DNA from: a virus
Taxonomy: Duplodnaviria; Caudoviricetes
Virus record (IMG/VR): IMGVR_UViG_3300000517_000182
Coordinates: 1 to 59,022 of that record
Length of the DNA stretch: 59,022 nucleotides
Direction: 5' to 3' (one strand)
Positions 1 to 59,022 of the stretch are shown here, in pieces (position 1 is the first letter of the stretch; each line of letters opens with the position of its first letter). The position numbers and the translations under genes are program-made. Below the pieces are notes generated by a model. It did no database searches. It had not been told where the DNA came from and saw only the letters and a list, made by a program, of their open reading frames with translations.

Positions 1-1338
1 ATGATATTCGGTGCTGTCATGCCTGCATTTACAGGTTTGGCTAACTGGATGATACCTATGCAGGTGGGCGCTCCTGATATGGCACTGCCGAGAATGAACA
101 ACTGGAGTTTTTGGCTAATGCCGTTTGCGTTTGCGATACTGCTGTCTACTCTTTTCATGCCAGGCGGTGGTCCGGCAGGCGGCTGGACAATGTATCCTCC
201 TCTTATGCTGCAGACAGGCATGGCGTTTCCTTTCGTGATACTTGCAATACACATTCTTGGTATATCAAGCATAATGGGCTCTATCAATATTGTTGCCACC
301 ATTCTTAACATGAGAGCACCTGGCATGACACTGATGAAAATGCCTATCTTTACATGGACTTGGCTTGTCACAGCCTATCTCATGATTGCTGTCATGCCCG
401 TGCTTGCAGGTGCTATCACAATGCTGTTGACAGATCAATACTTTGGCACTTCTTTCTTCTCTGCGGCAGGCGGAGGTGACCCCGTGCTCTATCAACACAT
501 CTTTTGGTTTTTTGGACATCCTGAAGTGTATATAATGATACTGCCTGCGTTTGGTATTATATCCACCGTGATTCCTGCGTTTGCAAGAAAGCCTCTGTTT
601 GGATATAGTTCTATGGTGTATGCAACAGCATCTATTGCGTTTCTGTCTTTCATAGTATGGGCGCATCACATGTTTACTGTGGGAATGCCAGTCGCAGGTG
701 TTCTATTCTTCATGTATGCCACAATGCTTATCGCAGTGCCTACAGGCGTCAAAGTGTTTAACTGGGTGGCTACAATGTGGCGCGGTGCTATGACATTTGA
801 AACACCAATGCTGTTTGCACTTGCTTTTGTGTTCTTGTTTACAATAGGTGGATTTTCTGGATTGATGCTGGCAATCGCTCCTGCTGACTTTCAGTATCAT
901 GACACCTACTTTGTTGTAGCACACTTCCACTATGTTCTTGTAACAGGCGCAGTATTTGCTATTTTCGCAGGTGTATACTATTGGCTACCAAAATGGTGCG
1001 GCACGATGTATTCAGAACGACTAGGACAATGGCACTTTTGGTTGAGCACGATATTTGTAAATGTGCTGTTCTTCCCGCAACACTTCCTTGGGTTGGCAGG
1101 AATGCCACGAAGAATACCAGATTATGCCGTGCAGTTTGCAGACTGGAACATGGTAAGTTCCATAGGAGGTTTTGGATTTGGTTTAGCCCAACTGCTGTTC
1201 TTATACATCCTATGGCAGGCAGTTCGCAAGCCAAACGATGCTCCTAACAAGGCTTGGGAAGGCGCAGAAGGGTTGGAATGGACGGTGCCATCGCCTGCAC
1301 CCGCGCATACATTTTCAACGCCGCCCAAGGTTGAATAA
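1..1338 (+). CDS. ctaD: Cytochrome c oxidase subunit I (heme-copper oxidase, A1 type), 5'-truncated by the window edge
   Basis: [16 protein letters not shown] and VAHFHYV metal-ligand motifs; many TM helices. Confidence 0.96.
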
Positions 1339-2096
1339 TGGCGCACTATAGATCAATCTTTGTATCAGACCTACACCTCGGCGCACGAGCAAGTGAAGCA
1401 GAACTATTCTGCGACTTCCTAAAAAACAATACCTGTGACAATCTATTTCTTGTAGGAGATATCATAGATGGCTGGCGTCTTAAACGCAAATGGTATTGGC
1501 CGCAAAGTCATACAAATGCTGTAAGAAGAATATTGACAGCAGCAAAGCGTGACACACGAGTGTATTATATTCCAGGCAACCACGACGAAGGCATAAGAAA
1601 GTTCTTGGCGTTTGATATTACCTTTGGAAGAATAAAGTTCTTTGACAGATACACTCATATTGGCGCTAATGGAAAACGCTATCTTGTTATACACGGTGAC
1701 CAGTTTGACGGTCTAATGATGCCTAATATGAAGTGGCTGATGCATGTAGGTGATGTAGCCTACAACATGCTGGTGTGGCTAAACACTCATCTAAACACCG
1801 TGCGCGGTTGGTTGGGCAGAGACTACTGGAGTTTATCACGCTTTCTTAAAAGTCGCACAAAAAGCGCTCTCAACTACATACATTCTTTCGAAGAACACCT
1901 CGCAGACTATTGTGTTGAACACGGCTATGACGGTGTAATCTGCGGGCACATACATACACCTACTGTAAAACAAATACGAGGTGTTACCTACTATAATGAC
2001 GGAGACTTCTGCGAAAGTTGCTCTGCTCTTGTAGAACACACAACAGGAGAGTTTGAACTCATCTACTGGCATGGCACGAATACTTCTAGTAACTGA
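1338..2096 (+). CDS. Metallophosphoesterase, LpxH/PlcP-like (UDP-2,3-diacylglucosamine hydrolase family)
   Basis: SDLHLG, VGDIID, PGNHD, HGD and CGHIH calcineurin-like motifs. Confidence 0.85.
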   Translation: MAHYRSIFVSDLHLGARASEAELFCDFLKNNTCDNLFLVGDIIDGWRLKRKWYWPQSHTNAVRRILTAAKRDTRVYYIPGNHDEGIRKFLAFDITFGRIKFFDRYTHIGANGKRYLVIHGDQFDGLMMPNMKWLMHVGDVAYNMLVWLNTHLNTVRGWLGRDYWSLSRFLKSRTKSALNYIHSFEEHLADYCVEHGYDGVICGHIHTPTVKQIRGVTYYNDGDFCESCSALVEHTTGEFELIYWHGTNTSSN

Positions 2097-3081
2097 TGCT
2101 TGGAAACCGCAGACAAACGGTGTAGTCACTACTCTTGAGAATCTCGTTGATCAAGCAGAACTACACGGCGACGAGATTATGGTATATCATCCTGGCCGCT
2201 GCAAGTGTCGTTTCCCTCTTCCAGGTTATAAAGAAATAGATGTTGCGTTTCCTCAAAGACAGGAAGTTGAAAATCTTGTATGTAATTCTCAATGGGATCA
2301 CATACATATCGCAACCCCAGAAGGATTTGTAGGAAGAAGATTTGCGAGAGAATGCAGAAAGAGAAAGGTAAAGTTTTCCGCAAGTTGCCACACAAAGTTT
2401 CCAGAGTTTGTTAATTATCGTTTTCCCTTCGTGCCTGTAAAGTTAGGCTGGCGATGGATGAAGAGAAGGTATAGAGATGCTACAAAAATACTGGTACCTT
2501 CTCTCTCAATGAAACGGGAATTGGAAGACTGGGGCTTTGAACAGGAGATCGTAGTATGGAGTAGAGGCACAGACAGAACACTATTCCATCCTCCTTCTCG
2601 TTCTCCTGATAACTCAAAAAAAATCCTGCTTTGTGTGAGCAGAGTAAGTCACGAAAAAGGTCTTGATGATTTCTGTGGATTGACCGTTCCTAACACTCGA
2701 AAAATAGTAGTAGGAGATGGTCCCTATCTTGATACTCTCAAAAACAGATATCCTCAAGTAGAGTTTGTGGGCAAGAAAACAGGTGAAGAACTTGCGAGAT
2801 ACTATCAAACAGCAGATGTGTTTGTGTTTCCTTCTCGAGCAGATACATTTGGTGTTGTAATGCTTGAAGCGATTGCGTGTGGAACACCTGTTGCTGCCTA
2901 TCCTGTGACAGGGCCTAAAGATATCATTGTGGAGGGCAAGAACGGCAGCACCTACCCGCATCTTGCTCCTGCTATAGAACGAGCACTGGAGGTAAGTAGA
3001 TACGCCACCTACCTAACCAGTCTTGATTGGACTTGGGAAGAGTGCTACGATCAGTTTAAACAAAATCTACTTGACAGATAG
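2071..3081 (+). CDS. GT4 family glycosyltransferase (Agt-like)
   Basis: TDAWxPQxNGVV N-terminus; FPSRADTFGVVMLEAIACG signature; start moved to ATG 2071. Confidence 0.88.
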   Translation: MARILLVTDAWKPQTNGVVTTLENLVDQAELHGDEIMVYHPGRCKCRFPLPGYKEIDVAFPQRQEVENLVCNSQWDHIHIATPEGFVGRRFARECRKRKVKFSASCHTKFPEFVNYRFPFVPVKLGWRWMKRRYRDATKILVPSLSMKRELEDWGFEQEIVVWSRGTDRTLFHPPSRSPDNSKKILLCVSRVSHEKGLDDFCGLTVPNTRKIVVGDGPYLDTLKNRYPQVEFVGKKTGEELARYYQTADVFVFPSRADTFGVVMLEAIACGTPVAAYPVTGPKDIIVEGKNGSTYPHLAPAIERALEVSRYATYLTSLDWTWEECYDQFKQNLLDR

Positions 3082-3855
3082 GCCTTGAAGATTTTCCTGT
3101 CCGCGCTCGTAACTTTCGCAGTGGTAAATGTAAAGACCTATTGCGTGGTCAGAAAAGGAATCTATCTTGCCCTTCTTAATACCAAACCATAGTCCGCGCA
3201 TTCTGTCTTTAAATTTCTGCCAGCCTGTTGGCTTTCTTACATTGCCGTAAGCATTTATGTAATGTTCTACACCAGTATGACGATATCCCATTACGGTGAA
3301 AGGCACACGAGCAACTATGTCGTTGTTATTAACCCAGCGATGATGAACACAGGAGAAGGATTTTACATACTTGGGCCATCCTACTCTGGGAGAACCATAG
3401 GTATATAGTTCTTCTGGATCTCTCAACTGTTCGCAGTGTTCGCATCTGAAAGCCATAAGAGTTGCCATTGCTCCTCCCAGTGAATGACCTGTGAACCATA
3501 GTTTTTTGTCTGACTTTAAAACGTCTCTTTCTACCTGCATCCACAGATAATCAACGTAGCCTTTGAATCCTGCGTGAACTCTGCTGACAGTTTCTGAAGG
3601 CGCAGGCCAAGCATTTAGATCTGCACGGATGTCTTTGAACGCTGTTGGTTCTGTGCCTCTACAGGCAACGACAATATCTGTGTCTGATTCTAAGAGATAG
3701 GCCTGTGATTCGCCTAGATTGTAGAATCTTCTCACAGAAAAACCAAGTTGCTTTGCTTGTTTTCTTGTGGCTTTGTCTGTATAATATGCTAGTTGAGATA
3801 TTTTTGCAAAAAGCACAGAACGCTGTTTGAAATTGAGTTGGGAAATCGCCGTCAT
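3067..3855 (-). CDS. Class 3 lipase (alpha/beta hydrolase)
   Basis: RGT, VHAGF, TGHSLGG, YGSPRVG and DIV motifs; start set at ATG 3855 with GAGGG SD and an upstream TAAATA on the minus strand. Confidence 0.85.
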   Translation of the reverse strand: MTAISQLNFKQRSVLFAKISQLAYYTDKATRKQAKQLGFSVRRFYNLGESQAYLLESDTDIVVACRGTEPTAFKDIRADLNAWPAPSETVSRVHAGFKGYVDYLWMQVERDVLKSDKKLWFTGHSLGGAMATLMAFRCEHCEQLRDPEELYTYGSPRVGWPKYVKSFSCVHHRWVNNNDIVARVPFTVMGYRHTGVEHYINAYGNVRKPTGWQKFKDRMRGLWFGIKKGKIDSFSDHAIGLYIYHCESYERGQENLQGLSVK

Positions 3856-3922
3856 TTTAAAGCCCTCGTTTGATAATATATTTAACTGTTCTCTACAATA
3901 AATACTACATTGGAGTTGCCGT

Positions 3923-4174
3923 ATGAAAAAACGCACGAGAAGTATCCTACAAGAGCTAAACTCACTGGGCCAGCGCCAGGATACAGACCTACAGATAGAA
4001 GCAACCGCATCAAACATTATAGAAAGTGCTGCGAATCTACTGGAAAGAATTGGCACTGTTTACGATGAAGAAACCGCAGACGAACTAGAGCGCCGTTTTC
4101 TTAATTCAATCAAGAGCGGTGATCCTAAAAAGTTCAAGCGTGGTATTCAAAAAGTAATAGAGAACAAGGCATGA
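3923..4174 (+). CDS. Phage hypothetical protein
   Basis: ORF after TAAATA (3899) with GGAG SD; overlaps the next start. Confidence 0.7.
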   Translation: MKKRTRSILQELNSLGQRQDTDLQIEATASNIIESAANLLERIGTVYDEETADELERRFLNSIKSGDPKKFKRGIQKVIENKA

Positions 4175-5016
4175 AACTGAAAGAAGGCGGCGCAATGCCA
4201 GGCGTAGGTGCTATACACATAGATGAAATAGAACCCACGCTGGACGCACTAGAAAGCAAACTTGGCATAGACCTTAAGAACAATACACTTGGCTCTGTAG
4301 GCAAGCGAGAGTTTTCTGGCGACATCGATGTAGCCCTCCAAATTGATCCAGAAGACATTCCAGACTTTGTAGAGAAATTGAAATCCATACCTGGCATTGA
4401 CGAAGTAGCAAAAAGTTCTGTGATAATGACCAAAGTGCCGATACAGAACTATGATGCGAATAAACAGCCGGAAGGCAGAGAACGCACAGGATTTGTGCAA
4501 GTAGATTTTATGCCAGGAGACCCGGGATGGTTGAAAACCTACTATCACTCTCCAAAAGAATCCGAATCCAAATACAAGGGTGTGTTGCGAAACATTCTTG
4601 TTTCTTCTATTGCGCTACACTATGAGAGAGAAGATTCTGAAGAAACCATAGAAGACGGCAGACCCCTTGAAACAGAACGCTGGCTGTTTTCTCCCACAGA
4701 AGGCCTAGTAAGAGTAAAGCGCACACCTGTCCCAAAAAAGTCAGGCGAAGGTTATACGAAAAAGAACAAAAACGAAATCATAGGCGAACCAAAAAAGACA
4801 GCAGACGAAATAGCAGACGCATTGGGATTAGACTCTGCTAGAGATCTAAACTCCTATGAAAGTCTCAAAGCCGCAATAGAAAAAAACTATCCTCAAGATT
4901 TAGTAGCGAAAATTCTAGATGATTTTAAAAACAACTCACAGGTTCAGGATGTAGGTGTGCCAGATGATTTGAAGAACGAACAGATAGAAAGAATTAGGGA
5001 GTTGGCAGGCTTATGA
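4171..5016 (+). CDS. Pol-beta-like nucleotidyltransferase fold protein
   Basis: GSVGK..SGDIDV motif and third Asp in VQVDFM. Confidence 0.65.
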   Translation: MKLKEGGAMPGVGAIHIDEIEPTLDALESKLGIDLKNNTLGSVGKREFSGDIDVALQIDPEDIPDFVEKLKSIPGIDEVAKSSVIMTKVPIQNYDANKQPEGRERTGFVQVDFMPGDPGWLKTYYHSPKESESKYKGVLRNILVSSIALHYEREDSEETIEDGRPLETERWLFSPTEGLVRVKRTPVPKKSGEGYTKKNKNEIIGEPKKTADEIADALGLDSARDLNSYESLKAAIEKNYPQDLVAKILDDFKNNSQVQDVGVPDDLKNEQIERIRELAGL

Positions 5017-6164
5017 GATTGAGAGAGATATTTCAGCCCCAAGACTTTGAGTTTGTTCTCACAGAAGCAGAAGCGCGAATACAACACGCTGAAGATATTG
5101 TGTTCTGGGAAGGCTCAAAAGGCGCTGTGCGTGCTCTAAATGCACTTCGCAGTTTAGAAGGCAAAGGACACGAAAAAGTCACAATCAAGTGGGACGGTTC
5201 GCCTGCAATAATATTTGGTAGAAACGAAGACGGTGAGTTTATTCTTACAGACAAGTCAGGATGGGGCGCCAAAGGCTATGACGGCAAGGTAAAGTCAGGA
5301 GAAGCACTGGAAGACATGCTGCTGTCACGAAGCGGAGGTAAGAACAGAGACAACCCCGATTATCAAGCCTTCGCTGCTAAAATGAAAAGTATATTTGACG
5401 AATACGAGCGTGCTGTGCCCGAAGACTTCAGAGGATTTTTCAAAGGCGATTTGTTATACTTCTCAACTCCGCCTGTAAAAAACAACAACTATGTATTCAA
5501 ACCAAATGTAGTAGAGTATGCTGTAGATGTAGATTCTGACCTCGGCAAGAGAATAGGCCAATCTAAAACAGGGGTTGTAATACATAGACAAATGGATCTA
5601 GAAGGCAACGAATCTGAAGTGCAAGATGCTGACGTATTCCAAGGTTCAGAAGTTCTAGTTGTTCCGCCTGTGTCAGTAGAAAAGCCTGCGGAAATAGATA
5701 ACGAGCAAACAGACCAACTCGCACAAGTAATTAAACAGAACGCAGCAGGCCTAGATGAACTGTTGAACAAAGACACGCTCACAGAAAACAAGATGAAAGA
5801 CTTTCCTAATATGCTGTATGCATACACAAACTCCAAGGTAGACACAGGTCTAGAAAACCTAGGAGAAGATTTTGTTGCGTGGCTAGAAAGACAGCCTAGA
5901 ATATCTGAACGCAAAAAAGAAAATGTCAAAAACTACATACAGGAACACGAAAAAGCATTTGCTGCACTATGGCGTGTTGTTAGTTCTATTATGACTGTAA
6001 AGAATCGAATAATAGATCAGTTCGATACACAAAGCACTTCCGTCAAACAGAGCATGGCAGGCGAAAAAGGTGGTGAAGGTTATGTGTTGGCACACCCAGA
6101 AGGCGATATTAAACTCGTGCCGAGACAGACATTTTCGAGAATAAATCGAGCAGTGGAGAGATAG
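5013..6164 (+). CDS. ATP-dependent ligase-like (RNA ligase fold, DUF6267-like) protein
   Basis: TIKWDG (motif I KxDG), EGYV (motif IV), IKLV (motif V). Confidence 0.6.
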   Translation: MRLREIFQPQDFEFVLTEAEARIQHAEDIVFWEGSKGAVRALNALRSLEGKGHEKVTIKWDGSPAIIFGRNEDGEFILTDKSGWGAKGYDGKVKSGEALEDMLLSRSGGKNRDNPDYQAFAAKMKSIFDEYERAVPEDFRGFFKGDLLYFSTPPVKNNNYVFKPNVVEYAVDVDSDLGKRIGQSKTGVVIHRQMDLEGNESEVQDADVFQGSEVLVVPPVSVEKPAEIDNEQTDQLAQVIKQNAAGLDELLNKDTLTENKMKDFPNMLYAYTNSKVDTGLENLGEDFVAWLERQPRISERKKENVKNYIQEHEKAFAALWRVVSSIMTVKNRIIDQFDTQSTSVKQSMAGEKGGEGYVLAHPEGDIKLVPRQTFSRINRAVER

Positions 6165-7154
6165 GTGAGACTAAGAGAAATTACAGAAGCAAAACAAGAC
6201 ACTGCGGTAATGGCATTCGGCAGGATGAATCCGCCTACAATAGGTCATCAGAAACTGGTAGACAAGATAAAAAGTCTGCCAGGCGATCCCTATCTATTTC
6301 TTTCTCAAAGCCAAAAGCCAAAGACAGATCCACTAGACTTTCAGACCAAACTGAAGTTTGCGAAGTTTTTCTTTCCTGGTATCACAATAGGATCTCCCCA
6401 AGTAAAAACAATCATACAAGCACTTGACAAGATACACGACCTTGGTTATAAGAATCTTGTCTATGTAGCAGGGTCTGATCGGGTAGACGATTTTGAAGCA
6501 CTTATAAACAAATACAACGGCGGCGAAGGCTATGACTTTGATTCTATTCAAGTAGTTTCCGCCGGCGAAAGAGATCCTGATGCGAAAGGTGCAGAAGGCA
6601 TGAGCGCATCAAAAATGCGAGAACTTGCAAGATCAGAAGACTTTGAACAGTTCGCACAGGGCGTGCCTGATCAAAATCTAGCAGACGAATTATACACAGC
6701 CGTAAGAAAAGGCATGGGACTAACACAAGGAGATTTAGAAATGTCTGACAGCAGAGAATTTAGAGACTATATGGAACACATCGAGAGCATTGTGAAAGAA
6801 CATCTCAGAGAATTCGAAGACTATGAAATGGGTGATCCAGACGAGGACGACGAAGAACCAGAAGGTCAAGGTTTCAAGGGCACCCCTATGTATGATCAGT
6901 TAGGTAAATTGCTTGACTCTCAAGACTCACCTAAACCAATCAATACCGTTACCACAGATGATGGTGAAGAACACGAAGTATCAGCAGATCAAGCCAAGGC
7001 ACTTAGACTGCTTGCTACTACAGAAAAAGTAAAACCAGAAGTCAAGAAAGCATTTCTAAGAGATATTCAAGGTTCAGACGGTCTTGTAGATTTTCTTGAT
7101 CAAACTTCTTATCACGAAATGGCTCATCTATTTGTAAAAAGGTATCTACATTAA
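6165..7154 (+). CDS. HIGH-motif cytidylyl/nucleotidyltransferase-like protein with acidic C-terminal extension
   Basis: FGRMNPPTIGH, VAGSDR and GMSASKMR motifs. Confidence 0.75.
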   Translation: MRLREITEAKQDTAVMAFGRMNPPTIGHQKLVDKIKSLPGDPYLFLSQSQKPKTDPLDFQTKLKFAKFFFPGITIGSPQVKTIIQALDKIHDLGYKNLVYVAGSDRVDDFEALINKYNGGEGYDFDSIQVVSAGERDPDAKGAEGMSASKMRELARSEDFEQFAQGVPDQNLADELYTAVRKGMGLTQGDLEMSDSREFRDYMEHIESIVKEHLREFEDYEMGDPDEDDEEPEGQGFKGTPMYDQLGKLLDSQDSPKPINTVTTDDGEEHEVSADQAKALRLLATTEKVKPEVKKAFLRDIQGSDGLVDFLDQTSYHEMAHLFVKRYLH

Positions 7155-7423
7155 TGGATCTGAGAAAACTTATTGACCTTGTAGAAGACGACAAAGAGGA
7201 CGAAGAAGGAAAACTAAAGGGCTTTGATAGCACAACAATGAAGGCGCTTGCTGCTATCAGAGGCCAATATCCTAATGCTCCGGATGACCTGTCTGCGTTG
7301 CTGCGTCATCTAACACACGTCGATAATGATAGTGATACCGCAGACGAGGATCACTCTGCAAGGATAGAAGATCTTGAAAAAAGAGTAGCAGAATTGGAAA
7401 GCATGATCAGAGACAGAAACTAA
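7154..7423 (+). CDS. Phage hypothetical protein
   Basis: Stop/start coupled ORF. Confidence 0.65.
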   Translation: MDLRKLIDLVEDDKEDEEGKLKGFDSTTMKALAAIRGQYPNAPDDLSALLRHLTHVDNDSDTADEDHSARIEDLEKRVAELESMIRDRN

Positions 7424-8304
7424 TGGACTTTATTAGAGAAATTACAGAAGCAAGAATGACTAGAACTCAGTCACAGACTGAGAAGTTGAGTTATCTTGAC
7501 TGCTGCGAAAGAGCCTATCTCATTTTGCTCTCTCTAGAATTGATGAGGCAGTTTCCTGACTTTGAAAGAAAGACAATAGCCTACGCACGCAATACTGCAA
7601 GATACACAGGCTATGACTATTTTAGAATGAACGCAACAGATCTATATAACTTCCTCTATTTTGCTACAGGCAACGACAAAGCACTCGAACGTTTACGCGA
7701 CCCGGAAGATGCCAAACAGGCAAGGCAGAGAACTCACGTGCCTATTATGGCAATTAATAGATATCTTTCCAAATTAGGCGCAGGCCAAACTCCTAGCAAC
7801 GTATCTGCGTTTTTTATGGAAGCAGAAAAAAGCATGCGAGTGAATAATTCTTCCTATAAAAGCATAAGAAGAGTCGTTACAAACTTTCGCAAAGCGTCAA
7901 ACAAAGATATAAGAACTGCTACTACAAGACTGCTGTATGCTGCAAGAGCAAAACTAAGATCCAGCGACATAATAAATGATCTAGAAAATCTAGCAGACGA
8001 AAGAAATCTACAATCTGCGTCTGTTAAAGATCGAGAACCTTCTGTATCTAAACCAGACGAAATTGTCACAAACAAAGACCTTGTATTTTTACAAAAAATT
8101 GTAGGCAAAGACAAGTTGTTCCTTGCAATAAAGTATATAGAACTAGCACAGGAAGGAAAAACCATACCTTCAAATGTCGCTAGAGCGATGACTCCTGCGA
8201 TAGATCTTGTAGTTGATCTAGTAAAAGGCGGTCCCGAGTATGTAGAGCGTCTATTACAACTTCAAAAACGTGCAAAATCTCAAAGAAAACGCCGTAAAAG
8301 ATAA
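7423..8304 (+). CDS. Phage hypothetical protein
   Basis: 293-aa coupled ORF with a late-type N-terminal motif. Confidence 0.7.
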   Translation: MDFIREITEARMTRTQSQTEKLSYLDCCERAYLILLSLELMRQFPDFERKTIAYARNTARYTGYDYFRMNATDLYNFLYFATGNDKALERLRDPEDAKQARQRTHVPIMAINRYLSKLGAGQTPSNVSAFFMEAEKSMRVNNSSYKSIRRVVTNFRKASNKDIRTATTRLLYAARAKLRSSDIINDLENLADERNLQSASVKDREPSVSKPDEIVTNKDLVFLQKIVGKDKLFLAIKYIELAQEGKTIPSNVARAMTPAIDLVVDLVKGGPEYVERLLQLQKRAKSQRKRRKR

Positions 8305-8355
8305 ATAATTGCAAGTCATCCATAAAGGATAGACAAGATATCAAGGAGAAATAAA

Positions 8356-8748
8356 ATGCCTGAAGTAACAAAGGTAAACCCAATTCTAAGAAACGAAGCA
8401 CGTTCTTTCAACGGAAAGTCCGTATCACACTTCACACTAACAATCACACCAGACATCACTGATTCACTAGGACCAGACGGTGCTCTACAAGAAATCCTAC
8501 AGACTGTAACTGAAAATGCAACACTAGTTCTCGTAGGAGAAGCAACTTCTAGCGCACTAGATGTATTTGTTGAAGGCGAGTTCCCAAGCAGCGACTATGG
8601 TACTGGTAACGATCTAACCTTCGCAGAACACCTAGAAGACCAAATACAGGCTCTAGGCGAAGTTGATGGTAAAGATCTAAGTGGTACAACCGTTGCTCTA
8701 ACTGCAACTTTCTTCGCAGACGACGTAGTTGCTGACTACGCCGAGTAA
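8356..8748 (+). CDS. Probable virion structural protein
   Basis: TAAATA at 8302, AAGGAG SD, downstream terminator. Confidence 0.55.
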   Translation: MPEVTKVNPILRNEARSFNGKSVSHFTLTITPDITDSLGPDGALQEILQTVTENATLVLVGEATSSALDVFVEGEFPSSDYGTGNDLTFAEHLEDQIQALGEVDGKDLSGTTVALTATFFADDVVADYAE

Positions 8749-8771
8749 GATTCCTAACTACCTTAGGATCG

Positions 8772-8800
8772 AGGGCTCATATTATATGGGCCCTTTTTTT
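8772..8800 (+). terminator. Intrinsic terminator
   Basis: AGGGCTCATA/TATGGGCCCT stem followed by a T run. Confidence 0.8.
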
Positions 8801-8819
8801 ATGACTCGTAAATACGACA

Positions 8820-9209
8820 ATGATTTATGTTTTACGAACTTTGGTTGATATAACCGAAACAGGCGAACATCACGGACCTAGCAAACTAGAAGTCAATCAG
8901 CAGGCAAATTATAATACTGTGATACAATGTCTCGGTCTAAGGGCAAATCCTGCTCCTTTAAAAACTGTATCGCATGTAGATAGCATAAAAGACCTAGAGT
9001 TCGGAACAGCATTCAAAGGCAAGCAGAGATACTGGGAGTGTGAATTTGAAATAGAATACGGTGATCCTGGCATGGAAGCATTTCTAGAAGATTTTGATCT
9101 AGTGCCTGTGATTACCGATCTAGACGAAACTGCAGAGATCTACCCGCCTATTTTTTCCACAAAAGATCCAAAAACCAAAAACACAGTTATCTTACCATAT
9201 AAAGATTAG
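8820..9209 (+). CDS. Phage hypothetical protein
   Basis: ATG 5 nt after TAAATA (8809). Confidence 0.7.
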   Translation: MIYVLRTLVDITETGEHHGPSKLEVNQQANYNTVIQCLGLRANPAPLKTVSHVDSIKDLEFGTAFKGKQRYWECEFEIEYGDPGMEAFLEDFDLVPVITDLDETAEIYPPIFSTKDPKTKNTVILPYKD

Positions 9210-9282
9210 AACGATTCTTGATAAGTAACTGCGTAGAGGCAAACAAGGCACATTCGCAAGGCGGCAAGACAGAACGGAGTGA

Positions 9283-9531
9283 ATGATGTCTGATCCTATG
9301 GGTAATACCACAAAACTTGAAAAAGAAAGCCTCGAAGCCCACGTAGACCTCTGCGCTCTGCGTTATCAAAATCTTGACGACAGGCTTACTAAGATAGAAA
9401 GCAAAGTTGAAGTCATTCACGAAGACATCACAAACGGTAACAAGTCTATGATCAAAGTAATTGTAGGCGCTGTTGGCACTGTTGTAGCTGGCTTACTCTC
9501 CACAATTGTTGTTCTACTTGTAAATTTCTAG
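9283..9531 (+). CDS. Small coiled-coil protein with C-terminal TM helix (holin-like candidate)
   Basis: Heptad pattern followed by a hydrophobic C-terminus. Confidence 0.55.
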   Translation: MMSDPMGNTTKLEKESLEAHVDLCALRYQNLDDRLTKIESKVEVIHEDITNGNKSMIKVIVGAVGTVVAGLLSTIVVLLVNF

Positions 9532-9544
9532 CATAAATAGTTTT

Positions 9545-9832
9545 ATGCGTATCAGCGAAATCACAGAAGGTTTGACTGAAAAACAGATCTGGGCACGTTC
9601 TGGTCACAAAGTCGTGCGAAAGTTTAGATGCACCTCCGGCCCTAGAAAAGGAAGAATTGTTCCTTCTATGAGCAAGTGTTACGGAGCACCAGATACTAAA
9701 GCACGAGCTCAACTAAAAAGAACAAAAGCAAGACTGGGCAAAAAAATGTCCAGGAAAGCTCGCAGAACAAAAAGAGTAAATCCAGCATCACGCAGAGTGC
9801 AAGCCCTAAACAAGGCAACTAGAAGACGATGA
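9545..9832 (+). CDS. Small basic late protein, paralog 1
   Basis: K/R-rich; VRKFRCxSGPRKGR shared with the next ORF. Confidence 0.75.
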   Translation: MRISEITEGLTEKQIWARSGHKVVRKFRCTSGPRKGRIVPSMSKCYGAPDTKARAQLKRTKARLGKKMSRKARRTKRVNPASRRVQALNKATRRR

Positions 9833-10095
9833 AAGTAGAAGAAATTCTAGAAGTTGCAACGAACGCTTGGAAAAGAACGGGTAATAAAACCGTTCGCAAA
9901 TTTCGCTGTAAAAGCGGGCCAAGAAAAGGCAGAGTTATGGCTTCACCTGCTTCCTGCCATGCTCCTCTCAAAACCAAAAGCAGTGCTAGACTGAAAAGAA
10001 CAAAATCCAGAATGGCAGGACAGCGAGCTTATAAAAGCAATCTTACTCGCCGCCGCAATCCATATTCAAGAAGATTAAAGAATCTCAATAGGTAA
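9829..10095 (+). CDS. Small basic late protein, paralog 2
   Basis: Tandem paralog of 9545..9832. Confidence 0.75.
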   Translation: MKVEEILEVATNAWKRTGNKTVRKFRCKSGPRKGRVMASPASCHAPLKTKSSARLKRTKSRMAGQRAYKSNLTRRRNPYSRRLKNLNR

Positions 10096-10100
10096 CACAG

Positions 10101-10376
10101 ATGAAAATATCAGAAATTTTAAATGAACAGGTGTCAGGAAAGGTCACAAGAGTTAGACCTAATGAGATAGTAGTGAGAGATCCAGAAAGCGGTATAGAAA
10201 CAAAAATCCCCAAGAAAGTCAATGAACCAGGAACTGTGACGAGAGACAAGGACGGAAAGTTAGTGCTTGATCCTGAAACGCCAGGCGGAGTCGCCGACGA
10301 CATAGAACCAGGTGAAGAAATTGATGTCGAACCAGAATCTGCTCAAGGAACAGTAGGCACTCAAGGAACAGTGTAA
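10101..10376 (+). CDS. Phage hypothetical protein
   Basis: MKISEILNE N-terminal motif. Confidence 0.65.
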   Translation: MKISEILNEQVSGKVTRVRPNEIVVRDPESGIETKIPKKVNEPGTVTRDKDGKLVLDPETPGGVADDIEPGEEIDVEPESAQGTVGTQGTV

Positions 10377-10570
10377 TGCTGTTAGACGAACTCAAAATCT
10401 ATACTTCAAACGAAGAAGATCGTGTTTTAGAAAAAATAGACCAAGCGCATTCTATTGAAACTTTTAACGCACGAGATCGTTTCGTAATTGAAAACCTCAT
10501 ACGCAAGAGTTTGGTAATTAAAATACCCTATCAAAATTCTTATCTTGTGGTAAAAAATGAATTTAATTAA
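10376..10570 (+). CDS. Phage hypothetical protein
   Basis: Coupled ORF. Confidence 0.6.
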   Translation: MLLDELKIYTSNEEDRVLEKIDQAHSIETFNARDRFVIENLIRKSLVIKIPYQNSYLVVKNEFN

Positions 10571-10967
10571 AGAAATTGAAAATCTAATTGACTCACCTGT
10601 TGATCCTTCTCTGTTTCCTGTCAAGAAAGGAAATAGAATTTTCTTACTAGACTGCGTGATAAAAAAACAAAACGGCGTATATCAAGTCTTTAAAAACAAA
10701 ACACTTCAAAAACAGTTCTACACTAAAATTGCTGCTGTTGCCTACGCTAAAAACAGCCATCGAAAAAATACTAACGATTTAGAAATTCAAAGACTAGACC
10801 GCTTGCTGGAGAAGAATCTCATAGATTGTGTTTTTTATAGAAATCAAATAGAAAACACAGAAAAAGAAGAAACACGTCAATGTACGAAAATTAGATTCGA
10901 AGACTCCCGCGCTCATATCAAGGATATACGTGACAAGTTGCGGTCATTTATATTCCCTCAAAGCTAA
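10557..10967 (+). CDS. Phage hypothetical protein
   Basis: Overlapping ORF in the operon. Confidence 0.6.
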   Translation: MNLIKEIENLIDSPVDPSLFPVKKGNRIFLLDCVIKKQNGVYQVFKNKTLQKQFYTKIAAVAYAKNSHRKNTNDLEIQRLDRLLEKNLIDCVFYRNQIENTEKEETRQCTKIRFEDSRAHIKDIRDKLRSFIFPQS

Positions 10968-10997
10968 ATACACTTAACAAATACTAGGAAGAGTATA

Positions 10998-12545
10998 ATG
11001 AACATCAGTGACATTTCAAAACCTGTGACAGCAAAAGCACTTAATGAAAGTTTAGAAAAACGTTTTGGTAAGAGAATTAGACTAGAAGATTTTTCTCTTG
11101 ACCAACTTTACAATGCTCGTAATAAACTAAGAACAACCCTTAGTCAAATTGAAACAAATGAATCATTCGGCGCTGTTCATCATTCAGACAGCTATCAGAA
11201 AAACAGACTCTTCCTAGATGTTTTAAATGCTGAAATCAATGAACGTGAAGCAGTTCAAGTCACAGAGAAAGCAGAATCAGAAGCACAGCAGAAAGCAGCA
11301 GGCGCAGCATTAGCAGCGAAGCGCGGTGAGATTCCTGTATCTGAGCTGGTAGGTGCTTCGAAAGAAATGTATGACAGCATGAGCGAAAAGGACCTAGAAG
11401 ACTTCGCGGGCACAAAACACAAAGGCATTCCTGCCAAGAAAGGAGAATCTGTCGAAGAAGGCGCTACTGATACAAAGGCCAAAATGAAGCAAATTCTATC
11501 TGGCTTTAAGCCTATATCAAAGTCAGAAAAAGTCGTCAAAGCATTCAGTTACAAGCCTGGCAAAGAGTTCGAATCGATTCCAGTCGTCATCACAAAAGAT
11601 CCAAAGGTCGATGAAGAAACAGATTATCCCTTTGCTTTGTATATCAAGAGCGACGATTCGAGCGAAATGCTTCATCATGAATACTACGACAATATGGAAA
11701 CTGCTATTTCAGATGCCAAGCATGAAATAAAAGACAAGATTGACCGTCCAAGAGACGACAACTACATTCCGGGACAACAGAGACTGCCTTTTGAAGGAGC
11801 ATTTGACGACGATGTTCCGCCAGAAGATCACAACGACCTAGACTATGAGGGTGGCATGGCACACAAACAACTTTCTACAATCGAAGATGCTGCCGACGAA
11901 CTCGGTGAAATTATTCAAACAGACGAAAATCTACCAGAGTGGGTTCAAAAGAAAATTGTTCTTGCAATGAGCTATATCGACACAGCAAGAGATTATATGA
12001 AATCTGCAAACGAAGTAGATCAAGAAAGAGGAATGCCAATGGAGTCTGCTCTGAGAGAAGGCGCAGAAGAACAAGCAGAACTTGTTATGGCTGCCAAGAA
12101 CATGGTAGATAAAATCACAGGCTGGATGGAAGACACAGCAGAAATGCAGACAGAATCCATGCTTGAGCTGGGTGATTCGATTCGCGACGAACTTGGTGAA
12201 AACGAGTCAGAACAATTTACTTCTACCGTGAAGCCTGCGCTCGAAAGCCTTTATCAATCACTAGAACAGACACGTGAGACTCTTGTATCAGGTGTAAGAC
12301 TTGTCGCAGGCGAAGAAGTTCAAGACATGCCTGGTGACGACCTTGACACAGAAATGGAACCAACCGTTGATCAAGAAGAAGGAGATCTTGACCTTGACCT
12401 AGACACTGAAGGCGGTGAAGAGGAAGATGAATTCGCTGCTGCAGAACCAGCTGCAGGCGGCGAGGAAGAAGCAGGACGTGAAAAACGTGAATCTGTAGAG
12501 CGTTCAAGACGCCTTGCATCGCTGCTAACTTCAAAAAAAAAGTAA
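10998..12545 (+). CDS. Acidic modular late protein (prohead core/scaffold-like) with an embedded DUF3008-like segment
   Basis: TAAATA at 10965; very acidic; repeated xxES/xxEG junctions; AQQKAAGAALAAKRGE segment. Confidence 0.6.
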   Translation: MNISDISKPVTAKALNESLEKRFGKRIRLEDFSLDQLYNARNKLRTTLSQIETNESFGAVHHSDSYQKNRLFLDVLNAEINEREAVQVTEKAESEAQQKAAGAALAAKRGEIPVSELVGASKEMYDSMSEKDLEDFAGTKHKGIPAKKGESVEEGATDTKAKMKQILSGFKPISKSEKVVKAFSYKPGKEFESIPVVITKDPKVDEETDYPFALYIKSDDSSEMLHHEYYDNMETAISDAKHEIKDKIDRPRDDNYIPGQQRLPFEGAFDDDVPPEDHNDLDYEGGMAHKQLSTIEDAADELGEIIQTDENLPEWVQKKIVLAMSYIDTARDYMKSANEVDQERGMPMESALREGAEEQAELVMAAKNMVDKITGWMEDTAEMQTESMLELGDSIRDELGENESEQFTSTVKPALESLYQSLEQTRETLVSGVRLVAGEEVQDMPGDDLDTEMEPTVDQEEGDLDLDLDTEGGEEEDEFAAAEPAAGGEEEAGREKRESVERSRRLASLLTSKKK

Positions 12546-12577
12546 ATGAAAGCGATCCGCAAACACAGAAAATAGTT

Positions 12578-12919
12578 ATGGCTTTAAGAACCATTAAAGG
12601 TTCTGCAGAGTCTAAAAAACAGCCTGTTTTTGCACATTTCGATAAACCTACCCCAGAAACCAAAAAGCCCGATTCTATCAATGTCAATATTAACGACATT
12701 ATGGAAAAGATGGGTCTTCCTCAATTTACCTACGATTCATTCAAAGCAGCCTACGATGCTGATCCACAAATACAAGAAATTGTAGATAACTTTAGTTCTG
12801 AAGGCATTGAAATAAATGCTGAAGAAAAGGATGACGGTGTTGTAGATAAAGACACAGACAGTAACGCTGTTAGCAAGATGGCCAAGGCAGCTACTGATCT
12901 TTCCGACAATATAGGTTGA
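12578..12919 (+). CDS. Hypothetical protein, possibly the -1 frameshift extension of 10998..12545
   Basis: No SD; frame open back to the A9 run at 12533-12541. Confidence 0.65.
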   Translation: MALRTIKGSAESKKQPVFAHFDKPTPETKKPDSINVNINDIMEKMGLPQFTYDSFKAAYDADPQIQEIVDNFSSEGIEINAEEKDDGVVDKDTDSNAVSKMAKAATDLSDNIG

Positions 12920-12943
12920 CACAAATTCTTAATCTCGTATAAT
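12916..12943 (+). promoter_or_regulatory. Sigma70-type promoter
   Basis: TTGACA-N16-TATAAT. Confidence 0.8.
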
Positions 12944-12968
12944 TGTATGATTACAAAAAGGATTTTCT

Positions 12969-13673
12969 GTGACTTTAATTGTTGAAAAATTTAACTATCC
13001 CGAAATAAAACGCAAGAATGTAGACGGCAAAAGAAAATATCTAACCCCCGACGGCAACGCAGTTGCTAGTGTAACTACTATACTAGATGCCACGGCAGAT
13101 AAAACCGGCCTGCTAGAATGGCGCAAGAGAGTAGGCGAACACAAAGCAAACGAAATTACCAAAGAAGCTGCTGCTATTGGTACACGTTTGCACAAGTATC
13201 TAGAAGACTATGTTGAAAAAGGGGAGTGGCCAGAACCCGGTTCCAATCCTTATTCTAAAAAAGCACACTGCATGGCATCTAAAATCAAACAGGAAGCCTT
13301 TCCTAAAATAACAGAAGTATGGGGTTCTGAAGTTAATCTCTATATGCCAAATATGTATGCGGGAACCACCGACTTGGTAGGAACATACAACGGCAAACCT
13401 GCAATTATGGACTTCAAGCAGGCGAATAAAAAGAAAAAAATAGAATGGATCGAAAACTATTTCTTACAGCTAGTGGCCTATGCAGAGTGCCATAATGAAC
13501 TCTACGGCACAAATATACAGGAAGGACATATCTTTATGTGTACTCGCGGCACAAACAACCTAGAACTGGGCGGAGAAGAATACCAGCAGTTTGATATATG
13601 GCCTGCAGACTATGCAGAATGGCGTCACGAATGGTATAACCGGGTATATGCCTACTATGAACAATCTGTTTGA
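12969..13673 (+). CDS. PD-(D/E)XK exonuclease
   Basis: SVTTIL, GTRLH, AGTTDL, MDFK and QLVAY motifs. Confidence 0.8.
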   Translation: MTLIVEKFNYPEIKRKNVDGKRKYLTPDGNAVASVTTILDATADKTGLLEWRKRVGEHKANEITKEAAAIGTRLHKYLEDYVEKGEWPEPGSNPYSKKAHCMASKIKQEAFPKITEVWGSEVNLYMPNMYAGTTDLVGTYNGKPAIMDFKQANKKKKIEWIENYFLQLVAYAECHNELYGTNIQEGHIFMCTRGTNNLELGGEEYQQFDIWPADYAEWRHEWYNRVYAYYEQSV

Positions 13674-13702
13674 GCGATAAATACTTTAAACAGGAGAATA
13701 GA

Positions 13703-15361
13703 GTGGCGGTTGTACAAATCTCGAGGATACAGCATAGAAGAGGTCAAAAAAACACAGGTTCTGGATTGCCACAACTTGCATCAGGCGAACTAGGCTGGGC
13801 AATAGACACAAGAGAACTTTACATAGGAAACGGCTCTGTTTCCGAAGGAGCTCCTGCCGTAGGTAACACAAAGATACTTACGGAATTTGACAATATCTTT
13901 GCAGTCGCCAGCACCTATACCTATAGACAAGATGACGGATCTCTACTTACCGGACCAAACTCTTCTTCTCCTGTAGAAAGAAATCTTCAACAACGATTAG
14001 ACGACAGAGTTTCTGTAAGAGCATTCGGAGCAAGAGGCGACGGTTCCGGAGATGACACAGCAGCACTTCAGAGAGCAATTGACCAACTCTACCTCAACAC
14101 TGACAAAGCGACACCTAAAAGTAGAGTTGTATTGCACGTCGAAGCGGGCACTTACAATCTATCAGACACACTATATATTCCGCCTTATGCAACTATAAAA
14201 GGCGCCGGCTCTGGCAAAACTGTGTTCAAACAGGTTTCTTCTGTTCCTGTTGCTATCCAAACCGTAAATGCTTTCAGCACACCTGGAAACTACTTTAATT
14301 TTGCCGACGATGATGCATACGGCGACAACACTTCTCTACAGAATCAAACACAAAATATTTTGTTCGAAGGCTTAACAATAGAACTGTTTGATAATTCAAA
14401 AGCCATGGTTTTAGAAAATTGTGTTCATAGTGTCTTTCGAGACATTGCAGTAAAAGGAACATGGGAAGTTTCAGATTCTGTTGTAAACGATAACATTGGT
14501 TTAGAAATTACTTCTCTTAGTTCTGTAGTAGAGTCAAAAAACAACGCCTTTGAAGATTGTGCTTTCACTGGATTTTCATATGCTGTGAAATCAGATTATG
14601 ATATAGACAATCATGTTTTTGATAATTGCCTGTTTAATCTTTGTGGTTTTGGAATAGTGTTTGGGCAGGGCACGATCATTGGAAATCCGGGACAGGCGAC
14701 AGGACCTGTCAATAACACCATTAAAAATACGACTTTTAGAGACATTAATCAACAGGCTATTTGGGTTATACAAGGCAAATATAACGTCAGTGAGAACAAT
14801 GTTTTTGAACTTGTAGGCAATATGGCAGGTAGTGATTTAACGCCTTCTACTCACATTGTTCAATTTGATACAAAAACGAACAAGAGCATAGGCGATTATT
14901 TTTCACGCACGGCAGTTTTAATTTCTGGTGCAGCATCCTCTACTGTTCCTTATATTTCGGAAATCGGAGGCGCAGCGGATTACGAATTACACTTTGAAAA
15001 CGAAGTAGATTTTGGTAGGCAAACTGTTGCACAGAGAATATTTAGGCTGCCGGGTATCATAAACCAATCCTATGAAATTGACTATATGATGGTAACAGAC
15101 AGTAAGTTTACTCGAAAAGGAACACTTTCTCTTGTAACCTACGAGCCTGATAATTCTGTGCAAATATACGATGAATATTTTTATGTAGGTGAAGAAGATA
15201 ACAACAATCTTGAAGCAGTAGAATTTGAAGCGCAGCTAAGAGATCATAGTTCGAGCGGCGGTTTCGATACTATTGATGTCAAGGCTACGTCCGACCTACA
15301 AGTTAATGATAGAACTTACATGACATTTATGATAAAAGCACATCGATCAGATATTATTTGA
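13703..15361 (+). CDS. Tail/baseplate-associated protein with pectate-lyase-like beta-helix
   Basis: RIQHRRG..LASGELGW..LYIGNG N-terminus; SVRAFGARGDGSGDDTAALQRAI; GTG start after AGGAG. Confidence 0.7.
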   Translation: MAVVQISRIQHRRGQKNTGSGLPQLASGELGWAIDTRELYIGNGSVSEGAPAVGNTKILTEFDNIFAVASTYTYRQDDGSLLTGPNSSSPVERNLQQRLDDRVSVRAFGARGDGSGDDTAALQRAIDQLYLNTDKATPKSRVVLHVEAGTYNLSDTLYIPPYATIKGAGSGKTVFKQVSSVPVAIQTVNAFSTPGNYFNFADDDAYGDNTSLQNQTQNILFEGLTIELFDNSKAMVLENCVHSVFRDIAVKGTWEVSDSVVNDNIGLEITSLSSVVESKNNAFEDCAFTGFSYAVKSDYDIDNHVFDNCLFNLCGFGIVFGQGTIIGNPGQATGPVNNTIKNTTFRDINQQAIWVIQGKYNVSENNVFELVGNMAGSDLTPSTHIVQFDTKTNKSIGDYFSRTAVLISGAASSTVPYISEIGGAADYELHFENEVDFGRQTVAQRIFRLPGIINQSYEIDYMMVTDSKFTRKGTLSLVTYEPDNSVQIYDEYFYVGEEDNNNLEAVEFEAQLRDHSSSGGFDTIDVKATSDLQVNDRTYMTFMIKAHRSDII

Positions 15362-15786
15362 TGTTTTCAAACATTCAATCATTCGAACAACGTCTTGCCT
15401 CCTGGGCAAAATACAGAGAAGAGATACCTGAACAAGCAGATCCAATCCAAGCCACGATCGACTTGTATGAGCAAGCACCTTGGGTAAGTATTCACACAGA
15501 TCCATATGATCGTTCTACTTGGCCAAACCCCTGGGAATTGATCAAAGAAAATCAGTACTGTGAGTTTTGTAAACTGCTAGGAATATGTTATACTTTACAA
15601 TTAACTGACTGCTTTTCGGAGGAGGAGTTCGAGATACATATACGACGCAGCGACGGAACAGGAGAGCTTTATTACTTGCTCTTTGTAGGTGAAAGAGTCG
15701 TTGGCTATAATGGAGAGACACATGTTGCAAATTCTGAACTCCCTTCTGATCTTAAACTGCAACACCGATATACAGTGTCTCTCTAA
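15358..15786 (+). CDS. Phage hypothetical protein
   Basis: Coupled ORF; WPNPWELI motif. Confidence 0.65.
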   Translation: MMFSNIQSFEQRLASWAKYREEIPEQADPIQATIDLYEQAPWVSIHTDPYDRSTWPNPWELIKENQYCEFCKLLGICYTLQLTDCFSEEEFEIHIRRSDGTGELYYLLFVGERVVGYNGETHVANSELPSDLKLQHRYTVSL

Positions 15787-15868
15787 CACACGAAGTAGAT
15801 AAGAACACAGGTGCCTCGTCTGAAGGACGACGAAGTCATCACCATCTAAAAAATAAGGAGAAAAAGAA

Positions 15869-16840
15869 ATGCTATTCGAACCACAGATATCAAGAAAGCC
15901 AGATTTGTATCCTTGGACCAAAAAGTTCATTGATGCTATATGGGCAGGCTTTTGGACCCCAGACGAGTTTAACTTTCGTTCAGACTATTCGCAGTTTAAA
16001 CAGGAACTTACACAGGAAGAGCAGGAAGTTATTGTAAGAGCTCTATCAGCAATTGGGCAAATAGAAGTTGCTGTTAAAAGTTTCTGGGCAAATGTAGGCA
16101 CGCATCTACCGCATCCTTCTATAAATGATCTTGGATACGCAATGGCCAACTCTGAAGTCATTCACAATATGGCCTATGAGAAGTTGCTTGATGTTCTGCA
16201 TCTTACTCACGTGTTCGAAGAAAACCTAAATGAAGAGGTTATTCGCGGCAGAGTAAATTACCTACGCAAATACAACGAAAAAGTTTATGAAGATGATAAA
16301 AAGCAGTTCATTTATTCAATTATTCTCTTTACATTGTTCGTAGAAAATGTTAGTCTATTTTCACAGTTTTACATAATTCTGCACTTCAACAGAAACAAAG
16401 CTGTGCTAAAAGATTGTGCCCAACAGGTACAATACACAAGAAACGAAGAAATGTTACACGCTCAGGTAGGAATACAGTTAATTAACACTTTGAGAGAAGA
16501 GTATCCAGAGATGTTTGATGCGGAGCTCGAAAGCCGTATCCAAGAAGAAATCCAAGACAGCCTCGCAGCTGAAAGTCGTGTCATTGACTGGATGGTAGGC
16601 GATTACGCTGTAGAAGGTCTTAATGCAGAAATTCTAAAAGCATTTGTTGCAAAGAGAATGAAAGAATCAATGGAACAGATCGGCTTTGATCATTCCATGA
16701 TCGAAATCAACAAAGAACTTGCTGATGAGACTTTTTGGTTCGACGAAGCTCTTCTTGGTGCTACTATGACTGATTTCTTCCAGAAGCGTCCGGTAGAATA
16801 CTCCAAGGGACAAGGAATTGCAGCAGACGAACTATTTTAA
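15869..16840 (+). CDS. nrdB: Ribonucleotide reductase class I beta subunit
   Basis: FWTPDE, EVIH..Y and EEMLH di-metal motifs; DFFQKRPVEY C-terminus. Confidence 0.93.
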   Translation: MLFEPQISRKPDLYPWTKKFIDAIWAGFWTPDEFNFRSDYSQFKQELTQEEQEVIVRALSAIGQIEVAVKSFWANVGTHLPHPSINDLGYAMANSEVIHNMAYEKLLDVLHLTHVFEENLNEEVIRGRVNYLRKYNEKVYEDDKKQFIYSIILFTLFVENVSLFSQFYIILHFNRNKAVLKDCAQQVQYTRNEEMLHAQVGIQLINTLREEYPEMFDAELESRIQEEIQDSLAAESRVIDWMVGDYAVEGLNAEILKAFVAKRMKESMEQIGFDHSMIEINKELADETFWFDEALLGATMTDFFQKRPVEYSKGQGIAADELF

Positions 16841-16862
16841 AACAGAAACAAAGGGGATAAGA

Positions 16863-18542
16863 ATGAGTTTTGATTGGTTGAACCAAGACTCTCGTACTTT
16901 TTTGTCGAGAGGCTACCTAGATGAAGGTCAGAGTGCAGAAGACAGAATTAGAGAAATCGCAGACACTGCTGAACGATTTTTAGATGTAGAAGGATTTGCA
17001 GACAAGTTCTATGATTATATGGGGAGAGGATTCTATTCGCTTTCTTCTCCTGTATGGTCAAACTTTGGCAACAACAAAGGCCTGCCAATCTCCTGTAACG
17101 GTGTTTATGTAGGAGATGAGATTTCCAAGATCATGGGCAAGGCATCTGAAGTTGCAATGCAGACCAAGCACGGTGCTGGCACTTCTGGTTACTTTGGTAA
17201 CATTCGTCCTCGTGGTTCTGAAATCAAAACAGGTGGTGTAGCAGACGGTCCTGTGCATTTTATGAACATCTTTGAAAGTGTCACAGATGTAATTTCACAG
17301 GGCTCTGTTCGCCGCGGCTCTTTTGCTGCATACACAGACATTGAACATCCTGATGTAGAAGAATTCCTTGAGATTAGAGAAGTTGGTCATTCTATTCAAA
17401 ATATGAGCCTTGGTCTTTGCATCTCTGACGCCTGGATGGAGGCAATGATTGAAGAAGGTGAGCGTGTCAAGGCAGGCGAGCTGGCTTCTACTGATGCTAA
17501 AAAACTCCAGCTTTGGGCCAGAGTAATGCGCAAACGCAAGGAAAGCGGTTATCCCTATCTATTCTTTACTGACAATGTCAATAACGGGAAGCCCAGAGTC
17601 TTAAAAGACAAGAACAGAAAAGTTTATGCATCAAACCTCTGCTCTGAGATTTGCTTGCCATCCGCAGACGACGAAAGTTTTGTTTGTAATTTGGCATCAA
17701 TGAATGTTCTTACCTACGACGAGTGGAAGAACACAGACGCAGTTGAAACACTGACATACTTTCTCGATGCTGTTATGACAGATTATATCAACAAGACAGC
17801 AGAGATTCCTTTCATGGAAAGTTCATACAACTTTGCCAAGCGTTGGAGAGCTCTTGGAATCGGACAGTTAGGCTGGCATTCCTATCTGCAATCCAAAATG
17901 ATTCCTTTTGAATCATTCCAAGCAGCAAGTCTCGCAGCAGAGATTTCCAAGTTTATGGACGAACGTTCTCACAAGGCAAGTGTAGATATGGCAGCTCGCT
18001 ATGGAGAGCCAGACGGAATGATTGGTTATGGTGAGAGAAACCTTACTCGTCTTGCTATCGCACCAACAACTTCAAGTTCTTTCATTCTTGGACAGGTATC
18101 ACCTTCCATTGAACCTCTGCGTTCTAACTACTTCACAAAGGATCTAGCAAAGGGTTCTTTTACCTATAAGAATCCTTACCTCGAAAAGGTATTAGAATCC
18201 TATGGCAAGAACGATGAAGAAACCTGGATGAGCATCCTTACTAATAATGGTTCTGTTCAGCATTTAGATTTCTTAGGTGAGACAGAGAAAGCAGTGTTCG
18301 CTACTTTTGACGAGATTACACCTATCACAATTGTTCAGCAGGCAGCGGCAAGGCAGCGTCACATAGATCAAAGTCAAAGTCTTAATCTTATGATTCCGCC
18401 TGACGCTCCTGTTAAGGATGTGAATGCTCTTATTATTGAGGGATGGAGACTGGGAATAAAAACATTCTATTATCAACGTTCTTCCAATCCTGCTCAGGAA
18501 CTTGTGAGAGATATTATGAGTTGTGAGGCTTGTGAAGCATGA
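16863..18542 (+). CDS. nrdA: Ribonucleotide reductase class I alpha subunit (short, no obvious ATP cone)
   Basis: PISC, SNLCSEI, VCNL, IAPT, KTFYY and C-terminal CEAC. Confidence 0.93.
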   Translation: MSFDWLNQDSRTFLSRGYLDEGQSAEDRIREIADTAERFLDVEGFADKFYDYMGRGFYSLSSPVWSNFGNNKGLPISCNGVYVGDEISKIMGKASEVAMQTKHGAGTSGYFGNIRPRGSEIKTGGVADGPVHFMNIFESVTDVISQGSVRRGSFAAYTDIEHPDVEEFLEIREVGHSIQNMSLGLCISDAWMEAMIEEGERVKAGELASTDAKKLQLWARVMRKRKESGYPYLFFTDNVNNGKPRVLKDKNRKVYASNLCSEICLPSADDESFVCNLASMNVLTYDEWKNTDAVETLTYFLDAVMTDYINKTAEIPFMESSYNFAKRWRALGIGQLGWHSYLQSKMIPFESFQAASLAAEISKFMDERSHKASVDMAARYGEPDGMIGYGERNLTRLAIAPTTSSSFILGQVSPSIEPLRSNYFTKDLAKGSFTYKNPYLEKVLESYGKNDEETWMSILTNNGSVQHLDFLGETEKAVFATFDEITPITIVQQAAARQRHIDQSQSLNLMIPPDAPVKDVNALIIEGWRLGIKTFYYQRSSNPAQELVRDIMSCEACEA

Positions 18543-18778
18543 GTGCTATAGTATGGAGTAAGAATGGTTGTATGTTCTGCGAGTGGGCCAAAGAGCTGCT
18601 CGCAGACTATAACATTTCGTATGAAGAAAGAAATATCTCTCGAGGCAATTGGACACGAGAGCAGTTACAGGAAGCAGCACCAGGAACCAAGACCGTACCA
18701 CAGATATTTATAGACGGTAAGTATATTGGAGGCTTTACAGAACTTAAAGCACACATGAAAAAGCAGGAGGCTGAATGA
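18539..18778 (+). CDS. Glutaredoxin
   Basis: CMFC, TVPQIF and IGG motifs. Confidence 0.9.
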   Translation: MSAIVWSKNGCMFCEWAKELLADYNISYEERNISRGNWTREQLQEAAPGTKTVPQIFIDGKYIGGFTELKAHMKKQEAE

Positions 18779-19062
18779 TTATTGAAACCCCATACAAGCA
18801 GGGAGATGCTATTACGGTAAAACTGACTTCTGGAGAAGAACTTGTGACTCGTTTCGAAGAAGACAAGCCAGAAGGTATCAAAGTGTCCAAGCCGATGAGT
18901 TTGACAGCAACGCAGGAAGGTATAGGACTTGCACCGTTTGTTTTTACTATTGACCCTGAAACACCTTTTGTAATTAACAACTCTGCGATTGTTTGTGTAG
19001 CTAAGACAGAAGAACAGATGGCAACACAATACATTCAAAATACGACAGGACTTAGCGTATGA
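18775..19062 (+). CDS. Small beta-rich phage protein (Sm-like fold candidate)
   Basis: VKLTSGEELV pattern. Confidence 0.5.
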   Translation: MIIETPYKQGDAITVKLTSGEELVTRFEEDKPEGIKVSKPMSLTATQEGIGLAPFVFTIDPETPFVINNSAIVCVAKTEEQMATQYIQNTTGLSV

Positions 19063-19760
19063 GTTTAGCTGCTTTACAGGCAGCAGCAGATTCTGCTAGC
19101 GCAGCCGCCGAAACAGCTATTGCTGACACTTGCACCTTTGCCGGCGGCTCTTGCGATGTAATGGGAACACTAGGAAGCCTATCTCCAGAAATAGGTGACG
19201 TTGCTTCTTCCGCTCAGGAATCTATATCTAAAATGGTAGAGCCTCTCGCTGGAGTATCACAAATGCTCACAGGAGCAGTTGACAATCTGAAATCAGAAAT
19301 TGCCGCTGCTATTCCTAATATAGATCCTTCATTGCCGTTAGATAGTTTACCTATAGACGATTTAAGTTCGCTTGGAGGTGATCTTCAAGGAAAAATAGCA
19401 GGATTAACTTCTTCGTTTGGAGAAATAAGCGGATCGATCGCGTCTTCTGTATCAGGATCACTAGGGTCACTCGAAGGTGCTCTAGCAGAAGTGAGAGAGT
19501 CTATTAGTTTTTCACTAGACGTTCAAGGAGGAGCAACCTGTCCTGCATTAAACGGTGTTTTAGAAGGCCTGCCTGCAGGTATATCGCCTAGTATAGATAG
19601 CATTACTGGCGCAGCAGCAGGCGGAGGCCTAGGCGAATCTGCGAATGCCACCGCCGCAGCCGCTGCCAATAACATGAAATCTCTAGCAGAACAATCTCTA
19701 GCAAATACCAATGCTCTTATGTCTAATATAAGTGGTAGTTTAGGAGGATTTGGAGTTTGA
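19059..19760 (+). CDS. Ala/Gly/Ser-rich protein next to PAAR
   Basis: Low-complexity coupled ORF. Confidence 0.6.
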   Translation: MSLAALQAAADSASAAAETAIADTCTFAGGSCDVMGTLGSLSPEIGDVASSAQESISKMVEPLAGVSQMLTGAVDNLKSEIAAAIPNIDPSLPLDSLPIDDLSSLGGDLQGKIAGLTSSFGEISGSIASSVSGSLGSLEGALAEVRESISFSLDVQGGATCPALNGVLEGLPAGISPSIDSITGAAAGGGLGESANATAAAAANNMKSLAEQSLANTNALMSNISGSLGGFGV

Positions 19761-20062
19761 ATAGAGGATCAGCAAGGCTAAATGATCAAACTCTTGGCAA
19801 TTGTTCTGTCCACGGCAGCAATATAAAAGGCAAGATTATCTCTGCTTCTCCTAACATCGAAGTAAATGGAAGAGGACTTGCAAGACTAGGCGATAAAGTT
19901 TTAGCAGATTGCGGACACGAAGCAGAAATAATCACAGCATCGTCTACCGAAGATCCTAACAATAAAAGTGGCACTGCTAGATTAAACGACAAGGTAGGTA
20001 ATTCTCCTTATGAAGCAAAAATTATCACTGCTTCTAATGACACATTTCCTAATCCTGATTGA
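19757..20062 (+). CDS. PAAR-like spike tip protein
   Basis: Three ARLND/ARLGD repeats with Cys/His. Confidence 0.8.
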   Translation: MNRGSARLNDQTLGNCSVHGSNIKGKIISASPNIEVNGRGLARLGDKVLADCGHEAEIITASSTEDPNNKSGTARLNDKVGNSPYEAKIITASNDTFPNPD

Positions 20063-20093
20063 CAACCTTTCTCTTTGATAATAAAATTAAACA

Positions 20094-20690
20094 ATGGAAC
20101 GGACTATACTAACGGACGCGGATGGTGTGTTATTCAACTGGGACTATGCTTTCGGCGTATGGATGGAGCAGCATGGTCATACTCCGGTAGAGAAGGGAAA
20201 CAGATATTATTCTCTAGCAGATAGATATGCACTAGATCCTAAACAGATACCCCCACTTGTAAAGCAGTTTAACGAAAGTGCTGCAATGGGATTTCTTCCT
20301 GCTCTAAGAGATGCTGTGTATTATGTAAAACGACTTCACGAAGAACACGGCTACGATTTTCATTGTATCACATCTATGAGCAAAGATCCCAATGCTGTTA
20401 AACTGCGAGAAATGAACATTCGCAAACTTTTTGGCGATACAGCATTTTCAAAAATCATCTCTTTAGACACGCAAGCACCTAAATACGATGTATTAAAGCA
20501 ATACAAAGATACAGGATTATATTGGATTGAAGACAACTATAAAAATTGTGTTGCTGGATTAGAATTTGGATTAAAACCCGTGTTAATGGAACACGGATTT
20601 AATATGAGAGAAGACATTCCGCAAGGAGTAACTAAAGTCACTAGTTGGCGCGAAATCTACGAATTAATACAAGGAGAAAACAATGAGTAG
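20094..20690 (+). CDS. HAD-superfamily (5'-nucleotidase-like) hydrolase
   Basis: TDADGVL and WIEDN motifs. Confidence 0.75.
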   Translation: MERTILTDADGVLFNWDYAFGVWMEQHGHTPVEKGNRYYSLADRYALDPKQIPPLVKQFNESAAMGFLPALRDAVYYVKRLHEEHGYDFHCITSMSKDPNAVKLREMNIRKLFGDTAFSKIISLDTQAPKYDVLKQYKDTGLYWIEDNYKNCVAGLEFGLKPVLMEHGFNMREDIPQGVTKVTSWREIYELIQGENNE

Positions 20691-20865
20691 TGAATTACAC
20701 GAACAGATTGTTCAGGCATTTAATAACTATCTAGCAGAAGCAGAAACCTTTGACGATAAGGGTGTTAAGGCTGCTGCTGCCCGTGCTAGAAAGGCACTCG
20801 GCGATCTCGGCAAGCTTACAAAGGAACGCCGCAAGGAAATCCAAGACAAAAAGAACGAGATGTAA
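20683..20865 (+). CDS. Small basic histone-H1/Hc1-like protein
   Basis: KAAAARARKAL..RKEIQ pattern. Confidence 0.6.
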   Translation: MSSELHEQIVQAFNNYLAEAETFDDKGVKAAAARARKALGDLGKLTKERRKEIQDKKNEM

Positions 20866-20866
20866 T

Positions 20867-22036
20867 ATGAAAGCAAGAGTCATTGGCGGAGGAATATCAG
20901 GCGTAACAACTGCCTACTACCTTGCCCGCAAGGGCTACGATGTCACCGTGGTAGAACGTGAAAGATATACCGGTATGATGACATCATACGCTAATGGCTC
21001 TCAGCTTTCTGCTTCTAACGCAGAAACTTGGAACAGTTGGTCTAATGTTAAAAAAGGCCTCAAGTGGATGTTTCAAGAAGATGCACCCTTTAAAATCAAT
21101 CTAAAGCCAGAAGCTGCTAAAATAGGCTGGATGGCTCGTTTCCTTGCAAACATTCCTAACCGAGACAAGAATACTCTAGAAACCTGCCGTCTAGCTCTAC
21201 AAGCACATGATTGTTATCGTGCTATAGCAGACGAAGAAGGCATTGAGTTTGATAGAGTGGAAAAAGGTATATTACACATCTATCGCAATGAACGAGATCT
21301 ACAGCACGCTCGCCGGGTAAACGAACTGTATAAAAAAGCAGGTCTCGATCGAAGAGAAGTCACAGCACAAGAATTGCTATCAATAGAGCCTGCTCTACAA
21401 CAGAGTGAAACTGCTTTTGTAGGTGGGTTTTATAATGAGCAAGATTTTACAGGTGACATACATCTCTTCTGCAGAAATCTGTCTCGTGCATTAAAACACA
21501 AATATAACGTAAAATTTTTAAAACTTCCTGCTACTATATATGACATAGACCTATGGTGCGACCAAGGCATTGTAGTGATATGCGCGGGAGTTGATTCTCC
21601 TGTGTTAGCAAAAGCAGTTGGAGATAAACTGCCTATCTATCCTGTTAAAGGGTATTCTATTACAATTAACGATCCTGTCAAAGCACCTTGGGTTTCTCTG
21701 TTAGACGATGAGACAAAGATAGTTTCGGCCAGACTCGGCGAACAGCGTTTTAGAGCCGCAGGCACAGCAGAGTTTGCCGGCAAAAACTATGACATCAAAC
21801 AGGCTCGGATCCAACCTCTAACAGACTGGATCAGAAGTTTATTCCCCGAAATGAATACCGAATACGTTACACCGTGGGCAGGTCTGCGTCCTATGACACC
21901 TTCTATGATGCCTATTGTCAAACAGAGCAACAAGAACAGTCGAGTGTATTATAATACGGGTCACGGCCACCTTGGCTGGACCTTAAGTGCTGCCACTGCT
22001 GTTCAAATAGCAGATATCATAGAGCAAACACAATGA
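20867..22036 (+). CDS. dadA: D-amino acid dehydrogenase (FAD-dependent)
   Basis: GGGISG, TSYANG, YPVKGYS, WAGLRP and NTGHGHLGWT motifs. Confidence 0.85.
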   Translation: MKARVIGGGISGVTTAYYLARKGYDVTVVERERYTGMMTSYANGSQLSASNAETWNSWSNVKKGLKWMFQEDAPFKINLKPEAAKIGWMARFLANIPNRDKNTLETCRLALQAHDCYRAIADEEGIEFDRVEKGILHIYRNERDLQHARRVNELYKKAGLDRREVTAQELLSIEPALQQSETAFVGGFYNEQDFTGDIHLFCRNLSRALKHKYNVKFLKLPATIYDIDLWCDQGIVVICAGVDSPVLAKAVGDKLPIYPVKGYSITINDPVKAPWVSLLDDETKIVSARLGEQRFRAAGTAEFAGKNYDIKQARIQPLTDWIRSLFPEMNTEYVTPWAGLRPMTPSMMPIVKQSNKNSRVYYNTGHGHLGWTLSAATAVQIADIIEQTQ

Positions 22037-22263
22037 AATACTATAGATATATAGAACCACGCGATCCTACTAACGATGATTTCTCGCCAGAAATAATCAC
22101 TCTGTCTGAGCAGGAAATACTTGACTCATATTGGGATTACTGGTATACTAACATGTGTGAAAAGTTTGGCAAGGCAGAGTATAGCAAAGAAAGTTGTTTA
22201 AAAGATTGGTGTGCTATACACTGGGCTTGGCAAGTAGAAGATTGCCAAGGAGAAATGGAATGA
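22033..22263 (+). CDS. Phage hypothetical protein
   Basis: Coupled ORF. Confidence 0.6.
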   Translation: MKYYRYIEPRDPTNDDFSPEIITLSEQEILDSYWDYWYTNMCEKFGKAEYSKESCLKDWCAIHWAWQVEDCQGEME

Positions 22264-22387
22264 CTTGGTTTGTTTGGATTTTATTAGGTATGGTAATTGG
22301 TATAGTCGCTTCGGTGTTTTTTGGTTATTGGTTCCTGATCAAGAATCCCTCGAATTTTCTACCATGGTGACGTAGAAGGAGAAATAA

Positions 22388-22576
22388 ATGAGTGAGAATG
22401 TAGAGTTTGTTTTAGTAAGACGCGATTCCGACGACAAAGTAGAAATTGTCAAAAAGGAGTCATTTGATTTAACTGGTTATAGTTTTTTTCGTTACTATGA
22501 AACAGGTAACAACACGCTTGAAGAATGGGTAGAAACTGATCGGTTAGAATTTTACAAGAATAAAGTAGAGAAATAA
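22388..22576 (+). CDS. Phage hypothetical protein
   Basis: AAGGAG SD. Confidence 0.55.
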   Translation: MSENVEFVLVRRDSDDKVEIVKKESFDLTGYSFFRYYETGNNTLEEWVETDRLEFYKNKVEK

Positions 22577-22591
22577 ATAGAAAGAATTCAA

Positions 22592-22845
22592 TGAAGCGAT
22601 GGTAAGATGTTTCGGACGCGGGTTCGACTCCCGCCGCCTACACCACTTATTTCTATGTGGGCGTCATGGTTTCGACGGGGCAGACGAGTTATCGTGGAGA
22701 ATCGGCAATGTGGAAGCCGTTAGGATTGGGAGTTCCCGATCTAAGAAGCAAACTAAAATAAATGCAACAGAAGAAGCATTTGCTCTAGCCGCTTGAGGCT
22801 AGATGGGGTTTTGCTAGTCCTTCCTTATTACCCAAAGGACTGGCA
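22592..22845 (+). ncRNA. ssrA: Circularly permuted (two-piece) tmRNA; tag (A)ATEEAFALAA
   Basis: T arm GCGGG-TTCGACT-CCCGC and CGCCTAC-ACCA (ends 22645) precede the 5' strand GTGGGCG (22657), giving G3:U70; resume GCA at 22764, stop 22796; outer ends approximate. Confidence 0.92.
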
Positions 22846-22918
22846 CCTTCCAAAAAAGATTGACACGCCTGTCACTCATAATTATACTATACGTTAATTT
22901 GTAGCAAAAGGCTCTATT

Positions 22919-23359
22919 ATGACAATGCATCTTGACAAGACACTGTCTTCTATCCGCACTTCTAACCCGAGAACACGTAAGATGACTGTGCGCGAATACA
23001 ATGCCAAAGTCGAAGAACATCGTTTGTATAATAAGCGAATGAAACAGAGCAACAATAGACATCTTATGATGTCATTTGACGAGTATCTTGACTTCTGCAA
23101 GCCAAAGACTACTGCCCGGGCAGTAGCCACTTCCAAGAAGAAAGATTATGTGCCACCGCAGAATACCGTGAGAGAAGGTGCGAGAACAACTGCGTCTGTA
23201 AAAAGTCACGGCCTAGGTGTAGGCACAGGCAGCAAGAAAGAATCGGTTAAATACACAGGCGACTATGTTATAGGCATCGCTCAGACACACAAGAGCAATG
23301 CTGTTCCTGTCACTAACGGCGATCACGCAAAAGACATCGCCCGTATGCGTAGAGGGTAA
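22919..23359 (+). CDS. Phage hypothetical early protein
   Basis: Sigma70 promoter at 22860; YTG..IGIAQTHKSNAVPV motif. Confidence 0.7.
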   Translation: MTMHLDKTLSSIRTSNPRTRKMTVREYNAKVEEHRLYNKRMKQSNNRHLMMSFDEYLDFCKPKTTARAVATSKKKDYVPPQNTVREGARTTASVKSHGLGVGTGSKKESVKYTGDYVIGIAQTHKSNAVPVTNGDHAKDIARMRRG

Positions 23360-23362
23360 AAA

Positions 23363-23860
23363 ATGCGAACTTTAATGGTTGTAGTCAGCATATTCTATGC
23401 TGTTGCTGTATGGGCTACTTCACAGCCCACTCCTTATACCAAGGAAGATTATCCTGAAGCACATTGCCTTGCTCTAAATATTTACTTTGAAGCAAGAGGA
23501 TCCAGTTTCGCAGACAAGGTTGCTGTAACAGATGTAGTTTTAAACAGGACCAAAGATAGTCGCTATCCCGATGATATCTGTTCAGTGGTATATGAAGCAA
23601 AGACAGATTCTACCGGTTTTCCTCTGCGTAATCAGTGTCAGTTCTCCTGGTTCTGTGATGGCAAGAGTGACACTCCTCGTGAAGTAGATGCTTGGTATGA
23701 AGCACAGGTAATTGCATATCAAATGCTTTACAACGGTCGTTTTAAAGGCATCACAGAAGGCGCAACTCATTATCATTCCACAAAAGTTGATCCTTATTGG
23801 GCTGACAGTTTTCAATACATTGGCCAAATAGGCGATCATATCTTCTATCGTTGGAATTAA
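23363..23860 (+). CDS. SleB-like cell wall hydrolase
   Basis: CLALNIYFEARG, CQFSWFCDG, GATHYH and IGDHIFY motifs. Confidence 0.9.
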   Translation: MRTLMVVVSIFYAVAVWATSQPTPYTKEDYPEAHCLALNIYFEARGSSFADKVAVTDVVLNRTKDSRYPDDICSVVYEAKTDSTGFPLRNQCQFSWFCDGKSDTPREVDAWYEAQVIAYQMLYNGRFKGITEGATHYHSTKVDPYWADSFQYIGQIGDHIFYRWN

Positions 23861-23928
23861 CCAAAAACACTTGACAAATTTGTCCTCTAAAGTATAATTA
23901 ACTTGTCATTCAATAATGGAGGCATGAC

Positions 23929-24429
23929 ATGAAAGGCATTTCAAAGGCAATTTTAGCAACATCTGCTGCGGCTATTCTAGCAGGCTGTTCATCTATGGTT
24001 GAGATTCCCGAAGCTGATGTGTATGCACAGCCTAAATGGTATAACGACTGCAAGCAATCAGGCACCGAAGGCATGTTTTGGTGGGCTAATGATTACGCCT
24101 ATGCTTGTGGTGCAGGTGTTAGTCGGTTTGAACAAGCAGCAGAATCGGAAGCATATGCCTTTGCTGTAAAGAGTTTTGCAGAGCGTATTAACGGAACTCT
24201 TGATAGCTCTACTAGAGTTTCGATCGAAGACAACTCAAAAACTTCCAAAGTCGAAGTCAATCATTCTGTGTCAGACACGGAAATTCGCGAGCATCTTGAA
24301 GTTAAGCGCGATGTATATCGTTATCAGGGCCAGCACTACGTGTTTGTGCGCCTCAAGATGGAAAAAGAAACTTTTGACCGTTTGATGAACGAGGCAGGCA
24401 ATGCGACTAACACTGCTACTACTGACTAG
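23929..24429 (+). CDS. Lipoprotein
   Basis: LAGC lipobox. Confidence 0.7.
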   Translation: MKGISKAILATSAAAILAGCSSMVEIPEADVYAQPKWYNDCKQSGTEGMFWWANDYAYACGAGVSRFEQAAESEAYAFAVKSFAERINGTLDSSTRVSIEDNSKTSKVEVNHSVSDTEIREHLEVKRDVYRYQGQHYVFVRLKMEKETFDRLMNEAGNATNTATTD

Positions 24430-24724
24430 TTTGGTAATTGCTGGGTGCGCGAGTAATAGCGAACCTGTTCGTCAGGATCAATACTGCTATACCGACGAAG
24501 AGATTGTTCTTCAAAATGGCGAAACCACGAGCACTCAAACCAAAGTTTCCTGCTCCGACAAACCCAATGTGAATCACATCACACGGTCTGCTGGCGTAGC
24601 AGGTGAATGCAGGTCTTATATTCACAAAATTCGCAGAAATGGTGTTACAAAAAATGTTAAAGGATTTCTCTGTAGGTTCCCCGATGGTACTTGGGAGCCT
24701 GTTAATGGTGTGTATTCTTATTAG
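24401..24724 (+). CDS. Lipoprotein
   Basis: IAGC lipobox. Confidence 0.65.
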   Translation: MRLTLLLLTSLVIAGCASNSEPVRQDQYCYTDEEIVLQNGETTSTQTKVSCSDKPNVNHITRSAGVAGECRSYIHKIRRNGVTKNVKGFLCRFPDGTWEPVNGVYSY

Positions 24725-25100
24725 TGGTTGCGCTTCTAACAACTCCTATTATGGAAAGATAAGCACGGCTAACAACTATACCGACTCTCCGTCTATGGTA
24801 GGAGTTCTAGGTAACTTGTTAATTTATAATGCATATTCAGTGCCACGCAAAGACAGAGACAAACATGAGCAGTGTGTATATTTTGCGCTCGACAATCTTT
24901 TTCTTGGCGAAAAATGTGATTGGTATTCTGAAAACGGTTCTACGCACGGTCAGGTAAAAGTTGTAGCACATCGAAATATGTCGCCGGGTTCTTGCTCTAC
25001 TTTATACAACGCCGTGTATCACAAAGGAAATTGGAAAACCTGGCAAGATACAGCGTGCAGGCACGGTGTGAATGATCAATGGAGGTTTGTCGAACGATAA
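24684..25100 (+). CDS. Lipoprotein (surface-antigen-like C-terminus)
   Basis: ISGC lipobox; start approximate. Confidence 0.55.
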   Translation: MVLGSLLMVCILISGCASNNSYYGKISTANNYTDSPSMVGVLGNLLIYNAYSVPRKDRDKHEQCVYFALDNLFLGEKCDWYSENGSTHGQVKVVAHRNMSPGSCSTLYNAVYHKGNWKTWQDTACRHGVNDQWRFVER

Positions 25101-25139
25101 GACCCTCCTAGCAGCTAAATACTGCTTTAGGAGGGCATC

Positions 25140-25586
25140 ATGTGGGAATACAGATGTAAAATACGCAGTGTCGTTGATGGCGACACCGTAGATGTAGACA
25201 TAGACCTAGGATTTGGTTTAGAATTGAAAGACGAAAGGGTAAGAATCAAAGGCATAGATACACCAGAATCTCGAACATCAGACGAAGTAGAAGACATTTT
25301 TGGTGAAGCAGCTAAAGCAAGAACAAAAGAAATACTGCCAGAAGGTTCTACCCAAATTCTAATAACAGAATTAAACAAAGAAGGCGAGGACATGAAAGGC
25401 AAGTTCGGAAGAATCCTCGGCGACTTTGTTGTAGGAAATACAACGTTCACTGAAACAATGATACAGGAAAATCACGCGGTGAGATATGAAGGACAATCAA
25501 AAGATGACATCCAAGCAGAGCATCTTCGAAACAGACGCCTTCTTGTTGAAGCCGGAGTTGTCTCCATTCCTGATCATCTAAAATAA
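25140..25586 (+). CDS. Thermonuclease (SNase-like)
   Basis: VVDGDTV, RIKGIDTPE and GKFGRIL motifs. Confidence 0.88.
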   Translation: MWEYRCKIRSVVDGDTVDVDIDLGFGLELKDERVRIKGIDTPESRTSDEVEDIFGEAAKARTKEILPEGSTQILITELNKEGEDMKGKFGRILGDFVVGNTTFTETMIQENHAVRYEGQSKDDIQAEHLRNRRLLVEAGVVSIPDHLK

Positions 25587-25594
25587 ATTAAACT

Positions 25595-27232
25595 ATGTTC
25601 TTTGGAATTTTAACACTTGTAACCGCGTTGGCAATCAGCGCGGTTGCTATCTACTACTCCGTGGCAGGCCTCGCAGCGATATTTGCTGCTGCTGTAATAC
25701 CTATTATTATAATGGGGGGTGTGCTGGAAGTATCCAAACTTGTCACAGCAGTATGGCTACATCGCTATTGGCATCAAGCGACTTGGTGGCTAAAGACCTA
25801 TCTTACCACAGCAGTGGTTGTGTTAATGTTTATTACTTCGATGGGTATATTTGGCTTCTTGTCCAATGCTCACGTTCAACAGACTGCGCTAGGCGACAAC
25901 ACCGTTGCTCAATTAGAAAGAATAGAATCAGAGATTGCGAGACAAGAAGCAATCATTTCAAGAGCAGAAGACAAGATAGAAACCGCTACTACAGAAGGTG
26001 TTGGCGCAGATTCTAATATCCAAAGCCAAATCGACAGAGAACAGGCGAGAATTGACAGAGCCTATGAAAGAGCAGAGCCTGCTATTCAAGCACAGCGCGA
26101 CATCATAGAGCGACAAGAAGGTAGAATTCTAGATCAGATAGAAGCAGTTGACTCCGACATAGAAAGACTTGATACAGCACTTGCTCAAGGCGAAGTTGCT
26201 CTGGCACAGAGCATAATTGGTGTCGAATCAGACGGAATTCTTGGTCCTAATACTCGCGAAGCTATCCAAGATTTCAGAGATAGGAAGGCAGAAGAAAAAG
26301 CAGTTCTTGAACAGAGACTGGCTGCTGTTGGCAATGATCCTAGGGTGCAAGCGGCTAGGCAGGAAATTGAAAGAATAAGAAACAGAGTAGAACAGGAAGT
26401 TGCTCAGTCAAATGAACTCATCAACAGGCTTAGAGCGCAACTAGGCACTTCTATAGGGGAAGACATTGATGCTGTTATAGACGAACAGAACACTCGTATT
26501 ACAGAAGCGTCACAGGAAATAGACACCCTTACCCAAGAAAAGTTTGAAATAGAATCCAAGGTAAGGCAACTTGAAGCAGAAGTTGGTCCTATCAAGTATA
26601 TCGCGGAATTTGTTTATGGCGAAGACGCTGATAAAAATCTTCTTGAAGAAGCAGTGCGTTGGGTGATCGTAATTATCATCTTTGTGTTTGATCCACTTGC
26701 GGTTCTTCTGCTAATTGCAAGCCAATACACATTCCGTTGGCACGGTAGAGAATTGTTCGGCGGCGACGGAGATAATCCGCCGGAACCAACACCGCCGCCA
26801 AAACCTATTTCACCTGCTCCTGCTGCCAACGAAGAATTTGGCTTAACCGTAGAAGAAGCCGCAGAACCCTACACAGAAACAGATCCACACGATGTGTATA
26901 ACGATGACAGACTGGCAACTGCCTATGATCTAGAAAATCCTGTCGCGGCCGAAAAAAAAGATACCGAATCGTTGGAAGAATCAAACGAAAAGACTAGACA
27001 GGCTGTAATAGACGAACAAGATCAATCCATACACTGGCACGAAGCAAAGAAATTATGGAAAGAAGACCATCCTGACGAGACACTAAAAGAACAAAAGCAA
27101 AGGTATCTCGCAGGAGAAATTGATCGTCTGCCCTGGGAAGACTATCTCACCGAAGATTCGGAAGCAGACCAAAAAAAAAGATCCTACATAATGAAGAAAG
27201 ACAATCAGCAGATTCGTCGGGATCGAGAATAA
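25595..27232 (+). CDS. Membrane-anchored coiled-coil protein with a peptidoglycan-binding-like segment
   Basis: N-terminal TMs, long coiled coil, DGILGPNT, TM ending in VFDPLAV. Confidence 0.75.
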   Translation: MFFGILTLVTALAISAVAIYYSVAGLAAIFAAAVIPIIIMGGVLEVSKLVTAVWLHRYWHQATWWLKTYLTTAVVVLMFITSMGIFGFLSNAHVQQTALGDNTVAQLERIESEIARQEAIISRAEDKIETATTEGVGADSNIQSQIDREQARIDRAYERAEPAIQAQRDIIERQEGRILDQIEAVDSDIERLDTALAQGEVALAQSIIGVESDGILGPNTREAIQDFRDRKAEEKAVLEQRLAAVGNDPRVQAARQEIERIRNRVEQEVAQSNELINRLRAQLGTSIGEDIDAVIDEQNTRITEASQEIDTLTQEKFEIESKVRQLEAEVGPIKYIAEFVYGEDADKNLLEEAVRWVIVIIIFVFDPLAVLLLIASQYTFRWHGRELFGGDGDNPPEPTPPPKPISPAPAANEEFGLTVEEAAEPYTETDPHDVYNDDRLATAYDLENPVAAEKKDTESLEESNEKTRQAVIDEQDQSIHWHEAKKLWKEDHPDETLKEQKQRYLAGEIDRLPWEDYLTEDSEADQKKRSYIMKKDNQQIRRDRE

Positions 27233-27322
27233 AACCAAACTTTACAGAAGTAATCGAACCACAGGGTTACATACAAAACGGAGAGCAGTCTGACAACTCA
27301 ATATGGAAGAGAATATACGACC

Positions 27323-27721
27323 GTGGATAACAATATACTACTAATAACCCCGCCCGACAAAATACACAATCAAAACAAAAACATCCTACTCATACACCCC
27401 AGCCCTTATGTTAAGAACTCTACACAGGAGTTTTTAGCAGAATCTCAAGAAGGATTTAATGTGTATATCTATGAGCCTCAAGACGAATCAGAAAACAATT
27501 TAGATTGGCTGCTAGATGTAGCACGCTTCGCTGAAATGACTGTAATAGATCTTGATAAATCTGACAGTGAAACAAGAAAAATAGCAGCATATCTTGTTTC
27601 GCTACCTACGGTATATTGGTTGACTTCTGGCGAAGATTCCTGTTACTATAAGTTAAGCGTGAATAGAATTTATGACCTAGAAATTCTCAATCGACTAAAA
27701 GGAGGCAATTTTGAGAAATAA
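27323..27721 (+). CDS. Phage hypothetical protein
   Basis: LITPPD N-terminus; operon position. Confidence 0.65.
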   Translation: MDNNILLITPPDKIHNQNKNILLIHPSPYVKNSTQEFLAESQEGFNVYIYEPQDESENNLDWLLDVARFAEMTVIDLDKSDSETRKIAAYLVSLPTVYWLTSGEDSCYYKLSVNRIYDLEILNRLKGGNFEK

Positions 27722-27962
27722 CAAAAAGAATCAACAGCCTGTGACAATTCCAGGCTGTAAGGTTGAAGTGCGTGATGGCAGATTTAATGACGCAATGCGT
27801 AAGTTTAAAAAGCGAGTTCAAGAAGACGGTAGAATCCAAACCGTAAAAGAAAGACAAGAATACACAAAGCCTTCTGTTAAACGTGCAAGAGCAAGAGCAG
27901 CAGCAAGAGCTCGGTGGCTAAAAAAACAAGCAAAAGATTCATTTGATGCCAAGAACTATTGA
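27711..27962 (+). CDS. rpsU: Ribosomal protein bS21
   Basis: AMRKFKKRV..G..ERQEYTKPSVKR pattern; GGAGG SD. Confidence 0.85.
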   Translation: MRNNKKNQQPVTIPGCKVEVRDGRFNDAMRKFKKRVQEDGRIQTVKERQEYTKPSVKRARARAAARARWLKKQAKDSFDAKNY

Positions 27963-27971
27963 GGAATTAAC

Positions 27972-28544
27972 ATGAGTATGCATGCCGAATTATGGTTTCC
28001 TTCGGTAATATGGAGTAAAATGACTCACTATGGAGATAATTCTAAAATAAAAGAATTCTCTTATAAGAAAAAAGCCGACGATAAAGGCAGAATTATCAGC
28101 AATTACGGGGGATGGCAGAGTTCAGATCTCAAGGCAGGAGAATGTAACGCCTTGGATGAGTTATTAGCTAATATTTCTAATGAAGTAGCATTTTGCGCGG
28201 ATCAAGTAGGAATAGGCAATCTCAAATTGTACAACGTGTGGATTAATATAAATCCTCCAAACAGCTATAATCATTTGCATAACCATATTAATTCAGTTCT
28301 CAGCGGAGTTTACTATGTAGATGCAGATCCTTCACAAGGTAATTTGCAATTTGAACGAAGCGACAACGGTGACTATCATATTCCCGCTGAAGTAAAAAAA
28401 GAAACTTATTACACATCAACTAGAGCAACTTATGCTGCTAAAACCGGAGGATTATACATATTCCCAGGCTGGTTGAAACATTCGGTACAAGGCAATGCAT
28501 CAGACAGAGATAGAATTTCGATTGCCTTTAATTACGGGGAATAA
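27972..28544 (+). CDS. 2OG-Fe(II) oxygenase-like protein
   Basis: HxH..LSGVYY, FPGWLKHSV and RISIAFN motifs. Confidence 0.8.
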   Translation: MSMHAELWFPSVIWSKMTHYGDNSKIKEFSYKKKADDKGRIISNYGGWQSSDLKAGECNALDELLANISNEVAFCADQVGIGNLKLYNVWININPPNSYNHLHNHINSVLSGVYYVDADPSQGNLQFERSDNGDYHIPAEVKKETYYTSTRATYAAKTGGLYIFPGWLKHSVQGNASDRDRISIAFNYGE

Positions 28545-28547
28545 AAT

Positions 28548-29678
28548 ATGAGAATCGAACAGGAATCAAAGTTAGATTATGCCAATGTGCTTATCCGTCC
28601 CAAGAGATCTACTCTCGGGTCACGCAAAGAAGTTGATCTAGAAAGACAGTTCTCATTTAATAACTATGAACCAGCGTTTGAACATAAAAACTGGGAAAAC
28701 TATCACTATCGTGGGATTCCTATTGTAGCATCCAATATGGACGGTGTAGGCACAATGGCAGTTGCAGACAAACTTGCCAGTCAAGGCCTTTTTACCTGTC
28801 TTGTTAAAACTTATTCAGAAGATGCTCTTGTAGAGTTTTTTGACAGCCGTCCTGATCTAAGTGACAATGTCGCAGTGTCCATTGGTATTTCTGATAGTGA
28901 CCTTGCGCATTTTGATAGTGTGTATGACAGGCTTCACACTGATATCAAATATGTATGTATTGATGTAGCAAATGGTTATTCAGAACGCTTTGTAGATTTT
29001 GTAGGTGAATTCCGAATCCGCTATCCGTCTGTCGTTATTATTGCAGGCAATGTAGTCACCGGAGAGATGACAGAAGAACTTATTCTCAACGGTGCTGACA
29101 TTGTAAAAGTGGGAATTGGTCCAGGATCTGTATGCACTACAAGAATCCAAACAGGTGTAGGCTATCCACAATTAAGTGCTGTAATTGAATGTGCAGACGC
29201 AGCACACGGCCTTGGTGGTCATATTATGGCAGACGGTGGTTGCACTTCTCCTGGCGATGTTGCAAAGGCATTTGCTGCAGGTGCAGACTTTGTAATGCTA
29301 GGAGGTATGCTTGCCGGCACCACAGAAGGTGGAGGCGAAATCACGACTCGATACTTCAAAACAGGAGAAGTTGCTGCAGACGGCACAGACATCCTCGAAA
29401 CGAAAAAGCAGGTAGAGTTTTATGGTATGAGTTCACGCACTGCTAACGACAAGCACTTTGGTGGTTTGAAAGACTATCGTTCTTCCGAAGGTAGAACAGT
29501 TCTTGTAGATTACAAGGGAGACCTAGGACCTGTAGCACAGGAAATCCTAGGAGGATTAAGAAGTGCTTGTACATATGCAGGTGCAGAAAAACTCAAACAT
29601 CTGCCAAAGTGTGCCACATTCGTAAGATGCTCAGATACTCATACAAGAGTGTTTGAGTCGAAAACTATTGGCAAATGA
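28548..29678 (+). CDS. guaC: GMP reductase
   Basis: RPKRSTL, DVANGYSE, GIGPGSVCTTR and SEGRTV motifs. Confidence 0.92.
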   Translation: MRIEQESKLDYANVLIRPKRSTLGSRKEVDLERQFSFNNYEPAFEHKNWENYHYRGIPIVASNMDGVGTMAVADKLASQGLFTCLVKTYSEDALVEFFDSRPDLSDNVAVSIGISDSDLAHFDSVYDRLHTDIKYVCIDVANGYSERFVDFVGEFRIRYPSVVIIAGNVVTGEMTEELILNGADIVKVGIGPGSVCTTRIQTGVGYPQLSAVIECADAAHGLGGHIMADGGCTSPGDVAKAFAAGADFVMLGGMLAGTTEGGGEITTRYFKTGEVAADGTDILETKKQVEFYGMSSRTANDKHFGGLKDYRSSEGRTVLVDYKGDLGPVAQEILGGLRSACTYAGAEKLKHLPKCATFVRCSDTHTRVFESKTIGK

Positions 29679-29699
29679 TGTTGTCAATGATAAATATCA

Positions 29700-29757
29700 G
29701 GGAGCGCCGGAAGGGCTCACTTAATAAAAATCTTGCTTATAACTAAGGAGGTTTACA
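29700..29757 (+). promoter_or_regulatory. ROSE-like RNA thermometer candidate in the dnaK 5' UTR
   Basis: 5' hairpin, then TCTTGCTT able to pair with the AAGGAG SD. Confidence 0.5.
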
Positions 29758-31656
29758 ATGAGCAAAGTAATCGGTATTGACTTAGGTACCACAAATTCCT
29801 GTCTCTCAATCGTAGAGAACAAAGATCCCCGCATAATTGAAAACGCAGAAGGTGGTAGAACCACACCATCCGTTGTTGCGTACACAGACGACGACATTCT
29901 TATAGGAAATAGTGCAAAGCGTCAGAGTGTGACAAATCCAGAAAACACTGTGTTCGCAGTCAAGCGACTGATTGGACGCAAGTTCAAGGAAGATGCTGTT
30001 CAGAAGGATATTGAACAGATGCCCTATAAGATTGTTGAAGCAGACAACGGAGATGCCTGGGTAGAAGCTAACGGTGAGAAGAAAGCACCTCAACAGGTAT
30101 CTGCGGAAATACTACGCAAAATAAAGTCGTATGCGGAGGACTTCTTGGGAGAGTCAGTCTCACAGGCAGTTATTACCGTGCCCGCTTACTTCAACGATTC
30201 ACAGCGTCAGGCAACCAAAGATGCCGGCAAAATTGCTGGCCTAGAGGTCCTCCGCATCATAAACGAACCCACTGCTGCTGCCCTTGCTTACGGTGTTGAT
30301 CAAGATGACAAAGCAGACAAGAAGGTTGCTGTTTATGATTTGGGCGGCGGCACTTTTGACATCTCAATCATTGAGATTGCGGATGTAGACGGAGAGAAGC
30401 AGATTGAAGTGCTTTCCACAAACGGTGATACATTCCTCGGCGGTGAAGACTTTGACAATGCTCTTATCTCTGAAATGATCTCAGAGTTCAAGAAAGAGCA
30501 AGGTGTTGATCTGTCAGGAGATAAACTCGCACTTCAGCGTCTTAAGGAGGCGGCAGAGAAGGCCAAGATTGAATTGAGTTCTAATTCTCAGACAGATATC
30601 AATCTTCCTTACATCACTGCTGACGCCACAGGGCCTAAACATCTTAATCTTAAGATGACTCGTGCGAAGTTTGAAAGCCTTGTAGAGGACTTAATTACAC
30701 GTTCAATTGAACCTTGCAAGATCGCAGTCAAGGACGCAGGTCTCAAGCCCACAGAAGTTGATGAAGTCATTCTCGTAGGTGGCCAGACTCGTATGCCTAA
30801 AGTTCAGGAAGCAGTAGAAAAATTCTTTGGTAAAGCACCTCGAAAGAATGTGAATCCTGACGAGGCAGTTGCCGCAGGTGCTGCGCTGCAGGGTTCCGTT
30901 CTCGCAGGTGATAACTCAGACATCCTATTGCTTGATGTTACACCTCTTTCGCTTGGTATTGAAACCATGGGCGGTGTAATGACAAAACTGGTAGAAAAGA
31001 ACACTACTATTCCTACCAAGGCATCGCAGGTGTTCTCAACCGCAGAAGACAACCAAAGTGCTGTAACAATTCAAGTAGCACAGGGCGAAAGAGAGTTTGT
31101 GCGTGACAACAAGGTGCTTGGCACATTCAATCTCGAAGGCATTGAGCCTGCTCCTAGAGGTGTTCCGCAGATTGAAGTCACCTTTGACATTGACGCAAAC
31201 GGTATTCTCAATGTGTCTGCAAAAGACAAAAATACTGGCAAGGAACACTCAATTAAAATCGAAGCAGGCGGCGGCTTGAGTGACGAAGAGATTGAGCGCA
31301 TGGTCCAAGACGCTGAAACAAACGCAGAGGAAGACAAGAAGAAGCGTGAACTTGTTGATGCTCGCAACTCTGCCGAAGCGCAGATTGCTTCCGCAGACAG
31401 AGAGTTTGAAGAAGCCAAAGACTCCTTGACAGACGAGCAGACGGAAAGCTATACTACTGCTAAGAGCGAACTTGAAGAAGCCTGTAAGGGCGAAGACAAG
31501 GACGCTATACAGGAGAAAACTACTGCGTTTATGACGGCTGCATCTGTGATTTATCAAGCCAAGCAGCAACAGAATTCGGCAGATGCTGGTTCTTCGGAAG
31601 AGCAATCAGCCGATGACTCAGTTGTTGATGCAGACTTCGAAGAAGTCGATCAATAA
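29758..31656 (+). CDS. dnaK: Chaperone DnaK (Hsp70)
   Basis: [17 protein letters not shown] and DLGGGTFD motifs; full length. Confidence 0.97.
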
Positions 31657-31661
31657 CTTGT

Positions 31662-31720
31662 ATGGGCAGATGCCAGGTGGGTCTGCCCTATCATATCTTG
31701 CTTAGAAAAGGAGATAAAAA
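31662..31720 (+). promoter_or_regulatory. ROSE-like RNA thermometer candidate in the hsp20 5' UTR
   Basis: GGGCAGA/TCTGCCC hairpin, then TCTTGCTT..AAGGAGA. Confidence 0.6.
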
Positions 31721-32182
31721 ATGACAAGACATATGACTACACTAGAACTACCCGCTCTGCAGAGCGCAACTATAGGATTTGATCGTTTGTTTAACGAATT
31801 AGACCGACAGTTTGCTAACTCTAAATCAAACGGTTATCCTCCTTACAATCTCGCTGAGATTAACGAAAACGAATGGATGATTTCTCTTGCAGTAGCAGGA
31901 TTCGGAATGGATAATTTGGAAATTACCAAGGACGGCAACCTGCTGCGTGTTGAAGGAACTTCTCCAAAAGGCGGCGAAGATGTAAATTATATCTACAAGG
32001 GAATTGCAGAACGCAACTTCCGCAGAGAATTTACTCTTGCTGACCACGTTGAGGTAGAGAATGCTCACCTAGAATTGGGCATGCTCAACATTCACCTCAA
32101 GCGCGAAGTTCCAGAAGAACTTCAACCCAAGCGCATCAAGATAAACACTACACACACAGGCTCAATCGAAGACAAGAGCTAA
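31721..32182 (+). CDS. ibpA: Small heat shock protein (IbpA-like)
   Basis: IGFDRLF, YPPYN, LAVAGF and GIAERNF motifs. Confidence 0.92.
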   Translation: MTRHMTTLELPALQSATIGFDRLFNELDRQFANSKSNGYPPYNLAEINENEWMISLAVAGFGMDNLEITKDGNLLRVEGTSPKGGEDVNYIYKGIAERNFRREFTLADHVEVENAHLELGMLNIHLKREVPEELQPKRIKINTTHTGSIEDKS

Positions 32183-32187
32183 ACCAC

Positions 32188-32210
32188 AAAAGGGGACTTC
32201 GGTCCCCTTT
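32188..32210 (+). terminator. Intrinsic terminator (possibly bidirectional)
   Basis: AAAAGGGGAC-TTCG-GTCCCCTTT. Confidence 0.8.
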
Positions 32211-32227
32211 CTATCCAGGAGGACACA

Positions 32228-32533
32228 ATGGGCACTGATATTGATGTTGTAATTGACACTAAAACCGTAAAGAAAACCAAAGAACCTTCCAAATACAAAG
32301 TCGTAATGCTAAATGACGATCATACACCTATGGATTGGGTTATTGATCTTCTCAAGACTATTTTCAAGCATTCTGAAACCACTGCGAAAGAGCTGACAAT
32401 GAAGATTCACAACGAAGGCTCCGCAGTTGTAGGGATATATACATATGAGATTGCTGAGCAGAAAATGGTAGAAGCCGTTAATGCCAGTAGGGATAGAGGA
32501 TTCCCCCTACAACTTACACTGGAAGAGGAATGA
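32228..32533 (+). CDS. clpS: Clp protease adaptor ClpS
   Basis: YKVVMLNDDHTPMDWV, IHNEG, YEIAEQK and FPL motifs. Confidence 0.92.
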   Translation: MGTDIDVVIDTKTVKKTKEPSKYKVVMLNDDHTPMDWVIDLLKTIFKHSETTAKELTMKIHNEGSAVVGIYTYEIAEQKMVEAVNASRDRGFPLQLTLEEE

Positions 32534-33096
32534 GTCGACTTAAAGAATTAACATGGGAACATCATAAAGAAGCAGAAAGGCAGGGGTTTGTAAAAGTAAT
32601 ACTAAGCGGCAAAATACACCCAGACTTCTACGCAACCTATCTTTGGAATCAACACAAAAAATATGACCTATTAGAAGCACTTGCTGCCTCTCACGGTATA
32701 TTGGACGATTTGCCAGACATAAGACGAAAAAACAAAATAGAACAAGACTACTTAGAACTTTGGAAGCATGACTCTCCGCCTCCGGTTGTGCCTGCTGTTA
32801 ATGATTACATAGCGCATATGAAATCACTAATAGATGATCCGCACAGACTAACTGCTCATCTCTACGTTATGCATATGGGAGACCTATCAGGAGGGCAGAT
32901 GATTGTTAAAAGAATACCAGGTTCAGGCACAATGTATCAGTTCGACACCGACCACACAGAACTGAAGGAAGCAATAAGGGCGAAAACAGACGATTCAATG
33001 GCAGACGAAGCACAAACCTGTTTTACATTTGCTACGAGACTATTTCAAGACCTAATGGAGTTAAATTGTGAGCGTTATTTGGAACACGCTAATTGA
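32530..33096 (+). CDS. Heme oxygenase
   Basis: LKELTWEHHKEAE proximal His; HLYVMHMGDLSGGQ. Confidence 0.88.
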   Translation: MSRLKELTWEHHKEAERQGFVKVILSGKIHPDFYATYLWNQHKKYDLLEALAASHGILDDLPDIRRKNKIEQDYLELWKHDSPPPVVPAVNDYIAHMKSLIDDPHRLTAHLYVMHMGDLSGGQMIVKRIPGSGTMYQFDTDHTELKEAIRAKTDDSMADEAQTCFTFATRLFQDLMELNCERYLEHAN

Positions 33097-33763
33097 TTGC
33101 CAAAACCAAATCATAGATATCTTTAACAGCGAAGCCCAGGAAATCGAAGAAGAAGGCCTAGATTACTTTAATCAGCCCGAAAATGGTTGGATCAACAGAG
33201 TTTGGGCTAACAATTATGTACGTCGCGCTCACATTGACGTAGTGGATGCAAGGGACACTAAAGGCCTTTGGATGATGCATGTGTGTGTTTTTCCTACTTT
33301 GGATAATAACGGTCCAATATACGGCTTTGATGTAATAGCAGGTAAAAACAAAATGACCGGTGCCTTCCATGACTTCTCTGCTTCAAGCGGCGGAGCAGAT
33401 CACCCTATGATAGAAGCCTACAGAGAATCTGTAGAAGACTTCGTTCCTTCTAAAAAAAGAGAACTGCCAGAGTGGGCACAGAATATTTTCACAGATTCGA
33501 TGCTTGCCGCGGGTAATGTAAAGACAGAAGAAGAAGCAGTGGCTATTGTAGAAATAGCTCTCAATAACCTTAGGGCATACTTTGACGAAATAAAAGATTT
33601 CCAAAACACTGCAGATCCTGAAAAAACAAAAAAAGCTCAAAACTGGTATTGTTATAACCAAACTCAAAATCCTCACACACCAAGAACCATGAAAAGTCTA
33701 GGACTTCCGGAAGAAGATGTAGAACGCTTCTGCACAGATATGCTGTTTCCTAGCATAGGATAA
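33068..33763 (+). CDS. Ferredoxin-dependent bilin reductase (PcyX/PcyA-like)
   Basis: RRAH, PIYGFD, AFHDFS, RELPEWA..IF and QNPHT motifs; follows heme oxygenase. Confidence 0.85.
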   Translation: MSVIWNTLIDCQNQIIDIFNSEAQEIEEEGLDYFNQPENGWINRVWANNYVRRAHIDVVDARDTKGLWMMHVCVFPTLDNNGPIYGFDVIAGKNKMTGAFHDFSASSGGADHPMIEAYRESVEDFVPSKKRELPEWAQNIFTDSMLAAGNVKTEEEAVAIVEIALNNLRAYFDEIKDFQNTADPEKTKKAQNWYCYNQTQNPHTPRTMKSLGLPEEDVERFCTDMLFPSIG

Positions 33764-33784
33764 ATACTACTATTAGGAACAATC

Positions 33785-35314
33785 ATGCGTTTTCACGAGT
33801 TTAGGATATTAGAAAGCAAACTTTTTGAATCTAACAGAGGTATTCTTGGCACTGTAATAGATACTCAATCTGGTAGAGGCGATAGTTTTACCAAAGAAGA
33901 CGGAACCGAAGTTAGAGCAACAAACGCCTGGAAATTCCCGCAAGAAGAAACAGATCTTCGCTATGAAAACAAACAACCTGATAGCGAAGACGAAGAACCA
34001 ATACCCGCAGAAGATCAATTTGCGGAAGAATTAAAAAATGCAACTGGTCTTGACATAAACAATGTGAATTGGACAGGAGGGCAAAAGCCTGCTACTGGAT
34101 TTGCTGCTCTTGTAGTCGAATTACAAAGCGACAAAGGCAAGGAATATGTAGGGAAATATTTCCGTGCAAAAAGATCCGACGGTCATATATTTTGGCAGGT
34201 AAGTCACTTTATCAAAGATCTTAATACTATAGGAATCAAACTTCAAAGCAAAAAGGCTGCTACTAGTAAAGGCACCAGCGGCGCAATCAACTTAGGGCCA
34301 AAAGAAGTCGGAGTTACAGATAGAGTTATAAATCTTGCAAATTTAGTTTCTGAAGTTCGAAAAGGTGTACAAGCCAACGATAAGATACCTCCACAAGAAA
34401 AAGTAGCGGTAGCAGAATTGATTGAAAATCTTGGAGGAGATCCTGTAACAATCAATCCAGAATACCGAGCCAATTATGAAGTGCAATTAGGAGAAGTTGC
34501 TGCACCATTGGCGATTACAAGGGGAATAAATGTATCAGGATCAATACAGGAAGCAGAAAATCAGCTACTGGATCTTATAGACCCCGGAACTAAATTTACC
34601 AGCATTCAACAGGTAGAATATCCTGATAACATAGCAGAAAAACTAGTTGATAGCTATCTTATTACACCTAATGGTAGTAGAATAGGCGTAAGTTCAAAAG
34701 ACAAAAAAGGTGGTGCAGCAGCTAGTATATCATCTATAATCGAAACCATTGAAAACAAAATAGACACCATAGAAGAACGTGTTCCTGATTTTAAATCGCG
34801 TTATTCACAATACCTTGATTGGTTAGATACTATAAAAAAATCAACAGGAAAAAGCGTTGCTTACAGCTTAGCCGCGAAAATGGGCATAATATCGGCTGAC
34901 ACTGCTAGAGAAGCCTTTGAAGCAATGAAAGAAACTCCTGGAGACGCGGAGAAACTGCGCGAGATAGACAACGGAAGATTTTATGATTTAACTATAGGAT
35001 TCGAAGGCTATGATCCTAAAACATCCCACCCTATGTATAAAATACACTATCACGCAGCCGCGAGTCTTGCTCGAATAGTTGCTAACAAATTCAACGAAGA
35101 TCAAGAAAATGTGAGAAGATTCTTTTCAACCGTATTAGAAAGTTCAAACATGATTCAGGTTCTTACTTCGTTAAAATCAAAAGGCGACCAAGGTCAATTT
35201 AGTGATTTTAAAGTTATCTATCCGCCTGTTTTTGAAGGAAGTATTAAGTTAGAAGCAGGAAGTTACTTCTTTGCTCAAAAACCGCCACAAGGTTTTACCT
35301 TTAAGATAAAGTAA
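33785..35314 (+). CDS. Late protein, possible PD-(D/E)XK nuclease-like core
   Basis: TAAATA at 33761; E..G..E / P..LVDS..VSSK pattern. Confidence 0.5.
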   Translation: MRFHEFRILESKLFESNRGILGTVIDTQSGRGDSFTKEDGTEVRATNAWKFPQEETDLRYENKQPDSEDEEPIPAEDQFAEELKNATGLDINNVNWTGGQKPATGFAALVVELQSDKGKEYVGKYFRAKRSDGHIFWQVSHFIKDLNTIGIKLQSKKAATSKGTSGAINLGPKEVGVTDRVINLANLVSEVRKGVQANDKIPPQEKVAVAELIENLGGDPVTINPEYRANYEVQLGEVAAPLAITRGINVSGSIQEAENQLLDLIDPGTKFTSIQQVEYPDNIAEKLVDSYLITPNGSRIGVSSKDKKGGAAASISSIIETIENKIDTIEERVPDFKSRYSQYLDWLDTIKKSTGKSVAYSLAAKMGIISADTAREAFEAMKETPGDAEKLREIDNGRFYDLTIGFEGYDPKTSHPMYKIHYHAAASLARIVANKFNEDQENVRRFFSTVLESSNMIQVLTSLKSKGDQGQFSDFKVIYPPVFEGSIKLEAGSYFFAQKPPQGFTFKIK

Positions 35315-35317
35315 TCC

Positions 35318-35722
35318 CTAATAGTTAGTTTCAAACGCAACCTCAATGAACTCGCTTAAAAAGTTGAAGTGTCGTGCTAAACTGCCGAATAATTCAGGAT
35401 TCCAAAAATCGCTTACAATCTCGTACGAAGTTATTCCCATATCACTATAATATGAGCGATTTATACCACGCCGTTCGCCTATATAAGGAAAGACGCCTGA
35501 CACAAAAAGACAGGTATCGCCTAGCTCTTTTCTCTGCTTTGGCGTCGAAGCAGTTAAAAACATTTCAGCAAATGAAGTTTCTGGTAGGAAGTTTGGTCGA
35601 TCAGTTTGATAAGACAGAAGCATTACAAGGTAAGATTTAATATGATCAGGCAGTTCATATCCGGTCCTAGCCTCGGTGCTTTCTACAATCTCATAAAAGG
35701 CGCTGCGATATGCGTCTTCCAT
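35318..35722 (-). CDS. Hypothetical protein
   Basis: ATG 5 nt after TAAATA on the minus strand; LGDTCLFVSGVF motif. Confidence 0.65.
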   Translation of the reverse strand: MEDAYRSAFYEIVESTEARTGYELPDHIKSYLVMLLSYQTDRPNFLPETSFAEMFLTASTPKQRKELGDTCLFVSGVFPYIGERRGINRSYYSDMGITSYEIVSDFWNPELFGSLARHFNFLSEFIEVAFETNY

Positions 35723-35747
35723 ATACATATTTATCAGAGGTGATAGA

Positions 35748-36293
35748 ATGATTGAATACGAGATGTATGACTGGAACAGACTTGTTACAGACAGGGATCG
35801 AGAACAAATGATCGTAGACATAAGATCTCTAATCGAACAAGGTAGGTATTGGACGAACTGCCCAAGATACCAGACTACGGACAATGTGTTTGGACTAGAA
35901 GGCGAGCACTGGACAAACATAAAGATGAGTTTTATTTGGAGTGTGTTTGCATATCTCAAAAGAGACGTTCCTATAAAAAGTGTGAAAAGTTGGAGTTATA
36001 TGACTTCTCTTAAATACACAGCAGAAAATCGTGATACACTATGGCATACTCATGAAAGACAAGGATCGAAAGTAGTAAGCGGCGTATATTACCTACATGT
36101 ACCTCAAGATGTTGATACAGTCACAGCCGGCACAGAGTTTTCACCAAGAGGTCCAGAAAACACGCAAGATAGATTTTTTGCAGAGGCAAAGCAGGGATGT
36201 TGGGCAATCTGGCCAGGCAGTTCTTGGCATCGACCTGGCGTCTTGCAAAGTGAAGAAGATCGTTTTATAATAGCAGCAGATTTGGAGTTTTAG
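35748..36293 (+). CDS. 2OG-Fe(II) oxygenase-like protein
   Basis: WHTH, SGVYYL, WPxxxWHRP and RF motifs. Confidence 0.65.
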   Translation: MIEYEMYDWNRLVTDRDREQMIVDIRSLIEQGRYWTNCPRYQTTDNVFGLEGEHWTNIKMSFIWSVFAYLKRDVPIKSVKSWSYMTSLKYTAENRDTLWHTHERQGSKVVSGVYYLHVPQDVDTVTAGTEFSPRGPENTQDRFFAEAKQGCWAIWPGSSWHRPGVLQSEEDRFIIAADLEF

Positions 36294-36294
36294 A

Positions 36295-36498
36295 ATGACT
36301 AAATGGACCTATAAAGCAGAAGAGATATTTTCAGAAATACCAGACGATCCAAAAAATGTAAATATGTGTATACCTGACGAAATCGCAGAGCAAGCAGGTC
36401 TACAGCCCGGAGACAATATTAAAATATCCTGGGGAGACCAAGGTACAATTATTATAGAAAAACAGGGAGACCAAGAAGACTCACATGGCGAAGGATAA
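36295..36498 (+). CDS. AbrB/MazE-like small protein
   Basis: [15 protein letters not shown] motif. Confidence 0.55.
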
Positions 36499-36706
36499 AG
36501 ATTTATTAGAAATGGAGGGCACTATTGTAGATGTGCTTCCTAACCAAATGTTCAAAGTTGAACTTGAAGAGTTTGACAGAACAATCACAGCATACACCGG
36601 CGGCAAGATGCGCCAATTTAAAATACGTCTTGTTCAAGGAGACAGAGTTAAGGTAGAAATGTCTCCATATGACCTCGAACGTGGCAGAATAACTTTCCGA
36701 CTTTAA
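36485..36706 (+). CDS. infA: Translation initiation factor IF-1
   Basis: [29 protein letters not shown] and GRITFR motifs. Confidence 0.95.
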
Positions 36707-36751
36707 CCAAAACCGTTTGACTATTGCAGCAACCTTGTATATACTGCTATT

Positions 36752-37198
36752 ATGTTTATTACATATCATAGAGGCAGTAGATACAAGCGTGAGATAGCCG
36801 GCGAACTATCTCAGTTTGTTGCTAACAAACTTATGCCACGCATGTCACCTAAACTTAGTATAGAACTTTGTTTTGTTACAAATCTTTTCAAGCGCGAAGG
36901 CGTGTTCGGAGACTGCGGTTATTACGAAGGAGACGACGTTCCGAGAGACTTTGTTATTCGCTTAGATGCAGGCATCGATGAAGTTGACTTGTTAAAAACT
37001 GTTGCGCATGAAATGGTGCATGTAAAACAGATTGCAAGAAACGAACTAAAAGAACTTGTCCGATCACCCTACTTCCGTTTTCACAAAGAGTATTATCACA
37101 AAGGCATAGACTATTTTGACAAGCCGTGGGAGATCGAAGCGCACGGTCGAGAAGAAGGTTTGGTAATTCGTTGGTTAGAACAGAGGGCTGAAAAATGA
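36752..37198 (+). CDS. HExxH zinc metallopeptidase-like protein
   Basis: AHEMVHVKQ..PWEIEA. Confidence 0.75.
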   Translation: MFITYHRGSRYKREIAGELSQFVANKLMPRMSPKLSIELCFVTNLFKREGVFGDCGYYEGDDVPRDFVIRLDAGIDEVDLLKTVAHEMVHVKQIARNELKELVRSPYFRFHKEYYHKGIDYFDKPWEIEAHGREEGLVIRWLEQRAEK

Positions 37199-38019
37199 TT
37201 AACCTATATGCATTTACCTATCCTAGCGCAGTAAAAAAGTTTGACGACTTTGTTCTTGTCAAGCTAGGAGACTCTACTCGCGATGTAGACGTTCGAATCG
37301 ACGAACAAGGTGGCTCTGCAGAATACGAAGAAAAGATTTCGGTAGGAGCATGGAACAACCTTCAAGTAATTAAACGTGATTTTGATGTGCATAAAGTTTT
37401 AACAGAACTAGGTTTACATCACATAGAAGGTAAGGGCACCGAGTGGTTTAAAATCCCTGCCGGGTCAATTCAAGAAGCCTATGATTATCTAGATGATCTT
37501 GTTCAAAAGTTTGAAGGTAAAAGAATTCGCGACCGTGTTGTATTGCGTGATTTACAGAAAAAGGCACTAGAAGAAGCTCTTGACATTATAGAGTCAGGAG
37601 AAGCGTCTGCAACTGTAATTGCTAATCTCTGTCCACGCTTTGGTAAAACAATTTGGGCTCTAATGCTGTTTAATGAAGTTTCGGAAAAATATGGAAACAG
37701 AGTGATGCTGTTGCCTGCATACTGGCTCAGTGTGCATTCTAGTTTCTTGGACGAGCTTGACAAATTTGACGATTTCCTAGACATTGCTTTGACCGATCCT
37801 AACAAAGAGAGTGCAGAAACGCAAGCAGCAAACGCACTTGCAAACGGTCAGAGAATTGTTATCCCCGTTTCTCTGCACGGTGACTTAGAAGAGTGGCAAG
37901 AAAAAAATGCGTGGATTGCTCAAATCGATAACGACGATATCTTTATGTTCGCTGACGAAGGAGACTTCGGCACTCATGCAGAAAATCAAGTAAGAAAACT
38001 TGACTACCTCATTGGTTGA
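37195..38019 (+). CDS. T5orf172/GIY-YIG-like nuclease fused to the N-terminal half of an SF2 helicase
   Basis: VKLG..R..EWF; CPRFGKT (motif I); DEGD (motif II). Confidence 0.7.
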   Translation: MINLYAFTYPSAVKKFDDFVLVKLGDSTRDVDVRIDEQGGSAEYEEKISVGAWNNLQVIKRDFDVHKVLTELGLHHIEGKGTEWFKIPAGSIQEAYDYLDDLVQKFEGKRIRDRVVLRDLQKKALEEALDIIESGEASATVIANLCPRFGKTIWALMLFNEVSEKYGNRVMLLPAYWLSVHSSFLDELDKFDDFLDIALTDPNKESAETQAANALANGQRIVIPVSLHGDLEEWQEKNAWIAQIDNDDIFMFADEGDFGTHAENQVRKLDYLIG

Positions 38020-38054
38020 TAGTAAACTATAATAGTTAGGCAAGGTCATTAGGC

Positions 38055-39395
38055 ATGTTAGTTAAGGTTTTCGCATCAGGCACAAATGTTCAGCGGCTGG
38101 CAAAAGGATCAGGTCGCGCAGACGGTGTAATCTACACTGCATACAGTCAGCTAGAAAATTCTCAAGACGAAATTGTTAAGCGTCGCTTCTACATGCTAGA
38201 AGTAGACAGCCTCAAAAAAGACGTAGAAGAATTGGACGAAACTGTTCAGCCTTCTTGGGCAAAGATTTGGGGTAAGCCTAATGCTAACAAGAGTTTTATT
38301 TCCAAACTTTTTCTGTCTCTCGTAGGCGAAGAACCTTTACGGCAGGAAATCAATCTTTCCAATCTCGCCGGCGAATCTATCGACTGCTTTATGATGCTTG
38401 TGAGTGCAAACAAGCGTGAGATGAAGCAGATCAAAGATATCGCAGACCGCGCTGTTCCTAATTATCATATAAAAATTCTAAACGGTGATTACACCAACAA
38501 CAAACAGGCGGAATTTGAAACCAAAAAAGAAATTAATGAAGCAAGAATTGCAGGCAAAGACGGTGTAATTGTCATTGCTAACCAAATGGGGTCGCGTTCT
38601 TACAGCGTGCCTGAGATACAGGCAACTGTGATTGCATATGATCGTGGTTCTGTTGATGCTACTATGCAGAAAGTAAGCCGATGCCTTACACCAGGAACGA
38701 CCTATGCAGGAGATCAGAAAGAATACGGTCATATTTTAGATTTAAGCTTTGACCCTAACAGATCGGAAAATATCGAACGCCTTCTAGTAGATGAAATCGT
38801 GCAGGTTGGAAAAAGCGAAGACCAAGATTTTCCTGCCGCAACTACCTATGTGCTTTCCACTATTGATTGCTTTAGAGTTAAGTATGGCACCGCGGTAGAA
38901 GTAGACGAACAGTCTATGTTCGAATTGCTAGGCGACAACGAAAGCCTTCTTAGAATTGCAGATGTTACTGTAGATGTTAATGCTGCGTTAGACATAATCG
39001 ACAATCTTGCAAATGTCACAGCGTCGGGCAAAAAGGACAAAAAAACACGAGAGGCAATCGACAAAGCAAAGAATACCATACGCGAAGGAGGCAAAGGCAG
39101 TAAAAACCAAACAGACTCTGAGAAAAAACAGCTAGAAAAAATTATTAACGATGCAATTAGATCACTGAATATGAGTGCAACTAGCGTGTTTAATCTAGCA
39201 GGCGAAGGCTCTACCTATCGTGAGTGTATTGAAATAATCGCAGACGACAAAGAAGATGCAGAAGAGTTTGAAGATCTGTTTGGAGTAACTCCGGAACTTG
39301 TAACTACTATCTTAGATAGAGAGCTCCTTAACGAAGCAATCCTCGACGTGATTGTGCAAAACTCTCGAAATACCATTGACAGTCCTTTTGATTGA
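38055..39395 (+). CDS. C-terminal half of an SF2 helicase
   Basis: Begins with ASGT (motif III); RSYSVPEI (V); QKVSR (VI). Confidence 0.65.
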   Translation: MLVKVFASGTNVQRLAKGSGRADGVIYTAYSQLENSQDEIVKRRFYMLEVDSLKKDVEELDETVQPSWAKIWGKPNANKSFISKLFLSLVGEEPLRQEINLSNLAGESIDCFMMLVSANKREMKQIKDIADRAVPNYHIKILNGDYTNNKQAEFETKKEINEARIAGKDGVIVIANQMGSRSYSVPEIQATVIAYDRGSVDATMQKVSRCLTPGTTYAGDQKEYGHILDLSFDPNRSENIERLLVDEIVQVGKSEDQDFPAATTYVLSTIDCFRVKYGTAVEVDEQSMFELLGDNESLLRIADVTVDVNAALDIIDNLANVTASGKKDKKTREAIDKAKNTIREGGKGSKNQTDSEKKQLEKIINDAIRSLNMSATSVFNLAGEGSTYRECIEIIADDKEDAEEFEDLFGVTPELVTTILDRELLNEAILDVIVQNSRNTIDSPFD

Positions 39396-39427
39396 TCTTA
39401 TACTAAAGAAAGAATTAGAGGGCTGAG

Positions 39428-40636
39428 ATGCGATTTGTAACAGATTTAAGTAAAGGTATTCTAGGAAAACCAGATCCTGTAGAACTATGGGAGGAGATTA
39501 TCAGTGGTATTCCTGATGAGGTTTTTCTTAGAGAAAACGTAAAGATCCTAAGTCCGGCATGCGGCCATGCTACAGAAGCTGATGTTGTAGTAAACCGCAT
39601 GAAGCAGCTTGGCGTTTCGGCGCAAAAAATCAAAGACAGTATCTACCTAGTAGATAAGTATAAGGTCTTTACCAACGATGCTCGTCGAAGAGGATATAAA
39701 AATATCTTTAAAATCGATTTTCTAGAATGGGATCCGGATATGAAATTTGATGTGATAGTAGGCAATCCACCTTACCAAAAAGAAAATAATCAAAATGGCA
39801 AGCTATACCCGAGTTTTTATCTTAAGTCTTATGACTTATTAAAAGATAATGGAACAATTGCATTTGTCACTCCTAGTGCGTGGCTGAAAAGATCTGCACT
39901 GATATTTGGAAAAATGAGAAGAAATATTCTTAATAACGATATCAGTTATATCAGTATGGATGCCAATCGATTTTTTGATGTAGGAGAAAATATTTGTTAT
40001 TTTGTTTTAAAAAAATCATTTAATGAAATCAATACTTCAGTCGTCCAAGATGATATCACCTATAAAGTAAATCTTAATGATACAATAGAATTAGTTCTTA
40101 CTAAAGAAGACAAGTTATGGAAATCCATTAACAGTAAAATTATTAACTCTCCTTTACCTAAAATTGACTGGAGAGAAGACGTGCATGATCATCAAAAGAA
40201 ATTGATAGACGAAGGCATTATTAGCAAAGAAAAAACAAAAGATCATGTCTATCCTATTTACTATACTGCATCTCAAAAACAGTATGCAAATCACCTATTC
40301 GGCGATAAAGATAAATTACGTGTTATGGTTAACCTTAGCGGCCATTGGTATTCTAAAAAAACCCCATGGAAGTATATTCGAGTTACAAGAGCAATGAGTG
40401 GTCAAGGCACTTTACACATTAATTGCGATAATAAATTTGAAGCAAAGTCAATTAAATCATTTTTGAGCTCTAAACTTTATAATTTTTGGGTAAACAAAAC
40501 AAAGACAAGCGGATTTAATACAGGTCTTGGTAATCTTCCCATGTTAGAGACTGATAAAATATGGTCAGATAACGAAATTTATAACAAATTTAATCTAACG
40601 CAAGACGAGATAGATTACATTGAAGAACATAGTTGA
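39428..40636 (+). CDS. N6-adenine DNA methyltransferase (Eco57I-like) with TRD
   Basis: SPACG degenerate motif I; FDVIVGNPPY; AT-rich C-terminal TRD. Confidence 0.85.
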   Translation: MRFVTDLSKGILGKPDPVELWEEIISGIPDEVFLRENVKILSPACGHATEADVVVNRMKQLGVSAQKIKDSIYLVDKYKVFTNDARRRGYKNIFKIDFLEWDPDMKFDVIVGNPPYQKENNQNGKLYPSFYLKSYDLLKDNGTIAFVTPSAWLKRSALIFGKMRRNILNNDISYISMDANRFFDVGENICYFVLKKSFNEINTSVVQDDITYKVNLNDTIELVLTKEDKLWKSINSKIINSPLPKIDWREDVHDHQKKLIDEGIISKEKTKDHVYPIYYTASQKQYANHLFGDKDKLRVMVNLSGHWYSKKTPWKYIRVTRAMSGQGTLHINCDNKFEAKSIKSFLSSKLYNFWVNKTKTSGFNTGLGNLPMLETDKIWSDNEIYNKFNLTQDEIDYIEEHS

Positions 40637-41093
40637 TCATATTCGAAATCTCTCTTATATGAGCGGTGTGGAAAGAGAGAAGGTTAGAGTAAAGGCAACA
40701 GGCGAAGTCTTTACTCCGACTCCTCTCGTGCAAGAAATACTAGATCGATTACCCCAAGACCAATTTACAGATCCAACAAAAACTTTTTTAGATCCTTCAT
40801 GCGGAGATGGCCAATTCCTAGGAGAAGTGCTTATTCGAAAAATGGAAAACGGTAGCACGTTTGAACAGGCACTCGGTACGGTTTACGGTGTTGATCTAAT
40901 GGAAGACAATGTAGAACTGTGTCGAGAACGTCTCCTGTGCGGGCGAGAAGATCTTAGACACATTGTAGAAAATAATATTGTATGTGCAGACGGCTTGCGA
41001 TATCACTATCGATTTGACGGCAGTTATCCTTATGATGACGAAATACAGGAAATAGAATTTGAAGAAAGATGGAACGATTTATTTGAGGAATAA
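40620..41093 (+). CDS. Stand-alone SAM-binding methyltransferase fragment
   Basis: GEVFTP and FLDPSCGDGQF motifs; no NPPY. Confidence 0.8.
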   Translation: MKNIVDHIRNLSYMSGVEREKVRVKATGEVFTPTPLVQEILDRLPQDQFTDPTKTFLDPSCGDGQFLGEVLIRKMENGSTFEQALGTVYGVDLMEDNVELCRERLLCGREDLRHIVENNIVCADGLRYHYRFDGSYPYDDEIQEIEFEERWNDLFEE

Positions 41094-41095
41094 AA

Positions 41096-41548
41096 ATGAA
41101 TAAAAATCTAAAAGTAAAACTCCTAGACACCGCAATGTATGAGTATCCTTTGAGATACGCGACAGAAGGATCTGCCGGACTAGATCTAAGAGCAAGTCTA
41201 GCCCAACCATTTAAACTTTTTCCAAAACAACGCAAGTTGATTAAGACAGGCATCGCTGTTCACATAAATGATCCTGGCATTGTAGGATTTATTACCAGCC
41301 GTTCAGGACTAAATCTAAAACACGGCGTAAGAGTATCTCAAGGCGTAGGCACGATTGATTCCGACTACCAGGACGAGTTAGGCGTTATTCTCTACAACGA
41401 CGGAGATGAAATCTACACCGTAGAACCCTATGAAAGAATCGCTCAGATTGTGTTTATGCCAGTCTATCAGATGAGTATTGACCTTGTAGAAGAATTTGAT
41501 TCCGATAATAATCGCGGCGGCGGTTTCGGCAGCACAGGAAAAACCTAA
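41096..41548 (+). CDS. dut: dUTPase
   Basis: AGLDL, SRSG, GTIDSDY, RIAQ and RGGGFGSTG motifs. Confidence 0.95.
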   Translation: MNKNLKVKLLDTAMYEYPLRYATEGSAGLDLRASLAQPFKLFPKQRKLIKTGIAVHINDPGIVGFITSRSGLNLKHGVRVSQGVGTIDSDYQDELGVILYNDGDEIYTVEPYERIAQIVFMPVYQMSIDLVEEFDSDNNRGGGFGSTGKT

Positions 41549-42489
41549 TGCTAGAAACTGTTCTTAATGTTCCCATTCTGTTTTTTGTTTTTGGGATAGT
41601 TGCAGTATTCCTAGGTAGCAATCTAGAATTGCCAAAAGGAATGACGGATGCTATTACGCTATACCTTATGCTTGCAATCGGCATCAAAGGCGGTATCAGT
41701 CTAGCAGAAGAGCCTGTAAGTTGGGCTACATTTGAACCTACACTGATTGTGGTTTTAGGATCTATCATAGTTGCTACCTATGTGTTTTGGTTGGCAAAAC
41801 GTTTTTGTAGCACAGAAACAGCAGCAGGCATAGCAGCAACCTACGGTTCTAATTCTACAATGACATTTGTTACCGCAGCAGGGTTTCTCACAGCAATGGA
41901 CATTGCCTACGGCGGTTATATGACCGTTGCTCTTGTACTTATGGAAACTCCTGCTATTATCTACGGAATCTACCTTGCTAACAGAGACAACAAAAGTTCT
42001 GTTTGGAACAACGCTCGAACAGCAGTCACAGACGGTGTTCAACTGCTGCTAATTGCCAGTCTGGTTATAGGCTTTGTAACCGTAAGCCTAACAAACAAGA
42101 CTGACATGCTATACGGATTTATCGGCGGTGACATCTTTACAGGTGCTCTCTGCTTCTTCCTACTTGCTATGGGCTTGAAGGTAGGTGACGCTCTTCGAAA
42201 CAATCTCCGCGACAATCTTGATGTTCGTCTTGTGTCACTTGCTCTCCTACTACCTTGGATTAATGGTGGATTAGGATATGCCGCAGGTGTTGCTCTTGGT
42301 CTTACTACAGGCGATCTTTATCTTACTACACTGTTAATGGCAAGTGCTAGTTATATCGTTGCTCCTGCAATCCTAAGCAAAGCAGTGCCTGCCGCAGAGA
42401 TAGGAAAATATTTGACTATGAGCATTGCTGTTACATTCCCTGTAAATATTGTAGTGGGCTTGCCTGTGTGGTGGTATATTATAGGTTGA
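41548..42489 (+). CDS. sbtA: SbtA-family sodium-dependent bicarbonate transporter
   Basis: YLMLAIGIKGG, AATYGS, MET-PAI, ASASYI and TFPVNI motifs; about 10 TMs. Confidence 0.82.
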   Translation: MLETVLNVPILFFVFGIVAVFLGSNLELPKGMTDAITLYLMLAIGIKGGISLAEEPVSWATFEPTLIVVLGSIIVATYVFWLAKRFCSTETAAGIAATYGSNSTMTFVTAAGFLTAMDIAYGGYMTVALVLMETPAIIYGIYLANRDNKSSVWNNARTAVTDGVQLLLIASLVIGFVTVSLTNKTDMLYGFIGGDIFTGALCFFLLAMGLKVGDALRNNLRDNLDVRLVSLALLLPWINGGLGYAAGVALGLTTGDLYLTTLLMASASYIVAPAILSKAVPAAEIGKYLTMSIAVTFPVNIVVGLPVWWYIIG

Positions 42490-42520
42490 CTTCCTGCCGC
42501 AGTTCGCATATACTAATAAT

Positions 42521-43147
42521 ATGATCAAACTGCAAGGCAAACTTCCTCGAAAAATAATCGTAGCCTGCTCAGGCGGTGTAGATTCAATGGCGGTGCTTGA
42601 TTTTCTATCGCGTCGCCATAATGTAGAGGCCGTTTATTTTGATCACGGCACCAAGCATGGTCGTCGTGCTGGAATTTTTCTAACGGAGTATTGTCGACAG
42701 AGAGACATTGTTTTGTGGTACGGAGTGCTCAAGGAAGCAAAACCACAGGGTGTTAGTCAAGAAGAACACTGGCGCAACGAGCGCTACAAAAAACTTGATG
42801 AAATTGCAGATCAGCGCGGCGCCCCTGTTGTAACCTGTCATCACCTCAACGACTGCGTAGAAACTTGGCTTTGGAGCTCACTACACGGCGAAGGCAAGAT
42901 CATCCCCTATCGCAGGCGAGATGTTATTAGACCCTTTCGTCTTGTAGAAAAACGCAATCTTAGACTTTGGGCAGAAATGAATTCTGTGCCCTGGGTAGAG
43001 GATGATAGCAACCAAGATACCTGCTATACTAGAAACTATATTAGACATGAATTGATGCCTCATGCTCTACGAGTAAATCCAGGGCTGAAAAAGGTCATTA
43101 AGAAAAAGGTGCTTAACGATGACTATCAAGCATTCTCCTGTGTTTGA
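42521..43147 (+). CDS. tilS: tRNA(Ile)-lysidine synthetase, catalytic domain only
   Basis: SGGVDS PP-loop, HHLNDCVET, IRP, EDDSN and RNYIRH motifs. Confidence 0.85.
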   Translation: MIKLQGKLPRKIIVACSGGVDSMAVLDFLSRRHNVEAVYFDHGTKHGRRAGIFLTEYCRQRDIVLWYGVLKEAKPQGVSQEEHWRNERYKKLDEIADQRGAPVVTCHHLNDCVETWLWSSLHGEGKIIPYRRRDVIRPFRLVEKRNLRLWAEMNSVPWVEDDSNQDTCYTRNYIRHELMPHALRVNPGLKKVIKKKVLNDDYQAFSCV

Positions 43148-43532
43148 CACAGAAAGAGTAATTGAACACTACAGCGAAAAGGACGGAGTATCAGTTAAGT
43201 ATGTCTGCACTACAGACATTAATAATGTTGACATGCCTGTTGATGTATTCTATAGAGAAACGGCTCATCCGGAGTTCGGCAATAGATACTTTGGTTTGTT
43301 TGTAGATAGATCTAACAGAATTATGATCACGAATGCAGATCGAGTAGAAGAATTAGAGTTTGGTTTGGTAGTAAATGACGACGGTGACTGGGAGTATAGT
43401 CGTAGTAGACACGATTATAAGCAATTTGAAAACGGAAGCATGATAGACGGCGGTAGATCTTATATTCGCTCGTCTGGTTATCATGTCGTTCATCGGGTAA
43501 AAGACGGAGAGTTTGTTAAAGATGAAGATTAA
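43119..43532 (+). CDS. Phage hypothetical protein
   Basis: YSRSRHDY..IDGGRSY motif. Confidence 0.65.
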   Translation: MTIKHSPVFDTERVIEHYSEKDGVSVKYVCTTDINNVDMPVDVFYRETAHPEFGNRYFGLFVDRSNRIMITNADRVEELEFGLVVNDDGDWEYSRSRHDYKQFENGSMIDGGRSYIRSSGYHVVHRVKDGEFVKDED

Positions 43533-43710
43533 AACTGAAATCGAAATGACGCCGGAAGAGGCAAAAGAACTGATTACACCTGATGAGAAGGATATTGACA
43601 GAGGCACAGAGTTATATTATCATTGGCTTGAAACTGTGCAGAAAAGTGCGCAACAGTTTTGGACAGGTGCCCTAAATTCAGAGGCGAAACAAAATGACGG
43701 ACAAGGATAA
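43522..43710 (+). CDS. Hypothetical protein
   Basis: MKIKTEIEMTPEEA; operon position. Confidence 0.55.
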   Translation: MKIKTEIEMTPEEAKELITPDEKDIDRGTELYYHWLETVQKSAQQFWTGALNSEAKQNDGQG

Positions 43711-44143
43711 ACTGCTTGATACTATCTCAAAAATAGGTGAGACAATGCGTGAAGCAATGGAAGAACACGAAAAGAAGAATGATGAGTGGTGGAACAATCT
43801 CACGGAGCAAGAGCGAGAAGATGCTTTCTATGCTGTGTGTAAGCGTATCTGGCAGGCAGACGGCAAAGACGGCGGAAGCTATCGCTACGCGCTCTACGAT
43901 GTGTTTGGATTTGACCCTGGCATGTATGCGTTAGGTATGGAATGCGGTTATATGTCAATACATAACGCAATCTATGACGGAGAAGAGTTGAACAAGATGA
44001 AAGGTGTCAATCGCGTTGAAGTCGTAGATAGACACGGTAGGTCTTACACAAATCGTTTAGAAAAAGGAGAAACTGTGAAATTTTCTCTGCAGGACGATGA
44101 CGAAACACTGAAAGTTTTTATCGACAATAACATCACTGGATAA
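43694..44143 (+). CDS. Phage hypothetical protein
   Basis: Overlapping ORF. Confidence 0.65.
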   Translation: MTDKDKLLDTISKIGETMREAMEEHEKKNDEWWNNLTEQEREDAFYAVCKRIWQADGKDGGSYRYALYDVFGFDPGMYALGMECGYMSIHNAIYDGEELNKMKGVNRVEVVDRHGRSYTNRLEKGETVKFSLQDDDETLKVFIDNNITG

Positions 44144-44148
44144 CAACA

Positions 44149-44448
44149 ATGCCATATATTAAGCAGGAAGATAGGAAACGATTTACATATGCTCCTCAGA
44201 AACTTGGTCCTGAATGTGGTATAAGTTTACTAGAGGAAACTGGTAAACGATGCGGAAACGCAGGCGACTTAAATTATGCATTTACAGTGATAGCACAGGC
44301 TTATTTGAAAGAGCAAGGATTAAACTATCAACACATTAACGACTGCATTGGTGCTCTTGAAGGCTGTAAGCAGGAACTCTATCGCAGAATAGCAGAACCT
44401 TATGAAGATGATAAAATTGCACAGAATGGTGATGTAAAAGGAATTTGA
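44149..44448 (+). CDS. Phage hypothetical protein
   Basis: MPYIK..GDLNY..ELYRR..PYED..NGDV. Confidence 0.7.
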   Translation: MPYIKQEDRKRFTYAPQKLGPECGISLLEETGKRCGNAGDLNYAFTVIAQAYLKEQGLNYQHINDCIGALEGCKQELYRRIAEPYEDDKIAQNGDVKGI

Positions 44449-44449
44449 A

Positions 44450-44860
44450 ATGAAAGCAGAACAACCAGCGGAAGGAATTAGCAAAAAGGCATCATACTCA
44501 GATGCTGTGTGGTATGAAGTAGATTGTCAATGCGGCAGTCCTGATCACTATCATTCTATTTGGATTGAAAGAGATTCAGAAACAAAACTGGTAACGGTAG
44601 AAATCACAACAGAGGCAACTACTGACTTTTGGACGCAGGATGTTCCAGAAAGAGTGAATAATCTTGATTCACCTTTTTTAAATTCGATTTGGCAAACCGT
44701 GGCATACACTGTGAATGAAACAGTTCGCAGAGCACGTCTTATTTTTCGAATTCTGTTTAAAGGTTATGCGAAATACGAATCAACTGTCATACTGACAAAG
44801 CAGCAGGCTTACAATTACAGCAAAGCGATTGAAAAGGCTGCGAAAGAACTAGACTCATAA
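44450..44860 (+). CDS. Phage hypothetical protein
   Basis: CxC..H motif; coupled ORF. Confidence 0.65.
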   Translation: MKAEQPAEGISKKASYSDAVWYEVDCQCGSPDHYHSIWIERDSETKLVTVEITTEATTDFWTQDVPERVNNLDSPFLNSIWQTVAYTVNETVRRARLIFRILFKGYAKYESTVILTKQQAYNYSKAIEKAAKELDS

Positions 44861-44865
44861 ATAGG

Positions 44866-45175
44866 CACTTTTAGGCTACACAAGGACTCTGTTGGTCGAG
44901 AAGTCGATCCGCTACGATTCAGCCGAGGTACGGCCCGTTGCTGAAGGATGTAGTGCGTCCACTCCGCGCGATATCTCCTAAAAACCATGCAAGTGGAACG
45001 AGTGCATGGATAGCGTGAAAACGCGATGTCAACGCAGGTACGGGAAAGGTTAGAGCCCATGGAGATGCGTTAAAAATACCTGCTTCCAAAGTCTCGGCTG
45101 GATGCAACTCACATGAAGCCGTTTTGGTGGAACCTGCACAAGGTTCCGTCTGACCTAATACAATCTACATGAAAC
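44866..45175 (+). ncRNA. Candidate large structured non-coding RNA, family not identified
   Basis: Non-coding GC-richer gap after TAAATA with many helices (see findings); ends approximate. Confidence 0.6.
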
Positions 45176-45282
45176 TTGGATATATACATCAAATAAAAAA
45201 CGAGTCTGCAAAGACGAGTGGTTTCGTGTCAACGAAACTGAAACTGTTTGACTTATATCACAAACTGTATTAAAATAAGCAA

Positions 45283-45429
45283 ATGAATATACCAAATTAC
45301 ATTAGGCTATCTCGAAATCACATTGGCATTGATTGGAAATTGTTTACAAAATCTCCGGAATACATGCGAGAACAAGCAAAGACAAAACAACTAGTAAGGT
45401 ATTTGAAGAATGAAAGCAACAATAGGTAA
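45283..45429 (+). CDS. Small hypothetical protein (48 aa)
   Basis: ATG 6 nt after TTGACT-N17-TAAAAT. Confidence 0.45.
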   Translation: MNIPNYIRLSRNHIGIDWKLFTKSPEYMREQAKTKQLVRYLKNESNNR

Positions 45430-46108
45430 GTATCCTCATTGGTTTACAACACAAAGGGTAGAGCACGCCTATCTTGAATGGCGTCACAAAAAGCCTGCCT
45501 GGGATGTTGACGACAGAGAACATACTACGCTTGACAAGATTGTCATCAAACTTTTAGACGGTTGGCAGACAGTATTATATTATACCGTCAACCAGATACA
45601 AAGTCGCAGGCAGCAGAAAGTACGTGTGCATGTAGACAATTGGGATGTGTGGAATGCCTACCATAGTCTTTCTTATGTTATTCTACCTGTTCTTGAAAGG
45701 CTGCGAGACGAAAAACAGGGCGCCCCTTTTATTGACGACGAAGATGTGCCTGATACACTTCGACCTACAAAGACACAAAAGAAAGAACTTGAAAAAACAG
45801 GCGAAGTTGATGACAAACACTTTGAACGCTGGGATTACGTTCTCGATTCTATGATCTGGAGTTTTCAAGAGATTGCGGAAGGCAAGCCTGGCGAGGAGCA
45901 GTTCTATACAGGCGAGATGGACATTGTATGGACTCCGGTTGACGCAAAAGGCAACGAAGTTTCTGAAGAAGATAGAAAGTATTACAGAATGGACAGAGGT
46001 GAAAACGATACACACGAAGTTGATTGGGAAGGCTTGCAGGCCTACGAAGATAGAATTGATTACGGTTTAAGAATGTTCGGAAAATACTTCAGAGCACTTT
46101 GGGATTAG
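45410..46108 (+). CDS. Phage hypothetical protein
   Basis: WDYVLDSMIWSF and FGKYFRALWD motifs. Confidence 0.7.
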   Translation: MKATIGKYPHWFTTQRVEHAYLEWRHKKPAWDVDDREHTTLDKIVIKLLDGWQTVLYYTVNQIQSRRQQKVRVHVDNWDVWNAYHSLSYVILPVLERLRDEKQGAPFIDDEDVPDTLRPTKTQKKELEKTGEVDDKHFERWDYVLDSMIWSFQEIAEGKPGEEQFYTGEMDIVWTPVDAKGNEVSEEDRKYYRMDRGENDTHEVDWEGLQAYEDRIDYGLRMFGKYFRALWD

Positions 46109-46109
46109 A

Positions 46110-46346
46110 ATGAACACAGAAGATGATGTAAAACTAGTCGCCGCTCTTGCGAGAGAAGTTGAAGTCACAGATCCTATCAACTGGGATAATCTCAACCTTT
46201 CCCCAGAGCAAGCCTACTCAATGATGGCTGCTCATGTAGTAGATTTCTATGACGAAAATGACGCATTGACAAACAAGGCTATTCTTGCTAAACTGTTGGT
46301 TGAAAATTTTACACTTAACCTGAGGCTTGAAAGTGGAAGACGCTGA
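46110..46346 (+). CDS. Phage hypothetical protein
   Basis: Coupled ORF. Confidence 0.6.
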   Translation: MNTEDDVKLVAALAREVEVTDPINWDNLNLSPEQAYSMMAAHVVDFYDENDALTNKAILAKLLVENFTLNLRLESGRR

Positions 46347-46743
46347 ACGAGAAAAACTAGAATCTGACGTAAAGGCAGAGACAAAAGACAAATACGAAAA
46401 AAGCACCATGAGCAAGGCTGGGAAACTTGCTATGGAACTTGCTGAAGAAAAGCGTCGTCTGCGGCAGGAATTGGATGAACTTCAAACAGAATATGAAGGT
46501 GTCAAGCCTACTACCCCTACAGGCACACCTGATTGGTATATCAAATGGAGTGCTGTTATTCTTGCCGTAGTTGGTATCTTCCTAATCTCTGCAGGCTTGT
46601 CAATACCAGGACAGATAGCTTATATCGCATCTGGTGTGGGTTGGATTTATGTAGGCATGCAGTGGAGCGACAGAGCAATTATGATCGGTAGTGCTATTAC
46701 TTCTACTGCTGTGGCAATGAACCTAATGGAAGCACTGCTATGA
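46327..46743 (+). CDS. Small membrane protein
   Basis: DWYIKW followed by three hydrophobic segments. Confidence 0.65.
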   Translation: MKVEDAEREKLESDVKAETKDKYEKSTMSKAGKLAMELAEEKRRLRQELDELQTEYEGVKPTTPTGTPDWYIKWSAVILAVVGIFLISAGLSIPGQIAYIASGVGWIYVGMQWSDRAIMIGSAITSTAVAMNLMEALL

Positions 46744-47132
46744 AAGTAGGACTTTCTCTTTCACGTTGTGTGAGAGATATTTTTGAAAAAAGAGTTGGCT
46801 ACGAAAATATCTTGGTCATAGTGTCAAGAACTGATTTCGACCCCAACAATGACGAACACTGGCGACAGATTTGGCACGGATACTTATATGGCGGAGTAAG
46901 CGAACCTGTTTGGCATGGATTAGAAGATCATGAAACTGATATCAGAAACATCTGTATCGATTTGTACGAGAGCGGCAGATTACATCAACCTCGTCAGTTC
47001 GGATCTGCCAGCCGTTTCAGAGCAGATTATGTATGGCTAGATACCATTGTGTCAGAACCAGATCTAGAAGACAAGCCCGCGGTAAAGAAAGCGTGGGACC
47101 AGTACAAAATCATCGCAGGACTATCTAACTAG
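46740..47132 (+). CDS. Phage hypothetical protein
   Basis: GLSLSRCVRDI and LHQPRQFG motifs. Confidence 0.7.
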   Translation: MKVGLSLSRCVRDIFEKRVGYENILVIVSRTDFDPNNDEHWRQIWHGYLYGGVSEPVWHGLEDHETDIRNICIDLYESGRLHQPRQFGSASRFRADYVWLDTIVSEPDLEDKPAVKKAWDQYKIIAGLSN

Positions 47133-47140
47133 GAGACAAA

Positions 47141-47374
47141 ATGAAAACAACCTATGATGACAAGTGCAAAGTGCATAACACAGATCACGACAAGACAGTA
47201 GAAGCAGAGATTTTAGAATTCGCTCCGCAGCGTCGTCTCGTCATAAGCCTAGAACGTTCTGTTAAAGTTTCTCTCGCATATGACGACAAGCATCACATCT
47301 ATGTAGGTTCTATGGGTGGACTAGAATTTACATCAGAAGGCCCAACAGCATATCATGTAAAGGAAGGAAGGTAA
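47141..47374 (+). CDS. Phage hypothetical protein
   Basis: AGGAG SD. Confidence 0.6.
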   Translation: MKTTYDDKCKVHNTDHDKTVEAEILEFAPQRRLVISLERSVKVSLAYDDKHHIYVGSMGGLEFTSEGPTAYHVKEGR

Positions 47375-47375
47375 A

Positions 47376-47570
47376 ATGCAGGAAGAACTCCAAGCAGTGC
47401 TAGAAAGAATCGCACAGGGTTTGGATGATGTAGATGTTGACTATTTTCAATCAAACATCTATAATCAAATAAAAGACATTGACGCAGAGCCTGAACTAAA
47501 ACAGGCAGTTGTAGATTTACACAGAGCAGCACGACATGCTGTTATCGCACTTGACGAACAAGACTACTAA
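47376..47570 (+). CDS. Phage hypothetical protein
   Basis: Coupled ORF. Confidence 0.55.
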   Translation: MQEELQAVLERIAQGLDDVDVDYFQSNIYNQIKDIDAEPELKQAVVDLHRAARHAVIALDEQDY

Positions 47571-47579
47571 GAGGTTATA

Positions 47580-48179
47580 ATGGATATGAATTTGGTTCCA
47601 ATGGTTGTTGAGCAGACTTCAAAGGGTGAACGTTCTTACGATATATTTTCTAGATTGTTGAAAGAACGTATCGTTATGCTTAACGGGCCTGTAGAGGATG
47701 CGGGTGCTAATCTTATTGTAGCACAGATGTTGTATCTAGAATCTGAAAACTCCGACAAAGATATTACATTTATGATTAATTCGCCTGGTGGCGTAATTAC
47801 TGCAGGCATGGCGATTTATGACACTATGCGATTTATCAAGCCAGATGTTGCTACGATTGTGACAGGTCAGGCTTGTTCGATGGGATCGTTTCTTGCTCAG
47901 GCAGGTGCACCTGGCAAGCGGAAGATGCTGCCAAACGCTCGTCACATGATTCACCAGCCGTCGGGCGGCGCACGTGGAATGGCAAGTGACATTGAGATCT
48001 CTTATAGAGAGATTCAGTATTGGAAGAAGCGTCTTACGGAACTGTATGTGGAGCATAACACTGCTGGCAAGACCTACAATGAGTTCGAGCGTGATATGGA
48101 TCGTGACTATTTTATGAGTGCAGAAGAAGCACTTGAATATGGTCTTGTTGATCGTATTGTGTCACACCGAGGTGAGTAA
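47580..48179 (+). CDS. clpP: ATP-dependent Clp protease proteolytic subunit
   Basis: [27 protein letters not shown] and MDRD motifs. Confidence 0.96.
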
Positions 48180-48304
48180 TGGGCGGTAAATGGCACGGTG
48201 GAAAGGGCGACGGTCGTCGTAAGAAAGCAGACGACAAAAAGTACCGCGAAGGCTGGGACAGGATCTACAGCCAGAAGGGTGAGAAAGATAATAGCAAAAA
48301 GTAA
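48179..48304 (+). CDS. Small basic phage protein (41 aa), not in the ORF track
   Basis: [23 protein letters not shown]; start overlaps the clpP stop. Confidence 0.6.
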   Translation: MGGKWHGGKGDGRRKKADDKKYREGWDRIYSQKGEKDNSKK

Positions 48305-48314
48305 ATAACAACCA

Positions 48315-48406
48315 GGAGGCATGCCAGAGCGGTCGATTGGGGCTCACTGCTAATGAGTTGGTTTCGGAAACGCGACCCGAAGGTTCGAATCCTTCTGCCT
48401 CCGCCA
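48315..48406 (+). tRNA. tRNA-Ser(GCT)
   Basis: Cloverleaf with long variable arm, G73 and encoded CCA. Confidence 0.9.
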
Positions 48407-48410
48407 GTTT

Positions 48411-48497
48411 AGTGGGTTGCCGGAGAGGCTAAACGGCACTGATTGGAAATCAGTTGGTCCCGAAAGGGGCACGAGGGTTCGAATCCCTCACCCACTG
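48411..48497 (+). tRNA. tRNA-Ser(GGA)
   Basis: Cloverleaf with long variable arm and G73; no encoded CCA. Confidence 0.88.
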
Positions 48498-48556
48498 TGA
48501 CTTGACAGGAAAAGAAAAGGCTGTACAATATACAACATATTTAGAGGAAAAAGGCT

Positions 48557-49138
48557 ATGAAAATCAATCTTAGAAAGGCACATGCTATCCAAACGCAGAT
48601 TCGAGAAGAGCTTCGTCGTCTCGATCTTGTAACCAGTGTAACTCTTAACGAGTTTGAAAATACCAAGAGTCAGATTGACACTGCTCGTTCAGAGTTCAAA
48701 GGCGCTCTTAAAACACACGAAAAGTTGTCAGGCATCCTGTTAGATATTCGCAAAAAGGTTGCTAGAGCAAACGCAGATGAAGACATTTCTGATCTTCTCG
48801 CAGACGCTGCTGCATTAGACTCGCAGATTGCTCTGTATAAAGACCTAGCAGATGCTAAGTCGCAGCAGCCAATTGAAGTTCTGGAAGGTCGTTTAGAAAA
48901 GCGTCGCAATGCTCAAGAAGACTCTCTTTATCGCAGCATGAGCGGAGATATCTTTACTGGTATCTTTACTCAAGAAGAGATTGACGGATATCGCAGAGAA
49001 CTTGCGAATTTGAAGCGCACCAAGCAGGGTGTGCAAGAGATGATTCTTGCTGCTAACATTGATACAGAAATCGAACTGGACGAGCATGAAGAAAAACTGC
49101 TTGCTCGACTGGGGATTATTTCCGATTTTGATGGTTAA
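48557..49138 (+). CDS. All-helical coiled-coil protein (DIP1984/DUF6847-like architecture, tentative)
   Basis: Own sigma70 promoter (48502-48529); R..VA.AN and IL.AN..TEIEL patterns. Confidence 0.6.
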   Translation: MKINLRKAHAIQTQIREELRRLDLVTSVTLNEFENTKSQIDTARSEFKGALKTHEKLSGILLDIRKKVARANADEDISDLLADAAALDSQIALYKDLADAKSQQPIEVLEGRLEKRRNAQEDSLYRSMSGDIFTGIFTQEEIDGYRRELANLKRTKQGVQEMILAANIDTEIELDEHEEKLLARLGIISDFDG

Positions 49139-49406
49139 GCCTGTTCGCAGGTAAACCATCCAGAAGCGGTTGAAAGATGAGGATGACACTGCAACATTTT
49201 TAGTTGCTCCAAATTGATACAGCGTGTGAAAAGCGTGGACCACCTGCAGTGTTCCGAAGTTGATGTAGTTTTGTTGTGGATTGTTCTTCGGAAGTCGGCA
49301 GATTGTGCATTGTGGGTTGCAGTTTGTTTGTGCAAGGTCACTGATTCGTTATATCAGCACATGTCTTTTGTTTACGTCATTACTTGTTCACCGCTTCTGT
49401 CTTTTT
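49130..49406 (+). ncRNA. Candidate structured RNA with UUG-rich loops
   Basis: Long-range closing stem, UUCG hairpin, internal helices and terminal T run. Confidence 0.6.
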
Positions 49407-49421
49407 TATAAGTAATAAGCT

Positions 49422-49622
49422 ATGGCAGAAAAAGAATTTCAAGTTAAACCAGTATTACTAAGATATTTCTGCGACAGGGCAGGCTGCGACGGCGAAGTTT
49501 TGTATGATCAAAACGCTGCTGTACTTGCAACACAGCCTCCTAAATATGTACATAAATGTGAAAAGTGTGGACATGAGTATCAGTTGACAAAAGCTTATCC
49601 TGCAGTCGACTATAAGTCATAA
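49422..49622 (+). CDS. Small zinc-ribbon protein
   Basis: CxxxxC and HxCxxC motifs. Confidence 0.65.
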   Translation: MAEKEFQVKPVLLRYFCDRAGCDGEVLYDQNAAVLATQPPKYVHKCEKCGHEYQLTKAYPAVDYKS

Positions 49623-49629
49623 ATAATAC

Positions 49630-49657
49630 TTGACACAATAATAAAACAATGTATAAT
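49630..49657 (+). promoter_or_regulatory. Sigma70-type promoter of the tRNA operon
   Basis: TTGACA-N16-TATAAT. Confidence 0.85.
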
Positions 49658-49663
49658 AACACT

Positions 49664-49747
49664 ATGATGGTTAAAAACAGCACACATTCGAATTTTTCAT
49701 ATCGCCAGATTATTTGGCGTGATATGCGTGTGCGTGGGGCCACGTAG
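49664..49747 (+). CDS. Putative attenuator leader peptide MMVKNSTHSNFSYRQIIWRDMRVRGAT
   Basis: ATG at the predicted TSS; last codons overlap the antiterminator arm. Confidence 0.65.
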   Translation: MMVKNSTHSNFSYRQIIWRDMRVRGAT

Positions 49748-49776
49748 TGTAGAGTTTATACACAACGATTAACACG

Positions 49777-49809
49777 GCCCCTGTCAGTTTAACTGCTCAG
49801 GGGTTTTTT
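49777..49809 (+). terminator. Intrinsic terminator/attenuator upstream of the tRNA array
   Basis: GCCCCTG/CAGGGGT stem with inner CAGT/ACTG and a T6 run. Confidence 0.85.
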
Positions 49810-49841
49810 ATTTGTTCTTTAAAAAATTAGAATAATGATAT

Positions 49842-49918
49842 TGCGCCATAGCTCAGTTGGTAAGAGCGCAGAGCTGATAACTCTGAGGTCGTTAGTTCAA
49901 ATCTAACTGGCGCAACCA
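49842..49918 (+). tRNA. tRNA-Ile(GAT)
   Basis: Canonical cloverleaf with CCA. Confidence 0.93.
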
Positions 49919-49924
49919 AATATT

Positions 49925-50000
49925 TACCCTGTGGTGTAATTCGGTAACATTGCTGTCTCCAAAACAGCCGCTCGCGGTTCAAGTCCGTGCGGGGTAGCCA
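49925..50000 (+). tRNA. tRNA-Trp(CCA)
   Basis: Cloverleaf with G73 and CCA. Confidence 0.9.
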
Positions 50001-50005
50001 AACAA

Positions 50006-50082
50006 CCGCTTGTAGCTCAACTGGATAGAGCACTTGGCTTCGAACCAAGGGGTTAGGGGTTCAAATCCTCTCAAGCGGGCCA
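50006..50082 (+). tRNA. tRNA-Arg(TCG)
   Basis: Cloverleaf with A20 and CCA. Confidence 0.92.
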
Positions 50083-50088
50083 CTCATT

Positions 50089-50164
50089 GGCTCCGTAGCT
50101 CAATCGGGAGAGCGTCGCCCTGTCACGGCGAAGGTAGCGAGATCGAAACTCGTCGGAGCCGCCA
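50089..50164 (+). tRNA. tRNA-Asp(GTC)
   Basis: Cloverleaf with G73 and CCA; T-loop ATCGAAA. Confidence 0.9.
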
Positions 50165-50177
50165 AATAAAAGATCTA

Positions 50178-50258
50178 GCTGTTGTAGCTTAACGGTAGAG
50201 CCCTGCATTGTAGCACATAGTGAGCAGGATGGTCTTGGTTCGAATCCAAGCGGCAGCA
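50178..50258 (+). tRNA. tRNA-like gene with about 10 extra nt in the anticodon loop (Thr-TGT or Tyr-GTA register)
   Basis: Normal acceptor, D and T arms; CCTGC/GCAGG stem encloses 17 nt. Confidence 0.65.
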
Positions 50259-50279
50259 TTTTTAACCGAGGAGGCCGAT

Positions 50280-50699
50280 ATGCCAAAAATAGAAAATTGT
50301 TCCTGGGCAGACTTTCAAAAAGGTAATCACAGGCTGTCGCCTCTTGGCGCAGTTGCCATTCAAATAACAGATCCAGGTGACACACCTCCAGAGCCTAAAG
50401 AAGATGTGTTCGTGTCTCGGCATTCGTTTCAGTTTCTTGATGCAGAAGCGCCTACTCAGTTTTTTCCAGAGGAGAAGTTGATATCAGATAGACAGGCACA
50501 AGAAATCGCAGACATATTGAAAACAGCATTAGCAAATGACACTGATGTTTTAGTGCATTGTGTAGTGGGTGCGTGTCGCTCAGGTGCTGTGGTAGAAGTA
50601 GCAGAAATGCTAGGGTTTGACGAATGCTTTCGTTATCGTCTGCCTAACATCAGAGTAAAACAAAAACTAATGCAAGCATGCGGCTTGCACATTGTATAA
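50280..50699 (+). CDS. Protein-tyrosine/dual-specificity phosphatase-like protein
   Basis: VHCVVGACRS CX5R motif; GAGGAGG SD. Confidence 0.8.
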   Translation: MPKIENCSWADFQKGNHRLSPLGAVAIQITDPGDTPPEPKEDVFVSRHSFQFLDAEAPTQFFPEEKLISDRQAQEIADILKTALANDTDVLVHCVVGACRSGAVVEVAEMLGFDECFRYRLPNIRVKQKLMQACGLHIV

Positions 50700-50858
50700 G
50701 CGTGGATTATCCGCGCACCAGTATACCCTGAGCAAGGGTGGTCGACCGGCTGTGTGAAAAAATGACCGGACTAGCTATCCTGTCAAGTATCACTCAGTCA
50801 AATGCTCCATGGAGGTTCGTCTGTGCCATGTAAAAAAACAACGCAGACGCCAAACACA

Positions 50859-50957
50859 GGAAGGATAAGCCGAAAGAGTCTGGGTAGCGGCAGCGGTCTT
50901 GAAAACCGAGGGTTCACGAAAGTGGACGTCAGAGTTCGAATCTCTGTCCTTCCGCCA
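50859..50957 (+). tRNA. tRNA-Ser(TGA) with expanded D loop
   Basis: Long variable arm, G73 and CCA. Confidence 0.82.
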
Positions 50958-50963
50958 TTCAAT

Positions 50964-51040
50964 GGTGACATTAGTGTTAGCGGTAAGCACTCAAGTTTGT
51001 GGCACTTGCAGGACCAGTTCAAATCTGGTATGTCACTCCA
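50964..51040 (+). tRNA. tRNA-His(GTG)
   Basis: Cloverleaf with G-1 opposite U73 and CCA. Confidence 0.85.
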
Positions 51041-51044
51041 AACT

Positions 51045-51116
51045 GCCTAGATGGCGGAATGTCTACGCAAACGACTTTAAATTGTTTATATGCAGGTTCG
51101 AATCCTGTCCTAGGCT
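51045..51116 (+). tRNA. tRNA-like gene with TTA (ochre suppressor-type) anticodon
   Basis: AACGA-CT-TTA-AA-TTGTT arm and good T arm; no D-loop GG; followed by CAA, not CCA. Confidence 0.6.
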
Positions 51117-51120
51117 CAAA

Positions 51121-51195
51121 GGTGATGTAGTTCAGCGGTAGAACAGCAGATTCATGATCTGCGAGTCGCAGGTTCGAATCCTGCCATCACCTCCA
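51121..51195 (+). tRNA. tRNA with CAT anticodon (Met or Ile2)
   Basis: Cloverleaf with CCA; atypical G37 and U73. Confidence 0.85.
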
Positions 51196-51208
51196 ACTAA
51201 ATACTTGT

Positions 51209-51343
51209 ATGAAAGCACGAGAATTCGCAGGCTCTTATCCTACAGGCTCTAAAGGTCAAGCAAAGGGTGTAGAAAAAATGCCCAAGGCTAAAAAAGGTCG
51301 CAAGCGTCATCCCTTACAAGGAAAACTTGTAGGTGGTAGCTAA
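51209..51343 (+). CDS. Small basic late protein (44 aa), not in the ORF track
   Basis: ATG 5 nt after TAAATA; MKAREF..HPLQGKLVGG. Confidence 0.6.
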   Translation: MKAREFAGSYPTGSKGQAKGVEKMPKAKKGRKRHPLQGKLVGGS

Positions 51344-52308
51344 TGCAACCACTTAATGGTTCTTATATAAATCGATGGATTGTGAATAATTTTCCTAATA
51401 TTTGCCTCGTCGATACCCACCTAGATAAACTATTTATAGAAGGCGACATAAAAAAACAAAAAATAGTCATAGTCGATAATGAAGTTCTATTAAACATAGA
51501 TGATTTACTACCTGAATACCTTATAGAGTCTGACAACATCTATATTACCAAAGTTAATTTTTTTAAAAAACAAAAAGGTAATGAAATAAGATTTCCTTTT
51601 TTTGATATATTAGAAGATATTTTTGCGCTTAATTATATAACAAATAAGGATGCTATTCAGCTCATCATGCCTGATAATTTAACTTATAATTTTCTATCTT
51701 TAAATAGGACGGCCAAGGAGCATAGACAAATTCTAATTGATCATTTATCTGATTACGATCTTTTGCAATCGTCTTTTGTAACTTATCATAGGACAAATCG
51801 ACAAATTCCTGGTTTAAAATATATAGATTTCGAATGGTATAAAAAGGATAGTATTCCTCCTGACAGAGTTTATAATAATTTTCACAATGTTCCCTGCACT
51901 ACTAATTTTTTAAATTATTTTTTAATTAAAAAACAAATTCAAACTTCTATATGTTTGATGGCTGAGACAACAATGGGAGCATTTTATCCGTGTGAAAAAT
52001 CTTTTTTACCTTTATTTACAGCTCGAATCCCTATAATTTTGTCATCTAAAAGGCATATTAAAATTATGAGAAACGAAGGTTTTGATTTTTTTGACGACCT
52101 AGTAGATCATAGCTACGACCAAAAAACAAAACCAGTAGATAGAATTAAAACAGCAATTGACCTAAATTATAATTTATTAAGAAACGGAATAAAACTTGAA
52201 GGTAATATTTATAAACGATGTAAGAGAAATTTTATGCACCTTAAATATGATTTTTTTCGAAGCCAATTAGATCACCTTAAAAGAAAATTAGAGGAAAAAA
52301 TATTATGA
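51343..52308 (+). CDS. AT-rich hypothetical protein, glycosyltransferase-like C-terminus
   Basis: FLSLNR..HR, ET..EKS and GFDFFDDLVDHSYD motifs. Confidence 0.55.
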   Translation: MQPLNGSYINRWIVNNFPNICLVDTHLDKLFIEGDIKKQKIVIVDNEVLLNIDDLLPEYLIESDNIYITKVNFFKKQKGNEIRFPFFDILEDIFALNYITNKDAIQLIMPDNLTYNFLSLNRTAKEHRQILIDHLSDYDLLQSSFVTYHRTNRQIPGLKYIDFEWYKKDSIPPDRVYNNFHNVPCTTNFLNYFLIKKQIQTSICLMAETTMGAFYPCEKSFLPLFTARIPIILSSKRHIKIMRNEGFDFFDDLVDHSYDQKTKPVDRIKTAIDLNYNLLRNGIKLEGNIYKRCKRNFMHLKYDFFRSQLDHLKRKLEEKIL

Positions 52309-52772
52309 ACCTTATTTTTCTTGTTGACCCTTATGAAAAATATACAACTGAGGAAAAAAACATTTTCCTAAGAATCGAAGAAGAAAATAAAAGCTTTGGA
52401 AATTTTTTAGGGTATGTGTTAGAACAAGAACATGCAAAAGGTAATCGGATTCTAATTTGGACTAATGATTCACATCTGGGAGTAATGAAACAAATTCCCA
52501 AAAAAATATATAAACAATTTAACAAAAAATTTCCTAAATATGAAATGATTTATGTTTGTGGCTTCCATTACGGTATATGTGTAGAAGAATGTGCTAGATT
52601 GCTTAATGAACGCTATAAAATTCCTAAAGAAAAAATTGGTATAGTTTTAAATCTGTCAATTCCTGCACCAGAACAAAAAGTCCATAAAATAGAAAACTTT
52701 TTTCAGTCGGATTTCCAGCTATATTATTGGACAAATCAAGCTTTTGTGCCGATTGATCTTAAACAGGTTTAA
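52305..52772 (+). CDS. AT-rich hypothetical protein
   Basis: Coupled ORF; YVCGFHYGICV. Confidence 0.55.
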   Translation: MNLIFLVDPYEKYTTEEKNIFLRIEEENKSFGNFLGYVLEQEHAKGNRILIWTNDSHLGVMKQIPKKIYKQFNKKFPKYEMIYVCGFHYGICVEECARLLNERYKIPKEKIGIVLNLSIPAPEQKVHKIENFFQSDFQLYYWTNQAFVPIDLKQV

Positions 52773-52832
52773 CATCTGTTAATTATCTCTCCACTTAACT
52801 TTTTGCCCCTATCACCTTAAATACGTAGTAAA

Positions 52833-53312
52833 ATGATGAGGTGCAACGTGAGGAGACTCTGTCTTTTTTTAATGCTGTTTGTGTCAACTGCGTCAGCAGG
52901 AGAGTTAGTGTGGGAATTCAAAAGTCCAGCCTTTTCAGGGCAAGGTTGGAGCAACCATGTTCTTGCGAATGAGCAGTTGAGATACAACAGAGAACAGGAG
53001 ATTCGTGAACGGCGTGAAGCAGAACAGCGAAGAATAGAAAGAGAACTGGAAGATAGTATTCTCAACAAGTTTGTGACGAACCTAGAATCTAGGATCTATG
53101 CCACGCTATCCAAGCAGATGGTTGACAATATGTTCACAGAATGCGAAGAGGGTAATGAAACCTGTTCTCAACCAGACGGCGGATCAACAGAAATCGAAGG
53201 ATCCACCATTACTTGGAGTAGATCAGAAGCAGGAGCAATTACGCTTACAGTAGACGGTCCTGACGGATTTACAGAGATAGAAATACCAGGACCAGGAGAA
53301 CTATACTTTTGA
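52833..53312 (+). CDS. csgF: Curli assembly protein CsgF-like
   Basis: Signal peptide followed by ELVWEFKSPAFSG. Confidence 0.75.
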   Translation: MMRCNVRRLCLFLMLFVSTASAGELVWEFKSPAFSGQGWSNHVLANEQLRYNREQEIRERREAEQRRIERELEDSILNKFVTNLESRIYATLSKQMVDNMFTECEEGNETCSQPDGGSTEIEGSTITWSRSEAGAITLTVDGPDGFTEIEIPGPGELYF

Positions 53313-54145
53313 AAGGATCATTCGCTTGTATTGCATTTTGTTTGGCGTTTCTAATAGGATGTGCTGCAACTGGAGAAGAAAGGTTTCAGTCATCCCCTGC
53401 AGAAACACAACCTGCACCTATGCGAGAACAACTGGCAGATGTGCCCGAACTGGACGGTCCTAAAATAACAATAGCAGTTTATGACTTTGCAGACAAAACA
53501 GGTCAGAGACAGCCTAATCAGCGAGTAGCAAGTCTATCAACTGCTGTAACACAGGGAAGTGAAGTATGGGTCATTAAAAGTTTACAAGATATAGGCAATG
53601 GTTCCTGGTTTGATGTAGTCGAAAGAGTAGGCCTAGACAATCTTGTAAAAGAACGTCAGTTAATAAGGAATACGAGAGAGAACTACGGAGAAGATGATAC
53701 TGAACTACAACCTATGCGTTTTGCTGGTTTGATACTGGAAGGCGGTATAGTAGGCTATGATGCAAATGTAGTCACAGGCGGTGCAGGAGCAAGATATCTA
53801 GGCATTGGCGTAGACACAGAATATAGAGTTGACACGGTCACTGTGGTAATGCGAATAGTAAGTGTCAACACTGGGAGAGTATTGATTTCTGTAGCAACAG
53901 AAAAAACAATACTTTCGACGAAAACAGGCGCTAATCTGTTTCGTTTTTTTGATATGGGCACAGAACTCGTTGAAACTGAAATGGGCATGACAGCAAACGA
54001 ACCTGTGAACTATGCTGTGAGGGCAGCAATAGAAGCCGGAGTGATAGAACTCGTCTATCAGGGTGAAGAAAAAGATCTCTGGCAATTCAAAGAGGGCAAG
54101 GAAAATGAAAAGAACACTGACACTATCACTGATACTTCTCGCTAG
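53309..54145 (+). CDS. csgG: Curli secretion channel CsgG-like lipoprotein
   Basis: LIGC lipobox; VYDFADKTGQ, STAVTQG, VVER..ERQLIR and EGGIVGYD motifs. Confidence 0.9.
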   Translation: MKGSFACIAFCLAFLIGCAATGEERFQSSPAETQPAPMREQLADVPELDGPKITIAVYDFADKTGQRQPNQRVASLSTAVTQGSEVWVIKSLQDIGNGSWFDVVERVGLDNLVKERQLIRNTRENYGEDDTELQPMRFAGLILEGGIVGYDANVVTGGAGARYLGIGVDTEYRVDTVTVVMRIVSVNTGRVLISVATEKTILSTKTGANLFRFFDMGTELVETEMGMTANEPVNYAVRAAIEAGVIELVYQGEEKDLWQFKEGKENEKNTDTITDTSR

Positions 54146-54791
54146 TGCGGTATTCGCAAACGAAATATATGTTCAGCAGATAGGTGATAACCTAGATCTT
54201 GACATTACGCAAGACGGCACTGATAACGTTGCTGGAACTGCAGAGCAGGCTATGATACTCACTGGTGACGACATGACCTTTGACATAGATCAAGTCGGTG
54301 ATAATAATGTCATTGCTGCACAGATAAACGGTAATACCTATACAGGCACTATCAACCTAACAGGAAACAACAACTCCGTAGATTTGATGTGTGACAGTGG
54401 TAATGCTGCTACCTGTGAAACTGTTACTGCTGATGTTACTGTAAATGGCAACGGAGCAGACATTGACATTAGAATAGGCGAAACTGCAGACGCTTCCAAT
54501 CTTGTAGCATCACTTGCTGTAGATGGAGATTCTAATGTTGTTGATGTAGAAGTAGACGGTGTAAATGCCGATGCTACTGTTGTGATTGATAACTCTGCCA
54601 GTCTCGCTGGAGGCAATACTGTTAACATAGACATCGACGGTGATGGAGATGTTAATGGGCATAGTCTAAATCTTGATGTAACTGGCGGCGGCGGTGTATA
54701 CAATATTACACAGAGTGGAATAAATGATAACACAGTTGATGCAACATTTGAAGGCGATAACGCTGCTGTTGATATTATTCAGTCTGATTAA
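54105..54791 (+). CDS. Secreted curlin-like beta-repeat protein
   Basis: Signal peptide; repeated xQxGxxNx / xDGxxN units. Confidence 0.7.
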   Translation: MKRTLTLSLILLASAVFANEIYVQQIGDNLDLDITQDGTDNVAGTAEQAMILTGDDMTFDIDQVGDNNVIAAQINGNTYTGTINLTGNNNSVDLMCDSGNAATCETVTADVTVNGNGADIDIRIGETADASNLVASLAVDGDSNVVDVEVDGVNADATVVIDNSASLAGGNTVNIDIDGDGDVNGHSLNLDVTGGGGVYNITQSGINDNTVDATFEGDNAAVDIIQSD

Positions 54792-55863
54792 TACTAGTTG
54801 GGCTGCCATAGGCGCAATATCAGAAATTTCAGGCTCTGCTGCTATTGAACGAGATTCAGAAACCATAGAAGGTTCACTTGGTGTGTCTATAGAATCATAT
54901 GATGTTGCTGTAACTGCCAAAGGCAGAATGCGTATTGATTTTCGCGATGACACTAGAGTAGATGTTACAGAACATTCTCGACTTGTAATAGACGAGTTTG
55001 TTTTTGATCCTGCACAAGATAAAGGATCTATCAGCCTAAAAGCAAGTCTTGGCACGGTAAAGTATGCAAGCGGCCAAATAGCAAAAAAGTATAGACAAAA
55101 TGTTAATATAGAAACACCGTCGGCTACTATTGGTGTGCGCGGCACAGATTTCGCAATGATTGTTAATGAAATAGGCGGTTCAACTATAACGCTTTTACCC
55201 TCCTGCAGACAGAGTCATCCTCGTGCTGCGCTTGAATGCTTTGTAGGAGAAATATCTGTAGAAACAGACGCAGGCGTAGTCATAATGAATCAGGCATTTG
55301 AAACAACCACCGTTTCTACTTCTAGCCAAGCGCCTAGCAAGCCTGTCGTGTTAGATATAGCTCCCGATCAGTTAGGCAATATGCTTATTGTAAGAAATGA
55401 ATCTGAATACGATGCCACACGAAGAGAAATGCAAGAGCAGGCCGCAGAACTGGATGTGGATTATCTAGAGTTTGACGAACTTGATGCAGATAAACTGTCA
55501 GAAAGCATAGAAGGTATTTGGGACACTGAGTTAGGCGAAACAGGCAATATACTTGAAGTAGACATTTTTGAACTTATGGAGCGATTACAAAACCAGGCCG
55601 CTAATGCGCTTGGAGATGAATTTGCTTCGCAGAATGTGTTCGGGGATAGACCCGAAGGTTTAGACGAAGAAACAGGTATTTACTACGAAGCGCCTCCACC
55701 AGAGTTTGTTGTAAGGCGACAGGATGCAGCAGGCAATATATTTGAGTTTCGTTTAAGTGAATCTCACGGTTATTCTATAGATATTCTTCAAGGCAGTTTT
55801 GTTAAATACGGTTATGAAACTGGTATTGGCACTAACGATATTAGGGTTGATCAAAGTCGCTAA
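54724..55863 (+). CDS. FecR-domain protein
   Basis: Signal peptide; F.DDT and ETPSATIGVRGTDF motifs. Confidence 0.82.
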   Translation: MITQLMQHLKAITLLLILFSLINTSWAAIGAISEISGSAAIERDSETIEGSLGVSIESYDVAVTAKGRMRIDFRDDTRVDVTEHSRLVIDEFVFDPAQDKGSISLKASLGTVKYASGQIAKKYRQNVNIETPSATIGVRGTDFAMIVNEIGGSTITLLPSCRQSHPRAALECFVGEISVETDAGVVIMNQAFETTTVSTSSQAPSKPVVLDIAPDQLGNMLIVRNESEYDATRREMQEQAAELDVDYLEFDELDADKLSESIEGIWDTELGETGNILEVDIFELMERLQNQAANALGDEFASQNVFGDRPEGLDEETGIYYEAPPPEFVVRRQDAAGNIFEFRLSESHGYSIDILQGSFVKYGYETGIGTNDIRVDQSR

Positions 55864-56143
55864 TGCAAGCGATGTCGATGTAACTGTGCAGGGCAACGAC
55901 TTTGAAATGAGTGTGTTGCAGTCAAGTGGCGATAACTATCTGCAAGGTTCTGTGATAGGCAATGGTCACTCTGTTAATAGCACACAATCAAACGGTGCAA
56001 GTGCTGTGTTTTCTCTGCAGAATCTTACAGGTGGCGGTGGCATTGCGTTAGATATAAAGCAGAACTCCCCATCAAACTCTATTTCCATACAGGAATTCTG
56101 CACTAATCCTGCGGGCTGCGATCTAAGCATAGATCAACGCTAA
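55799..56143 (+). CDS. Small secreted curlin-like protein
   Basis: Signal peptide; Q/G/N-rich beta repeats. Confidence 0.55.
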   Translation: MLNTVMKLVLALTILGLIKVANASDVDVTVQGNDFEMSVLQSSGDNYLQGSVIGNGHSVNSTQSNGASAVFSLQNLTGGGGIALDIKQNSPSNSISIQEFCTNPAGCDLSIDQR

Positions 56144-56151
56144 ATATCATT

Positions 56152-58206
56152 ATGAAATGGCTAACACATTGGACTACTGCGTTTCTTACCCTTGCAGTGG
56201 TTTTATTTGTTCACTACTCAGATGGCTTTGTAGTTGAAACTCTTCGACTAAAGCAGTTTGATTTACTGCAACAGACAGATACTGTTCAACAGTCTCAAGA
56301 CATAGGCGTTGTCGCAATAGACGAAGCTGCAATAGAACGCTATGGTCAGTGGCCCTGGAGCAGAGAAACAATAGCAGACATTGTATGGCAATTGCGTAGT
56401 GACGGTGCGGGAGTAATTGTCATACCTGTGCTTTTTTCAGAAACAGATAGACTGGGCGGTGATGACTATCTCGCAGAAACACTAGAAAACAATGGTGTAG
56501 TAATAGCACAGACAGGCATTGCAGGTGAATCTCAGAATGCAGTGCCTAGAGGCATTGCGAAAATAGGCGATCCTGTTCCTTACCTCTATCAATGGCAGGG
56601 CGTGCTAGGACCTATACCCGAACTGGCCGAATCAGCAGATGGTGTAGGTGTTATTAACACCGTGCCTGAACGAGACGGTGTAGTAAGAAGAGTGCCTCTG
56701 CTCATGCGAGTAGACAATGAAGTGTTTCCATCACTGGGCATAGAAGTTATTCGAGTAGCAACTCAACAGCCTTCCTACCAGGTAAAAGAACAGGGCGCAG
56801 GCATAGAAGCTGTCAGAGTGCCTGGCTTCCCCGTCATAAACACAGATCCCAACGGAAGGATATGGCTGCGCTGGAACAAAGAGTTTCCTACGATATCCGC
56901 AGCAGAACAGGACTTTTCTCGTTTTCAAGGCAAGACTGTTATAATAGGCGCACAGGCTGCGGGAATAGGTGGTGTAATAGCATCACCTACAGGTCCACGA
57001 TACAACTATGAACCTGCTGCTGTTACACTGCAGACTCTCATAGACGGAGAACAGATAGAAAGACCATACTGGGCATTTCAAGCAGAACTTGCCGGCACAC
57101 TGGTTCTAGGATTAGCAGTAGTTCTTCTAGGTAGGTTTACACCATACTGGACGGTAGGCTTGGGAATGATTATGTTAGGTGCTGGCGCGGCTTATGGCGT
57201 GCATTGGGCTTGGACAAATCACCTTTATCTGCTTGACGGCACTATGGCTGTTATTGCTCTAGTGTTAGTTGGCTTGCACTCTGTATTCCTTCGCTTTGTG
57301 AAAGAGTTTAGAGAGAAACAGGCAATCAAGAAACAGTTTGCAGGCTATGCATCACCTGCGGTTGTCAAACTGCTACAGGAAAATCCCGCGCTTGTCAAGG
57401 AAGGCACAAAACAAGATATTTCTATTGTGTTCTCAGACTTGCGAGGATTCACGCCTCTGGGTGAATCGTTTGGCGACGATGTAAAAGGATTGACTGCGCT
57501 AATGAATGGCTATATGGATGCCATAACAGAGCCTGTGATTGAAAGAAACGGTATGATAATAAAATACATAGGTGATGCAAGTATGCACATACACGGTGCT
57601 CCGCTTGAAGATGACGATCATCCGCACACCGCAGTAGAAACAGGTTTGGCAATGATACGAGCCGTGGAGAAATTCAATGACAAAATTACTCAAGAAGGAC
57701 GCCCTCCTGTTGGTATGGGCGCTGGCATTAACAGTGGTGTTGGCTATCTCGGAGAAATGGGTTCTACAAAACGACACTCATATGATGTTTTGGGGGACGC
57801 AGTCTCTACTGCCGCAAGAATTGAATCAAAGTGTAAGGAATACGGATGTCTACTTCTTGTCGGAGAAGACACAGTAAAACAGTGTGCGGAAGACTTTTTC
57901 TTCCTTAAGGTAGATGATCTTGCTGTAAAAGGCAAGAGTTATGGCATTGGCATTTACACAGTGTTAGATACAGAAGGTGTTGATATAGGCGCCTATTTGC
58001 TTGCACAGGAAGAACACAATCGTATGCACAAATTGTATCAGGCACAGAAGTTCGACAGAGCAAGGGCATTATGCGAAGATCTAAAAACAGAATTTGACGA
58101 CAGAATGACTGCTTACTATGAAATGTGGCAGGCTCGCTGTGACTTTATGGCAAAGCAGGATTTACCTCGAGACTGGAACGGCGTGTTTATAGCAGATTCT
58201 AAATAA
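56152..58206 (+). CDS. CHASE2-domain class III adenylate/guanylate cyclase
   Basis: GQWPWSR, DGVVRR, three TMs, FSDLRGFT, KYIGDA, YDVLGDAV..AARIE. Confidence 0.92.
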   Translation: MKWLTHWTTAFLTLAVVLFVHYSDGFVVETLRLKQFDLLQQTDTVQQSQDIGVVAIDEAAIERYGQWPWSRETIADIVWQLRSDGAGVIVIPVLFSETDRLGGDDYLAETLENNGVVIAQTGIAGESQNAVPRGIAKIGDPVPYLYQWQGVLGPIPELAESADGVGVINTVPERDGVVRRVPLLMRVDNEVFPSLGIEVIRVATQQPSYQVKEQGAGIEAVRVPGFPVINTDPNGRIWLRWNKEFPTISAAEQDFSRFQGKTVIIGAQAAGIGGVIASPTGPRYNYEPAAVTLQTLIDGEQIERPYWAFQAELAGTLVLGLAVVLLGRFTPYWTVGLGMIMLGAGAAYGVHWAWTNHLYLLDGTMAVIALVLVGLHSVFLRFVKEFREKQAIKKQFAGYASPAVVKLLQENPALVKEGTKQDISIVFSDLRGFTPLGESFGDDVKGLTALMNGYMDAITEPVIERNGMIIKYIGDASMHIHGAPLEDDDHPHTAVETGLAMIRAVEKFNDKITQEGRPPVGMGAGINSGVGYLGEMGSTKRHSYDVLGDAVSTAARIESKCKEYGCLLLVGEDTVKQCAEDFFFLKVDDLAVKGKSYGIGIYTVLDTEGVDIGAYLLAQEEHNRMHKLYQAQKFDRARALCEDLKTEFDDRMTAYYEMWQARCDFMAKQDLPRDWNGVFIADSK

Positions 58207-58310
58207 CAATAAGAACGATTACAGCCATAACAAGCGAGCCTACGGCTGCTCCTACTCCTAGAGTACAAACAAGACTAGACTCGTCCCATATCTTTTCGCA
58301 CACTTTGTCT

Positions 58311-58658
58311 CTAATTTCCATCATCCTTCTCACCTGTAGAGTTGAAAGTCTCTGACACTGATTTGTTTCTGTTGATTATCTCTTCTAATTCTTCATCGAT
58401 CGACTCGCCTCGTGCTTGTTCTATTTGATTTCTATATTCTAGAACCATTGCGAGTTTGGTGTTGAGGCGTATCATGTCGTTATCAAGCATTCGTATTCTA
58501 TCTACGAGCTTGATAAGAGTGGTATTTGCGTCATTGAGCACAGGCTTGACTTCTTCTGTAACCCATTTCCATACAAAAAACACAAAATAGCCAAGTCCCA
58601 TGGCGGCTATGATAGGAAAACCATATTCTGATATTGCAGCTACTAAATCATCAGTCAC
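58311..58658 (-). CDS. Small membrane protein, paralog A
   Basis: YGFPIIAA TM; RIRMLDNDMIRL; GTG start. Confidence 0.65.
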   Translation of the reverse strand: MTDDLVAAISEYGFPIIAAMGLGYFVFFVWKWVTEEVKPVLNDANTTLIKLVDRIRMLDNDMIRLNTKLAMVLEYRNQIEQARGESIDEELEEIINRNKSVSETFNSTGEKDDGN

Positions 58659-58929
58659 GGCGAGCATCCTCCTTGCCTTCGTTTGCAGCAAGACGATCTA
58701 TGTTGGGTTTTACATTGAGTGTGTATGAAAGCAGAGAATCTATTTTAACAAGATCGTTGTTCATAGTCTGTACTCTGTTGTCCAGAGCGTGGATGATGTT
58801 TTTCAACCCTACTACACTGCCTGTCACCGAAGCAAGTATAAACTTGAGAGTGATAAACACGAATATGCCTGCTGCTATTGCACCTGCTATTGGAAAACCC
58901 AGTTCGCCTACCAGTTTGAGAAAATCCAT
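58651..58929 (-). CDS. Small membrane protein, paralog B
   Basis: LGFPIAGA TM; RVQTMNNDLVKI; GAGGG SD and upstream TAAATA. Confidence 0.7.
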   Translation of the reverse strand: MDFLKLVGELGFPIAGAIAAGIFVFITLKFILASVTGSVVGLKNIIHALDNRVQTMNNDLVKIDSLLSYTLNVKPNIDRLAANEGKEDARRD

Positions 58930-59022
58930 TGTGATCCCTCGTTATGTGAGTATTTATTAGATTAACGCTATAAATATTTTCTATGTATTACAGCAGAACA
59001 GGAAAATCACATGGGAGGTTTT

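Follow-up and report, generated by a model that had tools for sequence, protein, structure and literature searches.

Several described RNAs resemble, each in part, the phage RNA reported here. The RNAs of the GOLLD, ROOL, and HEARO class are large, intricately folded, pseudoknotted, carried by phages, and found by comparative analysis. T-box riboswitches are structured RNAs that hold a codon-like sequence and a conserved A in an unpaired loop, and the displayed sequence varies between members on a constant scaffold; IS110 bridge RNAs, omega-RNAs, and tracrRNA-type RNAs likewise combine a constant scaffold with short variable guide-like segments. In the translational bypassing of T4 gene 60, two identical short sequences lie about 50 nt apart with a hairpin between them, and the matched take-off and landing codons are kept the same by selection.

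An RNA that partly resembles these was found at 44884-45175 on the + strand of a stretch of 59,022 nucleotides (hereafter the window), a 59-kb IMG/VR viral contig. The family of this RNA is widespread and occurs as a single copy per genome in uncultivated jumbo myophages that are distant relatives of T4. The RNA differed from the GOLLD, ROOL, and HEARO class in its smaller size of about 290 nt and in giving no match to these Rfam families, which are not known to us to have paired heptamers. Unlike a T-box, it gave no T-box match in Rfam at E ≤ 10, its displayed sequence was present twice, it was not located upstream of aminoacyl-tRNA synthetase or amino-acid genes, and in most members it appeared to be terminated as a free-standing RNA; the likeness of its codon-like heptamer to a T-box specifier appears to be a mere resemblance. 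In contrast to the guide-bearing scaffold RNAs, its two variable segments of about 7 nt each were identical and would not address two different sites. A recombinase or nuclease gene was not consistently adjacent to it either (Pfam and PHROG scans of the 10 ORFs around the window element gave none), and an IS110-type bridge RNA or other guide RNA was ruled out because no cognate gene of either kind lay beside all members. Translational bypassing was rejected because no ORF crosses the element: on the + strand, the ORF scan gave none of at least 30 aa across 44861-45168, and the region is constrained as an RNA structure.

Locus and family members

The CheckV completeness of the window was 17%, which for a 59-kb contig implies a jumbo phage. 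All long ORFs of the window lay on the + strand, and the RNA occupied a gap bounded by a 136-aa ORF ending at 44860 and a 232-aa ORF starting at 45410. The G+C content was 0.49-0.54 in the gap versus 0.35-0.41 in the flanks, in agreement with a first-pass annotation of this DNA that had described the gap as GC-richer, and the complementary segments listed in that annotation were each found in place. When the window sequence was folded alone and compared with shuffles, the minimum free energy of the element was significant on neither strand (z-scores: + strand, -0.78; - strand, -1.95). The reality of the RNA therefore rests on the comparison with its relatives, and thermodynamics by itself would have discarded it.

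The Rfam scan of the whole window detected ten tRNAs besides a permuted (two-piece type) tmRNA gene at 22553-22887 (Rfam match, 22585-22796; tag peptide, ATEEAFALAA), all away from the RNA locus. In the tRNA array of the window, ARAGORN predicted a suppressor-type tRNA whose TTA anticodon would decode the stop codon TAA (51045-51117) and a tRNA with the four-base anticodon gtag (50178-50258); these two tRNAs hint at stop-codon read-through or frameshift suppression in the phage. The window also encoded a DnaK/Hsp70 homologue that was 65% identical to bacterial-type DnaK of database records (29758-31656), the large subunit of ribonucleotide reductase (16818-18542), and, 2 kb upstream of the RNA, a PP-loop (TilS/QueC-like) ATPase (42521-43147).

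None of the 4227 models of Rfam 15 matched the RNA locus when the whole window was scanned at gathering thresholds, and a scan of 44700-45400 at E ≤ 10 with lax filters gave 0 matches. A majority-type member (L088:4300-4850) gave at E ≤ 10 only three chance-level matches, to miRNA, snoRNA, and lncRNA models, which were far under the thresholds. The models of RNase P RNA, tmRNA, SRP RNA, and 6S RNA did not match the RNA locus at E ≤ 10. The first-pass annotation, which had set aside RNase P, tmRNA, SRP, and group I and II motifs, was consistent with the Rfam results at E ≤ 10, and the Rfam search that it had suggested matched no family, so that the novelty of the RNA stood. A blastn search (word size 11) of 50,697 GenBank phage records gave no match for either the window-type or the majority-type RNA. 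Full-text literature searches found no description of the RNA, and a term search of a 2026 preprint on coevolutionary mining gave nothing relevant. A study by Fremin, Bhatt and Kyrpides (2023; PMC10690425) reports 10,006 unnamed structured RNAs predicted from IMG/VR, and the jumbo-phage RNA family may be among these unnamed candidates.

By nhmmer, a truncated copy of the RNA was found first in L006/L007, in a gene context unlike that of the window, and a search with two conserved words gave full-length copies in L027 and L030. The pattern TGGAGATGN{3,20}CCTGCTTCC was uninformative; it matched 94 stretches, among which nhmmer matched only the known L027 and L030. A pattern of the 3' RNA matched at least 120 viral contigs, and 120 of 120 were confirmed by an nhmmer profile built from three sequences. 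This profile matched 126 of the 242 loci scanned, and these included 106 full-length copies, 101 distinct sequences, and 67 representatives with less than 88% identity. Further members were obtained through the central motif (at least 46 loci) and through variant tails (at least 35 loci), and the family as a whole numbered more than 200 viral contigs of IMG/VR, which is a lower bound. R1, a covariance model of the RNA core with 208 positions, detected a single copy in every one of 100 sources and scored the window copy at 179.9 bits. In the cultured relative PA5oct, the syntenic 660-bp gap gave R1 noise only (best, 10.2 bits).

Searches of bacterial genome collections gave 48 pattern matches, 4 of which matched R1, on contigs of two MAGs. 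These contigs, L284/L290 of one MAG (335 kb and 153 kb) and L247/L275 of another, carried the RNA together with phage-like arrays of about 20 tRNAs. They are probably binned jumbo-phage DNA, and the MAG copies therefore provide no evidence of a host-encoded version of the RNA.

The closest relative of the window, L002/L025, was syntenic, with flanking proteins 58% and 67% identical to those of the window. In this 194-kb fragment (56% complete), R1 detected no RNA at the syntenic site or elsewhere, and the site of the window's RNA was occupied by three small ORFs of 115, 55, and 66 aa (L025 3404-4171). The lack of the RNA in the closest relative indicated that it is dispensable or replaceable in that lineage, and the RNA site appears to be a hotspot for cargo swapping. 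Many contigs (L006, L007, L032, L043, L049, L052, L066, L085, L122, L123, and L126) broke off within the RNA gene, and often close to P3, the hairpin of variable length; these ends are likely assembly breaks at a hypervariable insert flanked by sequence common to co-occurring phages.

Core fold and twin heptamers

Covariation showed a conserved core of about 210 nt, in which two pseudoknots, PK1 (6 bp) and PK2 (3 bp), lock five helices together. In A3, an alignment of 21 diverse members with short P3 hairpins, 94.9% of the cells at 32 proposed pairs were paired versus 26.8-42.1% when the 3' partner was slid by 1-3 columns, and 98 double-sided changes were counted (28±4 in shuffles), a number that 0 of 500 shuffles attained. 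The R1 alignment of 94 distinct sequences gave similar values for 32 pairs: 95.5% of the cells were paired versus 27.5-42.0% after sliding, and 433 double-sided changes were counted versus 117±17 in shuffles, again with 0 of 500 reaching the observed number. The 94-row alignment (A4) was fitted to the nested structure, and PK1 and PK2, although outside the model, still held.

PK1 was formed by ATCTCC (44973-44978) and GGAGAT (45061-45066); it was 90.4% paired in 94 sequences and had compensatory changes in 6 of 6 pairs. The P2 hairpin CCATGCA/TGCATGG (44985-91/45003-09) was 100% paired, with compensatory changes in 3 of 3 scored pairs, and its loop sequence GGAACGA was invariant in the alignments A2 and A3. 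P3 is a variable hairpin, represented by GCGT-GAAA-ACGC (45013-45024) in the window and by lengths from about 10 nt to about 100 nt in the relatives; its two basal pairs were both compensatory and 100% paired, with five pair types. The 5' strand of PK2, AAC (45031-45033), lies directly 5' of P4 and pairs with GTT (45049-51) of the P5 loop, with compensatory changes in 3 of 3 pairs and 99.2% of the cells paired. P4, GCAGGT/ACCTGC (45034-39/45078-83), encloses P5 (GGG/CCC, 45042-44/45056-58) and the 3' strands of PK2 and PK1. The P7 hairpin GGAACCT-GCACA-AGGTTCC, followed by the conserved GTCTGAC (45129-45154), had 8 pairs and was 99.1% paired, and its 3' strand was kept even in loci found through the central motif alone. 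P4, P5, and P7 were mostly invariant, and their changes were G-U wobbles compatible with the + strand alone; because on the - strand the G-U pairs of P4 and P7 would turn into C-A mismatches, the RNA strand was assigned as +.

The abundant covariation among homologues, together with the lack of an Rfam match, bore out the first-pass proposal of a large, highly structured phage noncoding RNA of unrecognised family. Eight of the ten helices in that proposal were supported, including the ATCTCC/GGAGAT pseudoknot with its six compensated pairs, CCATGCA/TGCATGG, GCGT-GAAA-ACGC, GCAGGT/ACCTGC, GGG/CCC, and GGAACCT/AGGTTCC. Two were not: CGTTG/CAACG clashed with PK2, whose covarying pairs take its AAC, and the GTCC of GGATGT/GCGTCC appeared to be paired instead with GGAC at 44884-87. 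Judged from these comparisons between relatives, the window RNA is a real RNA gene of a new family that is absent from Rfam and from the GenBank phages searched.

The GGAC/GTCC pair (44884-87/44957-60), which by eye alternated with GAAC/GTTC in the relatives, belongs to a window-type 5' domain (44884-44960) that also holds the hairpin GGTCGAGAAGTCGATC and the strand ATTCAGCCGAGGT. The nhmmer matches in window-type relatives spanned model positions 2-302, and the 5' domain was shown to be a subfamily-specific addition to the conserved core. The long-range helix ATTCAGCCGAGGT/GTCTCGGCTGGAT (44917-29/45091-103) joins this domain to the 3' side. It had been described with 10 bp, was present, and extended to 13 bp including G-U pairs; it recurred in L027 (12 bp), L030 (10 bp), and L141 (9 bp). 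In most members, the same 3' strand (GTCTCGG) paired instead with a downstream TTGAGAT or TCGAGAT, and this alternative helix had compensated variants such as AGTCTTGG/TCAAGATT. Between the subfamilies, the partner strand has in effect shifted from the 5' side to the 3' side.

The two ACATGAA copies noticed in the first pass were located at 45111-45117 and 45167-45173. The predicted fold was shown to hold both heptamers unpaired: copy 1 (ACTC-ACATGAA-G, 45107-45118) lies in the loop of the short hairpin P6, and copy 2 (ATCT-ACATGAA-AC, 45163-45175) lies in a single-stranded 3' tail at the end of the conserved RNA. The copies covaried as identical direct repeats in only 12 variants, most of them 1-2 bases from ACATGAA, so that the independent events are fewer than the numbers of sequences imply; in part of the data set, moreover, the two search motifs were set by the patterns used to find the members. 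Across 159 loci (132 distinct), the longest string common to the P4-to-P7 segment and the tail was always the heptamer motif, and it was 7 nt or longer in 130 of the 132 distinct sequences. Among the loci picked through the central motif, a choice independent of the heptamer, GCATAAA, ACATAAT, ACATGAT, ACGTGAA, GTATGAA, ACAGAAA, ACAGGAA, GCATGAA, ACATGAG, and ACATAAA were found in both copies, as was TCATCAA in one divergent member. The flanks of the heptamers, ACTC in copy 1 and ATCT in copy 2, were constant except in this divergent member. In a prediction test with selection on a changed copy 2 only, 232 loci were fetched, 35 of which were family members (23 distinct), and the matching heptamer was present in copy 1 of 23 of the 23 distinct members.

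Mutual information gave the equivalent copy-1 position as the best partner of copy-2 positions 5 and 7, the two most variable, and indicated no internal pairing partner of the heptamers. The reverse complement of the heptamer did not occur at any consistent place within ±2.5 kb, and TTCATGT was not enriched in the window (8 observed versus 13.3 expected). We know of no other RNA class in which two unpaired heptamers are kept identical while drifting between phages.

Transcription unit and gene neighbourhood

A hairpin with a T-rich tail followed copy 2 in 91 of 129 distinct members, and 71 of the 91 started 0-9 nt away; in a control with coding sequence, such terminator hairpins were found in 12 of 111. 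These hairpins, together with gene neighbours that differ between subfamilies, suggested that the RNA is an independent, free-standing transcription unit with predicted ends. Among sequencing runs, no RNA run contained the stretch, and only two DNA runs contained small shares of it. No terminator-like site was found after the window's own copy, where two weaker hairpins were followed by a predicted sigma-70-like promoter, TTGACT-17-TAAAAT (45248-45276, + strand), located downstream of the RNA and not part of it. A hairpin, GTTTCG-TGTCAA-CGAAAC, preceded this promoter, with the same layout by eye in L027 and L030, and the promoter probably serves the next genes.

A second conserved element was observed 3' of the RNA (45196-45247). 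In window-type loci, including L027 and L030, it consisted of ACGAAG...GAGTTGTTTCG-hairpin and directly preceded a TTGACA-N17-TATACT-like promoter, and in majority-type loci it was represented by ACGAAGTGTAT..GTTTGAGCG; this element may be a phage-specific regulatory site. Upstream of the RNA, the TAAATA (44858) noted in the first pass is at most a putative late promoter of the T4 consensus type. An upstream AGGCA element was not supported as a general promoter, since a WTWNAGGCAM-type motif occurred 5 times in the window versus 5.5 expected.

The majority gene order was late sigma gp55, gp47, gp46, a 71-aa ORF, a 148-aa GIY-YIG-like ORF, the RNA, a 206-aa ORF, and the baseplate hub, and this block was seen in 57-88 of 127 loci. 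The GIY-YIG-like ORF was directly upstream of the RNA in 88 of the 127 loci, and the 206-aa protein was downstream in 57. The closest cultured relatives of gp46 were those of the jumbo phages PA5oct (51%), Phosso (47%), and Atu_ph07 (44%). The gene downstream of the window's RNA encodes a 232-aa phrog_11543 protein, unrelated to the 206-aa protein, and the GIY-YIG-like protein was absent from 5 window-type contigs. This absence indicated that the adjacency of the GIY-YIG-like ORF reflects synteny and not a functional requirement, and a general functional link between the RNA and this neighbour was ruled out.

The same observations bear on whether the RNA is a cis-acting leader or riboswitch for the downstream genes. 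Its orientation is that of the flanking genes, and after P4 the sequence TTCC could pair with either GGAA of the P2 loop or the P7 5' strand, so that alternative folds would be possible. However, such a leader would have to act on the phrog_11543 gene in the window and on the unrelated 206-aa gene in other loci, the RNA is usually followed by a terminator and, in the window, by a separate promoter-like site, and a size of about 290 nt with two pseudoknots is far above that of a typical aptamer; we therefore consider a leader function very unlikely.

If the RNA were a ribozyme that processes itself, or what is left of a mobile intron-like element, this would account for the double-pseudoknotted core, for the homing-endonuclease-like character of the GIY-YIG ORF found directly upstream in most of the loci, and for the varying position of the RNA relative to neighbour genes in different phages. 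The RNA gave no match to Rfam ribozymes or introns at E ≤ 10, however, and no split gene was found: the 136-aa ORF upstream is complete, and the L025 homologue of this ORF ends alike without the element. In addition, the GIY-YIG-like protein is missing from the window-type contigs. A ribozyme or intron-like remnant is, on this evidence, the most improbable of the readings considered here, and a group I or group II intron was rejected on the grounds of the missing Rfam match and the common end of the 136-aa ORF (44860) and its L025 homologue.

Possible function of the heptamers

The direct-repeat identity of the heptamers is not explicable by intramolecular pairing, and no reverse complement was found at a consistent place within ±2.5 kb. 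The most likely reading is therefore that the two copies recognise one and the same partner in trans. We favour, with somewhat better than even confidence, the reading that 44884-45175 (+) encodes a stable trans-acting RNA of about 290 nt, in which the folded core would be a scaffold showing two copies of a programmable heptamer. The heptamers would be the specifiers of this RNA and would base-pair with two copies of one complementary sequence, on one partner or on two molecules, and the partner would be encoded away from the immediate neighbourhood of the RNA. Among the roles offered in the first-pass annotation, a scaffold is the nearest to this reading, that is, a core displaying two identical heptamers; nothing specific speaks for the other roles offered, a ribozyme or a replication primer.

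The main alternative to base pairing is a co-evolving dimeric protein. The heptamers would then be sites for a homodimeric sequence-specific RNA-binding protein, and the RNA would be a protein sponge, decoy, or assembly scaffold. One site in a hairpin loop and one single-stranded site about 50 nt apart form a layout that recalls binding by dimeric regulators such as CsrA, and the failure to find a complementary sequence within ±2.5 kb is in line with a protein partner. On the other hand, 12 variants changed in step would need a shift in the specificity of the protein each time, and no conserved candidate accompanies the RNA in both gene contexts, the GIY-YIG-like neighbour being missing in the window type. 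We regard recognition by such a protein as distinctly unlikely.

A specific version of the trans-specifier reading is that the heptamers capture the 7-nt anticodon loops of tRNAs, so that the RNA would be a T-box-like binder acting in trans. It could sponge up particular tRNAs, shield them from anticodon nucleases, sense them, or act as their chaperone. We hold this speculative minority hypothesis to be unlikely. tRNAs have U at position 33 and a purine at position 37, and every heptamer variant has a reverse complement of the form N-U-[3 nt]-R-N: position 6 of the heptamer was A in 125 of 125 aligned sequences and would pair with the universal U33, and position 2 was C or T and would pair with purine 37. 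The anticodons implied in this way are few (CAU, UAU, CAC, UCU, CCU, and GAU). Position 2 was C in 124 of the 125, however, which implies G37, and tRNAs for A-starting codons normally carry A37.

The tRNAs of the family contigs gave a mixed result. The tRNA(CAT) of the window (51121-51195), with the loop TTCATGA, complements 6 of 7 heptamer bases, and none of the other 9 window tRNAs does so. This loop is unusual in having G at position 37; most other tRNAs of the array have A37. In window-type phages, a tRNA array lies about 3-4.5 kb downstream of the RNA and on its strand. The RNA of the window is at 44884-45175 and the tRNAs start from 48315, and in L027 the RNA is at 5606-5912 and the tRNAs are at 168-1174 on the strand of the RNA. 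Against this, the loop of tRNA(CAT) was CTCATAA on the L027 contig, giving 4 bp only, and TTCATAC on the L275/L093-type contig, giving 5 bp. The 335-kb contig with an RNA copy yielded no CAT tRNA, and 32 of 35 larger family contigs scanned, all of which are fragments, had no tRNA at all. Any CAT tRNA guarantees 4 bp, so that the match in the window rests on two extra bases.

If tRNA capture were to apply, the RNA could be pictured as a double clamp, in which two identical codon-plus-flank heptamers on a rigid, double-pseudoknotted scaffold would form kissing contacts with the anticodon loops of a single tRNA species, bound in two copies. The anticodon held by this improbable clamp would be CAU in most phages and UAU, CAC, UCU, CCU, or GAU in others. 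Were the clamp true, a phage could, during infection, sequester a chosen tRNA, protect it from anticodon nucleases, or hand it over, and the RNA would amount to a counterpart of the T-box specifier that works in trans and needs no protein.

For the broader reading of a trans-acting scaffold with two specifiers, the covariation of the heptamers provides a direct experimental handle on the partner. The family is large, and its fold, with the two pseudoknots included, is exceptionally well supported; the core of about 210 nt with its insertion-tolerant variable hairpin lends itself well to structure determination. Environmental viromes are rich in jumbo phages related to PA5oct and Atu_ph07, and to our knowledge almost nothing is known about the noncoding RNAs of these phages. 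Covarying identical heptamers are the signature of a programmable recognition element, and the RNA may therefore bring to light a new means by which phages address nucleic acid, be it of the host or of a phage.

What the first reader, a model, noticed from the sequence alone, without database searches (positions are those of the whole stretch)
49630..50164. Leader-peptide attenuator that may switch on the phage tRNA operon when host tRNAs fail
Seen: TTGACA-N16-TATAAT puts the TSS on the ATG of an unannotated 27-codon ORF (49664-49747). Its codons ATT ATT TGG CGT GAT (Ile Ile Trp Arg Asp, 49709-49723) are in the same order as the first four downstream tRNAs (Ile-GAT, Trp, Arg-TCG, Asp-GTC). Ser, His, Thr/Tyr and Met codons matching the other tRNAs also occur. 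GGGGCC in the last codons (49736-41) pairs with GGCCCC (49776-81), which is also the 5' arm of the intrinsic terminator (49777-49809), so the two folds are mutually exclusive. An upstream hairpin (CATATC..GCCA/TGGC..GATATG) covers the sensor codons. Established: this is the trp/his attenuator layout. Inference: a ribosome reaching the stop masks GGGGCC and transcription terminates, while one stalled at IIWRD frees it and the tRNAs are made. That would be a multi-tRNA shortage sensor, for example countering host anticodon nucleases. I know of no description of this for phage tRNA arrays. Caveat: reading CGT with a UCG anticodon needs superwobble.
Basis: partly seen in the sequence, partly recalled or inferred. 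Interest (0 to 1): 0.93.

Follow-up and report, generated by a model that had tools for sequence, protein, structure and literature searches.

The report
Leader-peptide attenuator before phage tRNAs
A strong promoter, a tiny open reading frame and a terminator sit in front of a phage tRNA gene cluster, are conserved in related environmental phages, and look like a ribosome-operated switch that would turn the tRNA genes up when those tRNAs run short, which has not been described for tRNA genes.

Summary
These are a 12/12 sigma-70 promoter whose expected start falls on ATG 49664, a 27-codon ORF reading ..I-I-W-R-D-M.., GGGGCC/GGCCCC complementarity, a hairpin plus U-tract, and then tRNA-Ile, Trp, Arg, Asp.

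New here: 13 metagenome contigs carry the same module upstream of tRNA arrays. ATGATG lies 6 nt after the -10 element in 14/14 sequences. The frame is open in 11/11 distinct leaders, although the first 63 nt are only 51-62% identical to the window in 12 of 13 relatives (L083 73%).

The antiterminator (-16.3 to -17.7 kcal/mol) matches or exceeds the terminator (-13.3 to -15.2). It is blocked only when a ribosome stands on the last six codons or the stop.

Seven arrays start Ile-Trp-Asp and their leaders read I-W-D. The window has tRNA-Arg and an Arg codon inserted at the same place, and it lacks both tRNA-Pro and any Pro codon.

Against: no third-position bias, no RNA covariation, leaders that do not follow four altered arrays, modest antiterminator statistics (p 0.025-0.10), and no measured transcript start or translation.

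Verdict: probable ribosome-mediated attenuator of a phage tRNA operon. Total for that family is about 0.6, of which the codon-specific sensor is 0.45. It is a new variant of a known mechanism. The anticodon-nuclease idea is untested.

The parts
49630..49657 (+). Sigma-70-type promoter (-35 TTGACA, 16-nt spacer, -10 TATAAT)
   Evidence: It scores 12 of 12 and is the best site in 45-59 kb. Both hexamers and the spacing are kept in 13 relatives, where the -10 is TATACT or TATAAT.
49664..49747 (+). Leader ORF of 27 codons plus TAG. It has no Shine-Dalgarno sequence, and ATGATG sits at the predicted +1, so the mRNA would be leaderless.
   Evidence: ATGATG lies 6 nt after the -10 element in 14 of 14 sequences. 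The frame is open in 11 of 11 distinct leaders.
49698..49726 (+). Hairpin P1 over codons S-Y-R-Q-I-I-W-R-D-M. It is a candidate pause or synchronising hairpin.
   Evidence: It is in the minimum-energy fold. A hairpin ending in the same 3' arm is predicted in 7 of the 9 leaders folded, with different inner stems; in L068 and L075 only the inner CCC/GGG stem forms.
49709..49726 (+). Proposed sensor codons ATT ATT TGG CGT GAT ATG (Ile Ile Trp Arg Asp Met)
   Evidence: These are the last codons at which a stalled ribosome leaves region 2 free.
49736..49741 (+). Region 2, GGGGCC: the 5' strand of the antiterminator, lying in the last codons of the ORF
   Evidence: It is paired to region 3 in the transcript cut before region 4. 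It is invariant in the 11 distinct rows with an array (13 sequences) and decayed in L083, which has lost its array.
49743..49767 (+). Hairpin P2 inside the antiterminator loop
   Evidence: Its sequence varies among relatives but a hairpin is predicted in each.
49776..49781 (+). Region 3, GGCCCC, shared by the antiterminator and the 5' arm of the terminator
49776..49813 (+). Intrinsic terminator: 6-bp G+C stem, 1x2 internal loop, 4-bp inner stem, then T6-A-T3
   Evidence: RNAfold gives -13.3 kcal/mol. RNAalifold finds the pairs invariant. The simple scanner does not list it.
49814..49841 (+). Spacer with no promoter-like site on the + strand
   Evidence: The same holds in L075.
49842..50258 (+). 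First tRNA block: Ile(GAT), Trp(CCA), Arg(TCG), Asp(GTC), and an atypical tRNA with an oversized anticodon loop
50859..51195 (+). Second tRNA block after the phosphatase-like ORF (50280-50699): Ser(TGA)-like, His(GTG), a tRNA with anticodon TTA, Met(CAT)

Best explanation
This is a ribosome-mediated (leader-peptide) transcription attenuator that gates a phage tRNA operon.

Proposed mechanism:
1. A consensus promoter starts the RNA at, or within a base of, an AUG, giving a leaderless mRNA for a 26-27-codon peptide.
2. If the ribosome translates smoothly, it reaches the last codons and the stop while RNA polymerase is making the terminator. It covers GGGGCC (region 2), the GGCCCC..GGGG hairpin forms, and transcription stops before tRNA-Ile.
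3. If the ribosome lags at the codons just upstream (Ile, Trp, Arg in this phage, Asp, Met; further upstream Ser, Tyr and, in relatives, Pro), region 2 stays free. It pairs with region 3, the terminator cannot form, and the tRNAs are transcribed.
4. Because the slow codons are read by the tRNA species the operon encodes, the circuit would be a negative feedback that sets phage tRNA supply to demand.

Shown: the elements, their conservation, the energetics, the footprint geometry, and the partial co-variation of leader codons with tRNA content.

Inferred: the transcript start, translation of the ORF, stalling, kinetic competition between the two folds, and any biological trigger.
For: 1. Conservation. 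Of 21 metagenome matches to a 20-nt stretch of the terminator tail, 13 carry the whole module upstream of tRNA arrays.
   - ATGATG lies exactly 6 nt after the -10 element in 14/14.
   - The frame is open and the stop is at the same place in 11/11 distinct leaders, although columns 1-63 are only 51-62% identical to the window in 12 of 13 relatives, L083 73%.
   - Length differences are in whole codons.
2. Residue-level conservation with synonymous change: Phe TTT x6/TTC x4, Tyr TAT/TAC, Ser TCA/TCC/TCG/TCT, Pro CCC/CCT. Ile, Trp, Asp and Met are kept.
3. Energetics. The antiterminator is -16.3 to -17.7 kcal/mol and the terminator -13.3 to -15.2. The antiterminator is in the minimum-energy fold of the transcript cut before region 4 in 8 of 9 leaders. 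The exception is L083, which has lost its array and whose GGGGCC has decayed.
4. Geometry (5 leaders). In the 4 leaders that keep GGGGCC, region 3 pairs upstream with P >= 0.96 when the A site is at or before the Asp codon, 0.75-0.96 at Met, and 0.05-0.28 from the next codon to the stop.
5. Codon and tRNA match.
   - Window: 11/19 core codons belong to the array's amino acids (p 0.012, run of 7, p 0.003).
   - L070/L073/L082: 11/18 (p 0.003, run of 8, p 4e-4).
   - I-W-D is expected 1.45e-3 per leader and I-W-R-D 6.8e-5.
6. Co-variation. Seven arrays start Ile-Trp-Asp and their leaders read I-W-D. The window has tRNA-Arg between Trp and Asp and an Arg codon between W and D. All 7 loci with tRNA-Pro have Pro codons. 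The window's complete array lacks tRNA-Pro and its leader lacks Pro codons.
7. No + strand promoter-like site lies between the terminator and the tRNAs.
8. Context. The phage also encodes a permuted tmRNA, ClpP and Hsp70, which suggests investment in handling stalled translation.
Against: - Variable columns are spread evenly over codon positions (7,6,8 / 6,6,7 / 3,1,2). Non-synonymous differences dominate (219 v 37 in codons 3-12). The only coding signals are therefore the start, the open frame and the codon identities.
- Frame 3 is also open in 9/11 leaders, and a shuffled interior stays open with P 0.21-0.36.
- The terminator and antiterminator are invariant, so there is no covariation evidence. 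The long-range helices are only 76-80% paired.
- Antiterminator strength against shuffled upstream RNA is modest: 10/400, 41/400 and 23/400 shuffles are as strong.
- Leaders do not follow the arrays in L068, L069 and L086 (Ile-Lys-...), L077 (Ile-Lys-Trp-Gly-Arg-Leu-Asp-Pro) or L080 (Trp first). Enrichment there is p 0.14-0.96, though all five contigs are truncated.
- Each sensor codon occurs once or twice, not in runs.
- The S-Y-P codons are complementary to the W-D-M codons in hairpin P1. The run statistics therefore overcount independent matches.
- CGT is not a standard codon for a UCG anticodon.
- With no ribosome, the equilibrium fold before region 4 already holds the antiterminator (P 0.97-1.0 in the 4 leaders that keep GGGGCC).
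- At full length the terminator wins at equilibrium everywhere (0.58-0.99), so the switch must be kinetic.
- The transcript start and leaderless initiation are predictions only.
- The window's order match was the reason the site was picked, so only the relatives count as independent evidence.
Confidence: 0.45

Rival explanations
1. A ribosome-mediated attenuator that is not codon-specific. Read-through would report only how closely ribosomes follow RNA polymerase, that is general translation capacity after infection. The match between leader codons and tRNAs would be a by-product of the hairpin sequence and of chance.
For: The geometry and energetics are as in the best explanation. Any lag before the last six codons frees region 2. 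Sensor codons are single copies. Leaders do not track altered arrays in L068, L069, L077, L080 and L086. Hairpin complementarity ties S-Y-P to W-D-M.
Against: The Arg codon was inserted at the same place as tRNA-Arg. Pro codons are lost together with tRNA-Pro. I-W-D matches the first three tRNAs (expected 1.45e-3). Residues are conserved with synonymous changes.
Confidence: 0.15
2. A fixed, unregulated partial terminator behind a very strong promoter. The short ORF would be untranslated, or would encode a small peptide with a function of its own. The tRNAs would be made by constant leak-through and by transcripts from upstream.
For: There is no third-position bias and frame 3 is also mostly open. 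The antiterminator statistic is modest. There is no covariation. The C-terminal half of the peptide is conserved. More distant arrays have no such module and follow a protein gene directly. G001 has a promoter directly before tRNA-Met.
Against: It does not explain the invariant ATGATG at +1. It does not explain the stop placed 3 nt after a sequence complementary to the terminator arm, an antiterminator as stable as the terminator, or the codon and tRNA correspondences and their co-variation.
Confidence: 0.2
3. The roughly 146-nt transcript is a stable small RNA with its own promoter and terminator, possibly derived from an attenuator, that acts in trans. The tRNAs would be incidental neighbours.
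For: The fold is stronger than shuffles (z -3.2). The 3' part is 83-90% identical while the 5' part is 51-62% identical to the window in 12 of 13 relatives, L083 73%. An invariant stretch (49767-49775) is unpaired in most predicted folds, next to a terminator and U-tail.
Against: No complement of that stretch of 9-10 nt occurs in the 59 kb window. There is no complementarity to the tRNA array. There is no Rfam family. It does not explain the 5'-terminal ATGATG, the kept frame or the codon matches. It is not exclusive of attenuation.
Confidence: 0.12
4. Antitermination by a factor that binds the leader RNA, either a protein or a tRNA in a T-box-like manner, without translation.
For: The Ile codon lies in the loop of hairpin P1 in the window and in the common leader type. 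The invariant stretch is unpaired.
Against: There is no T-box or other Rfam match at E <= 1 in 45000-59022, nor at the gathering score in the whole window. The loop content is not kept in L077. No UGGN bulge was seen.
Confidence: 0.05

Closest known systems
trp operon leader (trpL) attenuator of enteric bacteria (features recalled from textbook knowledge; general description seen in the abstracts of PMC1183508 and PMC6614838 and in a passage of PMC3082878)
   Same: A promoter-proximal short ORF with regulatory codons just upstream of region 2. The stop codon is placed so that a terminating ribosome covers region 2. An antiterminator shares a strand with an intrinsic terminator. The overall size is similar, about 140 nt to the U-tract.
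   Different: It controls tRNA genes, not biosynthetic enzymes. There is no Shine-Dalgarno sequence: the AUG is at the predicted 5' end. The regulatory codons are one each of several amino acids. Region 2 lies inside the ORF. The partner that would sequester region 2 is the 5' end of the RNA or a short local hairpin, and is weakly supported.
Multi-amino-acid leaders (thr, ilvGMEDA, ilvBN) (recalled)
   Same: One leader peptide reports on several aminoacyl-tRNAs at once.
   Different: Those leaders carry 4-8 codons of each amino acid. Here there are one or two of each, and up to seven species.
pheST leader (pheM) and T-box leaders, which regulate aminoacyl-tRNA synthetase genes (recalled; T-box tested by Rfam)
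   Same: Attenuation applied to the translation apparatus itself, in response to the state of a tRNA.
   Different: The products are synthetases, not tRNAs. A T-box binds tRNA directly and has a defined RNA family, which is not matched here.
Phage tRNA clusters in general
   Same: Tandem tRNA genes interspersed with small ORFs in a large phage genome. Content changes quickly by recombination between tRNA genes.
   Different: Five literature searches found no regulated leader in front of a phage tRNA cluster. More distant relatives (L088, L089, L091) lack it.

Membership tests
Ribosome-mediated (leader-peptide) transcription attenuators | Short ORF between the promoter and the first structural gene | tested here: met
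   27 codons at 49664-49747. The frame is open with the same start and stop in 11 of 11 distinct leaders.
Ribosome-mediated (leader-peptide) transcription attenuators | The leader ORF is translated (initiation signal present) | tested here: inconclusive
   There is no Shine-Dalgarno sequence. ATGATG lies 6 nt after the -10 element in 14/14, which fits a leaderless mRNA. The start site is not measured and there is no codon-position bias.
Ribosome-mediated (leader-peptide) transcription attenuators | Regulatory codons cognate to what the operon supplies | tested here: inconclusive
   There is enrichment in 5 of 6 complete arrays, with p from 0.003 to 0.03 (L066 p 0.08). There is none in L068, L069, L077, L080 or L086, which are truncated. 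The Arg and Pro codons co-vary with the tRNAs. Codons are single, not in runs.
Ribosome-mediated (leader-peptide) transcription attenuators | Intrinsic terminator before the first structural gene | tested here: met
   A hairpin of -13.3 to -15.2 kcal/mol followed by T6-A-T3, invariant in 14/14. The simple scanner does not list it.
Ribosome-mediated (leader-peptide) transcription attenuators | Antiterminator mutually exclusive with the terminator | tested here: met
   GGGGCC:GGCCCC gives -16.3 to -17.7 kcal/mol and is in the fold cut before region 4 in 8 of 9 leaders. 98.6% of cells are paired but none vary. Against shuffles: 10/400, 41/400, 23/400.
Ribosome-mediated (leader-peptide) transcription attenuators | Stop codon placed so that a terminating ribosome masks the antiterminator strand | tested here: met
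   The stop begins 3 nt after region 2. In masking folds, region 3 is paired upstream with P of only 0.05-0.28 from the sixth-last codon to the stop.
Ribosome-mediated (leader-peptide) transcription attenuators | Structure that sequesters region 2 without translation, or pauses polymerase | tested here: inconclusive
   The local hairpin at columns 62-83 has 2 compensatory pairs. The 5'-end pairing is 76-80% kept. The equilibrium fold before region 4 nevertheless prefers the antiterminator.
Ribosome-mediated (leader-peptide) transcription attenuators | Read-through depends on translation and on charged tRNA | not testable with these tools
   This needs reporter, Term-seq or in vitro coupled assays.
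T-box riboswitch | Match to the T-box RNA family (specifier loop, antiterminator bulge) | tested here: not met
   No Rfam match at E <= 1 in 45000-59022 or at the gathering score in the window.
Trans-acting small RNA with an intrinsic terminator | Conserved unpaired seed with complementary targets | tested here: inconclusive
   The invariant stretch 49767-49775 is unpaired in most predicted folds. No 9-10-nt complement occurs in the 59 kb available, which is about 17% of the genome.

The most novel reading that the evidence does not exclude
A phage tRNA operon regulates itself through a leaderless leader peptide whose codons are drawn from the amino acids of the tRNAs that follow. The peptide is rewritten when tRNA genes are gained or lost: an Arg codon appears with tRNA-Arg, and Pro codons are lost with tRNA-Pro. 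This would be a demand sensor for several tRNAs at once. It would let the phage raise its own tRNA supply when host tRNAs are scarce, degraded or cleaved.
Probability: 0.4. Interest if true: 0.9.

Novelty: new variant of a known kind. Interest (0 to 1): 0.78.

Why it matters
Phage tRNA genes are usually treated as passively expressed cargo. A leader-peptide switch in front of them would be the first case of attenuation controlling tRNA genes by the availability of those same tRNAs. That is a direct supply-and-demand feedback inside the translation apparatus.

It would give a testable handle on why and when phages need their own tRNAs. It would give a natural multi-tRNA sensor of about 180 bp that can be moved into reporters. 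It would also give a search image (leaderless short ORF, terminator, tRNA array) for other phage and bacterial tRNA islands.

Tried and rejected
**Searches for relatives**
- Cultured phages: blastn of 49400-50300 against 50,697 phage records matched tRNA genes only. No record covered 80% of the query.
- Viral contigs gave no relative of the 66-aa ORF or of the phosphatase-like ORF as a single sequence.
- Viral contigs gave no exact match to a 21-nt leader stretch or a 28-nt terminator stretch.
- A gapped terminator pattern gave 54 loci, none homologous beyond the pattern.
- Relatives found through the 193-aa ORF (L002, L003) lack the whole block 49420-51340. The match in G002 is an ordinary terminator after a gene.
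- The phosphatase alignment (A2) found L088, L089, L091 and L092. Their arrays begin with tRNA-Asn directly after a protein gene and have no module, so they gave no independent test.

**Sequencing runs**
- Only small shares of words (<= 0.18) were held.
- Laying four runs showed short contigs that cover the leader's 3' part, the terminator and the tRNAs.
- Some contigs join the spacer directly to tRNA-Trp (X1, X3) or to tRNA-Arg (X7), or join Trp to Asp (X5).
- I used these only as the lead that prompted. I make no habitat claim.

**Other negative checks**
- Complementarity between leader and tRNAs: best 10 nt, E 0.11, not kept in relatives.
- Seed-target search: nothing.
- RNA covariation: uninformative because the stems are invariant.
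- I recalled that an E. coli tRNA-Phe gene has an attenuator-like leader. The DOI look-up failed, and the one locus I read shows a promoter directly before the tRNA. I dropped the claim.
- Supplementary files were not consulted. None bears on a claim here.
Full report
**What is in the window**

The window is an IMG/VR virus record of 59 kb that CheckV estimates to be 17% complete. It encodes ClpP, an Hsp70, a ribonucleotide reductase and a permuted tmRNA. It is therefore part of a large phage genome.

At 49630-49657 lies the only 12-of-12 sigma-70-type promoter in 45-59 kb. Six bases after its -10 element comes ATGATG (49664), with no Shine-Dalgarno sequence. This opens a 27-codon frame that ends with TAG at 49745-49747. 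The frame reads I-I-W-R-D-M at 49709-49726.

A hairpin (49778-49803) followed by T6-A-T3 comes next. After a 28-nt spacer come tRNA-Ile(GAT), Trp(CCA), Arg(TCG), Asp(GTC) and an atypical tRNA. Then come a phosphatase-like ORF and four more tRNAs. I-W-R-D occurs once in all six frames of the window, here. The expectation is 0.18 for the window and 2.7e-4 for the upstream 180 nt.

One correction: the simple terminator scanner does not list the hairpin, because its stem has an internal loop. RNAfold and RNAalifold do find it.

**Finding relatives**

Cultured phages and IMG/VR gave nothing for the module itself. Two IMG/VR relatives found through the neighbouring 193-aa gene lack the whole block 49420-51340.

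Laying contigs of four public runs on the region showed short pieces. These covered the leader's 3' part and the terminator, and joined the spacer to different first tRNAs. That suggested a family with variable tRNA content.

One exact 20-nt search of the JGI metagenome contigs, using the terminator tail 49798-49817, returned 21 loci:
- 13 carry the promoter, ATGATG, a 26-27-codon frame, the terminator, the spacer and tRNA arrays.
- 3 (L079, L084, L085) keep only the terminator and spacer, with the array deleted.
- 5 are unrelated.

The search string lies in the terminator tail, so conservation of that stretch is by construction. Everything upstream and downstream of it is not.

**What is conserved**

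- Promoter: both hexamers and the 16-nt spacing are kept while the spacer sequence varies. ATGATG is always 6 nt after the -10 element (14/14).
- Divergence: columns 1-63 of the leader are only 51-62% identical between the window and 12 of the 13 relatives (L083 73%). Columns 64-150 are 83-90% identical.
- Frame: despite this divergence, frame 1 is open with the same stop in 11 of 11 distinct leaders. Frame 2 is closed in 11/11 and frame 3 is open in 9/11. A shuffled interior stays open with P 0.21-0.36. Length differences are whole codons.
- Peptide-sequence selection: there is no sign of it. Variable columns are spread evenly over the three codon positions. Non-synonymous differences dominate in codons 3-12 (219 v 37). 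This is what one expects of a leader peptide whose sequence does not matter, but equally of non-coding RNA.
- Residue identities: a few are kept with synonymous change. These are Phe (TTT x6, TTC x4), Ser, Tyr (TAT/TAC), Pro (CCC/CCT), Ile, Trp, Asp and Met.

**Structure and geometry**

GGGGCC (region 2, the last codons of the ORF) pairs with GGCCCC (region 3) around a small hairpin. This fold is -16.3 to -17.7 kcal/mol. The terminator, which uses the same GGCCCC, is -13.3 to -15.2.

In transcripts cut just before the terminator's 3' arm, the minimum-energy fold contains the antiterminator in 8 of 9 leaders. The exception is L083, discussed below. At full length the terminator fold wins, together with pairing of region 2 to the 5' end of the RNA.

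I masked a ribosome footprint codon by codon in 5 leaders:
- In the 4 leaders that keep GGGGCC, region 3 is paired upstream with P >= 0.96 when the A site is at or before the Asp codon. It is 0.75-0.96 at the Met codon.
- In all 5, it is only 0.05-0.28 from the next codon to the stop.
- The run I-W-(R)-D-M is therefore exactly the last place where a stalled ribosome leaves the antiterminator strand free. A terminating ribosome blocks it.

This is the layout of classical attenuators.

There are three cautions:
- Without any ribosome, the equilibrium fold before region 4 also holds the antiterminator (P 0.97-1.0 in those 4 leaders). At full length the terminator wins at equilibrium for every ribosome position (0.58-0.99). 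The switch must therefore be kinetic.
- Both stems are invariant, so they give no covariation evidence.
- The antiterminator is only moderately stronger than with shuffled upstream RNA (10/400, 41/400 and 23/400 shuffles as strong).

**Leader codons against tRNA content**

Array types:
- Complete arrays in L070, L073, L075 and L082 are Ile, Trp, Asp, Pro, atypical tRNA, [phosphatase-like gene], Ser(TGA), Met. L066 adds Phe and Ser(GGA).
- The window has Ile, Trp, Arg, Asp, atypical tRNA, [gene], Ser-like, His, a TTA-anticodon tRNA and Met. It has no tRNA-Pro.

Matches:
- The common leader reads ..D-F-x-S-S-(Y/S)-P-I-W-D-M-R-V-R-G-A-T. In L070, L073 and L082 eight consecutive codons (S-S-S-P-I-W-D-M) all belong to the six identified tRNA species of their arrays (run of 8, P 4e-4; 11/18 core codons, p 0.003).
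- The window's leader scores 11/19 (p 0.012; run of 7, P 0.003).
- Seven arrays start Ile-Trp-Asp and their leaders read I-W-D. The window has tRNA-Arg inserted between Trp and Asp and an Arg codon inserted between W and D.
- All 7 loci in which tRNA-Pro is seen have Pro codons. The window has neither.
- In L083 the Arg codon at that place is CGA, the direct cognate of a UCG anticodon. In the window it is CGT.

Results against:
- The I-W-D leader is unchanged in L068, L069 and L086, whose arrays run Ile-Lys-.... It is also unchanged in L080, where Trp is first.
- L077 (Ile-Lys-Trp-Gly-Arg-Leu-Asp-Pro) has I..L-P-W-S-D.
- Enrichment in these five is absent (p 0.14-0.96). All are cut by contig ends, so their full content is unknown.
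- Hairpin P1 makes the S-Y-P codons the complement of the W-D-M codons, so the run statistics overcount.
- All sequences are related. There are effectively three lineages (window plus L083, L077, and the rest).
- The window's own order match is the reason the site was chosen. The independent evidence is therefore the Arg/Pro co-variation and the conservation. I value these together at roughly the 1% level, not at the nominal figures.

**Natural deletions**

In L083 the array has been removed by recombination between the 5' end of tRNA-Ile and the 3' end of tRNA-Met. There the leader frame survives, but GGGGCC has decayed and the antiterminator is no longer predicted. This is one case only. It fits a function tied to the tRNAs.

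**No bypass**

No promoter-like site on the + strand lies between the terminator and the tRNAs, in the window or in L075. The sequence just before tRNA-Ile would place a start inside the tRNA. In six loci tRNA-Ser(GCT) ends about 57 nt before the leader ATG (about 15 nt before the -35 element), so the module sits inside a longer tRNA region.

More distant arrays have no such module. L088, L089 and L091 follow a protein gene directly, and tRNA-Met of G001 has its own promoter. The module is therefore a lineage-specific addition.

**Rivals**

- A generic coupling sensor that is not codon-specific fits the geometry, but not the Arg/Pro co-variation.
- A fixed leaky terminator, with an incidental or separately functional small ORF, fits the weak coding statistics. 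It does not explain the ATGATG at +1, the placing of the stop, or the strong antiterminator.
- A trans-acting small RNA fits the conserved 3' half and the invariant stretch 49767-49775, which is unpaired in most predicted folds. No target was found, and it is not exclusive of attenuation.
- A T-box-like element is not supported.

**Novelty**

Five full-text searches found no description of a leader-peptide attenuator in front of a tRNA operon, phage or cellular (listings and abstracts seen, one paper read in passages). The library lacks most subscription journals, so this is absence in what was searched. The mechanism class is textbook. Its application to tRNA genes, with a leaderless ORF and a mixed set of single codons, would be a new variant.

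**Verdict**

I put ribosome-mediated attenuation of any kind at about 0.6, of which codon-specific tRNA sensing is 0.45. The suggestion that it counters anticodon nucleases has no evidence for or against.

Noticed in passing
window 22585-22796 (ARAGORN 22553-22887): A permuted (two-piece) tmRNA gene: Rfam RF04321 at 98.5 bits, and an ARAGORN tag peptide ending ALAA. The same phage fragment encodes ClpP (47580-48179) and an Hsp70 (29758-31656). Together these form a set of genes for handling stalled or tagged translation products.
   Followed up: partly
window 50178-50258; homologues in L066, L070, L073, L074, L075, L082: A tRNA-like gene (Rfam 47.7 bits) with normal acceptor and T arms. Its 5-bp anticodon stem encloses a loop of about 17-18 nt. 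ARAGORN calls a four-base anticodon (gtag, gtac or gtaa), and one loop position varies among relatives. Its identity (Tyr, Thr or other) is unresolved.
   Followed up: partly
window 51045-51117: A tRNA with anticodon TTA, which would read the TAA stop codon (ARAGORN 'tRNA-Stop'; Rfam tRNA 51.8 bits). It lies between tRNA-His and tRNA-Met.
   Followed up: no
window 50859-50953: A tRNA that ARAGORN misses in the window. Rfam scores it only as tRNA-Sec-like (34.6 bits, below the gathering score). The tRNA at the same place in the arrays of relatives is called tRNA-Ser(TGA).
   Followed up: partly
L083 about 7596-7675; L079, L084, L085 just after the spacer: Whole tRNA arrays have been deleted by recombination between the 5' end of tRNA-Ile and the 3' end of tRNA-Met, leaving chimeric remnants. 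The arrays also differ by single tRNA insertions (Lys, Tyr, Gly, Arg, Leu).
   Followed up: partly
window 49420-51340 against L002 and L003: The whole block is absent from the orthologous site in two IMG/VR relatives. The block comprises the 66-aa Cys-rich ORF, the leader module, nine tRNAs and the phosphatase-like ORF. In those relatives the 193-aa gene is followed directly by the homologue of ORF 51343-52308.
   Followed up: yes
window 49767-49775: Nine bases just 5' of region 3 are invariant in all 14 leaders and also in the three leaderless remnants. In the window and the common leader type they are unpaired in both the terminator and the antiterminator fold. No explanation was found.
   Followed up: partly
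window 50280-50699: A 139-aa ORF has a Cys-X5-Arg phosphatase loop (weak Pfam DSPc hit, E 2.7e-4, below the cut-off). It is embedded in the tRNA array and kept at 74-81% identity in relatives, also where it is not next to tRNAs (G001).
   Followed up: partly
window 56152-58206: A 684-aa ORF carries a CHASE2 sensor domain and an adenylate/guanylate cyclase domain (Pfam E 9e-43 and 4e-17). This is unusual cargo for a phage.
   Followed up: no
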